A stretch of DNA of 64,000 nt from Candidatus Thiodiazotropha sp. Its GTDB lineage: Bacteria; Pseudomonadota; Gammaproteobacteria; Chromatiales; Chromatiaceae. The DNA is taken from the NCBI GenBank assembly GCA_040507245.1, contig JBEVVH010000002.1:10297-74296 (forward strand). The letters run 5' to 3'. Of the stretch, positions 1 through 64,000 are shown piece after piece. Position numbers and translations under genes: made by a program. The notes beneath the pieces are model-generated. The model worked only from the letters and a program-made list of their open reading frames with translations, was not told where the DNA came from and did no database searches. Within the stretch, counting starts at the first letter, position 1. Each line of letters begins with the position of its first letter.

Positions 1-276
1 GCTGGTCATGTTACCGATATTACTTGGCGGGGGATTCTACACGAAAAACGCCAAGATATACCAAGCATTTTCCTGGGTTATGCATCTGATGTGGCTTTAT
101 GATATGGAGGAATCGGCGAGATACCGTTTTGTCAGGTGGCCTCGGCAGATAGGGAACCTGCCTGGGGCAATGACCCTGAGATCAGGTGCTGGGAGTGTCC
201 ACCACCGTCTCACCTATCGGGTCGGGACGGTGGCGGACCACTTATTGGATGGTGGCCGAAAAGACCTCAGAGAGCA

Positions 277-917
277 TCATACAACCTGTTGCTGCAAGGA
301 ATCGCCCTCGCCCTGCTCGAGATCGAAACCAGCCAGGTAGTGACTGATGAGATGCTCCATCAACGGCAGGACGGATTTTTGTCCTTCTGGCTGCAGTTGA
401 TAATTAATTCTCAGGATCGCGATGCCGTGAACCCCGCTCCAGAGTGCCCGGGCTGCCAGAGCAATCTCCTCTTCAGAGACACGATTCAAAGTCAATGCGG
501 CCAGTTGCCGCTCAACCAGAGCATAAACCCGATCCACCTTGTCTTCGTAGATCTCTTTGAGCAGCCCTTCACCCTCGGGTTGGTGCTCAAACACCATGCG
601 CCAGCGATGGGCGTGTTGTGAGGCATACTCGATGTAGGCCGAGCCAAGGCATACAGGCAGTCCTGAGGATGACGGCATTCCGCCAGTGAGTCCTTCAGCA
701 CCATGTAGAGTTGATCCAGGGTACGGCCATTGACCCGTTGAATCAGCTCATCCAGATTTTTGAAAACGAAATAGAGACTACCGACTGTGTAGCCGATGGC
801 AGTTGCAACCTTGCGCGCTGACAACCCGCTGTAACCCTGAGTTTCGATCAGTCGTTCGGCGGCTTCCAATGCCATGTTTTCGATTTCGGACTTGCTGTGT
901 TCTCCCCTTCTTCCCAT
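277..917 (-). pseudogene. TetR/AcrR family regulator (HTH plus WHG-type C-terminal domain), split by a 1-nt frameshift near 639-640; real lesion or sequencing error
   Basis: ORF 492..917 gives the TetR HTH (ALEAAERLIETQGYSGLSARKVATAIGYTVGSLYFVFKN). ORF 277..678 gives the C-domain (AYIEYA..HRWRMVFE..ALWSGVHG). Adding one G to GCTCGG^CCTAC joins them into a 213-aa protein. Confidence 0.85.
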
Positions 918-931
918 GTCTACTCCCGTTT

Positions 932-948
932 AACACGATCAATGTGTT
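932..948. promoter_or_regulatory. Inverted repeat AACAC-N7-GTGTT just upstream of the TetR start; possible autoregulatory operator
   Basis: aacacgatcaatgtgtt lies about 15 nt from the TetR ATG; TetR proteins typically bind such palindromes. Confidence 0.35.
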
Positions 949-991
949 CGTCTGTATGTGTAAAAGCGACTTTCCCTATCTGTGCAAGGGC

Positions 992-1041
992 GGTGATCAA
1001 TATCACACTTTTTAGGATCCAGCACAGTGATCTATTGCACA
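992..1041. promoter_or_regulatory. Two tandem CRP/FNR-family-like sites
   Basis: gGTGA-tcaata-TCACA at 992-1007 and aGTGA-tctatt-GCACA at 1026-1041, compared with consensus TGTGA-N6-TCACA. Confidence 0.4.
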
Positions 1042-1277
1042 AGGCGCACCTTCAAACCAGCGTAATATGGTGAAACCTTGATCTGTGACAATTCCCAAAT
1101 GCAAATCATGCCACGAACTGAGGCATGATGTTGTTTTTATTATATAAACACCGCTCATTTATTCGCGGCTTCAGCTGTTTTTATAAACGCTGTTTGTTTT
1201 ATCGTCCATACCCGAACGATGCATGAAACAGTATCATTCCTGCTCGAAATTTTCGATGTTTTTCAATCCGTCCACAG

Positions 1278-2198
1278 ATGAACAACGCTCCCAGACAAGA
1301 TCTCAATCGCAATCCCTTTGTGGGTCGTCGACAGGCATTTCGGCAATGGCTGTTTCTTGCCTCATCGCGCCTCATATTTCGGGTTGCGGGCAGCCTATCA
1401 CCCGGACTGACTGGAAAACTGGCATTGCGGTCCTTTACCACACCGCCCAAATTCCCGCTCAACCCAATGGAGCGGCGCCTGTATGAGCAGTCTGAATTCG
1501 CTCTGCAGAATATCCAAGGCCGGCAGATTGCGATCCGCAGCTGGGGAACCGGGCCGGTTGTGCTGTTCAGTCACGGCTGGGGCGGACAGGGCGTACAATT
1601 CCATGCACTGATCGAAGCCCTGGTTCGCAGTGGCTACCGAGCCGTCGCCTTCGATGCCCCAGCCCACGGTAATTCACCAGGTAAACGGACCCATATGCTC
1701 GAGGTAAGCAGAATACTCGCCGCTCTGGGGAAGCAACTGGGGCCGATCGACACCCTGGTAGGGCATTCCTTCGGTTGCGGTACTGCACTGCTGGCCCAGT
1801 CCCGTTATGACCTTAAGGCAGGGAAACTGGTGTTGATCGCCTGTTTCGACGATATCCACTGGATCACCCGGAGGTTCGCGGAAGTCTTTGAACTGAGCGA
1901 ACCGGTATTGCTGGCCATGATGAAGGAAGCACACCGAAAATACTCAGTCCAGGTCCGGGAAGCCTGGGACTGGCCTGAGCTATCTCCCATGAACACAATT
2001 CAAACCGTTGAATGTGACGTTCTGCTCGTACATGACACACAGGACCGGGAAGTGCCCCATGCACACGCCTTGAGGCTGATCGAGCAGCATACCCGGGCAC
2101 AGTTGCTGACAACCCGGGGATTAGGCCACAAGAGGATACTGGGTGATCCAGAAACCGTACGGTACTGTACCGAGTTCATCGGCCGCGAATTCTATTAA
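1278..2198 (+). CDS. Alpha/beta fold hydrolase
   Basis: HGWGG oxyanion motif, FDAPAHG, GHSFG nucleophile elbow, HDTQD and GLGH catalytic Asp/His motifs. Confidence 0.9.
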   Translation: MNNAPRQDLNRNPFVGRRQAFRQWLFLASSRLIFRVAGSLSPGLTGKLALRSFTTPPKFPLNPMERRLYEQSEFALQNIQGRQIAIRSWGTGPVVLFSHGWGGQGVQFHALIEALVRSGYRAVAFDAPAHGNSPGKRTHMLEVSRILAALGKQLGPIDTLVGHSFGCGTALLAQSRYDLKAGKLVLIACFDDIHWITRRFAEVFELSEPVLLAMMKEAHRKYSVQVREAWDWPELSPMNTIQTVECDVLLVHDTQDREVPHAHALRLIEQHTRAQLLTTRGLGHKRILGDPETVRYCTEFIGREFY

Positions 2199-2212
2199 CC
2201 CGGCCACCCTGC

Positions 2213-3736
2213 TCAAAACTGATAGCCTGAAACCACACGATGCACTTTATTGGCCACATCAATCAAATCGTCGGCTGATTTGGCGTTCTCCTGGGCCTTG
2301 TCCACTGCCGATTGACTGGTACGGGTGATGCTTTGGATGTTATGGCTCAAATTTTCCGACATCTGGGACTGGACCTGAACCGCATTCACGATTTCACTGT
2401 TCATCCGACTGATTTCAGCCACCGATACCAGAATCTCCTGCAAGGCCTGCCCAGCTTTCTGAATCTCGGTGGAAGTCCGTGTAGAGGCGTCCTGTCCGTA
2501 TCCGATTTTGGTGACCGAGGATTCGGTATCGACCTGCAGTTTCTCAATGATCTTCTGAATCTCCTGGGTCGATTCCTGGGTGCGTTGCGCCAAGGTTCTC
2601 ACTTCATCCGCGACCACCGCAAAACCGCGCCCGTATTCACCCGCGCGGGCTGCCTCGATGGCGGCATTCAGGGCCAGCAGGTTGGTCTGTTCCGAAATAC
2701 CCCGAATCACATCCACTACCGAACCGATGCTGTCGGCGTTTACTTCCAGCATGCGTATCGATTCAGACGCCTCACCCATGGTTTTTTGCAGATCCGCAGT
2801 GATCTTTTCCGCATTGTCGAACAAAGCGTATCCCGATTTTGCCAGTTTGTCCGCATTGGCGGCCGCCTCAGCGGCCGCCAGGGTATTCTTGGCCACTTCA
2901 TCGACACTGCGGATCATATCTGTAACGGCGCTTGCCGCCTGTTGCGTCTCGTGATGCTGATGGCCGATCTCCTCCTGCGTCGCATGTGCGATACCCTCCA
3001 CCTGATTCGCCAGCCGGGTGACCTGGCTTGAGGCCTCGGCCACATCATGGGCCAGGGATGAGAATTTTCCCATCATGGCATTGAACGCCTCGGTGATGGC
3101 GCTCTCGTCTCCGGTATTGATGCGAACTCTCAAATCGTTCTCCAGATCCACCTTGTGTACGGCCTTCACCAATTCACCGACGGCACGTTCGTCACGGCGC
3201 ATGATCACCGCGTAATAGATCAGAATGGCACTCTCGAAAACCACGAATGCCGCATGCAAAAAAGCAATTCCCCAGGAACAGCCATAATTGAAAATCATAA
3301 CCGGCATTTCGCCGATGCTGGCATTGGCCAGTTGCAGCCCGGTCAATGCCAGATGATGCACGGCAATGGCTCCCGCTGCCGCCACCACCGGTATCCAGTT
3401 TCGGTAAATGAGCAACAACGCCAGCGCACCAAAAATATGGAAATGCATCTCGATGCGGCCCAATTGGGATTGGATCATGATGGCGGAAATCGCCATCAGC
3501 AGGACACCAGCCACGATGCTGAAACCCAGGGTTCCGCGCAGCAAGGCATATGCGGCACCCGCCAATACACCCACGATGAGTGAGGCAAAGATGGCGAAAC
3601 CTGAGGTGCCGTACCCCATGGGAACCAGAAACATGGTGACCGGAAGATGTGCCATGATGATGACAAACAGGATTCGGTCGTTACGCAGCAGTTCATCGCT
3701 TGAGGAAAGGGTGGATTTCTTCTGAGTGGTGGGCAT
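2213..3736 (-). CDS. Methyl-accepting chemotaxis protein with a multi-TM, His-rich membrane sensor domain
   Basis: C-terminal MCP signature [37 protein letters not shown]; N-terminal hydrophobic helices carrying HFHIF and VHH motifs; ATG at 3736 preferred over TTG at 3742. Confidence 0.92.
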
Positions 3737-3757
3737 GGTCAAGTCTCTTCAGGGTTG

Positions 3758-4333
3758 TCATGTCACATCGATGGCTATCGCATTCAGATCGCGAAGCATC
3801 CTTTCAAGACTCAGAAAGCCTCCGCTGTAAACGAGTTGCAATCTGCCTTGCGGATCTATGAGATAGATGTATCCCGGATGGTCAATCCGGGGCTGTCCCT
3901 CACTATGCCCGGGCGCATAGGAGAAGTAGGCATGATAGTCGGCAGCCACCTGTTGTGCGTGGTGCGGATCGTTGGCCATCAATCCGGTGAAATTCCCGCC
4001 TCGACTATCAAAATATGTGGAAATCTTCTCTGCGGTATCATGTTCGGGGTCCATCCCGACATAAAGAAACTGAACCCGCTCCGAAGTGACCTGCTGGTTG
4101 AGATTCAGCAGGGTCAGCGCCTGATTGTGGCAGACGTCCTTGCAACCCAGGTAACCGAACATCAGGTAGACAAAATTGCCCCGGTCATCTGATAGTTTGA
4201 CGGCCTGACCTTTGACATCCTGAAGCAGGAAATCCGGTGCCTTCCCGGAGATACTGCGTCCATAGTAGTGCTTACTTTGAAACGGGTCAGGCAGCAGAGG
4301 CAAACCGGCAATCAAGAGCATGGAAGCGCTCAA
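3758..4333 (-). CDS. SCO1/SenC family copper chaperone; the true start may be ATG 4386 if a 1-nt deletion is present
   Basis: FGYLGCKDVC (CxxxC) and IDHPGYIYLIDPQG (conserved His) motifs. Confidence 0.88.
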   Translation of the reverse strand: MSASMLLIAGLPLLPDPFQSKHYYGRSISGKAPDFLLQDVKGQAVKLSDDRGNFVYLMFGYLGCKDVCHNQALTLLNLNQQVTSERVQFLYVGMDPEHDTAEKISTYFDSRGGNFTGLMANDPHHAQQVAADYHAYFSYAPGHSEGQPRIDHPGYIYLIDPQGRLQLVYSGGFLSLERMLRDLNAIAIDVT

Positions 4334-4512
4334 GAGCAGGACGAGCGTCAGCTTGTGCGGGGATTTGAAAATCGGTGCGTCCTCATAGGTATCGGGACCT
4401 CACGACCGGGTACGGCTGGATCGTAACGATCCACAAATTATGGTCGAGGCTAATTACGACTTGAAGGGTAAATCGGAAATGGATTCTCGGAATTGGCTTT
4501 CAGGGGAGCGAA

Positions 4513-5982
4513 TCAGTCTTCCCGGTGAGCGGAATACACTTTGACAGATGCCCCGGGATTGACCGTAAACCTGCTCACCAGATAGATGGCCAGGCTGGAC
4601 AACAGGAAACCCGGCACAATTTCGTAAAGATCGAACAACCCACCGGACAGTGGTCGCCACACGACGACTGTCAGGCCACCGACAAGAATGCCTGCCAGGG
4701 CACCCCAGCGAGTCATGCGGTTCCAATACAGTGACAGCAGCACTGCCGGGCCGAACGCCGCACCAAACCCTGCCCAGGCATAGGCCACCAGGTCCAGCAC
4801 TTTGCTGTTCGGATCCAGCGCCAGCGCAAAGGCGATCAGGGCGATACATAGCACGGCCAGACGACCCACGATCATCAGCTCACGTTCACCGGCCTGTTTA
4901 CGTAACAGCAGACGATACAAATCACCGGTGAAGGTACTCGAAGAAACCAGTAACTGGGAATCGGCGGTACTCATGATGGCGGCCAGGATCGCGGCCAGGC
5001 AGATACCCGCGACCAGAGGATGAAACAGCAGTCCGACCAGACGGATGAACACCTTTTCCGCATCCGCCAGGGGCGGATCGAACAGCGGAATGCCGATCAA
5101 TCCCACCAGACAGGCGGCACTCAGGCTGAGAAAAACCCAGGTCACCGCAATACGCCGGGCCTTGGGAACAAATCCGGGAGAGCGGATCGCCTTGAACCGG
5201 GCGAGGATGTGCGGCTGGCCGAAATAACCCAGACCCCAGGCCATCAGGGAGAGGATGGCCAGCACGCCCAGGGGCTCCCCCTGGGCATTGGTCCAGGGGT
5301 CAAGCAGTTCGGGATTGCGGGCTTCGATGCTGGCAACAGTCGCATCCAAACCGCCCTGTCCCTGCAGGGCATAGAGCGGTATCGCGAGCAGCGCCAGAAT
5401 CATCAGCAAACCTTGAAACAGGTCGGTCCATGATACGGCAAGAAAGCCGCCGAACGCGGTGTAGAGCATGATCACCACCACTCCGGCGGCCACCGCCCAG
5501 ACATAGGGCAGACCGAATACGGCCTCGAAGAGTTTGCCTCCGGCCACCAGCCCGGAACTGGTATAAAAGAGAAAAAACAACAACACGAAGACCGATGAGA
5601 CCACGCGGATCAAACCGCTGCGATCGGCAAACCGATTCGAGAGATACTCGGGCAGTGTCAAAGCATTGTCCGCAACCTCCGAGGCGTGACGCAGACGTGC
5701 GGCCACCCAGCGCCAGTTCAGCCAGGTACCGATCCACAACCCCAGGGCGATCCAGATTGCCTCCAACCCGGACAGATAGGCATAACCCGGCAGGCCCAAC
5801 AGCAACCAGCCGCTCATGTCCGAAGCGCTGGCACTGATAGCCGCCACCCAACTACCCAGTTGGCGTCCCCCGAGCACGAAGTCGGAAAGATTGCGGGTCC
5901 GTTTCCAGGCCAGCACACCGATGCCCATCACCACCATCAGGTAGAGGGCAAAACTGCTCCCCACCAGCATGCCGGCCGTCAC
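4513..5982 (-). CDS. putP: Sodium/proline symporter (SSS family)
   Basis: SASASDMSGWLLLGLPG, LGYFGQPHILARF and AAIMSTADSQLLV motifs; about 12-13 TM helices. Confidence 0.9.
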   Translation of the reverse strand: MTAGMLVGSSFALYLMVVMGIGVLAWKRTRNLSDFVLGGRQLGSWVAAISASASDMSGWLLLGLPGYAYLSGLEAIWIALGLWIGTWLNWRWVAARLRHASEVADNALTLPEYLSNRFADRSGLIRVVSSVFVLLFFLFYTSSGLVAGGKLFEAVFGLPYVWAVAAGVVVIMLYTAFGGFLAVSWTDLFQGLLMILALLAIPLYALQGQGGLDATVASIEARNPELLDPWTNAQGEPLGVLAILSLMAWGLGYFGQPHILARFKAIRSPGFVPKARRIAVTWVFLSLSAACLVGLIGIPLFDPPLADAEKVFIRLVGLLFHPLVAGICLAAILAAIMSTADSQLLVSSSTFTGDLYRLLLRKQAGERELMIVGRLAVLCIALIAFALALDPNSKVLDLVAYAWAGFGAAFGPAVLLSLYWNRMTRWGALAGILVGGLTVVVWRPLSGGLFDLYEIVPGFLLSSLAIYLVSRFTVNPGASVKVYSAHRED

Positions 5983-7265
5983 TGTCCTGCTCCCTGTGAT
6001 TCTATTTTCGCCATGTAGGCGTTTTTCATGGCCGCTTCAAGCGCCTGATTGGAGGCGTATTCAAAACCGAAAACACTCTGCCACAAGTCATGGTTTTCCA
6101 TGCACAGATAGAAGAACACCTCGTCGTGCCAGGCCTTGAGTCCCTGGTAGGCAAAACGAAACATCGACTCCTTGATGTGCCTCGGATAGGAGAGTTTGCC
6201 GTCGCTTTCGACCAGCGGCATCTGCAGAATCTTGCTGCGGAATCCGGCACGGGCGCGCAACTGCTTGATCACCGGTTTGATGTAGGTGAGTGTACCCAAC
6301 GAAACCAGAACCACCTCGCGGGAGGAGAACCCGGATGTCATCCTGAGCAGCAGGTCAGCGTAATCCGCTTCCCAGGCATCATAATGAATCATCGGGTGCA
6401 GGTGAAAGCCCACCCGCACCCCCTTGTCCGCCAGGCGGCGGGCGGCCTCCAGCCGCTCGTCCAGGGACGCGGTCAGATGCTCTTCATGGGCAATCAGGGT
6501 TGGGGTATTCAGGGACCAGGTACAGAGAATGTTCGCTGGCACCTCATGTTTCAGCAGGTAGGCGATGTTTTTCGATTTGGTCTTGAGTTCCAGAATCACA
6601 TTGGGATAGCGCCGGGCAAAGCCGAACAGGGCATCCAGGATCCCCCCCTGATTACCCCACATCAGCGAATCGGAGGATTGTCCAGTACCAATGTGATAGG
6701 TCCTGTGCGGGTCGAGTTCGAGTTGCTCAAGCTTTTCCGAGAATTTCGCATCGAAGCGTACCTCGTCCCCATGATAGAAGGACTGAATGCTGCAATAGCT
6801 GCAGTCGAAGCCGCAATTCTCCACCGCATCCAGGGTCATCAGGTTGCAGCAGCGGGTGCGCGGTGATGCGACCGGGCAGGTTCCCAGGCCTAACCGGTCC
6901 TTGACCACATCGATGCGCTGAATGCGCTGTTCGGCCCGGGGCGGTGTCAGGGGAATCCGCGGATAGTGATTGGGCTGCTCCCTGAGTGCCTGCCAATGCT
7001 CTCGCACCTGTGCGAGCAGCCATTGACGTTGCTGTTTCGGTGCGGCTGCCGGCACCCCCTCAGCAGGCCAGGCAGATTCCAGACTCCCCTCCCCCCACAT
7101 GCTCAGGTCCACCGCCATGTCGCACAGCTGACGCAGTTCCTGGTAAGTGAATCGATAGCGTTCGGACTGTTGCTGCAGGAAACTGCGTTGCGCGGGCTCC
7201 AGGCGTCCGATTCCTGCCTGCTCAAGCGAGGTCCGTGGATCGTCGCGATCTGGCATCTGGGACAT
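5979..7265 (-). CDS. Radical SAM protein of the spore photoproduct lyase (SplB)-like family
   Basis: CxxxCxxC motif (NCGFDCSYC), plus ELKTKS, WSLN and VGFHLHP segments resembling SPL-family core strands. Confidence 0.8.
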   Translation of the reverse strand: MSQMPDRDDPRTSLEQAGIGRLEPAQRSFLQQQSERYRFTYQELRQLCDMAVDLSMWGEGSLESAWPAEGVPAAAPKQQRQWLLAQVREHWQALREQPNHYPRIPLTPPRAEQRIQRIDVVKDRLGLGTCPVASPRTRCCNLMTLDAVENCGFDCSYCSIQSFYHGDEVRFDAKFSEKLEQLELDPHRTYHIGTGQSSDSLMWGNQGGILDALFGFARRYPNVILELKTKSKNIAYLLKHEVPANILCTWSLNTPTLIAHEEHLTASLDERLEAARRLADKGVRVGFHLHPMIHYDAWEADYADLLLRMTSGFSSREVVLVSLGTLTYIKPVIKQLRARAGFRSKILQMPLVESDGKLSYPRHIKESMFRFAYQGLKAWHDEVFFYLCMENHDLWQSVFGFEYASNQALEAAMKNAYMAKIESQGAGQ

Positions 7266-7278
7266 GGGACAGGCCTCG

Positions 7279-8667
7279 TTATTTACGTGTAACGAAGCGC
7301 TTCAACCGCTGCCGCTTCTGCACCTGGCGTTTGGTGAGTTTGTTGCGCTTGCCTTCATAGGGGTTTTCCCCGGAACGGAACTCGATGCGGATCGGGGTGC
7401 CCTTGAGATTGAGCGCAGTACGAAAACGGGTGGTCAGATAGCGTTTATAGCTGTCCGGCACCTGATCGGTCTGGTTGCCATGGATGACGATCAAGGGGGG
7501 ATTCTTGCCGCCCTGGTGGGCATAGCGCAGCTTGATGCGTCGACCGTTGACCAGCGGCGGTTGATGCTCCTGCACCAGAATTTCCAGAATTCGGGTCAGT
7601 TCCGGGGTCGACAGGTCGCTCATGGCACTCTTGTAGACCTGCTTCACCATATCGAACAGATCCCCCACGCCGGAGCCGTGCAGGGCGGAGATGAAGTGAC
7701 GACGGGCAAACTTGAGAAACGGCAGCTTGCGCTCGATCTCCTCCTTGATCCATTCCCGCTGGTCCTGATCGAGTCCGTCCCATTTGTTGATCACCAGGAT
7801 CAGAGCACGGCCGCTTTCCAGCACATGTCCCGCCAGGGTGGCGTCCTGTTCGCCGATCTCCTGCTGGGCATCCAATACCAGCAGCACCACATTGGCTTCC
7901 TGGATCGATTGCAGGGTCTTGATGATGCTGAACTTCTCGATCGCCTCCTTGATCCGGGCCCTGCGCCGCACACCGGCGGTGTCGATCAGGGTGTAGCGGG
8001 TGCCGTTGCGTTCCATCGGTACATAGATGCTGTCCCGGGTGGTGCCGGGCTGGTCGAAGGCGACCACCCGCTCCTCGCCCAGAAGGCGATTAACCAGAGT
8101 GGATTTGCCCACGTTGGGACGGCCCACCACCGCGATTTGAATACCCTTCTCCTCGGCGGAGATCTCCCCTTCGGGTTCGGGCAACTGTTCCAGCACCCCA
8201 TCGATGAGGCGTCTTACGCCACGTCCATGGGCCGCCGCAATGGCCGCTGGTTCACCGAGCCCGAGGCGGTAGAAATCATTCACCGCCAGGGTCTCATCGA
8301 GATTCTCGCTCTTGTTGATCGCCAGGGTCACCGGTTTGCCGGTCTTGCGCAGGGCCTGGGCGATGATTTCATCACCTCTGGTACATCCCTCTTTGGCGTC
8401 GAGCAGAAACAGGATATGGTCCGCTTCACCGATGGCCTGCTGAACCTGTTGCGCCATCAAGCCGTCGATACCGGCCTCGTCGCCACTGATCCCGCCGGTG
8501 TCAACCACCACGTAAGGATGCTTACCGAGCTTACCCGTGCCGTACTTGCGGTCCCGGGTCAGGCCGGGCTGATCCGCGACCAATGCATCCCGGCTTCGGG
8601 TCAGCCGATTGAACAGGGTGGATTTACCCACATTGGGACGCCCGACCAGGGCGATGACTGGCAGCAT
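7279..8667 (-). CDS. der: Ribosome biogenesis GTPase Der
   Basis: Two tandem GTPase domains (GRPNVGKS twice, DTGG/DTAG, NKSE/NKWD). Confidence 0.98.
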
Positions 8668-9830
8668 CAGGGTTGCTCGGTTTCGATGGGATGTGCCTGC
8701 AGGGCGGTCAGGGTGCCGCCTTCATCCAGGATATACACCACATCGTAGACGACCAGCGGCTTATAGCGGATCGGATCACTACCGACCTTGATCCTCGCGA
8801 GCTGGCGTCCATCGTCCTGGGACAACCAATGCACATAACCTTCCAGGTCGCCCACCACCAGGTACTCGCCCACCATTGCCGGAGCGGTGAGACGCCGGGC
8901 GTGCAGTTCCTTCTGCTGCCACAGGGCGGCGCCATTGCTGGTATCCAGAGCCCAGACATGATCGTTCGCATCCGTGACGAACAGATTCCGCCAGCTGGCA
9001 TCCAGTCCGGCATGTGAGGAGAGTTTGCGGCGCCACAACACGACACCACTGGATTCGGAAACCGCCGCGACATCGCCCTGGAACGCCGCCACGTAGACAG
9101 TGCCTTCCACCAGCTTGGGGTCCGCGTCGATATCCACCACACGTTCCAGTTCGGTCCTGCCCTGAGGTACGGATATCTCCGCCTCCCAGGTGACCAGTCC
9201 CGCGTCGAGGCTCAAGCCGATCAACTTTCCACCGGCAAATCCCGCAATCACCCGGGATTCACCGATCACCGGTGAGCTGTCACCCCGCAGGGACAACACC
9301 GGCACGCTGCGATCATAGAGCCAGCGGCGTTCTCCCGCATCCGCGGTATAGGCCGCGACACCGCCATCGGCCGTCCGGCACACCACATAACCGCCACGTA
9401 TCGCGGGTGTGGAGAGCACTTCACTGCCCACCCTTTGACGCCAGCGCTCAGAACCATCCGCGGCATCCAGCACGATCAGGTCCGCCTCCAGGCTGCCCAG
9501 TGCGACCAGCCCTTCGCCAACCCCGGGTCCGCCACTCAGGGGAGTTTCGAGATCCACGGACCAGAGGGTTTTGCCATTCTCAGCATCGACCGCGTAGACA
9601 CCGCCGGACGGTTCTGCCAGGTAGAGCACCCCATCCTTGTAAGCCGGCTTGAGTTTCAGCTGCGCCCCTTCCGCGCCTTCGAAGCCATCATCCCAGAGGG
9701 TTTCGATCTTCAGACTGTTCTGCAGTTCGACCAATTCCGCCGGCGGGTCCGCATTGTCTTTGCCGGACAACAGACTGCAACCGGTCAGCAGCAGCAACAA
9801 CGGTATCGGCCAGAGTGCCCGGTGTTTCAT
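8667..9830 (-). CDS. bamB: Outer membrane protein assembly factor BamB
   Basis: Lipoprotein signal MKHRALW..LLLLTGC, PQQ-like beta-propeller repeats, [12 protein letters not shown] motif, position between yfgM and der. Confidence 0.95.
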
Positions 9831-9831
9831 T

Positions 9832-10464
9832 TCAGCCCCGGGACTGCTCGACCGCCAGGTCATCCAGCTTCATCTGCAACAGCGCGCGATCACCCACATC
9901 CTCGGTCATGGCCTGGGTATAGGCCTCGGCGGCGGCCGCCTTGTCTCCCTTGGCAAGCGCGATATCACCCCGCAGAACCGCATATTCACCCTGAAAGGCT
10001 CCGGCATCATCAGCCACCAGTTTCGAGGCTTCGTCATAGGCGCCTTCGTCGAGCAGGACTCTTGCCAGATTGAGGCGTGCCAGGCGCACCAGGGAGGGAT
10101 CATCCGCCTGCTTGATCACCGACTCCAGCTTTGCCTTGGCCGCAGCCCGGTCATCCCCTTCCAGCATCAAACGAGCCTCGGCCAGTCCGCCGAACACCGC
10201 ATAGGCGGTGCCGTCGTAGTTCTTTTCCAATAGTTCGGCCTGTTTCTGCGCCGACTCGGTGTCACCGCCCTGTACCGCGGTGAGCATCTGATTGAAGCCT
10301 ACCGAGGCTTCGGCACCAATGCGCTCCTGATAGCTACCCCAGGCCTGCCAGCCGAACACACCGCTCAGCCCCAGCACCAGTCCGGCCACCACCGAGGTAC
10401 CGTTCTCCTTCCACCATTTTTTTATCGCCTCGACCTGTTCTTCTTCTGTCTCGTATACGCTCAT
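9832..10464 (-). CDS. yfgM: Ancillary SecYEG translocon subunit YfgM (TPR)
   Basis: YETEEEQVEAIKKWWKENG N-terminus, single TM, synteny. Confidence 0.93.
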   Translation of the reverse strand: MSVYETEEEQVEAIKKWWKENGTSVVAGLVLGLSGVFGWQAWGSYQERIGAEASVGFNQMLTAVQGGDTESAQKQAELLEKNYDGTAYAVFGGLAEARLMLEGDDRAAAKAKLESVIKQADDPSLVRLARLNLARVLLDEGAYDEASKLVADDAGAFQGEYAVLRGDIALAKGDKAAAAEAYTQAMTEDVGDRALLQMKLDDLAVEQSRG

Positions 10465-10494
10465 TGGTCATTCCCATTCGATTCGATGTATCAA

Positions 10495-11775
10495 TTATTC
10501 GGATTCCGCCAGTACCCGTTGCGCCAGATCCGTCTCGATCGCCGCCAACGGAAGCGACACCTGCTCCCCACCGCGTAGGGGTTTCAGGCTGATCTCACCC
10601 CGGGCCAACTCCTCCTCACCCAGGATCAAGGCATAGGGCGCCATGCTCTTGTCCGCCTTTTTCATCTGACTTTTGAAACTGCCGCCGCCACAGTGGTTGA
10701 TCAACCGCAATTGCGGCAGCGCGTCACGCAGGCGTTCCGCCAACAGCATGCCTTCGCGGACCGCAGCGTCCCCCTGGGTCACAAGATAGACGTGCGGCTG
10801 CGGCAGACGTTCCATGATATCCGTCTCTTCCAACAGGGCAATCAACCGTTCCAGCCCCATGGCGAATCCCACCGCCGTGCTCTCCCGGCCCCCCAGTTGT
10901 TGCACCAGGCCATCGTAGCGCCCGCCGGCGCAGACCGTCCCTTGGGCACCGAGCTGAGTGGTCACCCATTCGAACACGGTCCGATTGTAGTAATCCAGGC
11001 CGCGCACCAGGCGCGGATTCAACACATAGGCGACCCCGGCAGCCTGCAACCCCTGGCACAGACGATCGAAATGATCCCGGGATTCCTCGCCCAGGTGCTC
11101 CATCAGGGACGGAGCCCCCGCGATCAGATCCGCCATTTCCGGATTCTTGCTGTCGAGAATCCGCAGGGGATTGGTATGCAGGCGACGCTGACTGTCCTCG
11201 TCCAGTCGGTCCGGGTGTTGGCTGAAATAGGCAACCAAGACCTCCCGGTAACGGGCCCGTTCCTGCGAGGTGCCCAGGGTATTGAGTTGCAATTCGAGTC
11301 CATGCAGCCCCAGTTCCTTCCAGATCCGCGCAGTGATAAGGATCAGCTCCAGGTCGATGTCCGGACCGTCCATGCCGAAGGTTTCGACACCGATCTGGTG
11401 AAACTGCCGGTATCGCCCCTTCTGCGGCCGCTCGTGCCGGAACATGGGCCCCTGATACCAGAGACGCTGCACCTGATTAAAGATCAGGCCGTTTTCCAGT
11501 CCGGCACGCACACAGCCTGCGGTCCCCTCGGGACGCAGGGTCAGGCTGTCACCGTTGCGGTCCTCGAAAGTGTACATCTCCTTCTCGACGATATCCGTCA
11601 CCTCGCCGATCGAGCGCTTGAACAGCTCTGTCATCTCGACGATGGGCATGCGGATTTCGCTGTACCCGTAGCGGCTCAGCACGGAGCGCACCCGGTCCTC
11701 CAGGAACTGCCAGAGGGGCGTCTGTTGCGGCAGGATGTCTTTCATCCCGCGAATGGCTTGTATCTGCTTGGCCAT
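10495..11775 (-). CDS. hisS: Histidine-tRNA ligase
   Basis: [24 protein letters not shown] and LVRGLDYY motifs. Confidence 0.98.
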
Positions 11776-11953
11776 GGGCGTTAGAAAAATTCATAAAAGC
11801 GGGAGAGATTACCACGTCGGACCGGTACAACCTAGCAGGCTGTCGAAATTCCACTCAGGCGGTGCGCTGCACATCCACTCAGGCCGGTTCACCGCCGGTG
11901 ATAACGCATTCAATCCGTGCGATGCCTTTACACAGACTGACCTGAAAAGGTCC

Positions 11954-12931
11954 TCACTCCGATGAATCCAGGGTGAAACGGGCGACCTTGCCCCGGGAGC
12001 GGCTTTTGAGATCGAATGGCTGACCATCGATGGTGAGTGACACGGCATCCACATCCCCGAGCACCACATTGAACGGACCATACTCACTGCTGAGCCGCCG
12101 TACGGTGTCGGCTTGCATCTCGCCAATCATGCGCACCTTGCCGTCCCGGTCACGGACTTCCGTCCAGCAGGGCGCGTTGAAACGGAATACCAGGGTTTTA
12201 GACGTACCCGCAGGAGCGGGTTCAGGTGCGGGAACCGATGCTTCGGGCGCTGTCTGTTGCGGCTCCTCGGGCGCCTCGGAAATGGGTTCCGGGGCCAGTA
12301 TCGCTTGTTCGGACAAGGCCTCTTCCTCAACCGGAATGACCTCTATCACCTCAATCGGCTCAAACTCCCTGGGTTGGGTGACACCGCTGTCCATGGCTAC
12401 AGGATCCACGTCAGTGGGTGTCTCAACCGGCTCCCGGGTCTCTGCCGCATCGTTGTTCGAGATGCTGTCCGCAGGGCTTGCAACGGGCGCGATCTCTTCC
12501 AGTTCCGAACGTGTCTGCCACCAGAAAAACAGCGTTCCCGCAAGAATCAGGATAATTCCCCAGGTGAACAGCCGCATGATGCCGGATCCACTGTGCAGGG
12601 GTTTGCGTGGTTTTTCCCGTCTTACCGGGGCCACATTGACCACAGCGTCCTGATCCTCTGGCAGCAGCCTCTGATATTCGGCAACGATGGCTTCTTCGTT
12701 CAACCCCAGAAGACGGGCGTAATTTTTCAGGTACCCCTTGACGAACACGGGCCTTGGCAGTTGCTCGTAGTCATCGGCTTCGAGCGCTTTCACCACCGCC
12801 GAGGTGAGATGCAGACGGGCTGCCACCTCGGACAGGTTGAGTCCCAGATTTTTTCGACTCCGCTCAAGCTGCGGGCCCGGGCCCTGATGGGAAACGGTTA
12901 CCGCTTCGTTCTCATCCTGATTTGAGGCCAT
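11954..12931 (-). CDS. rodZ: Cytoskeleton protein RodZ (HTH, TM, DUF4115-like domain)
   Basis: N-terminal HTH with FVKGYLKNYARLLGL, one TM, Pro/Glu-rich linker, synteny. Confidence 0.9.
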   Translation of the reverse strand: MASNQDENEAVTVSHQGPGPQLERSRKNLGLNLSEVAARLHLTSAVVKALEADDYEQLPRPVFVKGYLKNYARLLGLNEEAIVAEYQRLLPEDQDAVVNVAPVRREKPRKPLHSGSGIMRLFTWGIILILAGTLFFWWQTRSELEEIAPVASPADSISNNDAAETREPVETPTDVDPVAMDSGVTQPREFEPIEVIEVIPVEEEALSEQAILAPEPISEAPEEPQQTAPEASVPAPEPAPAGTSKTLVFRFNAPCWTEVRDRDGKVRMIGEMQADTVRRLSSEYGPFNVVLGDVDAVSLTIDGQPFDLKSRSRGKVARFTLDSSE

Positions 12932-13716
12932 TAGTACGATTTTTCCATTTGGTAGAGTGACTGAATTTCCGGCGCATCCGGGAAATCCTGCATGAGCTGG
13001 CCCCGATACTCCTCTGCCTTGGCCATATCGTGCATGCTCCGCTCAATACGGATACCCAGCAGGAGAGACGCGGCGGTGGGCTTGGACTCACCATGAAAAC
13101 GTTCCAGGTAGGCACGTGCGGACATGTTTTTTTTCTGTTGCAGCGAGATGCCCGCCATCTGGATCAGAGCCGGCGCATACTTTGGGTTCGCCGTGAGGGC
13201 GCGTCGATAGTAGTTTTCCGCCTTGTCGATATTATCCTGCCGCTCAATGCACAACCCCGCATTGGTCAAGGCCACCCAGGGTGTGGGATAAAGCGGGTTG
13301 GAGAGGGCGCGCTCGAAATCATCATTGGCCGCCTCATATTTCCCGAGACGGCAGTTATAGCTGCCCCGGGCATTGCGAATGAAAGGGTCCTTGGGATTCA
13401 AGGCCACCGCACGATCATAGTGCTTGCCCGCCAGATCGCTCTCGCCGAGCTTTTCATACAGAATGGCAATCACATTGTGCGCATCGGCATAACCGTCATC
13501 GACCTCGATCGCCTTCTTGAGTTTTTGCATCGCCACCGCATTGCGGTTGTCCCGCATATAGGCCATGCCCATTTCCACATAGATCTTGGCCGGACTGTTT
13601 TTCTGCTCCGCTCCGAGACTGCCGGTCGCGTCACTGCCGCCCTGCGTGGCACAGGCTGAGAGCATGACGGACACAATAAACCCCGCGATCCAATGCCATC
13701 CTGTCAGAAATTTCAT
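12931..13716 (-). CDS. pilW: Type IV pilus biogenesis/stability lipoprotein PilW (PilF)
   Basis: Lipobox LSAC, TPR repeats, ALSNPLYPTP motif, synteny between rlmN and rodZ. Confidence 0.92.
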   Translation of the reverse strand: MKFLTGWHWIAGFIVSVMLSACATQGGSDATGSLGAEQKNSPAKIYVEMGMAYMRDNRNAVAMQKLKKAIEVDDGYADAHNVIAILYEKLGESDLAGKHYDRAVALNPKDPFIRNARGSYNCRLGKYEAANDDFERALSNPLYPTPWVALTNAGLCIERQDNIDKAENYYRRALTANPKYAPALIQMAGISLQQKKNMSARAYLERFHGESKPTAASLLLGIRIERSMHDMAKAEEYRGQLMQDFPDAPEIQSLYQMEKSY

Positions 13717-14810
13717 GAAACACCCTGTTTGAGAGTTACAGCAACCTGGGATCTCAATTGCCGGCTGCTGCGATCCTGGACTTTACCCACCAGTTGCCCG
13801 CAGGCCGCATCGATGTCATCCCCCCGGGTCTTGCGCGTCGTGGCGACTATTCCGGAGCGTTTCAGGCGCATGCGGAATGCCTCCACCCGATCCGGAGGGG
13901 AGGTACGGTAATCGGTTCCGGGAAACGGGTTGAAAGGAATCAGGTTGACCTTGGAGGGGGTCCCCTCCAGCAGACGGATCAGCGCCTTGGCATGATGCAG
14001 GCTGTCATTGACGCCATCCAGCATCACATACTCCCAGGTCACCTTGCGCCGCTTGTCACCCTGGACGAATTCCCGGCATGCCGGTATCAGCTCTTCCAGG
14101 GGATATTTACGATTGATCGGCACCAGCACGTCCCGCAACGCGTTGTCCGGCGCATGCAACGAGACCGCGAGACTGATGTCACACACCTCCCGAAGACGTT
14201 TCAGAGCGGGAACGATTCCCGAGGTGCTGACCGTAACCCGGTATTTGGAGACCATGTAGGCAAAATCATCCTGCATGATACTCATCGCGGTAATCACCGC
14301 ATCGAGGTTGGCCAGCGGTTCGCCCATTCCCATCATCACGATGTTGCTGGGCGCCTGACCCAGTTCCCGGCTTGCCACCCAGACCTGACCGATGATTTCA
14401 GCCACGCTCAGATTTCGGTTGAAACCCTGCCGGGCGGTGGAACAGAAGGAACAGTCCAGGGCACAGCCGACCTGGGAAGAGACGCACAATGTGTTGCGCC
14501 CGTCATCGGGAATCAACACCGTCTCGATCCGCTGACCGTCGTACAGTTCGAGTAGCCATTTGCGGGTGCCGTCCCGGGCCGGTTGCTCCAGAACCCGTTC
14601 CGGTGCGCGGATCTCCGCGATCGCGGTCAACTGCTCACGCAGGCGTTTCGAGATATCCGTCATGGCCTCGAAATCGGTCACCCCGTGCTTGTGTATCCAC
14701 TTGAATACGTTGCGTCCGTGGAAGGCCTTGGAGCCCATTTCCACGAATAACGCCTCGATCGACTCGCGATCGAGATCCAGAAGATTGATCTTTGGTGTCT
14801 TGTCAGTCAA
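13713..14810 (-). CDS. rlmN: Dual-specificity RNA methyltransferase RlmN
   Basis: CVSSQVGCALDCSFC, MGMGEPL and DIDAACGQL motifs; TTG start. Confidence 0.97.
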   Translation of the reverse strand: MTDKTPKINLLDLDRESIEALFVEMGSKAFHGRNVFKWIHKHGVTDFEAMTDISKRLREQLTAIAEIRAPERVLEQPARDGTRKWLLELYDGQRIETVLIPDDGRNTLCVSSQVGCALDCSFCSTARQGFNRNLSVAEIIGQVWVASRELGQAPSNIVMMGMGEPLANLDAVITAMSIMQDDFAYMVSKYRVTVSTSGIVPALKRLREVCDISLAVSLHAPDNALRDVLVPINRKYPLEELIPACREFVQGDKRRKVTWEYVMLDGVNDSLHHAKALIRLLEGTPSKVNLIPFNPFPGTDYRTSPPDRVEAFRMRLKRSGIVATTRKTRGDDIDAACGQLVGKVQDRSSRQLRSQVAVTLKQGVS

Positions 14811-14933
14811 AAGTGGCGCTACACAAGTCTGTGGGGTTGGAAAAAATACACAAAATAACAGTATCTTAGTTTAGACCTGACGACACGGGCTGGCAATCCG
14901 TCAAGATGCACCCCTGTCCTGGGCCGGAACCAT

Positions 14934-17138
14934 TCATATTATACGTTTGACCAGATTTACGTCAGGCAGTTGTTCAACTTTTGACAGAAGCCGGCTGAGT
15001 TGTTTCATATCGTTGACTTCCACCGTAAAACGCATGGTCGCAGTGTCGGTCCTGCGGTCGCTGTTGGTGTTGACGCCGATGACATCGATATCCTCATTGG
15101 TGAGAATGCCTGAGATATCCCTCAGCAGCCCCTTCCGGTCATGGGCCACCACCATGAAGTCGACCGCATACTGGCTTTTCTCCTGCTCGTCGCCCCAGTG
15201 CACCTCGATCAGCCGTTCCCGCTCCTCGCCCTGCAGGTGGCGGATGTTGGGGCAGTCCCGACGATGAATGGTGACCCCCCGCCCACGGGTCACATAGCCG
15301 GTGATTGCATCATAGGGTACGGGCTTGCAGCAGCGGGCGATGCTGGTCAGAAGGTCATCCACGCCATCAACCACCACCTCACCCTTGCCGGCCTGATGGG
15401 CATGCGGGGTGACCGGCACCGGTTTGGAACGGGGTGCGGGCTTCTCACGTTGACCGAAACCCGCCACCTGAATGGATGAGAGATCCCCCCGTCCAATCGC
15501 CGCGTAGACATCATCCGCATGCTGCAGATTGTACTTGGCTGCAACCTTTTCCAGATCCGGTTTTTCGGAGATCGAGAGCCGGGTCATCTCCTTTTCCAGG
15601 GCATTGCGGCCGAGTTCCACATGGTGCTCGAAGTCGAGCTGCTTGAACCACTGCTTGACCCGGTTGCGCGCCTTGGAGCTGTGCAGGTAGCCAAGATGGG
15701 GATTGATCCAGTCCCGGCTCGGGGTGCCGTTTTTCGCGGTGAGGATCTCCACGGTCTCGCCGCTTCGCAGTGGCCGATTGAGCTGCACAATGTGGCCGTT
15801 GATCCGGGCACCCCGGCAATGATGACCGATGTCGGTATGGATGGCGTAGGCGAAATCCAGGGGGGTGGAACCTTTGGGCAGCTCCACAACCTTGCCCATG
15901 GGGGTCAGGACGTAGATGCGAGTCGCCTCCATGTCCTGCTCGAACATGTCCTGCAGGTCGCTGGCGTCCTCGCCCACGTCCTTTTTCTCCAGCCACTGGC
16001 GCATCCACACGATGCGCCGTTCGAAATCCACATCCTGTTTGGCATTCTCTTTGTAACGCCAGTGCGCCGCCACGCCCAGTTCGCTGTGGTAGTGCATCTC
16101 ACGGGTACGGATCTGCACCTCCAGGGTCTTGTCCTCGGGGCCGATGACCGCGGTGTGAATCGAACGGTAGAAATTCGCCTTGGGGGTGGCGATGTAATCG
16201 TCGAACTCGCCCGGTATGTGCTTCCACAAGCCATGCACCACGCCCAGCGCGGCATAGCACTGAGCAATGTCATCAACCAGAACGCGCACCGCCCGCAAGT
16301 CGAAGATCTGTTCAATGTCCACGGCCTTGCGCTGCATTTTGCGCCAGATGCTGTAGATGTGCTTGGGCCGTCCGCTGATCTCGGCGTGCACCCCGGCGGC
16401 CGCGAACTTCTCGTGCAGCAGCGCAATCACTTCATGGATGAACTGTTCCCGGTCGGTACGCCGTCCATCGAGCTGGCTGGCGATGCGCTTGTAATCTTCG
16501 GGATGCAGGAACCGCAGTGCCAGATCCTCCAGTTCCCACTTGATCTGCCAGATACCCAGGCGGTTGGCCAGGGGCGCATAGATATCCTGGGTCTCCTTGG
16601 CCAGACGATGGCGAAACTCGGGCGTGAGGGTGCGCGCGGTACGCATCAGATGCAGCTGTTCGGCCACCACCACCAGGATGACACGGACATCCTCGGCAAT
16701 CCCCAGCAACAGGCGTCTGAGATTCTCCGCGTGCTCCTGTTCATCTTCCGGAGAAACCTCCCTCGAGATATCCGTCAACGCATTGATGCGTCCCAGGTCG
16801 TCGACCATGCGGGTGGTGTTGTTACCCAGGGCTCGCTTGAGTTTCGCCTCATCCGTTGCCGGATCCTGCAGCACGCCCAGCAGCAGTGCGGCAGCCACCG
16901 TCTCCCGATCCATGCGCAGATTGGCGAGGATCTCGGCCACGCTCAGGGCATGCCGCAGCTGACACTCCCCATTGAGCACCATGCGCCCCGGGGTCGCCCC
17001 CAGGGCGAATTCCGAGGCAAGCTTCAGGTAGTCGCGATCCTCTGACGTGAACTCGTCCGGTAACCGGGTGAGCCACTGATCCAGGGTGGCCGCATCAATC
17101 GTATCGCCATCCGGTAGCGAAGTATTGATGGTAACCAT
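14934..17138 (-). CDS. relA: GTP pyrophosphokinase RelA
   Basis: Degenerate HD domain, GRPKHIYSIWRKM synthetase motif, EFDDY, TGS and C-terminal ACT domains. Confidence 0.96.
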   Translation of the reverse strand: MVTINTSLPDGDTIDAATLDQWLTRLPDEFTSEDRDYLKLASEFALGATPGRMVLNGECQLRHALSVAEILANLRMDRETVAAALLLGVLQDPATDEAKLKRALGNNTTRMVDDLGRINALTDISREVSPEDEQEHAENLRRLLLGIAEDVRVILVVVAEQLHLMRTARTLTPEFRHRLAKETQDIYAPLANRLGIWQIKWELEDLALRFLHPEDYKRIASQLDGRRTDREQFIHEVIALLHEKFAAAGVHAEISGRPKHIYSIWRKMQRKAVDIEQIFDLRAVRVLVDDIAQCYAALGVVHGLWKHIPGEFDDYIATPKANFYRSIHTAVIGPEDKTLEVQIRTREMHYHSELGVAAHWRYKENAKQDVDFERRIVWMRQWLEKKDVGEDASDLQDMFEQDMEATRIYVLTPMGKVVELPKGSTPLDFAYAIHTDIGHHCRGARINGHIVQLNRPLRSGETVEILTAKNGTPSRDWINPHLGYLHSSKARNRVKQWFKQLDFEHHVELGRNALEKEMTRLSISEKPDLEKVAAKYNLQHADDVYAAIGRGDLSSIQVAGFGQREKPAPRSKPVPVTPHAHQAGKGEVVVDGVDDLLTSIARCCKPVPYDAITGYVTRGRGVTIHRRDCPNIRHLQGEERERLIEVHWGDEQEKSQYAVDFMVVAHDRKGLLRDISGILTNEDIDVIGVNTNSDRRTDTATMRFTVEVNDMKQLSRLLSKVEQLPDVNLVKRII

Positions 17139-17156
17139 GGTCAGGCGTGGCGCACG

Positions 17157-18398
17157 TCAATCCAGAACATGACTGACCAGGCCATCGGCCAGTTTCGGCT
17201 CGAACCAGGTGGACTTGGGGGGCATGACCTCCCCGGCATCGGCCACCGCCATCAAGTCCTCCATTCCTGTCGGGAAGAGGGAAAAAGCCACCGCCATCTC
17301 ACCGGAGTCCACGCGTTTCTCGAGTCCGGCGAGACCCCGGATACCGCCCACGAAATCGATTCGGGCATCCCGTCTCGGATCACTGATACCGAGAATCGGC
17401 TCGATCAGGTGATCAGCCAGCAGGCTGACATCCAGCCGGGCGACCGGATCATCCGCGGGGATTTTCTCTGCGGCCAGTCTCAGCCGGTACCACTGACCAT
17501 CCAGGTACATGCCGAACTCCGCCGGCTGGGCGGGTTTGACCGGCTCGCCACGGGGTTCGAGCTGGAACTCGGCGGCGACCTTATCCAGGAAGGTCTGCTT
17601 GTCCAGGCCGTTGAGATCCCTGACCACCCGGTTGTAATCCAGGATCTGCATCTGGTTGTGGGGAAAGATCACGCTGAGAAAATAGTTGTACGATTCATCC
17701 CCGGTGTGCTCCGGGTTGGCCGCCTTGCGTGCCGCACCCACCCGGGAACCGGCCGCGGAACGATGATGACCATCCGCCACGTAGAGCGCCGACATGGCGT
17801 CGAAGGCGTCGGTCAGGCGCTGTACCGCCTGGGGCTCATCCAACACCCAGATCTCATGGCGTACACCTTCCGCGGCGGTGACATCCATATCCGGGGTGGA
17901 CCCGGTAACCGCACTGAGTTGATCATCCACATCCGGGGTACTCGGATAGACCAGGAACACCGGCCCGGTCTGGGCATTCAGGGCGTCGATCTGACGCACC
18001 CGGTCATCCTCTTTGGCGGGACGTGTGAATTCATGCTTCTTGATCCGGTCCTGGTCATAAGCCTCAACCGAGGCAGCCGCCACCAGCCCGGTCTGCTGAT
18101 GCCCGCCCATGGTCAACCGGTAGATGTAAAAACAAGGCCGGGCGTCGCGTACCAGCACCCCTTCACGTTCCATTCCGGCCAGATTCTCCGCCGCCTTGGC
18201 ATAGACCTCCGGGGCATAGGGATCGGTACCCGGAGGCAGGTCGATCTCGGCTCTCGAGATATGCAGGAAGCTCCAGGGCCGTCCTTTAGCCATCTCCCGA
18301 GCTTCCGCCTCGTTCATCACATCATAAGGCGGTGCGGCCACGTCGGCGGCACGACCCTCGGCGGGTCTCAATCCGGGAAAGGCTCTTATCAAAGACAT
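17157..18398 (-). CDS. DUF1015 family protein (ParB/Srx-like core)
   Basis: APPYDV, IKKHEFT, LYVADGHHR and MPPKSTWFEPKL motifs; ATG 18398 has a better spaced RBS than 18407. Confidence 0.88.
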   Translation of the reverse strand: MSLIRAFPGLRPAEGRAADVAAPPYDVMNEAEAREMAKGRPWSFLHISRAEIDLPPGTDPYAPEVYAKAAENLAGMEREGVLVRDARPCFYIYRLTMGGHQQTGLVAAASVEAYDQDRIKKHEFTRPAKEDDRVRQIDALNAQTGPVFLVYPSTPDVDDQLSAVTGSTPDMDVTAAEGVRHEIWVLDEPQAVQRLTDAFDAMSALYVADGHHRSAAGSRVGAARKAANPEHTGDESYNYFLSVIFPHNQMQILDYNRVVRDLNGLDKQTFLDKVAAEFQLEPRGEPVKPAQPAEFGMYLDGQWYRLRLAAEKIPADDPVARLDVSLLADHLIEPILGISDPRRDARIDFVGGIRGLAGLEKRVDSGEMAVAFSLFPTGMEDLMAVADAGEVMPPKSTWFEPKLADGLVSHVLD

Positions 18399-18670
18399 GA
18401 AAAACATCCTCGTAGGGTCGGTGGTGTATTGTCAGGTCACGCTTTTCGGCTCGAATGACCCGCAAAAATGCGAGCCGCGTCAAATATTTCCGAACCAGGT
18501 TTGCCGCTCGTTGTCCGGCAATTCAGAATCACTGCCCAATCAGATTTAGAAGCATATACGCCCCTGCCAACCAGGTATCCGCAGGGCTGCGATCCACCGA
18601 AAAAGCGTAATCGGCTTGCGAGGGGGGATTGTTTCAAAAGAGTCACCCGGTAATCAAGCCACCCCTTCGG

Positions 18671-18688
18671 TGTAAGAAAAATCTTACT
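18671..18688. promoter_or_regulatory. GacA/UvrY/LetA box (upstream activating sequence)
   Basis: TGTAAG-AAAAAT-CTTACT matches TGTAAG-N6-CTTACA with one mismatch; about 55 nt upstream of the GGA-rich RNA. Confidence 0.75.
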
Positions 18689-18743
18689 TCAAAATGAGAA
18701 CAATCCTGCATCTTATCCAGGGTTATTGACTTAGACTAATCCC

Positions 18744-18868
18744 TGTCGCAAAGATGGAGGCCAGGGACGACGCACAGGAACATGGACGTGCAGGACTGAT
18801 ACCATTTGCCAACCAATCAGTGCGACATAAGATCCTGGTGCCCATGGAACGGGTACCGGGATTTTTTT
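18744..18868 (+). ncRNA. Csr/Rsm-family (RsmY/RsmZ-like) small RNA
   Basis: Five GGA motifs in 40 nt (18756, 18765, 18777, 18784, 18793) and a sixth in the terminator loop; -10-like TAGACT at 18732; intrinsic terminator; upstream GacA box; no credible ORF. Confidence 0.8.
18832..18868 (+). terminator. Rho-independent terminator of the sRNA
   Basis: ATCCTGGTGCCC-atggaac-GGGTACCGGGAT followed by a T run. Confidence 0.85.
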
Positions 18869-18961
18869 CGTTTTCAGGCTGTTAAGACACTAAAACCAGC
18901 CCTGCCAAGGACCAGCCAACGCCTCCAATAGCAAGCTTCCAGCGCTACCGGCCCGACTTGA

Positions 18962-19471
18962 TTACCCCTCTTCGGACAACTCCACCCGCCACAGATTCTG
19001 TGCCGAACCATCGAATGCATCCCAGAGCTCCCGGTAAGTGAGCCCCGACACCGGATGAACCTCGTCTCCAGCCACTTCGGCCAGGGGCAGCAGCACGAAG
19101 GCATATTCGAGGATTTCACCCCGGGGCAACTTCAGGGTTTCGGTGTCGATGATCTGATCCGCATAGGTCAGAAGATCGATGTCCAGGGTCCTGGAGTTGA
19201 ACCCTTTGGCATCCCGTTTTCGTCCGTGCCGGGTCTCAATCCCACGCAGCCGTTCCGTCAGGTCCCCTGCCGGGAGCCCCGTCATCAGACCGACCACCAA
19301 GTTGAGAAAATTGTCTCCACTGAACCCGACCGCCTCACTCTCGTAAACCGGCGACACCACCAGCGCTCCAAACTCCTTCTCGAGATCCTTCAAGGCCAGG
19401 GGGATATGACGATGCGGTTCGATGTTACTGCCGAGACTCAGCCAGACCCGGACGATACGCGGCTCAGTCAC
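18962..19471 (-). CDS. folK: 2-amino-4-hydroxy-6-hydroxymethyldihydropteridine diphosphokinase
   Basis: WLSLGSNI, FLNLV and SRTLDIDLL motifs; GTG start overlaps the folB stop region. Confidence 0.95.
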   Translation of the reverse strand: MTEPRIVRVWLSLGSNIEPHRHIPLALKDLEKEFGALVVSPVYESEAVGFSGDNFLNLVVGLMTGLPAGDLTERLRGIETRHGRKRDAKGFNSRTLDIDLLTYADQIIDTETLKLPRGEILEYAFVLLPLAEVAGDEVHPVSGLTYRELWDAFDGSAQNLWRVELSEEG

Positions 19472-19820
19472 GCTGTCCCCGCTCGATGATGACGCCCACG
19501 TCGCGGGCGGCACTGACCGCACCCACCTTGTTCAGAGTCAAGCGCACCCAGGGAACCTCAAACTCCTCCAGAACGATGCCAGCGCAGCGTTCGGCGAGGG
19601 TTTCCACGAGTTGAAACTCACTGTTCCTGACGAATTCCACGAGGCGTTTGCTGACCGCCTTGTAATCGAGGGTATCCTCGATGGCATCGCTCTGGGCTGC
19701 CTTCGCGATATCCGCCCCCATCTCGAGATCGAACACCACGGTCTGCCTGATTTCGCGCTCCCAATCGTATATTCCTATCACCGTATCGATGCGCAAGTCA
19801 CGTATGAAAACGATATCCAT
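19464..19820 (-). CDS. folB: Dihydroneopterin aldolase
   Basis: MDIVFIRDLRIDTVIGIYDWER, TLDY and FQLVETLAE motifs. Confidence 0.96.
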   Translation of the reverse strand: MDIVFIRDLRIDTVIGIYDWEREIRQTVVFDLEMGADIAKAAQSDAIEDTLDYKAVSKRLVEFVRNSEFQLVETLAERCAGIVLEEFEVPWVRLTLNKVGAVSAARDVGVIIERGQRD

Positions 19821-19986
19821 TTGGCTGAAACCCGCTGCGGAAAAGGCCACATGGTAGTTGACTGAAGGCAAGATTGCATCCCGCGCCGGGTGTGGTTTGG
19901 TTAAAGCGTATATGCCTGCTTCAGACTCTGCATGCAGGTACTCCGGTCCGCTTGACCTGTTCGGGCCCATGGAGTCCAATTGCGCC

Positions 19987-20592
19987 ATGATGACACACAC
20001 CCTTCTCATTGTCGGCGCTTACCTCATAGGCTCCATTTCCAGCGCCATCATCGTCTGCCGCCTGATGGGTCTGCCCGATCCACGCAGTCAAGGCTCCAAC
20101 AATCCCGGTGCGACCAACGTTCTGCGAATCGGCGGTAAAAAGGCGGCGGCCATCACCCTGTTCGGCGATATGGTGAAAGGACTTCTGCCAATGCTCGCGG
20201 CTCACCTTTTGCAAGCGCCGCCCGGAATCCTGGCCCTGACCGAAATGGCGGCGTTTCTCGGTCATCTCTACCCGGTGTTTTTCGGCTTTCGCGGCGGTAA
20301 AGGGGTGGCTACTGCGCTGGGGGTGCAGTTTGGTCTGCACTGGGGCGTCGGCGCCGCAGTGGGCCTGGTGTGGCTGTTCATGGCCAAGGTAGCCAAGATC
20401 TCATCCCTGTCAGCTCTGGTCTCGATGGCGCTGGCCCCGGTATTCGTCTGGTTGATCTGGCCCAGTCCCGCCTTGATCGGGATGCAGCTCGTGATGAGCC
20501 TGCTGCTGTTCTGGCGTCACCGGTCGAATATCGAAAACCTGCTGAAAGGCGCTGAAGGCAAACTGTCGGATTCTGAACCTCCCTCCTCCTGA
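19987..20592 (+). CDS. plsY: Glycerol-3-phosphate acyltransferase PlsY
   Basis: AYLIGSI, GSNNPGATNVLR, GHLYP..GGKGVATALG and RHRSNI motifs; divergent from folB. Confidence 0.96.
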   Translation: MMTHTLLIVGAYLIGSISSAIIVCRLMGLPDPRSQGSNNPGATNVLRIGGKKAAAITLFGDMVKGLLPMLAAHLLQAPPGILALTEMAAFLGHLYPVFFGFRGGKGVATALGVQFGLHWGVGAAVGLVWLFMAKVAKISSLSALVSMALAPVFVWLIWPSPALIGMQLVMSLLLFWRHRSNIENLLKGAEGKLSDSEPPSS

Positions 20593-20682
20593 TCCTGACC
20601 CTGATCCGGTAACACTGACTGATGCGATCCTGCCGGGTCTTTGCTATTTTCCTCAGGACACACAATCATCAGGACTGACCGA

Positions 20683-21639
20683 ATGATCGAATACGCCCAC
20701 CAGATCACCTGCATTGACACCCAGTACCAGCGCCCGGGGCTAGCCGCCTGCTATCTCGTACGTTCCGGTGATGAAGCGGCATTTATCGATACCGGCACCA
20801 GCCACAGTGTTCCACACCTGCTATCGGTCCTGGAATCCAAGGGCATAGACCGCACCCAGGTCCGTTACGTCATCCCGACGCACGTCCACCTGGACCACGC
20901 GGGCGGAGTGGGCAAACTGATGCAGGCGCTGCCCGAGGCCTCTCTGATCATACATCCTTACGGGGCGCGCCACATGATCGACCCGTCGAAGGTGACGGCC
21001 GGCGCCACCGCGGTCTATGGCGCCGAGGCCTTCGAGGAAAATTTTGGCGCACTGGTCCCGGTGGCGGAATCACGGGTCATCGAGGCACCGGACGGCCTGC
21101 GCATCAACCTGGGGGAGCGGGAGCTGCTCTGCCTGGATACACCGGGACACGCCCGGCACCACATCTGCATCTATGACGCACTCAGCGGTGGCATCTTCAG
21201 CGGTGACACCTTCGGCCTCTCCTACCGGGAATTCGACACCGACAAGGGTGCCTACCTGTTGCCCACAACCACCCCGATACAACTCGATCCCGAGGCCTGG
21301 TATGACACCCTGGACCGGCTTCTGACACTGCGTCCCGAACGCTTCTTCCTGACCCATTTCGGTGAGGTCACAGAGGTTGCACGACTGGCGGATCAACTGC
21401 GCAGTTCATTGCATGCATTCGTGGAGATGGCCCGTGAGACAGACGCTGCCCCGGGAGCGGAGAGAGTCGCTGCGATACACCAGAAACTGCTGGCTTGGGT
21501 CCAGCAAAGTTTGAGAGCTCACGGCTGCTCACTCAGCGATCAGATTATCGCTGAACTGCTGGAAATGGACCTTGATCTGGATGCCCAGGGTCTGGACGTA
21601 TGGTTGGCCAAGCAGGAGGAACCTTCCTCAGCGAGCTGA
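20683..21639 (+). CDS. MBL-fold metallo-hydrolase
   Basis: THVHLDHAGG (HxHxDH), TPGHARHH, FSGD and THFG motifs. Confidence 0.9.
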   Translation: MIEYAHQITCIDTQYQRPGLAACYLVRSGDEAAFIDTGTSHSVPHLLSVLESKGIDRTQVRYVIPTHVHLDHAGGVGKLMQALPEASLIIHPYGARHMIDPSKVTAGATAVYGAEAFEENFGALVPVAESRVIEAPDGLRINLGERELLCLDTPGHARHHICIYDALSGGIFSGDTFGLSYREFDTDKGAYLLPTTTPIQLDPEAWYDTLDRLLTLRPERFFLTHFGEVTEVARLADQLRSSLHAFVEMARETDAAPGAERVAAIHQKLLAWVQQSLRAHGCSLSDQIIAELLEMDLDLDAQGLDVWLAKQEEPSSAS

Positions 21640-21674
21640 AGCAGTAATCCTCGCCGAGAGAAGAGCTCAAACGG

Positions 21675-22094
21675 TCAGCAGGGACGAGAGCCGCTCTGAT
21701 CCCAGGCGTAGGTACAATCCAGACGACACAGCACATAGACCATGCCCTGTTCTCCTTCGCCAATCATCATGGACAGAGGGCTGGCCTGGTTGAACATGCG
21801 GCTGCGTCGCCGCAGCCAGCGTTTGCCCATGCCCGGATTGGTGGGATAGGTGGTGCGCAGGGCTTCATTGATCCGCACCAGGTATTCAATGCGCTTACGC
21901 ACCTCGGGACTGTCGGGCAACGCCTTGCTGTGGCGATACTGAGCCATGTGGCGCGCCTTGCCGGGTAAATCGAGCAGGGATCTCATCTCCTCGGATTGCA
22001 ATCCCCAACTCTCCAGCAGGCTCATCACACCACGGGTGATCGCCATGCGCTCGTCCATGTCTCCCATGCTTGGGTTCTGAGTCGTTTCAGTCAT
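21675..22094 (-). CDS. Xre/MbcA/ParS antitoxin-like (DUF2384-type) protein
   Basis: HTH-like N-terminal half (LLESWGL..MRSLLDL) and WLRRRSRMFNQASPLSMM C-terminal motif typical of MbcA/ParS domains; no RES toxin gene adjacent. Confidence 0.6.
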   Translation of the reverse strand: MTETTQNPSMGDMDERMAITRGVMSLLESWGLQSEEMRSLLDLPGKARHMAQYRHSKALPDSPEVRKRIEYLVRINEALRTTYPTNPGMGKRWLRRRSRMFNQASPLSMMIGEGEQGMVYVLCRLDCTYAWDQSGSRPC

Positions 22095-22193
22095 AGGCTT
22101 AAACCATCCACCTTATGCTTGTTTATTGTAAAAAACCGTACCTTGTTGGAGTTTAGCACGATTCACCCCGGCATAACCCAGTGGAACGCAAGG

Positions 22194-22625
22194 TTATCCC
22201 CAAAGCGCCTGCCACCAGCGCTTGCGGTTGTTGGGTGGTTTCAGAGCCGCCAGGTCCACCGGCTGGATTTTGCTCAGCACCCAGCCCGGCAGGGGCGGAT
22301 TGTCACTGTAGCCACAACTGACTCCCAGATTGTTCGGATCGTATATCTTGATGAATTCCGGGCGCTTCAGATCATCGGCATAGACGATCCCGCAGTATTT
22401 CTCATCATGTTCCCGGCGCAGTAACTCATCGATCCCGGATACGAACCGGGTCAGCCCTTCAGCATCCACCGGCTGTTCAGGCGGGGTCTCACCCACGGCG
22501 TAGATGTACCATCCGCCTGCGGCATCCTGATTCAACACCCGCCAGAGATCGTCCAGTTGATGCCAGCGTAGTGCCGAGGTGAAGCTGCCCTTGAAAGCCT
22601 GCAGGTAGTCATTCTGTGCATTCAT
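22194..22625 (-). CDS. Uncharacterised protein, probably conserved
   Basis: 143-aa ORF with protein-like composition and motif-like blocks (HDEKYCGIVYADD, FIKIYDPNNLGVSCG, PPLPGWVLS). Confidence 0.8.
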   Translation of the reverse strand: MNAQNDYLQAFKGSFTSALRWHQLDDLWRVLNQDAAGGWYIYAVGETPPEQPVDAEGLTRFVSGIDELLRREHDEKYCGIVYADDLKRPEFIKIYDPNNLGVSCGYSDNPPLPGWVLSKIQPVDLAALKPPNNRKRWWQALWG

Positions 22626-22907
22626 AGCCGGTTTCGTTCTCTCATGCGTTGGGTATCGTCCGGGTTGCTGCCGTCAGGTGGCCTGGATTTCTGAAATTTC
22701 CCGGTAATGTGAGACACTTGCAACATACACGGACGGATCCAGGATAGTCTGGGACTGATCTCCCGGAGATACCATGCGGGACCTCGATTATCCCCCGACA
22801 AACGGCTTGCACGGAGTATTGAAGCACAAGATTCTGTTCAAGCCGATCCTGGAGCGATCAGGGATTCCGTGACATATAATAACCACTTTTAACTGCGGTC
22901 GAATCAA

Positions 22908-23804
22908 ATGAAGCAAGACAGTCCTGCCCTTTTCCAGTCTGAACTTGACCTGAAACTCCTGAACCGGGGCAAGGTTCGTGACATCTACGAGGTGGATGAT
23001 CAGCACCTGTTGATCGTGACCAGTGACCGGCTGTCTGCATTCGACGTGGTCATGCCGCAGCCGATACCGGGCAAAGGCGAGGTACTCACCCGGGTGGCCA
23101 ATTTCTGGTTTAACCGGACCTCATCGATTATTCCCAATCACCTGTCGAACATCCCACTCGAACAGGTCGTGAAGGATCCTGCGCAACGGGCGCAACTGGG
23201 AGACCGTTGGCTGATCGTACGCAAACTCAAACCCCTGCCCGTGGAGGCCATCGTGCGTGGATACCTGATCGGCTCAGGCTGGAAAGACTATCAGAGCACG
23301 GGTCAGGTATGCGGCATTCCCCTGCCCAAGCACCTGCGACTGGCGGATAAGCTTCCCGAAGCGATCTTTACCCCATCCACCAAGGCCGAACTGGGCGATC
23401 ACGATGTGAATATCGATTTCGATCAAACTGTGGAGCTGCTGGGGCGCCCCCTCGCGGAGCAGGTACGCGACGTGAGTATCCGGCTGTACACCGAGTCCGC
23501 GGAATACGCACTGCAGAGGGGCATCATTATCGCCGACACCAAGTTCGAGTTCGGTCTCGACGATCAAGGCAAGCTGCACCTGATCGATGAAATCCTCACA
23601 CCGGACTCATCCCGCTTCTGGCCGGCAGACAGTTACCAGCCTGGCATCAGCCCTCTGAGTTTCGACAAGCAGTTTGTGCGTGACTATCTTGAGACCCTCG
23701 ACTGGGACAAGACGCCCCCCGGCCCGGAACTTCCTCCTGAAGTTATCCAGAAAACGGCCGACAAATACCGTGAGGCGGAAAGACGTCTGACCGGACAGGG
23801 CTGA
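22908..23804 (+). CDS. purC: SAICAR synthetase
   Basis: [26 protein letters not shown] and [12 protein letters not shown] motifs. Confidence 0.97.
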
Positions 23805-24065
23805 TCATCGTATCTCCCATCACTGCGGATATGCGTCATGAGACCCTGATCCCAACCATCTGGTTGGCTGATTTTTTTCAGTGGCGTCCTGATCCGCCGA
23901 TATGCGAGATCGAGAACTCGGTAACCTTTTCATGAATCTCATTCGTATTGAGGGAATGGGATTTCGGATAACATGACCAGGTTTTTACCGGTGAACCGAG
24001 CTTTGGTAGCCGATGCGTAACCCGCGCGGCTGATAGTGTGGGATGGTGTACAGTTTCAGCACGAC

Positions 24066-24329
24066 ATGACTCAACAGAATCCAAAAACAACCCGGGTGGT
24101 TATCTACACGACCCTGAAGTGCCCCCACTGTCTGCACCTGAAACGCTGGCTGAAAAAGAACAACGTGCCGTTTCTCGACTTCAATGTCGCCAATCCCGGT
24201 AAGATTCAGAAAAAATTCTTCGAGATTGGTGGGCGGACTGTTCCCCTGATCGTGGTCGGAGACCAGTCATTCGAAGGCTTCAACCCGAATCAGCTGAAAA
24301 ACGTCTTGGAACTGGAAGGCTTGATGTAG
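24066..24329 (+). CDS. Glutaredoxin/NrdH-like redoxin
   Basis: YTTLKCPHC (CxxC), TVP cis-Pro motif, GFNP. Confidence 0.85.
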   Translation: MTQQNPKTTRVVIYTTLKCPHCLHLKRWLKKNNVPFLDFNVANPGKIQKKFFEIGGRTVPLIVVGDQSFEGFNPNQLKNVLELEGLM

Positions 24330-24523
24330 CCCCGGTTTTCCCGCTCGCTCAAATCTCACACCATGCCTTGGTCCTGACGACAGGACTCTAAACATCTGTG
24401 TATCCCGCAAGCCTGTCACAACACAGGAGAATCTATGCGAGGGGGATATGGATATCAGGTAGTGGTTCGAGATGAGGGGTGAGAGCGCCCCCCGGGGACC
24501 CGGGGGGCTGGACTACAAAGCGA

Positions 24524-25588
24524 TCAGTTGACCTTCGGGTTCAACTCGCCGCTTTCGTAACGTTTCTGCATGTTCTCCAGGGAGATCGGGGTGATCTTGT
24601 CCGCCATGCCCGCAGAGCCGAAAGCCTCGTAACGAGCCTTACAGATCTCCGCCATAGCCTTGGTGGCTTCCTTGAGGAACTTGCGGGGATCGAAGTTGGA
24701 CTTGTTGTCATTGAGGTGCTTGCGGATGGAACCGGTGGATGCCATGCGCAGGTCGGTATCGATGTTGACCTTACGCACACCGTGCTTGATGCCCTCGACG
24801 ATCTCTTCCACCGGCACACCGTAGGTTTCACCCATATCACCACCGTACTGGTTGATGATCGCCAGCCAGTCCTGAGGAACCGAAGAGGAACCGTGCATGA
24901 CCAGGTGGGTGTTGGGAATACGTGCATGGATCTCTTTGACCCGCTCGATGGCCAGGATGTCACCGGTCGGCGGACGGGTGAACTTGTAGGCGCCATGGGA
25001 GGTACCGATAGCGATGGCCAGCGCGTCCACGCCGGTCTTCTTGACGAAGTCAGCGGCTTCATCGGGATCGGTCAGCAGCTGGCTGTGGTCGAGGGTGCCT
25101 TCGGCACCAACGCCATCCTCTTCACCGGCCTGACCGGTCTCCAGGGAACCCAGGCAGCCCAGTTCGCCTTCCACGGAGACACCGCCCGCGTGGGCCATCT
25201 CCACCACCTTGGCAGTGGTTTCGACGTTGTAATCATAGGAGGACGGGGTCTTGCCGTCGGTCATCAGGGAGCCGTCCATCATGACCGAGGAGAAACCGGA
25301 CTGGATGGAACGCAGACATACCCCCGGGGAGGTGCCGTGATCCTGATGCATACAGACCGGAATGTGCGGATACATTTCGGTGGCCGCGATGATCAGATGA
25401 CGCAGGAAGGGTTCACCTGCATAGGAGCGCGCACCCGCGGAACCCTGCAGAATGACCGGACTGTTGACGGCATCCGCTGCCTGCATGATGGCATGCACCT
25501 GCTCCATGTTGTTGACATTGAACGCCGGCAGACCGTAGCCGTGTTCAGCGGCATGATCGAGAAGTTGGCGCAGGGAAATCAGAGCCAT
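24524..25588 (-). CDS. fba: Fructose-bisphosphate aldolase class II (Calvin-cycle-type subfamily)
   Basis: [41 protein letters not shown] and MHGSSSVP motifs. Confidence 0.96.
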
Positions 25589-25681
25589 GATAGCCTCCTT
25601 GGATTAAGGTTTACTTGTTTCTACTGTCAGATGTCGCATTGAACTCCGCACCCGTAATGCGGGTCGTTCAGCGCCACACCA

Positions 25682-27133
25682 CTAATCGTATTTGCCGGCG
25701 AGCACATGCTCACCAACGCGCATGATCTTCATAATGTTGGTTTGACCCTCCACACCGGAGCGGTCACCCTTGGTGATGATCACAAGATCGTTCTCTCTCA
25801 CCTCGCCCCGGCGCAGCAGTTCGTCGATGACCTCTTCGTTGACCTGATCCACATCGGTACTGGCCACATCGAAGCTTACCGGATAGACGCCCCGGTAAAG
25901 TGTCACCTTACGACGGGTGCGCACGTGTCGGGTCAAGGCATAGATTGGAATCCCGGAACTGATTCGGGACATCCATTTCACAGTGGAGCCGGACTCGGTG
26001 AGTGCCGCAATTGCCTTGACTCCGAGATGATTGGCGGTATACATCGCCGCCATGGCGACCGCCTCGTCCACCCGGCCGAATACACTGTCAAGCCGGTGAT
26101 GGGAACGTCGTGCGGTCTGGTGTTTTTCCGCCTCGACACAAACCCGATCCATGGCCATGACCACCTTGTGGGGATACTTGCCGACTGAGGTCTCAGCGGA
26201 GAGCATCACCGCATCGGTGCCATCCAGCACGGCATTGGCCACATCGAACACCTCGGCCCGGGTCGGGATCGGGCTTTCGATCATCGACTGCATCATCTGG
26301 GTCGCGGTGATCACCACAGAGTTCAACTCACGGGCGGTTTTGATGATCTCTTTCTGTACCGCCGGTAATTCCGCGTCGCCGATTTCCACACCCAGGTCAC
26401 CCCGGGCGACCATTATGGCATCCGAAGCCTGGATAATGTCCGCAAGACAATCAAGGGCTTCGGCCCGCTCGATCTTGGCGATCAGGCCACCGCTGCCTCC
26501 CGCCTCTTCCAGCAGGCGGCGCGCCTCATGAATATCCTCTCCGTTACGCACGAATGAGACCGCCAGATAGTCCGCATCGATCTCAGCCGCGAAGCGGATA
26601 TCATCACGATCCTTGTCGGTCAGAGCCGGTGCAGACAGACCACCGCCCTGTTTGTTGATGCCCTTGTTGTTGGACAGCTTACCGCCCACCACGACCTTGC
26701 AGCGAACCTCGGAACCCTCCACCTCCGATACCCAGAGTTCGACGGCACCGTCATCCAGCAACAGGGTGTCACCCCGGGTCACATCGTTGATCAGTTCCGG
26801 ATAGGTCAGCCCGACACGCTCCTGATCACCCGCTTCCAGGGGACATTCGGCGTCGAGGATGAACTGACTGTTCTCCTCCAGTTCCACGAACTTCGATTTG
26901 AAGCGACCGATGCGGATCTTGGGGCCCTGCAGGTCGCAAAGAACACCGATCTGCCGGCCGCAGGCTCGGGCCCGGTTTCGAATTCGCTCTGCGCGATTCC
27001 GGTGGGATTCATGAGCGTCATGGGAGAGGTTGAGGCGGACGATGTCCACTCCGGCGTGAATGAGTTTGTCCAGGACCTTTGGATCATCCGTTGCCGGTCC
27101 CAGGGTTGCAACTATTTTGGTTCGTCTTGGCAT
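25682..27133 (-). CDS. pyk: Pyruvate kinase
   Basis: RRTKIVATLGP, DLQGPKIR, MVARGDLGVE and DAVMLSAET motifs; the ORF-track upstream extension is spurious. Confidence 0.97.
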   Translation of the reverse strand: MPRRTKIVATLGPATDDPKVLDKLIHAGVDIVRLNLSHDAHESHRNRAERIRNRARACGRQIGVLCDLQGPKIRIGRFKSKFVELEENSQFILDAECPLEAGDQERVGLTYPELINDVTRGDTLLLDDGAVELWVSEVEGSEVRCKVVVGGKLSNNKGINKQGGGLSAPALTDKDRDDIRFAAEIDADYLAVSFVRNGEDIHEARRLLEEAGGSGGLIAKIERAEALDCLADIIQASDAIMVARGDLGVEIGDAELPAVQKEIIKTARELNSVVITATQMMQSMIESPIPTRAEVFDVANAVLDGTDAVMLSAETSVGKYPHKVVMAMDRVCVEAEKHQTARRSHHRLDSVFGRVDEAVAMAAMYTANHLGVKAIAALTESGSTVKWMSRISSGIPIYALTRHVRTRRKVTLYRGVYPVSFDVASTDVDQVNEEVIDELLRRGEVRENDLVIITKGDRSGVEGQTNIMKIMRVGEHVLAGKYD

Positions 27134-27212
27134 ACCATTCCAGCTACATGCTTGCTGCATGATTGATTCGGCCGGACCCCTGTCCGGCCATTCATCTGCG
27201 ACGTTCTGACTG

Positions 27213-28394
27213 TTACTTTTTCGCACAGGCTTCCAGCATGGCCACCGCCGGGAGGGTCTTGCCTTCCAGATACTCCAGGAACGCACCGCCTGCAGTGGAG
27301 ATGTAGGAAACCTTGTCGTAGATATCGTATTTCTGAATCGCGGCGATGGTGTCACCACCACCCGCCAGAGAGAAACCCGGGGAGTTGGCGATCGCCATGG
27401 AGACGGTTTTGGTGCCTTCGCCAAACTGATCGAACTCGAACACGCCTACCGGGCCGTTCCACACGATGGTGCCGGCATTGGCGATGATATCGGCCAGTTC
27501 CTTGGCACTGTCGGGACCGATATCGAAGATCATTTCGTCATCGGCCACATCGTCGGCGCTCTTCAGCACCGCGGGCTCATTCTCGTCAAACTGTTTACCA
27601 ACCACCACGTCGGTGGCGATCGGTATGATCGCACCACGCTCTTTCATCTTTTCGAGCAGCGCCTGGGCGGTGGGCACCAGATCATCCTCGCACAGGGATT
27701 TGCCCACATTCTTGCCGACCGCCTTGAGGAAGGTGTTGGCGATACCGCCACCGACCACCAGCTGGTCAACCTTTTCGGAAAGCGCTTCCAGTACGGTCAG
27801 TTTGGTGGAAACCTTGGAACCACCGACGATGGCCACCATCGGGCGTGCCGGGTTGGCCAGGGCGCGGGCAAGGTTGTCCAGCTCATCGGCAAGCAGCAGA
27901 CCGGCGCAGGCGACCGGGGCAAACTTGCCGGCACCGTGGGTGGAGGCCTGGGCACGGTGAGCGGTACCGAATGCATCCATCACGAACACATCGCAGAGTG
28001 CCGCATACTTCTTCGCCAATTCTTCGTTGTCTTTCTTCTCACCGGCATTGAAGCGCACGTTTTCGAGCAGCACCACTTCACCGTCAGCCACTTCGAAGCC
28101 GCCGTCCAGGTAGTCCTTGATCAGGCGTACGGTCTTGCCCATTTTCGCGGACATGTCATCCGCGATCGGCGCCATGGAGTTCTCTTCCGAATAGACACCC
28201 TCTTCCGGACGTCCCCGATGTGACATCACCATGACCTTGGCACCGGATTTCGCACAATGCTCGATGGTCGGCATGGAAGCGGTGATGCGGGCATCCGAGG
28301 TCACCTTGCCGTCTTTGACAGGTACATTCAGATCCGCGCGGATCAATACGCGCTTACCGGCAAGATCAAGATCAGTCAGCTTGATGAAGGACAT
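27213..28394 (-). CDS. pgk: Phosphoglycerate kinase
   Basis: [30 protein letters not shown] and STAGGAFLE motifs. Confidence 0.98.
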
Positions 28395-28414
28395 AACAGA
28401 CTCCTGCGTCGATT

Positions 28415-28502
28415 CTAATTTCGAACTGTGAATTTTGAATTATGAGTTCTGGTCTTTGTGATGACAGGTCGATTCATCCACAACCCATAATTCAAGACTC
28501 AT
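28415..28502. repeat. Heptamer-armed intergenic element, copy 1
   Basis: ctaattt-cgaactg-tgaattt-tgaatta-tgagttc, then inverted units taattca-agactca. Confidence 0.7.
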
Positions 28503-28511
28503 CCGGACAGC

Positions 28512-28543
28512 GCCGCGAAACGGGCATATGCCCGTTTCGCGGC
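28512..28543. terminator. Perfect 32-bp palindrome after the gap stop (terminator or mRNA-stabilising hairpin)
   Basis: gccgcgaaacgggcat followed by atgcccgtttcgcggc. Confidence 0.6.
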
Positions 28544-28550
28544 TGACTGA

Positions 28551-29564
<1,014 letters not shown>

Positions 29565-29596
29565 TTAAACGTATATAGAGTTGTATTCGTCATGGG

Positions 29597-29619
29597 GCGG
29601 GGTGCAATCAGCACCCCGC
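29597..29619. terminator. GC-rich hairpin between tkt and gap
   Basis: gcggggtgc-aatca-gcaccccgc; no clear U-tract. Confidence 0.4.
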
Positions 29620-29627
29620 GGGTAGTC

Positions 29628-31616
29628 TCAGGCACTCACTTCGTTGATCGCAGCGAGGACATTCTCCGCAGTGAAGCCGAACTCCTTGAACAGTTGACCG
29701 GCAGGCGCCGACTCGCCGAAACGGTTGATACCCACAACCTTGCCGTTGAGCCCGACGTACTTGTACCAGCCATCGGTGACTGCAGCTTCCACCGCCACGC
29801 GGGCGGTCACAGAGGAAGGCAGCACGGCTTCGCGGTAGGCGGCATCCTGCTCGTCGAAACGCTTGCTGTTGGGCATGGAAACCACGCGCACCTTCTTGCC
29901 GGAATCGGCTGCGGCCTTGACTGCAATTTCGACCTCGGAACCGGTCGCGATCACGATCGCGTCCGGAGTGCCGTCACAATCGACCAGCACGTAACCACCC
30001 TTGGCGATATCGGCAATCTGCGCATCGCTACGGGCCTGGTGGGCCAGGTTCTGGCGGGAGAAGATCAGGCAGGTGGGCCCTTCCTTCTTGTCGACCGCAG
30101 CTTTCCAGGACACGGCGGTTTCAACCGAGTCACAGGGACGCCAGACGTCCATGTTGGGAATCATGCGCAGGGTCGGGATCTGCTCGATCGGCTGATGGGT
30201 CGGTCCGTCCTCGCCCAGACCGATGGAGTCATGGGTGTAGACAAAGATCGAACGCAGCTTCATCAGGGCGGCCATGCGCAGGGCGTTGCGGGCATATTCC
30301 GAGAACATCAGGAAGGTGCCGCCGTAAGGAATGAAGCCCCCGTGCAGCGCCACGCCGTTCATGATCGCGGACATGCCGAATTCACGCACACCGTAGGAGA
30401 TGTAGTTGCCGCCGGTCTCACCTTCAGTGATCGATTTCGATCCGGACCAGGCAGTGAGATTGGACGGGGTCAGATCCGCCGAACCACCCAGGAAATCGGG
30501 CAGCAGGGGTCCAAAACCGTTCAGGGTGTTCTGCGAAGCCTTGCGGGTAGCGGGGGATTCCGCCTTGGCATTGACCTCAGAGATGAACTGGGCGGCACCG
30601 GTCTCCCAATCGGCGGGCAGATCACCGGCCATGCGGCGTTTGAATTCCGCAGCCAGTTCCGGGTGAGCCGCTTCATAGGCGCTGAACTTCTCATTCCAGG
30701 CGGACTCGGCGGCAGCTCCGGAATCCTTGGCATCCCAACCCTGGTAGATGGTTTCAGGAATCACGAAAGGCTCATAGGTCCAACCCAGCTGCTCGCGGGT
30801 CGCAGCAATCTCATCGGCACCCAGCGGAGCACCGTGACAGTCGTGACTGCCGGCCAGATTGGGCGAACCAAAACCGATGGTGGTCTTGCAGCAGATCAGG
30901 CTGGGCTTGCTGCCTTCAGCCTGGGCGGCCTTGATGGCCTGGTCGATGGCGTCCGCATCGTGGCCGTCCACGTTGCGTACCACATGCCAGCCGTAGGCCT
31001 CGAAGCGGGCCGGAGTGTCGTCGGTGAACCAGTGTTCGGTTTCGCCGTCGATACTGATGCCGTTGTCATCCCAGAAGGCGATCAACTTGCCCAGACCGAG
31101 GGTGCCCGCCAGGGAACAGGACTCGTGGGAGATACCTTCCATCATGCAGCCGTCACCGAGGAACACATAGGTGTTGTGATCCACGATCTCGTGACCAGGA
31201 CGGTTGAACTGGGCGGCCAGGGTCTTTTCGGCGAGGGCCATGCCCACTGCGTTGGTGATGCCCTGTCCCAGGGGACCGGTGGTGGTCTCGACGCCGGGTG
31301 CGTAGCCGTACTCCGGATGCCCCGGAGTCTTGGAATGCAGCTGACGGAAGTTTTTCAGATCTTCCATGCTCAGGTCATATCCGGTGAGATGCAGCAGGGA
31401 ATAGATCAGCATCGAACCGTGGCCATTGGAAAGAACAAAGCGGTCGCGATCAGCCCATTCCGGATTCACCGGATTGTGTTTCATGTGGCTGTTCCAAAGC
31501 ACCTCTGCGATATCGGCCATACCCATGGGCGCGCCCGGGTGACCTGAATTGGCTTTTTGCACCGCATCCATACTCAGGGCACGAATGGCATTGGCGAGTT
31601 CTCTGCGTGAGGACAT
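29628..31616 (-). CDS. tkt: Transketolase
   Basis: [24 protein letters not shown] and [16 protein letters not shown] motifs. Confidence 0.98.
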
Positions 31617-31907
31617 TGACCCCTCCTAGATTATTTGAAGCTTGGTTATCTATTTAAAAACTGTGGGATGATGTTTCGAGCGGTATCCCGCCCGATCAAG
31701 TTGCAGCAATCACCCCTTGCTGCGTGCGTCCGTAATGCCCCTTGTGCCGTTCTGCGTCATGGTCTGTTGCGGACGAATGTGTAAGGCCCCCATGGGCAAA
31801 GGTCCGCCATTCTGACCCAAGCGACAAGCCCAGGGCAAGGCAGTGTACTTTACAGGCCGATAAGCTGGCTTGATGGGACATCCGAAAAGCCACTTATTAC
31901 AAAAATA

Positions 31908-32474
31908 TCAATCAGTTGAATCACTCCGCCACTTAATGGAGCAGCCCATGCTGGGGATCTGATCCCGTGGTCCCCGGGCGGTTTCCGCGATCTGTTTCAT
32001 GGCCTCGAACAGATCACGACGCACCTTGGGATCCGCCGCCTCTTTGCGACTCTCATCCAAACGCCCCCGGTACTGGAGCTCCAAATCTGCGTTGTAGCCG
32101 AAAAAATCGGGCGTGCAGACGGCACCATAGGCTTTCGCAACTTCCTGACTTTCATCAAAAAGATAAGGGAAGGGAAAGTGCATTTCCTGCGCAATGCGAC
32201 GCATGTTGTCGAATGAATCCTCGGCATACTCCGCCGGGTCGTTGGACATGATCGCGACTGAATTGACACCCAGGTCCCGCAGCTCTCTTGTATCCCGGAC
32301 AATGCGATCGATCACGGCCTTGACGTAGGGACAGTGATTGCAGATGAACATGACCAGCAATCCCTTTTCACCGGCGCATTCCCGCAGTGACCAGGTCCTG
32401 CCATCCACACCGGGGAGTTCGAAGTCCGGTGCAGCGACACCAAAATCGCAAATGGGGGTCTGCAGTGAAACCAT
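31908..32474 (-). CDS. Thioredoxin-family (AhpC/TSA-like) protein
   Basis: MFICNHCPYV, AVCTPDFF, YRGRLD and SMGCSIKW motifs. Confidence 0.92.
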   Translation of the reverse strand: MVSLQTPICDFGVAAPDFELPGVDGRTWSLRECAGEKGLLVMFICNHCPYVKAVIDRIVRDTRELRDLGVNSVAIMSNDPAEYAEDSFDNMRRIAQEMHFPFPYLFDESQEVAKAYGAVCTPDFFGYNADLELQYRGRLDESRKEAADPKVRRDLFEAMKQIAETARGPRDQIPSMGCSIKWRSDSTD

Positions 32475-32742
32475 TATTGTACCATTCAATACATTGAATT
32501 GAGTCGGGGTGGGGCATTATGCAAAAAGCCGGCTTATGTGTAAAATCCGTTTTTTGTCCGGATTCGGACATCCCCCCACGATTCCAAACCGGTTCCGGGC
32601 TCGGAGTTCCGCCACCGGGGCCCCCAATGGCGTCATGCGCAGTCCTCAGCGAGGCTCACCAGGACCAGGGACAGCAGGGGGTGGCAGGGCGAACCCGGTC
32701 CACCAGCAGGACATCGTACTAATAGATCAGTTGCAACGAACC

Positions 32743-33927
32743 ATGACTAAAAACTACATATTTACCTCCGAATCCGTATCAGAAGGTCATCCCGACAAAG
32801 TCGCGGATCAGATCTCAGACGCCATGCTGGACGCGATCCTGCAAAAAGACCCCCATCCGGAGAAGGCCCGCGTGGCCTGTGAAACCCTGATCAAGACCGG
32901 TGCGGTCATCGTTGCCGGAGAGATCACGACAGAGGCCTGGGTTGATCTCGATGAACTGGTGCGCGGCGTGGTCAGTGACATCGGATACACCAGTTCCCGG
33001 GTCGGATTCGACGGTTCCACCTGTGCCGTCATGTCCCTGATCGGCAAGCAGTCGGCGAACATCGCCCAGGGCGTTGACCGTTCAGCACCGGAGGAACAGG
33101 GTGCCGGTGATCAGGGCATGATGTTCGGTTACGCCACCAATGAAACCGATGTGCTGATGCCGGCGCCCATCACCTATGCCCAGAGGCTGGTTCAGCGTCA
33201 GTCGGAAATTCGCAAGTCCGGGATCCTTCCCTGGCTGCGCCCGGACGCCAAAAGCCAGGTCACCCTGCACTATGAAGATGGTCAGGTGGTAGGTATCGGG
33301 GCCGTCGTGCTGTCGACTCAGCATGACCCGGAAATCGGTTACGACGAACTGCGTGAAGCCGTGATGGAAAACATCATACAACCCGTCCTGCCGAAGCAGT
33401 GGCTGGACCAATGTCCCGCTGACAAGATCCACATCAACCCCACCGGCAGTTTCGTCATTGGCGGACCCGTGGGTGACTGCGGGCTGACCGGACGCAAGAT
33501 CATCGTTGACACCTACGGCGGGGCGGCACGTCATGGCGGAGGAGCTTTCTCCGGCAAGGACCCCTCGAAGGTGGACCGCTCCGCAGCCTACGCAGGCCGT
33601 TACGTGGCAAAAAACGTGGTCGCCGCGGGCCTGGCCGATCGCTGCGAGATCCAGGTCTCCTACGCGATCGGCGTTGCCGAACCCACCTCGATCATGGTGG
33701 AGACCTTCGGTACCGGAAAGATTCCCGATGAGGCGATCTCGAAACTGGTCCGCGAGCATTTCGACCTGCGTCCCTATGGCATCATCAAGATGCTCGACCT
33801 CTACAATACCGACCGGATCAAGTATCGCAACACCGCTGCCTATGGCCACTTCGGTCGTGAGGACGAAGGCTTCACCTGGGAGTTGACCGATAAGGCCGAG
33901 GCATTGCGGGAAGACGCCAAGATTTAA
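32743..33927 (+). CDS. metK: S-adenosylmethionine synthetase
   Basis: [33 protein letters not shown] and [16 protein letters not shown] motifs. Confidence 0.98.
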
Positions 33928-34044
33928 TTTTGAATGTTGAATCATGAATTTTGAATCGGGGTTGCCCGCTCCGCGGGCGCTTCAGTTCGAATAAATCGTG
34001 CGCAAAGCGCACTCGACAATTCAAAATTCATAATTAAAAATTAC
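33924..34044. repeat. Heptamer-armed intergenic element, copy 2
   Basis: ttaattt-tgaatgt-tgaatca-tgaattt-tgaatcg ... caattca-aaattca-taattaa-aaattac, enclosing two GC hairpins (33964-33978, 33998-34012). Confidence 0.8.
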
Positions 34045-34054
34045 TCTAAAAAAG

Positions 34055-34127
34055 TTTGCCGAGGAGCGCTGCAACGGAAACCATCCGCCAGGCTCGGCAG
34101 ACCCACCGATCGACCAAACGGCGCTCA
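34055..34127 (+). promoter_or_regulatory. SAH riboswitch
   Basis: TTTGCCGAG/CTCGGCAGA P1 stem, GAGGAGCGCTGCAAC..GCCAGGCTC core, pseudoknot partner AACGGCGCTCA; directly upstream of ahcY. Confidence 0.92.
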
Positions 34128-34153
34128 CTCACGATATTCAGGAGCTGACTACC

Positions 34154-35560
<1,407 letters not shown>

Positions 35561-35632
35561 GTCAGACGTCCCCGGCCTGCTCTGCCCGGCCGGGGCGGTT
35601 TACCCACCATCTGCCCCCAGCGATTTCCCCTC

Positions 35633-36496
35633 ATGAACACATCGGACACAACAGAGCAGCTTTTCAGCTTCGAACTGTTTCCACCCAAGACCGCCCAGGG
35701 TTTCGACAAACTCAAAGCGAATGTGGAAAAACTCAATACCCTCAAACCCGCCTTCTTCTCCGTCACCTACGGGGCGGGCGGCTCGACTCAGCAACGCACC
35801 TTTGAGACGGTGGACTGGTTGTCGGATCAGCGGATCGATACCGCCCCGCATCTCTCCTGTATCGGAGCCGATCGGGAAGAGATCCTGCAGATCCTGGAGC
35901 GCTACCGGGACATGGGACTGCATCGGCTGGTGGCTCTGCGCGGTGATCTGCCGTCAGGCATCGGCTTGGGGGACCTGGGTGAACTCAACCACGCCAACCA
36001 GTTGGTGAGCCTGATCCGGGAGCACTTTGGCGAGCATTTTCATATCGAGGTGGCGGCCTACCCGGAGTTTCATCCCCAATCGAGCAGTCCGAAACAGGAC
36101 CTCAAACATTTCAAGAACAAGGTCGAAGCCGGCGCCAATAGCGCCATCACCCAGTACTTCTACAATGCGGACGCCTATTTCCGCTTTCTTGACGATTGCC
36201 AGCGCCTGCAGATCGACATCCCCATCGTACCGGGTGTCATGCCGATTACCAATTCACTCCAGCTGGGACGTTTCTCCGATGCCTGTGGCGCGGAAATTCC
36301 CAGTTGGATTCGTAAGCGGCTGGAAGGCTATGGTGAAGACCTGGAGTCGATCCGCAGTTTCGGCACCGAGGTCGTCACCGCGTTGTGCGAGCGACTCTTG
36401 TCAGGCGGCGCACCCGGACTGCATTTCTACACCATGAATCAGGCGGAACCCACGACCAGGATCTGGCAGGCGCTGAATGCGAATTTTAAGTTTTGA
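35633..36496 (+). CDS. metF: 5,10-methylenetetrahydrofolate reductase
   Basis: SFELFPPK, SVTYGAGGS, ALRGD, VAAYPEFHP and GLHFYTMN motifs. Confidence 0.97.
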   Translation: MNTSDTTEQLFSFELFPPKTAQGFDKLKANVEKLNTLKPAFFSVTYGAGGSTQQRTFETVDWLSDQRIDTAPHLSCIGADREEILQILERYRDMGLHRLVALRGDLPSGIGLGDLGELNHANQLVSLIREHFGEHFHIEVAAYPEFHPQSSSPKQDLKHFKNKVEAGANSAITQYFYNADAYFRFLDDCQRLQIDIPIVPGVMPITNSLQLGRFSDACGAEIPSWIRKRLEGYGEDLESIRSFGTEVVTALCERLLSGGAPGLHFYTMNQAEPTTRIWQALNANFKF

Positions 36497-36724
36497 GTTA
36501 TGAATTTTTAGTTGATGAGTTCGCTGCGCTCACGGTTATCGCGTTCCCACGCTCTGCGTGGGAATGCAGACCCGGGCTTGCGCATGCCTAACAGGTTTGG
36601 GCGATACGTCGTAATATCCATAGGCATTCCCACGCAGAGCGTGGGAACGAGATACAAAATAACCGTGAGCGCAGCGAACACATCAACTTAAAACTCAAAA
36701 CTTACAACTCAAAACTAACAAAAT
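36480..36724. repeat. Heptamer-armed element, copy 3: about 245-bp nested palindrome between convergent metF and kinase genes
   Basis: Heptamer arms, a perfect 21-bp inverted repeat (36519-36539 / 36659-36679), and an inner REP doublet. Confidence 0.85.
36542..36649. repeat. REP doublet (REPIN/BIME-like)
   Basis: Perfect 26-bp inverted pair CGTTCCCACGCTCTGCGTGGGAATGC (36542-36567) / GCATTCCCACGCAGAGCGTGGGAACG (36624-36649); each copy is itself a hairpin. Confidence 0.85.
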
Positions 36725-38847
36725 CACCCTGGTACAGGGCTCAATTGGTCTGGCCCAAAACGTCCCCCGACACAGCGTTCGATGATCGAATCGAGCAGTT
36801 CCGGTTCCACCGGTTTGGCCAGGAAACCATCCATCCCCGCGCGGATGCACAGATCCATCATCTCTTCCTTACTGTTCGCGGTCAGCGCATAGATCGGCAT
36901 GTAGCGTGCCTTTTCCTCCAGTTGTCGGTAGCGACGGGTGAACTCGATACCATCCACGTGGGGCATGCACAGATCGACAAAGGCCAATTCGTAGTCTGTT
37001 TCACTGACTGCCTGCAAGGCCTCGCGGCCATCCCGGGCGACCTTGACCTGATGACCCCGTTGCTTGAGAAGGGTCGACAGCACCTTGGCGGCAATCACGT
37101 TATCCTCGGCCAGCAGGACGTTCATCGGGCGCAGGGATTTGAACATTTCCTGTGCAATCTGCGGTTTTCCCGGATCGAGCTGCTGATCCTGGTGCGAGAC
37201 CAACAGGTCGGTGATCGCTTTGGCGAGTTCGTCCGGTAGAAAAGGTTTGATCAGAACCGGAGTATTGAACGAGGCGTAATCGAGGGTCTGGGAACGGTAA
37301 CCCGCCAATACCAGAGGGATCCCGGGTTTGAATGCACGCACGTTTCGGATCACCTGTCGCACCGCTCCGTCCGACAGAGAGTCGCAGACCAGCACCAGAT
37401 CCGTCTCCGCCGGCAGTCGTTCGCCAAACTGTTCCAGATCCCGCGCACTTGCCCCGTGCATACCCAGCTCATCGACCATTTGCAGATGCTGCTGCAAAGC
37501 GATGGGGTCGCTCTCATAAATCAACACCCGCTTGTCACGAATCTGAGGAAAATGCTGCTTCAGGGATTGGGCGCCACTTTGACCGTCCCAATCACCCAAT
37601 TTTGGCAACAGGGGCAGGCGCACACTGAACACGCTGCCCTGCCCCAATTCGCTGCTTACATCCACCCGGCCTTTCATCAGGCGGGTCAGATCCCGGATCA
37701 CTGAAGTACCCAAACCGGTACCTTCGAAACGCCTGCGGGAATGTCCATCCTCTGCCTGCCAGAAGTTGTCGAAAATATCCGACAATTTATCGGTCTCGAT
37801 ACCGATGCCACTGTCTTCAACCTCGAACAGGATAAATCGCTCCGACGCCTGGGGCGCTTCTTCGTCGTACTGGATACGCAGGCACACATAACCCTTTTCG
37901 GTGAGTTTGATCGCATTGCCCAGCATGTTGAAGAGAATCTGGGAAATTCTCAGCTTGTCGCCGCGCAGCTTCAATGGCACCTCTGGATCGATGTAACAGT
38001 ACATCTCCAGATGTTTCTCCTGAACTTCCGGGGCCAGGGTTGAGGTGATGTTCTTGACCATCTCGTACACATCGAACCATTCCGAGGTCAATTCCAGTTT
38101 GTTGGCATCGATTTTCGACAGGTCCAGCACATCGCTGATCATCGAACGCAGCAGCCTGGCTGAGGCATTTATCGCGTGTACATACTCTTTCTGCTCGGCA
38201 TCCAGAGGGGTGTTCTGCAACAACCTGGCCATACCCATGACACCGATCAACGGGGTCCTCAATTCGTGTGTCATGGTCGCGAGAAAGTCCCCACGGGCCT
38301 GTTTCGCCAGCATCGCCTCCCGCTTCGCGTAATGCAGTTGGCGCAACAGGGTGTACTGGTACACCGGTACGATGATCAGCAGAAACAGGAACAGAAACGA
38401 CTCGAAAAACTGGCTCTGCCACTGTTGCAGGCTATAGATGACCAGAGCGTAGGAGCAGAAACTCAGTGACATGGATAGCAGCAGTGTTCTCGCTCCGTAC
38501 CTGATCCCGTAGGAAATATAGATCCAGTGATAGATCAGGTAGAAGGGGCTGAAGGCATCGGATGTCAGGTAGATCGCCAGGCTGGTGGCGCTGATATCGA
38601 TGATCAGTGTGAGATAGATGCGGTGCGGCAGGCTGGGCCAGATCGCCACGTTGACCAGCAAGACGATGAAAAAGGTGAAATACCAGGCATAGAGGGTAAC
38701 CAGAAGGGGGAAATCAACGGCGTAATATTCTGTCTGGATGGCAAACCACATGGACAGGCAGCAGAACAGCCAAACCGCCAAACGTAACAAGGCCTGTTGA
38801 TACTCCGAGTTGGAGAGCAACTCCTTGTCGAAGATTTTCCTAACCAT
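36724..38847 (-). CDS. Hybrid sensor histidine kinase (multi-TM, HisKA, HATPase, degenerate REC, REC), RpfC-like input domain
   Basis: H-box FLATMTHELRTP, N-box NMLGNAIK, G boxes DSGIG and GTGLG; C-terminal REC with LAEDN, FVDLCMP and AKP. Confidence 0.93.
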   Translation of the reverse strand: MVRKIFDKELLSNSEYQQALLRLAVWLFCCLSMWFAIQTEYYAVDFPLLVTLYAWYFTFFIVLLVNVAIWPSLPHRIYLTLIIDISATSLAIYLTSDAFSPFYLIYHWIYISYGIRYGARTLLLSMSLSFCSYALVIYSLQQWQSQFFESFLFLFLLIIVPVYQYTLLRQLHYAKREAMLAKQARGDFLATMTHELRTPLIGVMGMARLLQNTPLDAEQKEYVHAINASARLLRSMISDVLDLSKIDANKLELTSEWFDVYEMVKNITSTLAPEVQEKHLEMYCYIDPEVPLKLRGDKLRISQILFNMLGNAIKLTEKGYVCLRIQYDEEAPQASERFILFEVEDSGIGIETDKLSDIFDNFWQAEDGHSRRRFEGTGLGTSVIRDLTRLMKGRVDVSSELGQGSVFSVRLPLLPKLGDWDGQSGAQSLKQHFPQIRDKRVLIYESDPIALQQHLQMVDELGMHGASARDLEQFGERLPAETDLVLVCDSLSDGAVRQVIRNVRAFKPGIPLVLAGYRSQTLDYASFNTPVLIKPFLPDELAKAITDLLVSHQDQQLDPGKPQIAQEMFKSLRPMNVLLAEDNVIAAKVLSTLLKQRGHQVKVARDGREALQAVSETDYELAFVDLCMPHVDGIEFTRRYRQLEEKARYMPIYALTANSKEEMMDLCIRAGMDGFLAKPVEPELLDSIIERCVGGRFGPDQLSPVPG

Positions 38848-39424
38848 AGCATGTCATCCTGAAATGTAAGACAGAGCAACTCCTTGCCGGGTCACGGGTT
38901 ACCGCTATGGCGGTGGACGAAAAACCCTAGGTTACTGCCATCAACCCCCAGGTGCGTCATCTGTCCCTGAACCCGTCACGTGTGACATTACTGTTTGGCA
39001 CTCATGTGAGGAATACCGCGTACCTTTCAACTGCTCCGATGAGGTCCTGATCTGGGGTATCCAGGCTGTGGACAGTCGGTAGAGCCCTAGTGGACCTTTA
39101 TGCGGACATCAAATCGTCTAAATGTATGACATTTGTCGCCATTGTGAAACACCAATTCGCAATCATACTGGCATCTGGATCACACGAGGCTGCTTGAACG
39201 GGCCCGCGCCAGCGATGTTCATGACAAATTCCAGAGCCAATAATGGGACGATAACCCCCGGTTTCCGAAGCGAATTCCCAGCCAGTCGGATCACCGTGAA
39301 AAGCTGTTCAAAAAAGCCTAGGGTTTTCAATCCCAAGGTATTTGTGGGTCCGGATCCGAACCACTATCATTACATGCAAATGGGAATGAGCCTTGCCATT
39401 CCATCCTACTGAAGGGTATCCGAG

Positions 39425-39817
39425 ATGTATATCAAAAGACCGGGCGAACACAGCCTGCAGCACAGCATCAAGCCGGAAGACCGGCGCACCATCAAACGCC
39501 GCCACCTGATCTATTACCTGCGGATATGGCAAGTGGAGAACAACCTGCCCCTGGGACAGGTGGTGGACATCAATTCACGGGGGATGATGCTGATTGGCGA
39601 AAAGGCGATTCCCACAGGCCAGGAGTTGAACCTCAAGATCCACCTTCCGGACAGTGAAGGTGAGGGTAAATACCTCAGCTTCAAGGCGATCTGCCGCTGG
39701 AGCGACCGGGATATCAACACCGCCTTCTACGACTCCGGCTTCGAATTCGTCGAAACCTCCGAGGAAAAGATCGAAACCATCCAGCACGTCATCGACAACT
39801 ACGGTTTCAACGATTGA
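39425..39817 (+). CDS. PilZ domain protein
   Basis: RTIKR (RxxxR) and DINSRG (variant of DxSxxG). Confidence 0.85.
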   Translation: MYIKRPGEHSLQHSIKPEDRRTIKRRHLIYYLRIWQVENNLPLGQVVDINSRGMMLIGEKAIPTGQELNLKIHLPDSEGEGKYLSFKAICRWSDRDINTAFYDSGFEFVETSEEKIETIQHVIDNYGFND

Positions 39818-39864
39818 GCGGACATACCCCGATTGCCGACCGGTAACGGTCGACGAAAAGCCGG

Positions 39865-40812
39865 TTACGCGTTCTCAGGGCTCCAGAAGGCCCTGATGCC
39901 GGCAATACCCTGAGCCCCGGCTTCACAGGCCCGGGCCAGATCTTCCCCATTCACCCCGCCCAGGGCAAATACCGGCAGATTCACCTGATCCACCCACTCG
40001 GCAAACCGGGACCAACCCAGGACCCGTGCCCCGGGATGGCTCAAGGTCGGCTGAACGGGTGACAACAGGGCATAGTCCAGACCCAGGGCATCGGCATGTC
40101 CCAGTTCCTCGGGGGTATGACAGGAGGCGCCAACCCAACCCGAACCCGGGGGGCGTTGACTCTGGGCCATCAGCTGAAGAGAACCCAGGTGTATTCCGTC
40201 CCCCTGCCCCTGCCAACGAACCACGTCCCGCAGACGATTCACGAGCAGGATTGCCCCATGCGCACGACACAGGGTTTGGCACGCCGACAGACGTTGCGCA
40301 TAATTCCTGTCCGACAGGCCGTGGGCGCGCAATTGTACGAGTCGCACACCCCGATTCAGCAGATGATCGAGGTGCTGGAGAAATTGCTCCGAATCCGAGG
40401 GGTGTTCTCCGGTAATCAGGTAGTTTTGCGGCAGCTGAAGTGCGCTAATGACCGGTCGGTCGGCCGCTGGAAAATCCTCCGCACGCATCGTCTCGGGCAA
40501 CACCCAGCGCAGCGGTTGAACCTCAACGCCTCGTACCTCCCCCTGATATTCATGCACGCGGAAGAAATCGATCAGTACCTGGCGGTCTCCATAATCGTGC
40601 CGCACCCGGATCAACGGTCGGCAGTCCTGAATGCGGATCGCCAGCTCCTCGGAAAGCTCCCTGGCCAATGCCTGCTGAGGGGTTTCACCGGGCTCGAGCT
40701 TCCCGCCGGGAAACTCCCAATACCCACCCTGGTGGGTGTTGGCCGCACGCTGACTGACCAGCACACGGCCTTCAGCATCGAAGATGGCGGCAGCGGACAC
40801 GTGGATCAGCAT
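39865..40812 (-). CDS. mutT: Nudix hydrolase MutT fused to a thiamine-phosphate-synthase-like domain
   Basis: WEFPGGKLEPGET..ALARELSEE Nudix box; C-terminal VQLR, GASCH, LSPV and FALGG motifs. Confidence 0.9.
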   Translation of the reverse strand: MLIHVSAAAIFDAEGRVLVSQRAANTHQGGYWEFPGGKLEPGETPQQALARELSEELAIRIQDCRPLIRVRHDYGDRQVLIDFFRVHEYQGEVRGVEVQPLRWVLPETMRAEDFPAADRPVISALQLPQNYLITGEHPSDSEQFLQHLDHLLNRGVRLVQLRAHGLSDRNYAQRLSACQTLCRAHGAILLVNRLRDVVRWQGQGDGIHLGSLQLMAQSQRPPGSGWVGASCHTPEELGHADALGLDYALLSPVQPTLSHPGARVLGWSRFAEWVDQVNLPVFALGGVNGEDLARACEAGAQGIAGIRAFWSPENA

Positions 40813-40874
40813 GCTGTCCAGCGCATGTTTTCAGCCCGTATATCGCAGGATTCGCTCAAGCCGGCCGGTTCAGA

Positions 40875-42077
40875 TCAGGTACGGTATTCCGCGTTGATCT
40901 TGACGTAATCGTAGGAGAAATCGCAGGTCAGAACCCGGGTTTGAGCCTCGCCCCGTCCAAGTCCCACACGGATGGTGAATTCGTTCTGTTGCATTACGGA
41001 CTGCCCGGCCTCTTCGGTGTAACCGGCAGCCCTCCCCCCCTGCTCGACGATGCATACATCATCCAGCCAGATCGCCACATGCTCGATATCCAGATCCTTG
41101 ACACCGGCACGACCGACCGCCGCAAGAATACGCCCCCAGTTCGGATCGGAGGCGAACAGCGCCGTCTTCACCAGGGGTGAATGGGCGATGGTATAGACCA
41201 CGTCCCGGGCCTCCTGCTCGTTCGCCGCGCCTTCAACCACTACCTCAACCAGTTTGGTCGCTCCCTCCCCATCGGACACGATCTCACGGGCCAGAGCCAT
41301 GCAGACCTCCTGAACGGCCTGGACGAAGGGGGCATACGCCGGTGCGCTGGGATCGTTCAGGGGAGCGAGGGGGGAAACCCCACTGGCAATCAGCACACAG
41401 GCGTCATTGGTGGAGGTGTCCCCATCCACCGTGATGCTGTTGAATGAGGGCTTGACCGCCTGTTCGAGGATCGATTGCAAAAGACCTCGATCAACCGCCA
41501 GGTCGGTGGCCAGATAGGCCAACATGGTGGCCATGTCGGGCCGGATCATTCCGGAGCCCTTGGCCATGCCGGTCACCCGCACCTCGCCCCCTTCCACCTC
41601 GAATTGCCGGGTGAACAGTTTGGGCCGGGTGTCGGTGGTCATGATCGCCCTCGAGGCAGGTTCCCAGCCATCCTCGCTGAGATTCTGCAACGCCTTGGGC
41701 AGGGCAGCATTGATCTTTTCCCAGGGCAGGGGTTCGCCGATCACACCGGTGGAAAAAGGCAGTACCTGCGCTCCGCGGCATGCCGCGGTCTCGGCCAGTG
41801 CCTGGCAGGTCTTGAGAGCGTTCTCCAGCCCCTGCTGACCGCTGCCTGCATTGGCATTACCCGAATTGATCATGAGGAAACGCGGCCGACCCTGCTGCAG
41901 ATGCTGTCGCGCCAGCTGCACGGGCGCCGCGCAGAAGGCATTGCGGGTGAACACTGCGGCACACTGGCTGGTCTCAGCCATTTCGATCAGCAGCAGATCA
42001 TTGCGGTTGGCGTACTTGATGCCGGCTGCGGCAGTACCCAACCTAACCCCGGGTACTCGGTAGGCGGACCCAGTCAT
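40875..42077 (-). CDS. argJ: Bifunctional ornithine acetyltransferase/N-acetylglutamate synthase
   Basis: NSGNANA, AKGSGMIRPDMATML, VDGDTSTND and DGEGATK motifs. Confidence 0.97.
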   Translation of the reverse strand: MTGSAYRVPGVRLGTAAAGIKYANRNDLLLIEMAETSQCAAVFTRNAFCAAPVQLARQHLQQGRPRFLMINSGNANAGSGQQGLENALKTCQALAETAACRGAQVLPFSTGVIGEPLPWEKINAALPKALQNLSEDGWEPASRAIMTTDTRPKLFTRQFEVEGGEVRVTGMAKGSGMIRPDMATMLAYLATDLAVDRGLLQSILEQAVKPSFNSITVDGDTSTNDACVLIASGVSPLAPLNDPSAPAYAPFVQAVQEVCMALAREIVSDGEGATKLVEVVVEGAANEQEARDVVYTIAHSPLVKTALFASDPNWGRILAAVGRAGVKDLDIEHVAIWLDDVCIVEQGGRAAGYTEEAGQSVMQQNEFTIRVGLGRGEAQTRVLTCDFSYDYVKINAEYRT

Positions 42078-42078
42078 C

Positions 42079-44898
<2,820 letters not shown>

Positions 44899-45095
44899 GA
44901 ATCGGGGTTTCCGTCAAACAGCGAAACGTTTGCGATAATACAGCATGCGGGGACACTGCTAAAGGATGGTATCGCAGTTTATGGTGTCGCCAGCGCCTTC
45001 TTCGTATACATCGAAGGAAATGCCGGCTTGGGCGGGCTGGAGGTATCTTTTAGAGAGACCCGGCGGGCATCGGTTCCGTTGGATCAACGATTGGG

Positions 45096-46028
45096 TCAGC
45101 CTTGGTTGCGTTTGTTGAGGATATATTTGGTCGGATCGACAATCTTGCCGTTTCGCACCACCTCGAAGTGCACATGAGGTCCGGTGGATCGTCCGGTGGA
45201 ACCCATGCTGGCGATCACCTCGCCCTGCTTTACCCGGTCACCGATTTCGACCAGGACCTCCTTGTTGTGACCGTATCGGGTCACATATCCCTTGCCGTGA
45301 TTGATTTCGACCAGCTCACCGTAACCGCTGCGCTCACCTGCCCAGGTAACCACACCGGAGGCGACCGCAACCACCTCTGAGCCTTCCTTAGCCGCGAAAT
45401 CCATGCCTTTGTGCATGGTGCGTTTACCGGTAAAGGGGTCATTGCGCATGCCGAAGTAGGAGGAGATCCAACCTTTGGTGACCGGTCGCCCGGTGGGGTG
45501 CACCGCATCCTCGAGATTCGAGTTCATGATCAGGTCTTCCACCAGCGCCAGTTGCTGCTGACGATTCTCGATCATTGCATCCAACTGATCCATCTCATGC
45601 AGCAGATCCGGTAATGCGGAGGGTTCGTCGAGGGTCTGCACCGCCTCGGGACCACCCAGTGCGGGCGCGATATCAAAGCTGAACTCACCCTTGTCCAGCC
45701 CGCCTATGTCCACCAGACGTTCACCCAGGGCATCCAGGCGCAGCAGTTGTGACTGAAGTTGTCCCACCCGGATCGCCAGCGCATCGATACCACTCTGGGT
45801 GTCCTGCCTGACATCCTCGAGCATCATCCGCTCCTGCTGGAAGGTCCGTTTCAGACTGCTGACCAACTGGTGTTCCGGGAACTCGGTGTCACTGACACCC
45901 ATGCGGTAACCCACCCAGAGCATGGCCAGACCGAACAGAAGAGCAAGTCCGACGAACAGGGAGATTCCCAGCCTGGAAGCCGCATACCCGCGATCATGAC
46001 TATATCCACGTAAGTATATGAATATCAT
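45096..46028 (-). CDS. M23 family peptidase (DUF5930/LytM type)
   Basis: HKGMD, YGHN and GRSTGPHVHFEV motifs; TM plus coiled coil N-terminus; usual position upstream of secA. Confidence 0.92.
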   Translation of the reverse strand: MIFIYLRGYSHDRGYAASRLGISLFVGLALLFGLAMLWVGYRMGVSDTEFPEHQLVSSLKRTFQQERMMLEDVRQDTQSGIDALAIRVGQLQSQLLRLDALGERLVDIGGLDKGEFSFDIAPALGGPEAVQTLDEPSALPDLLHEMDQLDAMIENRQQQLALVEDLIMNSNLEDAVHPTGRPVTKGWISSYFGMRNDPFTGKRTMHKGMDFAAKEGSEVVAVASGVVTWAGERSGYGELVEINHGKGYVTRYGHNKEVLVEIGDRVKQGEVIASMGSTGRSTGPHVHFEVVRNGKIVDPTKYILNKRNQG

Positions 46029-46274
46029 ACTATTAATCTACCGCTCACCGGACCGTATATACACTTAATTCGTTCAAAAACCTCCGAACTTTACCATTTT
46101 CTAAAAAAATGTGATGTTTTTTTATTCTTAAATTCTGTAGTGTCTTCGGCGTCGATGCCGGATATTCGGTCAATTGGCATCAATCCCGGCAGAACGCACG
46201 CCGGCGATAAGCGCAATTTCAGAACTTGATCAGGTGTACCTGACCACCCGTTTACACCATTCCTGATAACTGCC

Positions 46275-46706
46275 ATGCACCGCCTCAACGATGAACTGAA
46301 CAAACGCAGCCATCTTCGCAAGCTGGGGCAGCGTCTGGCGCAATACGAAGCACTGCTGGAACACGTACGGGCGTCACTCACTGCTCCTGTGGATCAGCAG
46401 GTAAAGGCTGCCGTGATGCACAACGGATGTCTGACCCTGTTTGCGGAATCCCCCGCCTGGGCCAGCCGCCTGCGCTACATGGCGCCGCAACTGCAACGTA
46501 CCCTGGCAGCCAGAGCCATTCCGGTGACCCGGGTGGAAGTTCGAATCTCACCCGCGGCCCTGGCTGTCAGGCAAGCATCCGGACGACATGCAGAACCGAT
46601 GAGTGAACATAGCAGCGAATCCCTGCGTTTGACCGCGGAGACCCTTGCGGATGAGGGTTTGAAACAGGCCTTGCTGAGATTGAGCCGGCATGTGTCCCGG
46701 GATTAG
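46275..46706 (+). CDS. dciA: DciA (DUF721) family replicative helicase loader
   Basis: LTLFAESPAWASRLRY motif; conserved location between lpxC and M23/secA. Confidence 0.82.
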   Translation: MHRLNDELNKRSHLRKLGQRLAQYEALLEHVRASLTAPVDQQVKAAVMHNGCLTLFAESPAWASRLRYMAPQLQRTLAARAIPVTRVEVRISPAALAVRQASGRHAEPMSEHSSESLRLTAETLADEGLKQALLRLSRHVSRD

Positions 46707-46759
46707 GTGGCTTCGGCAAGACAACGACACGCCAGACGGGCGTTTCAATACGGGTTCAA

Positions 46760-46793
46760 ACCATCCTCCTCCCGGTTGCGGGTGGAGGATGGT
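46760..46793. terminator. Hairpin between convergent dciA and lpxC
   Basis: ACCATCCTCC-T-CCCG-gttg-CGGG-T-GGAGGATGGT. Confidence 0.65.
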
Positions 46794-46825
46794 CGAAATG
46801 GAAGTTTGTTGTGATACGGCCGGCT

Positions 46826-47743
46826 TCAGGAAACGGTCAGGTGGGCCGGTTTCATATAAGAGATGGGGGCATCCTCCGGCTCATCGAAGGTGATCTCTTC
46901 CCAGGCATCCTCCTGGCTGATCAGCTCCCGCAGCAGGCGATTATTGAGTGCGTGACCCGATTTGTGGCCACTGAATGCACCGATCAGGCTGTGGCCCAGG
47001 AGATACAGGTCACCGATGGCGTCGAGGATCTTGTGCTTGACGAACTCATCCTCATAACGCAGACCATCCGCGTTCATCACCCGATAATCATCCACCACCA
47101 CCGCATTGTCCATACTGCCGCCCAGGGCAAGTTCCTTTTGTCTCAGCATTTCGATATCACGCAGGAAACCGAAGGTACGCGCACGGCTCACCTCTCTGAC
47201 AAAGGAGGTAGACGAGAAGTCAACCGTGGCGTACTGGAAACGTTCCTTGAAGGCGGGATGATCGAAGTCGATAGAGAAGGAGACCTTGAAACCATCGAAG
47301 GGCTCGAAACTGGCGCATTTGTCACCCTCCTTGACCTCGACCTTACGCTTGATCCGAATGAAGCGTTTGGCCTTGTTCTGCTCCTCCACACCTGCGGACT
47401 GGAGCAGAAACACGAAAGGCCCGGCACTCCCGTCCATGATCGGCACTTCGGCAGCGCTCACATCCACATAGGCATTGTCGATACCCAGACCGGCAAAGGC
47501 CGACAGCAGATGCTCGACGGTGGAGACCCGCACGCCATCATGCACCAGGGTGCTGGAGAGGCGGGTGTCACCCACATTTTCGGCGCAGGCCCGTATTTCA
47601 ACCGGGGGATCCAGGTCGACGCGTCGGAATATAATTCCTGTATCCGGTGCTGCAGGTCGCAGGGTGAGATAAACCTTCTCACCCGTGTGCAGCCCCACTC
47701 CTGTGGCGCGTATGACGTTCTTCAACGTACGTTGCCAAATCAT
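46826..47743 (-). CDS. lpxC: UDP-3-O-acyl-N-acetylglucosamine deacetylase
   Basis: [15 protein letters not shown] and [10 protein letters not shown] motifs. Confidence 0.98.
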
Positions 47744-47900
47744 CGACTCGCAGCCCCCATACTGAATCTGGCCGTAACAGCCTCACAAAAAGGCGCGCAT
47801 GCTATCACAGGCGGATCAACTTAAGGAATAGTTGTACCACCAACCCGCTCAAACAAGCTACCAAAATGTGTCATCACACTGTAACTGTCCGGATTCTACA

Positions 47901-49079
47901 CTAATCTGCCTGACGGCGTAAAAACGCCGGGATGTCCAGATAGTCCAGATTTCCGTCCGCCGTGGCCGCCGCAGCGGCGCGACCGTGCTGACTGTTTCTC
48001 AGCACGGTGGGCCGATCCAGTTCGCGGTAGTCATCAGGCATCTTTTGAGGATCCTCGCTCTCGACCAACTTGACGGGCTTGAGTTCTTCGACTTTGGGAG
48101 CCTTCGGCAGTTCCGCTTTGACCCGTTCACCGAGTCCCGTGGCGACCACGGTCACCCGCATGTCGTTGCCCATATCGGGATCGATAACCGTGCCGATCAC
48201 CACCGTGGCGTCCTCATCGGCAAACTCACGCACTGTGGTGCCGATCTCATCGAACTCGCCGATCGCCAGGTTCAGACCGGCGGTGATGTTGACCAGGATG
48301 CCCTTGGCCCCTGCCAGATTCATGTCTTCCAGCAGCGGACTGCGAATCGCCCGTTCCGCGGCTTCGCGGGCACGATTGTCACCGGACGCCTCGCCGGAAC
48401 CCATCATTGCCGCACCCATCTCCGACATAACGGTCTTGACGTCCGCAAAGTCCACGTTGATCAAACCGGGGCGGGTGATCAGTTCGGCGATACCCTGTAC
48501 CGCATGCAGCAACACGTCATTTGCCACCTTGAAGGCGTTCAGCAGACTCATCTCCTTGCCCAGCACCGCCAACAGCTTCTCGTTGGGAATGGTGATCAGG
48601 GAGTCCACATGCTTGCCCAGTTCCGCCATGCCGTGTTCGGCGTTTTTCACCCGCTTGCCACCTTCGAAACCGAAAGGCTTGGTGACCACCGCCACGGTGA
48701 GAATCCCCAGTTCCTTGGCAACCTGCGCCACCACCGGTGCGGCCCCGGTACCGGTGCCACCGCCCATGCCCGCGGTGATGAACACCATATCCGCTCCGCT
48801 CAAGGCATCCTCGAGACGCTCCCGGTCCTCCAGCGCGGCCTGACGACCGATATCCGGATTGGTCCCGGCCCCCAGCCCCTTGGTGATGTCGGAACCGAGC
48901 TGCAGCAGGGTCCGCACCTCACTGCTGCGCAGTGCCTGGGCATCGGTGTTGGCACAGATAAAATCCACGCCATCGATTTCAGCGGTGAGCATGTGGTTGA
49001 CCGCGTTGCCGCCGCCACCGCCGACACCGATAACCTTGATCACAGCATTCTGACTGTGTGTATCCATTAATTCGAACAT
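47901..49079 (-). CDS. ftsZ: Cell division protein FtsZ
   Basis: GGGGGNAV, GMGGGTGTG, NVDFADV and C-terminal LDIPAFLRRQAD motifs. Confidence 0.99.
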   Translation of the reverse strand: MFELMDTHSQNAVIKVIGVGGGGGNAVNHMLTAEIDGVDFICANTDAQALRSSEVRTLLQLGSDITKGLGAGTNPDIGRQAALEDRERLEDALSGADMVFITAGMGGGTGTGAAPVVAQVAKELGILTVAVVTKPFGFEGGKRVKNAEHGMAELGKHVDSLITIPNEKLLAVLGKEMSLLNAFKVANDVLLHAVQGIAELITRPGLINVDFADVKTVMSEMGAAMMGSGEASGDNRAREAAERAIRSPLLEDMNLAGAKGILVNITAGLNLAIGEFDEIGTTVREFADEDATVVIGTVIDPDMGNDMRVTVVATGLGERVKAELPKAPKVEELKPVKLVESEDPQKMPDDYRELDRPTVLRNSQHGRAAAAATADGNLDYLDIPAFLRRQAD

Positions 49080-49124
49080 ATTCTACCTCCGAGTCTGTTG
49101 CGCCTGACAGATGTCTATAAATTG

Positions 49125-50360
49125 TTAAAAATTGCCCTGGAACCAATGTTTCATGCGGTCCCAGATCGCCTTCAATCCACCCTCATTGGCCAGCTCCCTG
49201 CCGCCTTGCGTCCGGTTGTTCTGACCGAACAAAAGCAGTCCCACCCCGGTTGCATAGATGGGATTACGCACCACATCCGCAAGTCCGGTGACATACCGGG
49301 GGACACCCAGCCGTACCGGCATGTGAAACACCTCTTCCGCCAAATCCACCACACCTTCCATCTTCGAACTGCCACCGGTGAGCACCACGCCCCCGGCAAT
49401 CACGTCTTCAAAGCCGCTGCGTCGCAATTCGGCCTGAATCAGGGTCATCAACTCCTCGTAGCGGGGTTCCACCACCTCGGCGAGGGTTTGACGCGACAGC
49501 CTGCGCGGCGGACGTTCGCCGATACTGGGCACTTCGATGGTTTCATCACTGGTGGCCAGCTGGGTCAACGCGCAGGCGTATTTGATCTTGATCTCTTCGG
49601 CGTGCTGGGTGGGGGTGCGAAGGGCCACCGCGATGTCGTTGGTGACCTGATCCCCGGCGATCGGAATCACCGCGGTATGGCGGATCGCGCCGCCGGTGAA
49701 CACCGCGATGTCGGTGGTGCCGCCACCGATATCGACCAGGCATACACCCAGTTCCTTTTCGTCGTCACTGAGCACGGAATAACTCGAGGCCAGCTGTTCG
49801 AGGATCAGGTCATCGGCCTCCAGGCCGCAACGGCGTACGCATTTGACGATGTTCTGCGCCGCGCTGACCGCACCGGTGACCATGTGCACCCGGGCCTCCA
49901 GCCGCACCCCGGACATACCTACCGGATCGCGGATCCCCTCCTGCTCGTCGATGATGAATTCCTGGGGCAGGATGTGCAGGATCTTCTGATCTGCGGGTAT
50001 CGCCACCGCGCGGGCGGCATCGATCACCCGCTCCACGTCACTCTGGCTGACCTCCTTGTCCTTGATCGCCACGATGCCGTGGGAGTTGAGACTGCGGATA
50101 TGGCTGCCCGCGATACCTGCGTAGACGGAATGGATCTCACACCCGGCCATCAATTCGGCTTCCTCCACGGCGCGCTGTATCGACTGCACCGTGGATTCGA
50201 TATTCACCACCACCCCCTTCTTCAGTCCCCGGGATGGGTGGGAACCGATACCGATGATCTCGATACTGTTGTCCGGTTTGATCTCACCGACGATCGCGAC
50301 CACCTTGGAGGTACCGATATCCAAGCCGATGATCAGATTTTTCTCACTTCGTTTCGTCAT
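49125..50360 (-). CDS. ftsA: Cell division protein FtsA
   Basis: GLDIGTSK, VDIGGGTTD and VLTGGSS motifs. Confidence 0.98.
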   Translation of the reverse strand: MTKRSEKNLIIGLDIGTSKVVAIVGEIKPDNSIEIIGIGSHPSRGLKKGVVVNIESTVQSIQRAVEEAELMAGCEIHSVYAGIAGSHIRSLNSHGIVAIKDKEVSQSDVERVIDAARAVAIPADQKILHILPQEFIIDEQEGIRDPVGMSGVRLEARVHMVTGAVSAAQNIVKCVRRCGLEADDLILEQLASSYSVLSDDEKELGVCLVDIGGGTTDIAVFTGGAIRHTAVIPIAGDQVTNDIAVALRTPTQHAEEIKIKYACALTQLATSDETIEVPSIGERPPRRLSRQTLAEVVEPRYEELMTLIQAELRRSGFEDVIAGGVVLTGGSSKMEGVVDLAEEVFHMPVRLGVPRYVTGLADVVRNPIYATGVGLLLFGQNNRTQGGRELANEGGLKAIWDRMKHWFQGNF

Positions 50361-50365
50361 TACTC

Positions 50366-53044
<2,679 letters not shown>

Positions 53045-53048
<4 letters not shown>

Positions 53049-53230
53049 CCCCAAAACCTCTCGTCCCGGGAGGGATCGGAACGTCCATCCTCACTGCGTG
53101 GGGTTTGCAGCTCAGGTGTGAGTTTTTCCGTTCTGCGCAGAGACCTGATCACCATCAGTTCGAACAGGTTGCTTTGCAGCGACTCGCCACAACCGTGATG
53201 CAGTCTTCTCATATCGAATGTGTGCGCCAT
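53045..53230 (-). CDS. Putative 61-aa small protein between murC and murB
   Basis: ATG overlaps the murC stop (TAATG) and its TGA overlaps the murB ATG (ATGA); fills the whole gap. Confidence 0.55.
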
Positions 53231-54666
53231 TAGGCCACCCCCTCACAAAGTTGCCTGGGCAATTCCGCCGCAATCGCGCCGATGCTGCCTGCCCCTACTG
53301 TCAGTACGATGTCACCGTCCATGAGCAGTCCCCGAAGCACTTCAGGCAACTCCTCCACCGGCTCCACGAAAATCGGATCGACCTGTCCGCGCACCCGCAC
53401 GGCGCGACTCAGGTCGCGTCCGGCCGCACCTTGAATCGGTTCTTCACCGGCCGCATAGACCTCGGTCAGGATCAGCAGGTCCGCCTTGGAAAGCACCTGC
53501 ACGAAGTCTTCAAACTGTTCCTGGGTACGGGTGTAACGGTGCGGTTGAAAGGCGAGTACCAGGCGGCGTTCCGGCCAACCATCGCGGACCGCCCTCAGGG
53601 TCGCCTCGATCTCCCGTGGGTGGTGTGCGTAGTCATCAACCAGCATCACCTGCTTGCCGCCGATCCGGCAGTCGCCGCGGGTCTGGAAGCGGCGTCCGAT
53701 ACCGGCAAATTTCTCCAGCGCCCATTGTATCGAATGGCTGTCCAGGTTGAGCTCCAATGCCACGCTCGCGGCAGCCAGGGCATTCAGCACATTGTGCCGT
53801 CCCGGAAGATTCAGGGTGATTGGCATGGGGGCTTCGAGGCTTTGGGCATGCAGGGTGAAGTGCGTTCTGAGACCTTCGCTGCGGATCTCGCTGGCGCGCA
53901 CGTCCGCATCTTCATCGAAACCGTAGGTGGTCACAGGCCGGGTCACCTCCGGGAGCAACTCGCGCACCACCGGATCATCGATACACAGCACTGCCTGGCC
54001 ATAAAATGGCAAGTGATGCAGAAATTCCAGAAAGGTCCCGCGCAGGCGGTTGAAATCACCCCCGTAGGTGGTCATGTGATCCGCATCGATATTGGTGACC
54101 ACCGCCAGCATCGGCTGCAGATAGAGAAACGAGGCGTCACTCTCGTCCGCCTCGGCCACAAGATACTCCCCTTCCCCGAGCCGAGCGTTGGCACCAGCGC
54201 TGTTGAGGAGTCCGCCGATGACGAACGTGGGGTCGAGTCCAGCTTCCGCTAGAACACTGGTGACCAGACTGGTGGTGGTGGTTTTGCCGTGAGTCCCCGC
54301 GACCGCGATACCAAACCGGAAACGCATGATCTCAGCCAGCATTTCCGCCCTGGGCACCACCGGGATGCGTGACTGACGCGCCGCTTCCACTTCCGGGTTG
54401 TCCTGCTCCACCGCACTGGAGATGACCACCGCATCGACACCATCCACATGCGCGGCGGTGTGTCCCAGGTGGATCTCCGCCCCCAATTCCGCGAGACGCC
54501 GAGTCACGACACTCTCCCGCTGGTCGGATCCGGAAACCTGGTATCCGAGATTGATCATGACCTCCGCGATACCGCTCATCCCGGCTCCACCGATTCCGAC
54601 GAAGTGGATGTAACGCATGCGACCCATGACGTTGGGTGTGTGGCGACGTGTACGGACTTCACTCAT
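53230..54666 (-). CDS. murC: UDP-N-acetylmuramate-L-alanine ligase
   Basis: [27 protein letters not shown] and DDYAHHP motifs. Confidence 0.98.
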
Positions 54667-55742
54667 GATGCGATCAACTCCAGGCAATATTGACCCATAT
54701 GCTCCGCCGCCTCCGGCTTGGCGAGTTTACGTGCGGCCCGCGCCATATCCAGCAACCCGGCCCGGTCTTCGCTGAGTTCCGCGATCTGGGCCGCCAGGTC
54801 GCGGGGATTCAGACTGGTCTGATCCACGAGTTGTCCTGCTCCTGCATCCACCAGGACACGGGCGTTGTGGGTCTGATGGTCATCCACGGCGTAGGGATAG
54901 GGCACCAGGATGGCGCCCACACCCGCCACGCAAAGTTCGGATACGGTCAGGGCGCCGGCGCGGCAGATCACCAGATCGGCCCAGCCGTAGGCAGCCGCCA
55001 TATCCCGTTCAAAGGGCTTTACTTCAGCCTCGACACCCGCCGCCCGGTAGCTGGCCAGAGTCTCCTCGTAGAGCTTCTCACCCGCTTGATGACGCACCAC
55101 AGGACGCTTCTCCTCGGGCAGTCTGGCCAAGGCCTCGGGCAGGGTCTGGTTGAGTGCCTGGGCACCCAGGGAGCCGCCCAGGACCAACAGTCGAAGCGGA
55201 CCTTCGCGGTCGGCAAAACGGGTCTCGGGCGGCGGCAGCGCCACGATCTCACGACGCACCGGGTTGCCAATGGTTTCGGCCTGGGCCTCGGCACCAAAGC
55301 TGCCGGGGAAGGCTTCGTACACCTTGCTCGCGAGCCGCGCCAGCCAGCGGTTGGTCAGACCCGGAATCGCGTTCTGTTCCTGGATCACCAGGGGGATACC
55401 CATCAGTCTGGCCGCCACGCCCCCCGGACCGGTGACAAACCCGCCCATGCCCAATACCAGGTTCGGGCGGATCTGGCGCAGCACCCGATAGGCCTGCCAA
55501 CAGGACCAGGTCACCACCCAGGGAGCCATCAGACGCCGCTTCAGACCGGTGCCCCGGACCCCTTTGATGTTCAGGGTCCTGACGGGGTACCCGTAATCCG
55601 GCACCAAGCAGGTCTCCATTCCGCCCCGGCTGCCCAGCCAGGTGATCATGCAGCCCTGTTTCTCCAGCCATTGCGCCACCGCAAGTGCCGGAAAAAGATG
55701 CCCGCCCGTACCCCCTGCCATGACCATTACATGAGGTTCCAT
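54663..55742 (-). CDS. murG: Undecaprenyldiphospho-muramoylpentapeptide N-acetylglucosaminyltransferase
   Basis: GGTGGH, GNPVR, GGSLGA and RAGALT motifs. Confidence 0.98.
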
Positions 55743-56920
55743 GAGCGCCTCCCATGACCTTCACGCTGCATCTTGTGGCGGGTCTCGTAATCGATGCGCA
55801 GCAACAACGCAACAATCAGGCAAGCCACGATAATGCTGTTGCCTCCATAGCTCATGAACGGCAGGGTGAGACCCTTGGTCGGCAGCATCCCCACGTTGAC
55901 ACCGATGTTGATGAACGCCTGCATACCGATCCACAGGCCCAACCCGTAAGCGGTGTAACTCGAAAACCGTTCACCCACCACCTGTGCCCGGGTGCCGATG
56001 TGGAAGGCGCGCCAGGTAAAGAAGGCGAACAGCAGGATCACCCCCAGGGTGCCGATCAGACCGAACTCCTCACCCACCACCGCCATGATGAAATCGGTGT
56101 GCGCTTCCGGAAGGTAGAACTGCTTTTGAATCCCGTTACCCAGCCCGACTCCGGAGACTTCACCACGACCGAAGGCGATCAATGCCTGGGACAGCTGGAA
56201 ATCGGTATCGAAGGGGTCATCCCAGGGATTCAGGTAGGTGGTCATGCGTTGCCAACGGTAGGGGCTGAAAAAGATCAACGCAAAACCTGAAACGATGGAG
56301 AGCAGGATCAGCATGCTGAACTGATACAGCACCACACCACCGAGAAACAGCATCCCGAGGGCGGTGGCGAACAGTACCACAGTGGTGCCGAAATCGGGCT
56401 GAACCAGGATCATGGAGCTTGTCACGATGAGCAGCAGCATGGGCTTGGCGAAGCCCCAGAAGGAACGCGCCACCTCGTCCTGGCGACGCACTAGGTAACC
56501 CGCGATATAGAGCACCATGAATAGTTTCATGAACTCGGAGCTTTGCAGGTTGAACACGCCCAAGGGGATCCAGCGGGTTGCGCCGTTAACCGTCTTGCCG
56601 ACTCCGGGGACCAGCAGCAACAGAAGCAGCAGGATGCCGAGAAACACCAGTTTCGGTCCCGCATTCTGCCACTGTTCCATGGGCACCCTGAAGACGAAAA
56701 AAGCACCCAGCAGCCCCAGGAACATGGCGAACAGGTGACGGTAGACATAAAAGAAGGGTGATCCGGCCAGCCGATCCCCCACTGTCATGGATGATGAAGC
56801 GACCATCACCAGACCGAAGCCGAGCAACAGCATCGCCGCACCCAACAGCCACCAATCGAGCACGGGCTCCAGAGTTTTCGTGCGGCGGGCATCCATGGCC
56901 TGGGGACGCATCTCACTCAT
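55727..56920 (-). CDS. ftsW: Peptidoglycan glycosyltransferase FtsW
   Basis: GATRWI, QSSEFMK, QPDFGT, PEAHTDF and PTKGLTLPFMSYGG motifs. Confidence 0.97.
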   Translation of the reverse strand: MSEMRPQAMDARRTKTLEPVLDWWLLGAAMLLLGFGLVMVASSSMTVGDRLAGSPFFYVYRHLFAMFLGLLGAFFVFRVPMEQWQNAGPKLVFLGILLLLLLLVPGVGKTVNGATRWIPLGVFNLQSSEFMKLFMVLYIAGYLVRRQDEVARSFWGFAKPMLLLIVTSSMILVQPDFGTTVVLFATALGMLFLGGVVLYQFSMLILLSIVSGFALIFFSPYRWQRMTTYLNPWDDPFDTDFQLSQALIAFGRGEVSGVGLGNGIQKQFYLPEAHTDFIMAVVGEEFGLIGTLGVILLFAFFTWRAFHIGTRAQVVGERFSSYTAYGLGLWIGMQAFINIGVNVGMLPTKGLTLPFMSYGGNSIIVACLIVALLLRIDYETRHKMQREGHGRRSWNLM

Positions 56921-58269
56921 GACTCGAGACCCTCCACAGCACGCACGAAGGCCTCACCCCGGTCCTCGAAATTCTTGAACATGTCAAAACTGGCGCAGGC
57001 CGGTGAGAGCAGGACCCGGTCTCCGGGGCTGGCTTCGTCCCGCGCCTTCATCACGGCATCGGTCATACTCTCGGCGAACACCAGTTTGGTCCGCCCCTCG
57101 AGCACTGCGGCCAGGGCCGGTGCGTCCCGGCCGATCAGGATCACTGCCCGGGCGGCCTTTTCCGCCACCGGCGCAAGCAGTGTGAAGTCAGCGCCTTTGC
57201 AATCCCCGCCGGCGATCAGCACCGTTCGGCTCCCATCATCGGCATGCAATCCCAGCAGGGCGGAGATGGTCGCACCCACATTGGTACCCTTGGAATCGTT
57301 GTACCAGCGCAACCCCTGCGTATCTGATACCCATTGGGTGCGGTGCTCCAGACCACGGAAGATTCGCAGGGTCTCGAGCATCTTGGCAATCGGCAACCCC
57401 ACCGCCTGACCCAGAGCGAGCGCCGCCAGGGCATTGGCCTGATTGTGGCGACCCGGAATACGCAAATCGTTCACCGGCATCAGCAGTGTCGAGCCCTGAC
57501 ATAGCCAGGATTCACCCTGACTTTCACAGACACCGAAGTCTGACCCAACCGGGGCATTCAAAGCGAAGCCCACCACGGAGTCATCCGAACCGGCCATCGC
57601 CGCGACCCTGGCATCATCCCGGTTGATCACCAGGATCTTTGCCTGACTGTAGATACCGGCCTTGGCGTCCGCGTAATCTTCGATATCCCTGTAACGGTCC
57701 ATATGATCGGCGGAGACATTCAATACCACCGCCGCCTCGGGCTTGAGACTCCAGGTGGTTTCGAGCTGGAAGCTGGACAACTCCAACACATAGAGGTCCA
57801 CCGAGTCGTCGAGCAGGTCGAGCACGGGTTCCCCCAGGTTGCCCCCCACCGCTACCCGCAATCCCGCGTTGCGGGCCATCTCGCCCACCAGGGTGGTTAC
57901 GGTGCTCTTGCCATTGGAACCGGTAATCGCGACGACCGGCGCCCGAACCGCCCGGGCGAACAGTTCCACATCCCCCAGGACTTCACTGCCACTTTCCCGG
58001 GCCACCTGGATCAGGGGCGTACTTACCGGTACACCGGGACTGACCACCAATTGATTCGCCGCCTGGAACACCTCGGGCTGGAACCCCCCGAGGAACAGGG
58101 CCATATCCGGATAGTCGCGCCGCAGCGCATCCAGGCCAGGCGGTGTTTCCCGGCTGTCAGTGACCGCCAGGGCCACTCCCTGCGCGGTCAGATAACGGGC
58201 GCAGGACAGTCCGGTCTTGCCCAGACCGACAATTAGAGTTTTGCCTGTTTGTCTGTTTTCTGCTGCCAT
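56917..58269 (-). CDS. murD: UDP-N-acetylmuramoyl-L-alanine-D-glutamate ligase
   Basis: GLGKTG, TGSNGKSTV, LELSSFQL, NDSKGTN and SPACASFD motifs. Confidence 0.97.
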   Translation of the reverse strand: MAAENRQTGKTLIVGLGKTGLSCARYLTAQGVALAVTDSRETPPGLDALRRDYPDMALFLGGFQPEVFQAANQLVVSPGVPVSTPLIQVARESGSEVLGDVELFARAVRAPVVAITGSNGKSTVTTLVGEMARNAGLRVAVGGNLGEPVLDLLDDSVDLYVLELSSFQLETTWSLKPEAAVVLNVSADHMDRYRDIEDYADAKAGIYSQAKILVINRDDARVAAMAGSDDSVVGFALNAPVGSDFGVCESQGESWLCQGSTLLMPVNDLRIPGRHNQANALAALALGQAVGLPIAKMLETLRIFRGLEHRTQWVSDTQGLRWYNDSKGTNVGATISALLGLHADDGSRTVLIAGGDCKGADFTLLAPVAEKAARAVILIGRDAPALAAVLEGRTKLVFAESMTDAVMKARDEASPGDRVLLSPACASFDMFKNFEDRGEAFVRAVEGLES

Positions 58270-59351
58270 CAACGTATCTTCAAACTCGCCAGACCGATCA
58301 ACACCAGAATCACAGTGATGATCCAGAAACGCACAATGACCCGGGGTTCGGGCCAACCCTTGAGTTCGAAATGATGATGCAGGGGCGCCATGCGAAAGAT
58401 CCGCTTGCCAGTGAGGCGAAACGAGGCCACCTGAAGCATCACCGATACCGTCTCGACCACGAACACCCCACCCATGATGAACAGCACGATCTCCTGTCGA
58501 ACCGCCACCGCCACCACACCCAACGCCGCGCCCAGCGCCAGGGCGCCCACATCGCCCATGAAAACCTGAGCCGGATAGGTGTTGAACCAGAGAAATCCCA
58601 ACCCGGCACCCACCAGGGCTGCGCAGAACACCATCAACTCACCCACACCGGGGAGATAGGGGATCTTCAGATAGGTGGCAAAGTCTGCATGTCCGGTGGC
58701 ATAGGCGATCACCCCCAGCGCGCCACCCACCATCACCGTTGGCAGAATCGCCAGCCCGTCGAGTCCGTCGGTAAGGTTCACCGCGTTGGAGGAACCGACG
58801 ATCACCAGATAGCTGAAAAGAATGAACACCGGACCCCAGTTGAGTGAGACATCCTTCAGGTAGGGGATCAACAGCGCGGTCTCCATGGGTGTCGTTGCCG
58901 TGGTGTAAAACACCAGCGATGCGCCCAGGCCGGCAATCGACTGCCAGAAATATTTCCACCGCGCCGCCAGTCCCTTGGGATCGTTGAGCACCAGTTTTTT
59001 GTAGTCGTCCACCAGACCAATCAGGCCGAATACCATGGTCACGATCAGCACGATCCAGACATAACGGTTTTCAAGATCGGCCCACAGCAGGGTGGCCACT
59101 GCGATCGCCACCAGAATCAGAGCACCGCCCATGGTAGGCGTACCAGCCTTGGAGAAATGGGTCTCCGGGCCGTCATTGCGAACCGTTTGACCAATCTGGT
59201 GGAAGCTCAATCGACGAATCATTACCGGTCCCAGCGCCAGGGAGATCAGCAATGCGGTCAGTACCCCCAGGATGGTGCGCAGTGTCAGGTACTGGAACAC
59301 CCGGAAACCGCTGTCGAACTGGACGAGCCACTCAGTCAGATACAACAGCAC
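58269..59351 (-). CDS. mraY: Phospho-N-acetylmuramoyl-pentapeptide transferase
   Basis: [27 protein letters not shown] and MAPLHHHFE motifs. Confidence 0.98.
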
Positions 59352-59353
59352 GG

Positions 59354-60721
59354 TCAGCCCTCCCCTTCATACAACAACCCCTGAACAACCCGCTCCATGC
59401 CGGCGCTGCGGGAGCCTTTGACCAGCACCGCATCACCCGGCTGCGGCAGTTCCCGCAATTCATTGATCAAATCATCGATATTGCTGAAGCCCCTGGCCCC
59501 TTCACCAAAACCTTCAACCGCCGCTTGGCTCAGGGATCCAAGCCCGTAGAGGTGCTCCAGTCCCGCCTGTCTGGCTTGTCGGCCGATTTTTCCGTGCAGC
59601 TCACGGGCCTCTTCCCCCAGCTCAGCCAGATCACCGAGTACCAGGTAACGTTGACCCGGCGCGCTGCGCAGCACCTCGATGGCCGCTCCTACCGAATTGG
59701 GATTGGCGTTATAGCTGTCATCGATCAGACGGTAACCGTTGGAGCCGGTGAGGATCTGCAGTCGCCCCTTCACCGCCGCGACACTGGCAAGCCCCGCCTG
59801 AATCTGTTCCACACTGCAGGACAGGGACCAGGCTGCAGCGATAGCGGCCAGCGCATTCATCAGGTTGTGGCGGCCTGCCAGGGCGATTTCCACGTCGAAA
59901 CGGGTGTCCTGTATGTTTACCTGCATCCGGTTGTGGGATCCCTGCGGGGTCCAGGTCATCTGGGCCGCATCCAGGTCGGATTGCACCAGGGCCTTTTCCG
60001 ATATGCCAAAAGAGACCATTCGCCGCTCCCCCAGCATCTCCCGCCAGAGCGGGAAGTAAGGGTCGTCCGCATTGAGCACGCCCACGCCGTCGTGTTTAAG
60101 CCCGCCCAGAATCTCCCCTTTGGCATGGGCCACGCCGTTGAGATCCCCGAAGCCTTCCAGATGAGCCTCACCCGCATTGGTGATCAGCGCCACATCGGGC
60201 CGGGCAATCTGGCTCAGATAGCCGATTTCACCCGGATGATTGGCCCCCATCTCGATCACCGCACTGAGTTCATCCTGCCAACCCAGCAGGGTCAGCGGCA
60301 CGCCGATATCATTGTTCAGATTTCCCCGGGTGGACAGCACCGGACCCCGTTGCGCGAGGATCTCACTGATCAGTTCCTTGACCGTGGTCTTTCCGTTACT
60401 GCCGGTAATCGCAACCATGGGCGCCTGGAACTGATCACGCCAAACCGCAGCCAGCCGACCCAGTCCCAGACGGGTATCCGCACACACCAGCTGTGGCAGC
60501 CGGGTTTCGACCTCTCGAGAGACCAGTACAGCCAATGCACCCCTCTGTTCCGCCTGAGCGACGAACTCATGCCCGTCGAAGCGCGGCCCGGTCAGTGCAA
60601 CGTACAGATCCCCGGCGTTCAGGCTACGGGTATCCGTACTGACCGAGCGGAACTCTGCGTCCTGACCCACCAGTCTGGCCGGCAAATGCTGCATCAACTC
60701 CGAGAGCCAAAGACTAGGCAT
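59354..60721 (-). CDS. murF: UDP-N-acetylmuramoyl-tripeptide-D-alanyl-D-alanine ligase
   Basis: [29 protein letters not shown] and KGSR motifs. Confidence 0.97.
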
Positions 60722-62258
60722 CGGCCACCCCCCGCCACACATCCAGGGCTTCGCAAATCACCTCGTGGTCATCGAAGTGCAGAACCTGGTCGCCCACCAG
60801 CTGATAGTCCTCGTGACCCTTCCCGGCCACCAACACAAGATCACCCGGCCGGGCGTCCGCGATGGTACGGAATATCGCCTGGCGCCGATCTGCCTCCACA
60901 CTCACCGACTGAGGCGACGGGATGCCGGCCAGAATCTGTTCAAGAATACGTTCACTGGGTTCGGTGCGTGGATTGTCGTCGGTCAGACAACACACATCCG
61001 CGAGCCGCGATGCCAGCTCACCCATGATCGGGCGCTTACCCGGATCCCGGTCTCCACCGCAACCGAACACCACATGCAGACGCCCAGTGCAGTGGGCACG
61101 GGCCGCGAGCAAGGCCTTCTCCAGGGCATCCGGGGTATGCGCATAGTCCACCACCACGGAGGGCCGTGTCCCGCCACCCAGCAGCGCCATGCGACCTGGC
61201 ACCGTCGGCAGTCCGCCCAGCACCTCAACCGCCTTGCGCAACGACCAGCCCTGCTGGATCAGCACAGCGGTTGCCGCCAGCAGGTTCGAGGCGTTGAACT
61301 GACCCAGCAGGGAACTACGCAAGTGAAGCGCCTCCTGCGGGGTCACAATCCGAATGCTCAGTCCCTCGGGCAGGGTCTCCAGGGAACCGGCACACAGCCA
61401 TTCGTCGATCCCAGCCTGTTCCGCGGCCTCACAATCCAGGCTGTAACCGATGACACGCACCTCAGGCGCCAGCTTTTCAATCAGCTCCCGGCCAAAGGGG
61501 TCATCCAGATTGATCACCGCACAGCGCAATTTCGGCATCTGGAACAGCCGGGCCTTGGACGCGGCATAGTGTTCGAAACTGCCGTGGTAGTCGAAATGAT
61601 CCCTACTCAGATTGGTAAACACTGCGGTATCGAATTCGAGATCCGCCACCCGGCTCTGGTCGAGGGCATGGGAGGAAACCTCCATTGCCACGGATTTCGC
61701 ACCCTGATTGCGAAAATCCGCTAGCAGGGACTGAACCGTCAGCGCATCGGGGGTGGTCATGCCCGTGCTGACCAGGCTTCCCGGCAGACCGGCGCCCAGG
61801 GTGCCAATCATGGCACAGGGCTGTTCGCTCGAAAGCGCTTGAGCCACCAGTTGGCAGACACTGGTCTTGCCATTGGTGCCAGTAATACCGATCAGGGTCA
61901 TGTGCTGACCGGGATCGTCATAAAACCGCCCGGCCAGGTGACTGGCCTGCGCTGTCAGCTGCGGCACCGGTATGACCGGGGTCTCCCCGGCATCCAGGCG
62001 GGACGCAAGGGCTTGCACCTCATCACTCTGCGGCTCCCAGACGATGGCGGCCACACCCTGCTCCAGGGCTCTCTGCGCGAACGCCAGACCATGCTGGCGG
62101 GTACCCGCGCAGGCCAGGAACAGATAACCTTCCCCCGCCTTGCGGCTGTCCAGGGTAATACCCCGGATATCACGATCCTGCACAGACGGAACCTCTACCA
62201 GACCATCCAGCAGTTGTGAGAGCCGGTGCGCTGCAGGTACCCGGGTTGAGGCCATCAT
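60714..62258 (-). CDS. murE: UDP-N-acetylmuramoyl-dipeptide-diaminopimelate ligase
   Basis: GITGTNGKTS, MEVSSH, DYAHTPDA, DDNPR (meso-DAP specificity motif) and AGKGHE motifs. Confidence 0.98.
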   Translation of the reverse strand: MMASTRVPAAHRLSQLLDGLVEVPSVQDRDIRGITLDSRKAGEGYLFLACAGTRQHGLAFAQRALEQGVAAIVWEPQSDEVQALASRLDAGETPVIPVPQLTAQASHLAGRFYDDPGQHMTLIGITGTNGKTSVCQLVAQALSSEQPCAMIGTLGAGLPGSLVSTGMTTPDALTVQSLLADFRNQGAKSVAMEVSSHALDQSRVADLEFDTAVFTNLSRDHFDYHGSFEHYAASKARLFQMPKLRCAVINLDDPFGRELIEKLAPEVRVIGYSLDCEAAEQAGIDEWLCAGSLETLPEGLSIRIVTPQEALHLRSSLLGQFNASNLLAATAVLIQQGWSLRKAVEVLGGLPTVPGRMALLGGGTRPSVVVDYAHTPDALEKALLAARAHCTGRLHVVFGCGGDRDPGKRPIMGELASRLADVCCLTDDNPRTEPSERILEQILAGIPSPQSVSVEADRRQAIFRTIADARPGDLVLVAGKGHEDYQLVGDQVLHFDDHEVICEALDVWRGVADA

Positions 62259-63991
62259 TGCTGTGCCCCCAGGCGCGCCATCAGCTGATTCCCGCGCCAG
62301 TTTTTATCCGGCGGGATATTCAGCAAGCGCAGGGCGCCGCTCATCACCTTGGAAAATACTGGAGCCGCAACCAGGCCACCGTAATACTCCTCACCCCGGG
62401 GCTCATCGATCAGCACCGCCATCACCAGACGGGGATGACTCGCGGGCACCATCCCCACGAACAGGGAGAGATACTTGTCCTCTGCGTAGCCACCGGCCAC
62501 CGATTTCTTGGCGGTACCGGTCTTCCCCGCCACCCGGTAACCGGGTACCGCGGCCAGGGGGGCAGTACCATCGGGCGCCACCACCCCTTCGAGCATTCGC
62601 ACCACACTGCGGGCCGTACTCTGGCGCACGACGCGATCGCCTTCAGGAATTTCGTCCACCTTCAGCAGGGAAACCGGGAGACGCACGCCGTCATTGGCCA
62701 ACACCGCATAGGCGCGGGCCAGTTGCAAAGGTGAAACCGAGAGACCGTAGCCGAAAGACAGGGTGGCCTGTTCAAAGGTCGACCAGTCACTGAAATGAGG
62801 CAGACGCCCGCTCGACTCACCGGGAAAATGGCTGAAGGGGCTCTCACCGAGGCCCAGCTTGGTATACAGGGACCAGAGCACTTCCGGCTCCATGGACAAC
62901 GCAATCTTGCTGGCCCCCACATTGCTCGACTTGCTCAACACCGTGGCCACATCGATCATCCCGTAGTTGCGGGTGTCGCGCACCAGGTAACGGCCGACCC
63001 GCATCTGCCCCGGGGACACGTCAATCGGGGTATGAGGCGCATATCGACCCTGCTCCATTCCAGCGGCGATGGTGAACGGCTTGATGGTAGAGCCCGGTTC
63101 GAACACGTCGGTCACCGCCCGGTTGCGCAGGCTGTCGAGTCGCCGTCCGCGCTGGGCATTGGGGTTGAACGACGGACTGTTGACCATCGCCAGGATTTCA
63201 CCGCTACGCGCATCCAGGATCACCGCGGAGCCTGAACGCGCCCGGTGTTTGGTCACTGCCGCCTTGAGTTCCCGGTAGGCGAGAAACTGCAGTCTGCGAT
63301 CGATACTCAGCACCAGATCCTTGCCCGGCGCGGGACTCTGGATGTTTTCGACCTGGTTCACCACCCGCCCTTTACCATCCTTGATGACCCGCTTCGCGCC
63401 CGGGGTACCGCTGAGCCAATCATCATAGGCCAGCTCCATACCTTCCTGACCCTGGTCGTCGATATTGGTGAAACCCACCACCTGGGAAGTCACCTCGGCA
63501 CTGGGATAGAAGCGCCGATATTCGGAAAGCAGGTCGATACCTTCGATATCCAGGGTTCCCACCCGGTCCGCCTGATCCGGATTGATGCGCCGCTTGAGGT
63601 AGACGAAGCTCCGATCCTGGGAAAGTTGCCGGCGTAACCGGTCCGGATCGAGATCGAGGGTCGAGGCCAGAGCGCCGATGGTCTGGCTGTCGGCCTTGAG
63701 CAGCCGCGGATTTGCGGCCACGCTCTTCACCGGGGTGCTGATCGCCAGCGGTTCGCCGTTGCGATCGGTGATCATGCCCCGGCTGGCATTGACCGTGATG
63801 GTACGCAGGTATCGGCGCTCTCCCTGCTCCTGGAGAAACGCGGTCTCGAACACCTGGCGATCCACCGACTGCCAGATCAGGGTGGCGTAGGCCAGGCCCA
63901 GCACCACCAGCACGGTCAAGCGCCGGGCGCGAAAACTCGGCTGCCGAACCACCTCCGCCTGCTGTGCCTTGCGTTTCTTGCTGCCTGCCAT
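62255..63991 (-). CDS. ftsI: Peptidoglycan transpeptidase FtsI (PBP3)
   Basis: RGMITDRNG, EPGSTIK (SxxK), SSN (SxN) and GKTG motifs. Confidence 0.98.
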   Translation of the reverse strand: MAGSKKRKAQQAEVVRQPSFRARRLTVLVVLGLAYATLIWQSVDRQVFETAFLQEQGERRYLRTITVNASRGMITDRNGEPLAISTPVKSVAANPRLLKADSQTIGALASTLDLDPDRLRRQLSQDRSFVYLKRRINPDQADRVGTLDIEGIDLLSEYRRFYPSAEVTSQVVGFTNIDDQGQEGMELAYDDWLSGTPGAKRVIKDGKGRVVNQVENIQSPAPGKDLVLSIDRRLQFLAYRELKAAVTKHRARSGSAVILDARSGEILAMVNSPSFNPNAQRGRRLDSLRNRAVTDVFEPGSTIKPFTIAAGMEQGRYAPHTPIDVSPGQMRVGRYLVRDTRNYGMIDVATVLSKSSNVGASKIALSMEPEVLWSLYTKLGLGESPFSHFPGESSGRLPHFSDWSTFEQATLSFGYGLSVSPLQLARAYAVLANDGVRLPVSLLKVDEIPEGDRVVRQSTARSVVRMLEGVVAPDGTAPLAAVPGYRVAGKTGTAKKSVAGGYAEDKYLSLFVGMVPASHPRLVMAVLIDEPRGEEYYGGLVAAPVFSKVMSGALRLLNIPPDKNWRGNQLMARLGAQQ

Positions 63992-64000
63992 GATCAGTGC

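What the first reader, a model, noticed from the sequence alone, without database searches (positions are those of the whole stretch)
18671..18868. Candidate GacA/UvrY-activated Csr/Rsm small RNA in the DUF1015-folK intergenic region
A complete sRNA gene can be read from the sequence. It has a GacA-type box TGTAAG-N6-CTTACT (18671-18688) and a -10-like TAGACT (18732). A ~125-nt transcript carries five GGA motifs packed into 40 nt, two of them in the loop of GCAC-aggaacatggac-GTGC. TGTCGCA (18744) can pair with TGCGACA (18821). The strong terminator has a sixth GGA in its loop. This is the established architecture of CsrA/RsmA-sequestering RNAs (Pseudomonas RsmY/Z, Legionella RsmY/Z). Such RNAs diverge quickly and are often missed by annotation. 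It implies a Gac/Rsm switch in this lineage (inference).
Basis: partly seen in the sequence, partly recalled or inferred. Interest (0 to 1): 0.75.

Follow-up and report, generated by a model that had tools for sequence, protein, structure and literature searches.

The report
GacA-box CsrA-sponge small RNA family
The intergenic stretch encodes a roughly 125-nt small RNA that most likely soaks up the global regulator CsrA in a clam-symbiont bacterium (Candidatus Thiodiazotropha). It belongs to an uncatalogued RNA family that also carries a conserved segment complementary to the leader of the csrA messenger itself.

Summary

**The sRNA.** Window 18744-18868(+) is a conserved sRNA gene with these parts:
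- a GacA/UvrY-type palindromic box at 18671-18688
- a second partial box at 18696-18710
- a -10 element, TAGACT
- a closing helix, GUCGCA:UGCGAC
- five conserved A-N-GGA CsrA-type sites, one of them in the terminator loop
- a covarying terminator

**Genome context.** The genome, a Candidatus Thiodiazotropha, encodes CsrA, a UvrY/GacA orthologue next to uvrC, and a BarA-like kinase. It has two more paralogous sRNA copies, each behind its own box. Three of the four strict boxes in the genome precede these RNAs.

**Distribution.** No Rfam 15 family matches. A covariance model finds the family in 76 of 121 sampled genomes (54 of 83 genera) of the family, with up to five copies per genome.

- The GGA at 18777 is not conserved.
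- The GCAC...GUGC hairpin is not conserved.

**Unexpected extra.** The most conserved segment, GCCAACCAA(G/U)C, is complementary to GCUUGGUUGGC in the csrA 5' leader. The two co-occur across genera, with some compensatory changes. This suggests direct sRNA-csrA mRNA pairing.

**Limits.** Transcript ends, CsrA binding and GacA dependence are untested. The RNA-seq evidence is weak.

The parts
18671..18688 (.). Box 1: GacA/UvrY-type palindromic upstream box, TGTAAGAAAAATCTTACT. It starts 73 nt before the predicted RNA 5' end.
   Evidence: In the genus it reads TGT[A/C]AG-N6-C[C/T]TAC. The family consensus is T(G/T)T(A/C)(G/A)GAAAATTCCTACA at a fixed -72 to -74.
18696..18710 (.). Box 2: second, partial box, GAGAACAATCCTGCA. 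It matches the family pattern GGAA-N4-CCnACA, which resembles the right half of box 1.
   Evidence: Near-invariant in the genus and conserved at about -46 to -33 across the family. Its function is inferred.
18732..18737 (+). -10-like hexamer TAGACT
   Evidence: TAGACT or TAGAAT in nearly all of the genus. The family equivalent is gTGgCAATCT. The simple sigma-70 scan did not call it because there is no -35, as is usual for activator-dependent promoters.
18744..18868 (+). Predicted sRNA, about 125 nt (copy A of three paralogues in this genome)
   Evidence: Covariance-model hit of 144.3 bits with R1 and 114.9 bits with R2. The boundaries are set by where conservation starts and stops. The 5' end is inferred, not mapped.
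18745..18750 (+). Helix P1, 5' strand, GUCGCA. It pairs with 18821-18826.
   Evidence: Invariant in the genus. 98% paired, with covariation C-G / A-U / U-A, across the family and the paralogues.
18754..18758 (+). Conserved A-N-GGA site 1 (AUGGA)
   Evidence: GGA invariant in 26 genus sequences.
18763..18767 (+). Conserved A-N-GGA site 2 (AGGGA)
18776..18779 (+). AGGA, species-specific and not conserved
   Evidence: Other species have CAUGAAC, CACGAAC or CUCGUAC here.
18782..18786 (+). Conserved A-N-GGA site 3 (ACAUGGACGU, matching ACANGGANGU)
18792..18795 (+). Conserved (A-N-)GGA site 4 (CAGGAC)
18804..18818 (+). Most conserved single-stranded segment, AUUUGCCAACCAAUC (core GCCAACCAA at 18808-18816). 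It is complementary to the csrA 5' leader motif GCUUGGUUGGC(AAU).
   Evidence: Invariant in the genus. The family form is GCCAACCAAGC. The complement lies at G000:C92:12649-12659, about 80 nt before the csrA ATG. The segment is predicted to be more unpaired than the rest of the RNA.
18821..18826 (+). Helix P1, 3' strand, UGCGAC
18829..18868 (+). Rho-independent terminator: 15-bp stem, loop AUGGAAC carrying conserved A-N-GGA site 5 (18844-18848), then a U-tract
   Evidence: 99.5% paired in the genus. 13 of 15 pairs show changes on both sides across the family. The loop GCA-N-GGA is conserved.

Best explanation
Window 18744-18868(+) is an independently transcribed small RNA of about 125 nt.

**Proposed transcription.**
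- It starts from an activator-dependent promoter: a -10 of TAGACT, no -35, a full palindromic GacA/UvrY-type box centred near -64, and a second partial box near -40.
- The BarA/GacS-UvrY/GacA two-component system encoded in the same genome drives it.

**Proposed fold.**
- A closing helix, GUCGCA:UGCGAC.
- A largely open interior presenting four conserved A-N-GGA sites.
- A terminator hairpin whose loop carries a fifth A-N-GGA site.

**Proposed action.**
- The sites bind CsrA dimers and so titrate CsrA away from its mRNA targets, as RsmY/RsmZ/CsrB do.
- Two paralogues with the same architecture and their own boxes sit in tandem elsewhere in the genome.
- The family is widespread in the Sedimenticolaceae-type family.

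**What is shown.** The sequence elements, their conservation, covariation of the helices, enrichment and context of the GGA sites, and the presence of csrA, gacA and barA.

**What is inferred.** The transcription start, GacA dependence and CsrA binding.
For: **Elements and their conservation.**
- Elements at the stated coordinates.
- Conserved in 35 of 37 genus genomes, with conservation ending at the T-run.

**Structure.**
- P1 and the terminator are kept, and they covary across 49 family sequences.
- 90.5% of cells are paired against about 40% for slid controls, and 0 of 500 shuffles reach the observed covariation.

**CsrA sites.**
- A-N-GGA is 5.4-fold enriched, with the context C-A-N-GGA-Y-G.

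**Boxes.**
- 3 of the 4 strict boxes in the genome precede the three paralogues.
- The box sits at a fixed -72 across genera.

**Partner genes.**
- CsrA scores 115 bits against a cut-off of 73.
- UvrY/GacA scores 279.7 bits against a cut-off of 280, and lies upstream of uvrC-pgsA.
- BarA is the best hit at 708.8 bits over its full length.

**Distribution and literature.**
- The family is found in 76 of 121 genomes and 54 of 83 genera.
- PMC8523701 lists a GacA box, ANGGA motifs and a terminator as the defining elements of CsrA-regulating sRNAs.

**Expression.**
- In three root metatranscriptomes, the sRNA locus is the only part of a 6-kb stretch assembled from a close relative.
Against: **No direct evidence.**
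- There is no direct evidence for a discrete transcript.
- The metatranscriptome contigs are shallow (depth 3-23) and run about 37 nt past both predicted ends.
- The lucinid gill runs give only flat 9-kb contigs.

**Database and threshold shortfalls.**
- No Rfam Csr/Rsm family matches.
- The UvrY and BarA matches fall below NCBIfam's curated cut-offs, by 0.3 and 181 bits.

**Departures from the classical picture.**
- With only five sites, capacity is at the low end for sponges.
- Most GGA sites are not demonstrably in hairpin loops: the interior helices proposed are not conserved.
- The box consensus in the family (TGTAGG...CCTACA) differs from the Pseudomonas consensus at one position per half-site.
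Confidence: 0.8

Rival explanations
1. It is chiefly a base-pairing (antisense-type) sRNA. Its conserved seed GCCAACCAA(G)C targets the csrA 5' leader, and perhaps other mRNAs. The GGA motifs are secondary or merely let CsrA modulate the sRNA.
For: - The seed is the most conserved and most accessible part of the RNA.
- An 11-nt complement is conserved in csrA leaders of at least 38 genera.
- The RNA has a U-rich terminator tail typical of Hfq-dependent sRNAs.
Against: - Five A-N-GGA sites with the full CsrA consensus context are conserved independently of the seed.
- A sub-family keeps the GGA sites and terminator-loop GGA but lacks the seed (L072, L078, L084, L095). Titration therefore looks like the common denominator.
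Confidence: 0.08
2. It is a CsrA-titrating sRNA, but the upstream palindrome is bound by a different NarL/FixJ-type regulator, not by the UvrY/GacA orthologue.
For: - The family consensus TGTAGGAAAATTCCTACA deviates from TGTAAG-N6-CTTACA.
- The UvrY match is 0.3 bits under the equivalog cut-off.
- A second sub-family uses a different promoter.
Against: - The own-genome boxes match the Pseudomonas consensus at 11 of 12 positions (all three copies), the remaining mismatch being the outermost base.
- The regulator is the clear best UvrY-family hit and keeps the uvrC-pgsA neighbourhood.
- A TGTAGG variant was noted as a GacA-like box in Marinomonas (PMC8523701).
Confidence: 0.09
3. It is not an independent RNA. 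The conservation would reflect DNA-level regulatory sites for the divergent DUF1015 gene plus a terminator serving convergent folK.
For: - A conserved promoter-like element for the divergent DUF1015 gene lies at 18625-18660.
- The metatranscriptome contigs extend beyond the predicted ends.
Against: - The terminator is on the + strand, while folK and DUF1015 are on the - strand.
- P1 and terminator covariation is RNA-level and strand-specific.
- Paralogues and homologues occur in unrelated genomic contexts and in tandem arrays.
- The 43-codon ORF at 18754-18885 loses its ATG and its frame in relatives.
Confidence: 0.03

Closest known systems
RsmY / RsmZ / RsmX of Pseudomonas (Rfam RF00195, RF00166, RF02144)
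   Same: - Size of about 110-130 nt.
- A palindromic GacA box upstream.
- Several A-N-GGA sites, including one in or next to the terminator.
- A Rho-independent terminator.
- Multiple paralogues, sometimes in tandem (rsmX).
- Presumed CsrA/RsmA titration.
   Different: - No sequence or structure match to any of these models, even at E<=10.
- The interior is closed by a conserved P1 helix rather than being a row of GGA-loop hairpins.
- It carries an invariant 11-nt segment complementary to the csrA leader, which those RNAs are not known to have.
- The box consensus is TGTAGG...CCTACA in most genera.
CsrB / CsrC of Enterobacteria and Vibrio (RF00018, RF00084)
   Same: - UvrY/BarA-dependent sponge logic.
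- GGA sites.
- A csrA gene in the aspartate-kinase / csrA / tRNA-Ser neighbourhood.
   Different: - CsrB and CsrC are 250-370 nt, with 9-22 GGA hairpins.
- This RNA has five sites in about 125 nt and no homology to them.
Dual-function CsrA-binding sRNAs: Coxiella CbsR12 (bioRxiv 10.1101/679134) and E. coli McaS
   Same: They combine CsrA binding with base-pairing to mRNAs, as the seed segment here suggests.
   Different: - Their mRNA targets are not csrA itself.
- They are not GacA-box driven Rsm-type RNAs.
- No homology to this RNA.
Marinomonas mediterranea CsrB/CsrC (PMC8523701)
   Same: - Identified by the same triad: a GacA box, ANGGA motifs and a terminator.
- A TGTAGG-type box variant was seen there.
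   Different: - An unrelated sequence family.
- There the variant box lies upstream of csrA1, a DNA-level link, not an RNA-RNA complementarity.

Membership tests
Csr/Rsm class of CsrA-sequestering sRNAs (functional class) | Several GGA / A-N-GGA motifs in accessible positions | tested here: met
   - Five conserved A-N-GGA sites.
- 4.96 per RNA against 0.91 expected, in the context CANGGAYG.
- One site is in the terminator loop.
- Loop placement of the other sites is not established.
Csr/Rsm class of CsrA-sequestering sRNAs (functional class) | Upstream GacA/UvrY box (TGTAAG-N6-CTTACA-like palindrome) | tested here: met
   - 18671-18688 matches 11 of 12 positions.
- Conserved at a fixed -72 across genera.
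- 3 of 4 genomic boxes precede the paralogues.
Csr/Rsm class of CsrA-sequestering sRNAs (functional class) | Rho-independent terminator ending a short non-coding transcript | tested here: met
   The ORF is not conserved.
Csr/Rsm class of CsrA-sequestering sRNAs (functional class) | csrA and gacS/gacA (barA/uvrY) present in the genome | tested here: met
   UvrY scores 279.7 against a cut-off of 280, and BarA 708.8 against 890. Both are best hits over their full length.
Csr/Rsm class of CsrA-sequestering sRNAs (functional class) | High-affinity binding of CsrA, and relief of CsrA repression in vivo | not testable with these tools
   Needs EMSA, CLIP or genetics.
Csr/Rsm class of CsrA-sequestering sRNAs (functional class) | A discrete, abundant transcript dependent on GacA | tested here: inconclusive
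   - Only assembled contigs were available.
- Short metatranscriptome contigs cover the locus alone within 6 kb, but run past the predicted ends.
- The gill runs give flat 9-kb contigs.
Rfam RsmY, RsmZ/PrrB, RsmX, CsrB, CsrC and other curated Csr/Rsm families | Score at or above the gathering threshold of the covariance model | tested here: not met
   - No hit at gathering threshold in the window.
- None at E<=10 in 18550-18950.
- None at E<=1 in 11 diverse family members.

The most novel reading that the evidence does not exclude
The sponge RNA is also a trans-acting antisense RNA of the csrA messenger.

**Evidence for pairing.**
- Its invariant, accessible GCCAACCAA(G)C pairs with GCUUGGUUGGC at or near the 5' end of the csrA leader.
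- The two motifs co-occur: 48 genomes have both, 42 have neither, 28 have the sRNA only and 3 the motif only, out of 121 (Fisher p = 2e-10, not corrected for phylogeny).
- The 11-bp core is 87-100% paired in 38 genera.
- The edge position switches G-C to C-G (three genera) or A-U (one genus).
- A member in another family has CCCCUCCAACC opposite GGUUGGGGGGG.
- Cognate pairs out-pair shuffled ones at the duplex edges (p = 5e-5).

**What it would mean.**
- One GacA-driven RNA would control both CsrA protein activity and csrA mRNA fate.
- The direction (stabilising or destabilising) is unknown.
- csrA is the most highly transcribed gene of these symbionts.
Probability: 0.5. Interest if true: 0.8.

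Novelty: new variant of a known kind. Interest (0 to 1): 0.66.

Why it matters
**Relevance to the symbiosis.**
- Thiodiazotropha and its relatives are the sulfur-oxidising symbionts of lucinid clams and colonisers of seagrass and cordgrass roots.
- csrA is their most highly transcribed gene in the host, at about 80,000 TPM (PMC13137333; see also PMC12172469). Metatranscriptome contigs here put it at roughly 100-200 times its neighbour's depth.
- No antagonist RNA has been described for them.
- This family supplies the missing arm of a Gac/Csr switch in a large, mostly uncultured clade.
- It gives a covariance model with which to annotate the family, and it identifies the likely GacA regulon core.

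**Relevance to Csr biology.**
- If the conserved complementarity to the csrA leader reflects real pairing, it adds a feedback loop to Csr circuits that I did not find described: a sponge RNA acting directly on the mRNA of the protein it sequesters.
- This is testable in cultured Sedimenticola or in an E. coli two-plasmid system.

Tried and rejected
**Rfam.**
- Scans at gathering and permissive thresholds gave no Csr/Rsm family.

**Interior helices.**
Only 60-82% and 61% of cells pair, so both were dropped.

**RNA evidence.**
- All available runs are stored as assembled contigs.
- The T. endolucinida gill metatranscriptomes give one flat 9.2-kb contig over the sRNA, which says nothing about transcript ends.

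**Tests of sRNA-leader pairing that were weak or negative.**
- Cognate versus non-cognate duplex energies over 28-nt windows in 19 genera were not significant: permutation p = 0.07, Wilcoxon not significant. Full-length duplexfold output was meaningless.
- The idea that the csrA-leader motif is a decayed antisense copy of the sRNA gene was rejected: the best covariance-model E-value in 24 csrA loci is 0.035, away from the motif.
- A consistent cis partner for the leader motif was sought in MFE folds of 14 genera, and none was found.
- Five genomes outside the family have the leader motif but no R2-detectable sRNA. The motif may therefore be older than, or independent of, this sRNA family.

**Other.**
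- The coding reading of ORF 18754-18885 was rejected.
- Earlier scan notes held nothing relevant.

Full report
**Where we are.** The window is contig C2:10297-74296 of a 3.8-Mb, 58% G+C draft genome. An exact-pattern scan of public genomes with the most conserved stretch of the feature returned 35 records. Almost all are titled Candidatus Thiodiazotropha, symbionts of lucinid clams. A few are titled 'Sedimenticolaceae bacterium' or 'Chromatiales bacterium'. The organism is therefore a sulfur-oxidising gammaproteobacterial symbiont. The feature lies between a DUF1015 gene (17157-18407, - strand) and folK/HPPK (18962-19522, - strand). relA/spoT lies upstream and folB downstream.

**Check of the observation.**
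- TGTAAG-N6-CTTACT at 18671-18688
- TAGACT at 18732-18737
- TGTCGCA at 18744-18750 and TGCGACA at 18821-18827
- five GGA between 18756 and 18795
- a 15-bp terminator at 18829-18865 with GGA at 18846-18848 in its 7-nt loop, followed by a T-run to 18868

The box pattern is expected 0.10 times in the window. The strict form TGTAAG-N6-CTTAC occurs four times in the whole genome, against roughly one expected from base composition (my estimate). The isolated RNA folds at -47.8 kcal/mol, z = -2.9.

**Conservation in the genus.**
- blastn finds the region once in 35 of 37 congeneric genomes, down to 71% identity, and in none of 24 genomes from other families.
- In the alignment, conservation begins about 120 nt upstream of the RNA and stops abruptly after the T-run.
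- These are invariant or nearly so: the box (TGT[A/C]AG-N6-C[C/T]TAC); a second element, TGAGAnCAAnCCTGCAT; the -10 (TAGACT/TAGAAT); GUCGCA and UGCGAC; UUGCCAACCAA; the terminator.
- Also invariant are the GGA triplets at 18756, 18765, 18784, 18793 and 18846, each preceded by A-N while the N varies.
- The GGA at 18777 is not conserved.
P1 and the terminator pair in 99%.
- The 43-codon ORF at 18754-18885 loses its ATG, and it suffers 1-3-nt indels in relatives. The feature is non-coding.

**Paralogues.** Three of the four strict boxes in the genome precede RNAs of the same build.
- Besides the window copy (A), two lie in tandem on the minus strand of contig C24.
- Copy C is at C24:10964-10842 and copy B at C24:11341-11197.
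- Each starts with GUCGUC..., carries four or five A-N-GGA sites, then UUAGCCAACCAAGC, a closing strand (GACGAC or CUGAUGAC), and a terminator with CAUGGAA/U in its loop.
- Their closing helices differ from copy A by compensatory changes.
- Covariance models built from copy A homologues recover both paralogues.
- Other Thiodiazotropha genomes have two to five copies.

**The partner genes.**
- A 215-aa response regulator on C207 is by far best matched by the UvrY/SirA/GacA equivalog: 279.7 bits, cut-off 280, next family 165 bits.
- That regulator lies upstream of a UDG-like gene, uvrC and pgsA, which is the classical gacA-uvrC-pgsA neighbourhood with one insertion.
- A 915-aa hybrid kinase on C190 aligns over its full length to BarA: 708.8 bits, cut-off 890, with LetS second.

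**A family well beyond the genus.**
- No Rfam 15 model matches the window at gathering thresholds, the locus at E<=10, or 11 diverse relatives at E<=1.
- A covariance model from 26 genus sequences (R1) gave full-length hits in 34 of 83 genera of the taxonomic family.
- A second model from 49 sequences (R2) found hits in 76 of 121 genomes and 54 of 83 genera, with up to five copies and tandem arrays.
- In 350 genomes spread over the class, only two to three further convincing members appeared (G055, G554, perhaps G410). The remaining hits were gene ends with terminators, or an unrelated Rsm-like RNA.

**Family-level structure and motifs.**
- The family consensus is YGUCGCC, then four to five C-A-N-GGA-Y-G, then CCUUUGCCAACCAAGCCCGGCGACA, then a terminator with GCA-N-GGA in the loop.
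- On the 49-sequence alignment, 90.5% of cells pair against about 40% for slid controls.
- 13 of 15 terminator pairs and 2 of 6 P1 pairs show changes on both sides, and no shuffle reaches the observed covariation. That alignment was fitted to the model, so it leans towards the structure.
- A-N-GGA occurs 4.96 times per RNA against 0.91 in dinucleotide shuffles.
- The context around GGA is C 63%, A 85%, N, GGA, U/C, G 42%. This is the CsrA/RsmA recognition consensus, which I state from established knowledge of SELEX and structural work.

**Promoter architecture.**
- Across genera, an 18-bp palindrome, T(G/T)T(A/C)(G/A)GAAAATTCCTACA, starts at a fixed -72 to -74 from the RNA 5' end.
- It is followed by a partial repeat of its right half (GGAA-N4-CCnACA, about -46 to -33), and then by gTGgCAATCT-type -10 regions without a -35.
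- The fixed phasing argues for a class-I-type activator site.
- PMC8523701 cites TGTAAGN6CTTACA as the GacA box. [quoted passage not shown]
- Own-genome copies B and C have the box about 21 nt further upstream, at -94/-95.
- A minority sub-family (L072, L078, L084, L095) lacks the box. It has a canonical TTGACT-N17-TATAAT promoter with TTCCnAGGAA in the spacer.

**Expression.**
- Only assembled contigs were available.
- In three root metatranscriptomes, the sRNA locus is the only part of 15000-21000 assembled from a close relative (95-99% identity). The contigs are 204 and 151 nt long, at depth 3-23.
- Those contigs run about 37-47 nt past the predicted ends. This is weak support, not proof.
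- Gill metatranscriptomes of T. endolucinida give a flat 9.2-kb contig, which is uninformative.

**The unexpected part: complementarity to the csrA leader.** GCCAACCAA occurs 20 times in the genome. One occurrence is antisense in the csrA leader, about 80 nt before the ATG.
- The leader reads GGCGGCUUGGUUGGCAAUGG.
- It is complementary to copy C over 13 contiguous nt, to copy B over 11 contiguous Watson-Crick pairs (13 with one G·U wobble), and to copy A over 6+9 nt with one bulge.
- csrA leaders of nearly every sRNA-bearing genus examined carry GCUUGGUUGGC 55-111 nt before the ATG. Two sRNA-less genomes examined lack it.

*Co-occurrence.*
- In the 121-genome family sample, 51 genomes have TTGGTTGG 63-118 nt upstream of a csrA-type start, and none match the reversed control pattern.
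- 48 of those 51 are sRNA-positive. 28 genomes have the sRNA only, 3 the motif only, and 42 neither.
- Fisher p = 2.3e-10, not corrected for phylogeny.

*Pairing and covariation.*
- Anchored on the cores, one genome per genus (38 genera), the 11 core positions are 87-100% paired.
- The edge position is G-C in 28 genera, G-U in 3 and C-G in 3, with 3 mismatches.
- Cognate partners form more pairs than shuffled partners at the duplex edges: 189 against 165.7 +/- 4.8, p = 5e-5. Over all 24 positions, p = 0.003.
- Individual compensations are G105, G097 and G119 (sRNA C opposite leader G), and G166 (A opposite U).
- The out-of-family member G055 has CCCCUCCAACC opposite GGUUGGGGGGG.
- Counter-examples are G070 and G120.
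- A cruder energy test was not significant.

*Alternatives and accessibility.*
- The leader motif is not a decayed antisense sRNA gene.
- The sRNA segment is predicted to be more open than the rest of the RNA (0.61 against 0.44 unpaired, p = 1e-5). The leader motif is somewhat less open than its surroundings (0.35 against 0.43).

*Is the leader motif transcribed?*
- In T. endolucinida gill metatranscriptomes, k-mer depth rises from about 250 over the upstream gene to about 1,000 at the predicted start.
- It then reaches 7,000-21,000 across the motif and 30,000-58,000 over the leader and CDS.
- The motif is therefore transcribed and lies at or near the 5' end of the dominant csrA RNA.
- This fits published reports that csrA is the top symbiont transcript (PMC13137333; PMC12172469).

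*Caveat.* Five genomes outside the family have the leader motif but no detectable sRNA of this family. One of them (G559) pairs the motif in cis with a downstream GCCAACC.

**Interpretation.**
- It is not a member of any curated Rsm/Csr family. It founds a new one that is widespread in this clade.
- On top of that, I put at about 0.5 the reading that the RNA also base-pairs with the csrA leader.
- Whether such pairing would destabilise the mRNA (for example by opening a protective 5' hairpin, as the Thiodiazotropha leader fold suggests) or stabilise it (by masking a 5'-proximal RNase site) cannot be decided here.
- I found no precedent for a sponge RNA with conserved trans-complementarity to csrA mRNA in the searchable literature.
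- Dual-function CsrA-binding sRNAs with other targets do exist, such as CbsR12 (from the abstract listed) and McaS (from my own knowledge).

Noticed in passing
window 34055-34133 (+): SAH riboswitch aptamer (Rfam RF01057). It scores 63.3 bits against a gathering score of 37, and is the only Rfam hit in the window.
   Followed up: no
G000:C24:10842-10964 (-) and 11197-11341 (-); boxes at 11041-11058 and 11418-11435: Two tandem paralogues of the sRNA (copies C and B). Each has a GacA-type box about 94 nt upstream and the motif GCCAACCAAGC. They lie between a bipA/typA-like gene end and a proline iminopeptidase-like gene.
   Followed up: yes
G000:C92:12649-12659 (+), about 80 nt upstream of csrA (12731-12913): GCUUGGUUGGC in the csrA 5' leader is complementary to the sRNAs' invariant segment. 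It is conserved in csrA leaders of most sRNA-bearing genera.
   Followed up: yes
L124 (T. endolucinida csrA locus) 590-710: Metatranscriptome contig depth over the csrA leader and CDS is 100-200 times that of the upstream aspartate-kinase gene. The main rise falls across the leader motif (about 668-685). That could be a second start site (a TATTAT -10 sits at 685-690 in this species) or a processing site.
   Followed up: partly
G000:C10:24088-24104: The fourth strict GacA-type box in the genome, TGTAAGTAAGTGCTTAC. It abuts the start codon of a minus-strand gene, and no GGA-rich sRNA lies downstream. It may be a direct GacA target or a chance match.
   Followed up: no
L072, L078, L084, L095 (other genera): A sub-family of the sRNA keeps P1, the A-N-GGA sites and the GGA-loop terminator. 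It lacks both the GacA box and the CCAACCAAG segment. Instead it has a TTGACT-N17-TATAAT promoter with the palindrome TTCCnAGGAA in the spacer, which points to a different regulator.
   Followed up: partly
window 18625-18660: Conserved GGATTGTTTCAAAAGA...AATCAAG. Read on the minus strand it looks like a TTGATT-N18-AACAAT promoter for the divergent DUF1015 gene. It lies just 10 nt from the GacA box, so the box could serve both directions.
   Followed up: no
G000:C102:9056-9066 (+): A further exact GCTTGGTTGGC lies 77 nt upstream of a 363-aa ORF (MKQSTRTTGFVAGIAWLIGV...). It is a possible second pairing target. The 11-mer occurs only 5 times in the genome, and 2 of those are the antisense of the sRNA genes.
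   Followed up: no
G000:C207:2938-3618 (-): A uracil-DNA-glycosylase-family-4-like ORF is inserted between the gacA/uvrY orthologue and uvrC.
   Followed up: no
L204 (G559, another family) csrA leader: The leader has GGUUGG-UGGGAUU-GCCAACC, so the motif is paired in cis with its own anti-motif, in a genome without a detectable sRNA of this family.
   Followed up: no
L088 (G165:C1:216591-217333), G003:C3:752580-753743: Tandem arrays of three to four sRNA copies, spaced about 270-450 nt apart.
   Followed up: partly
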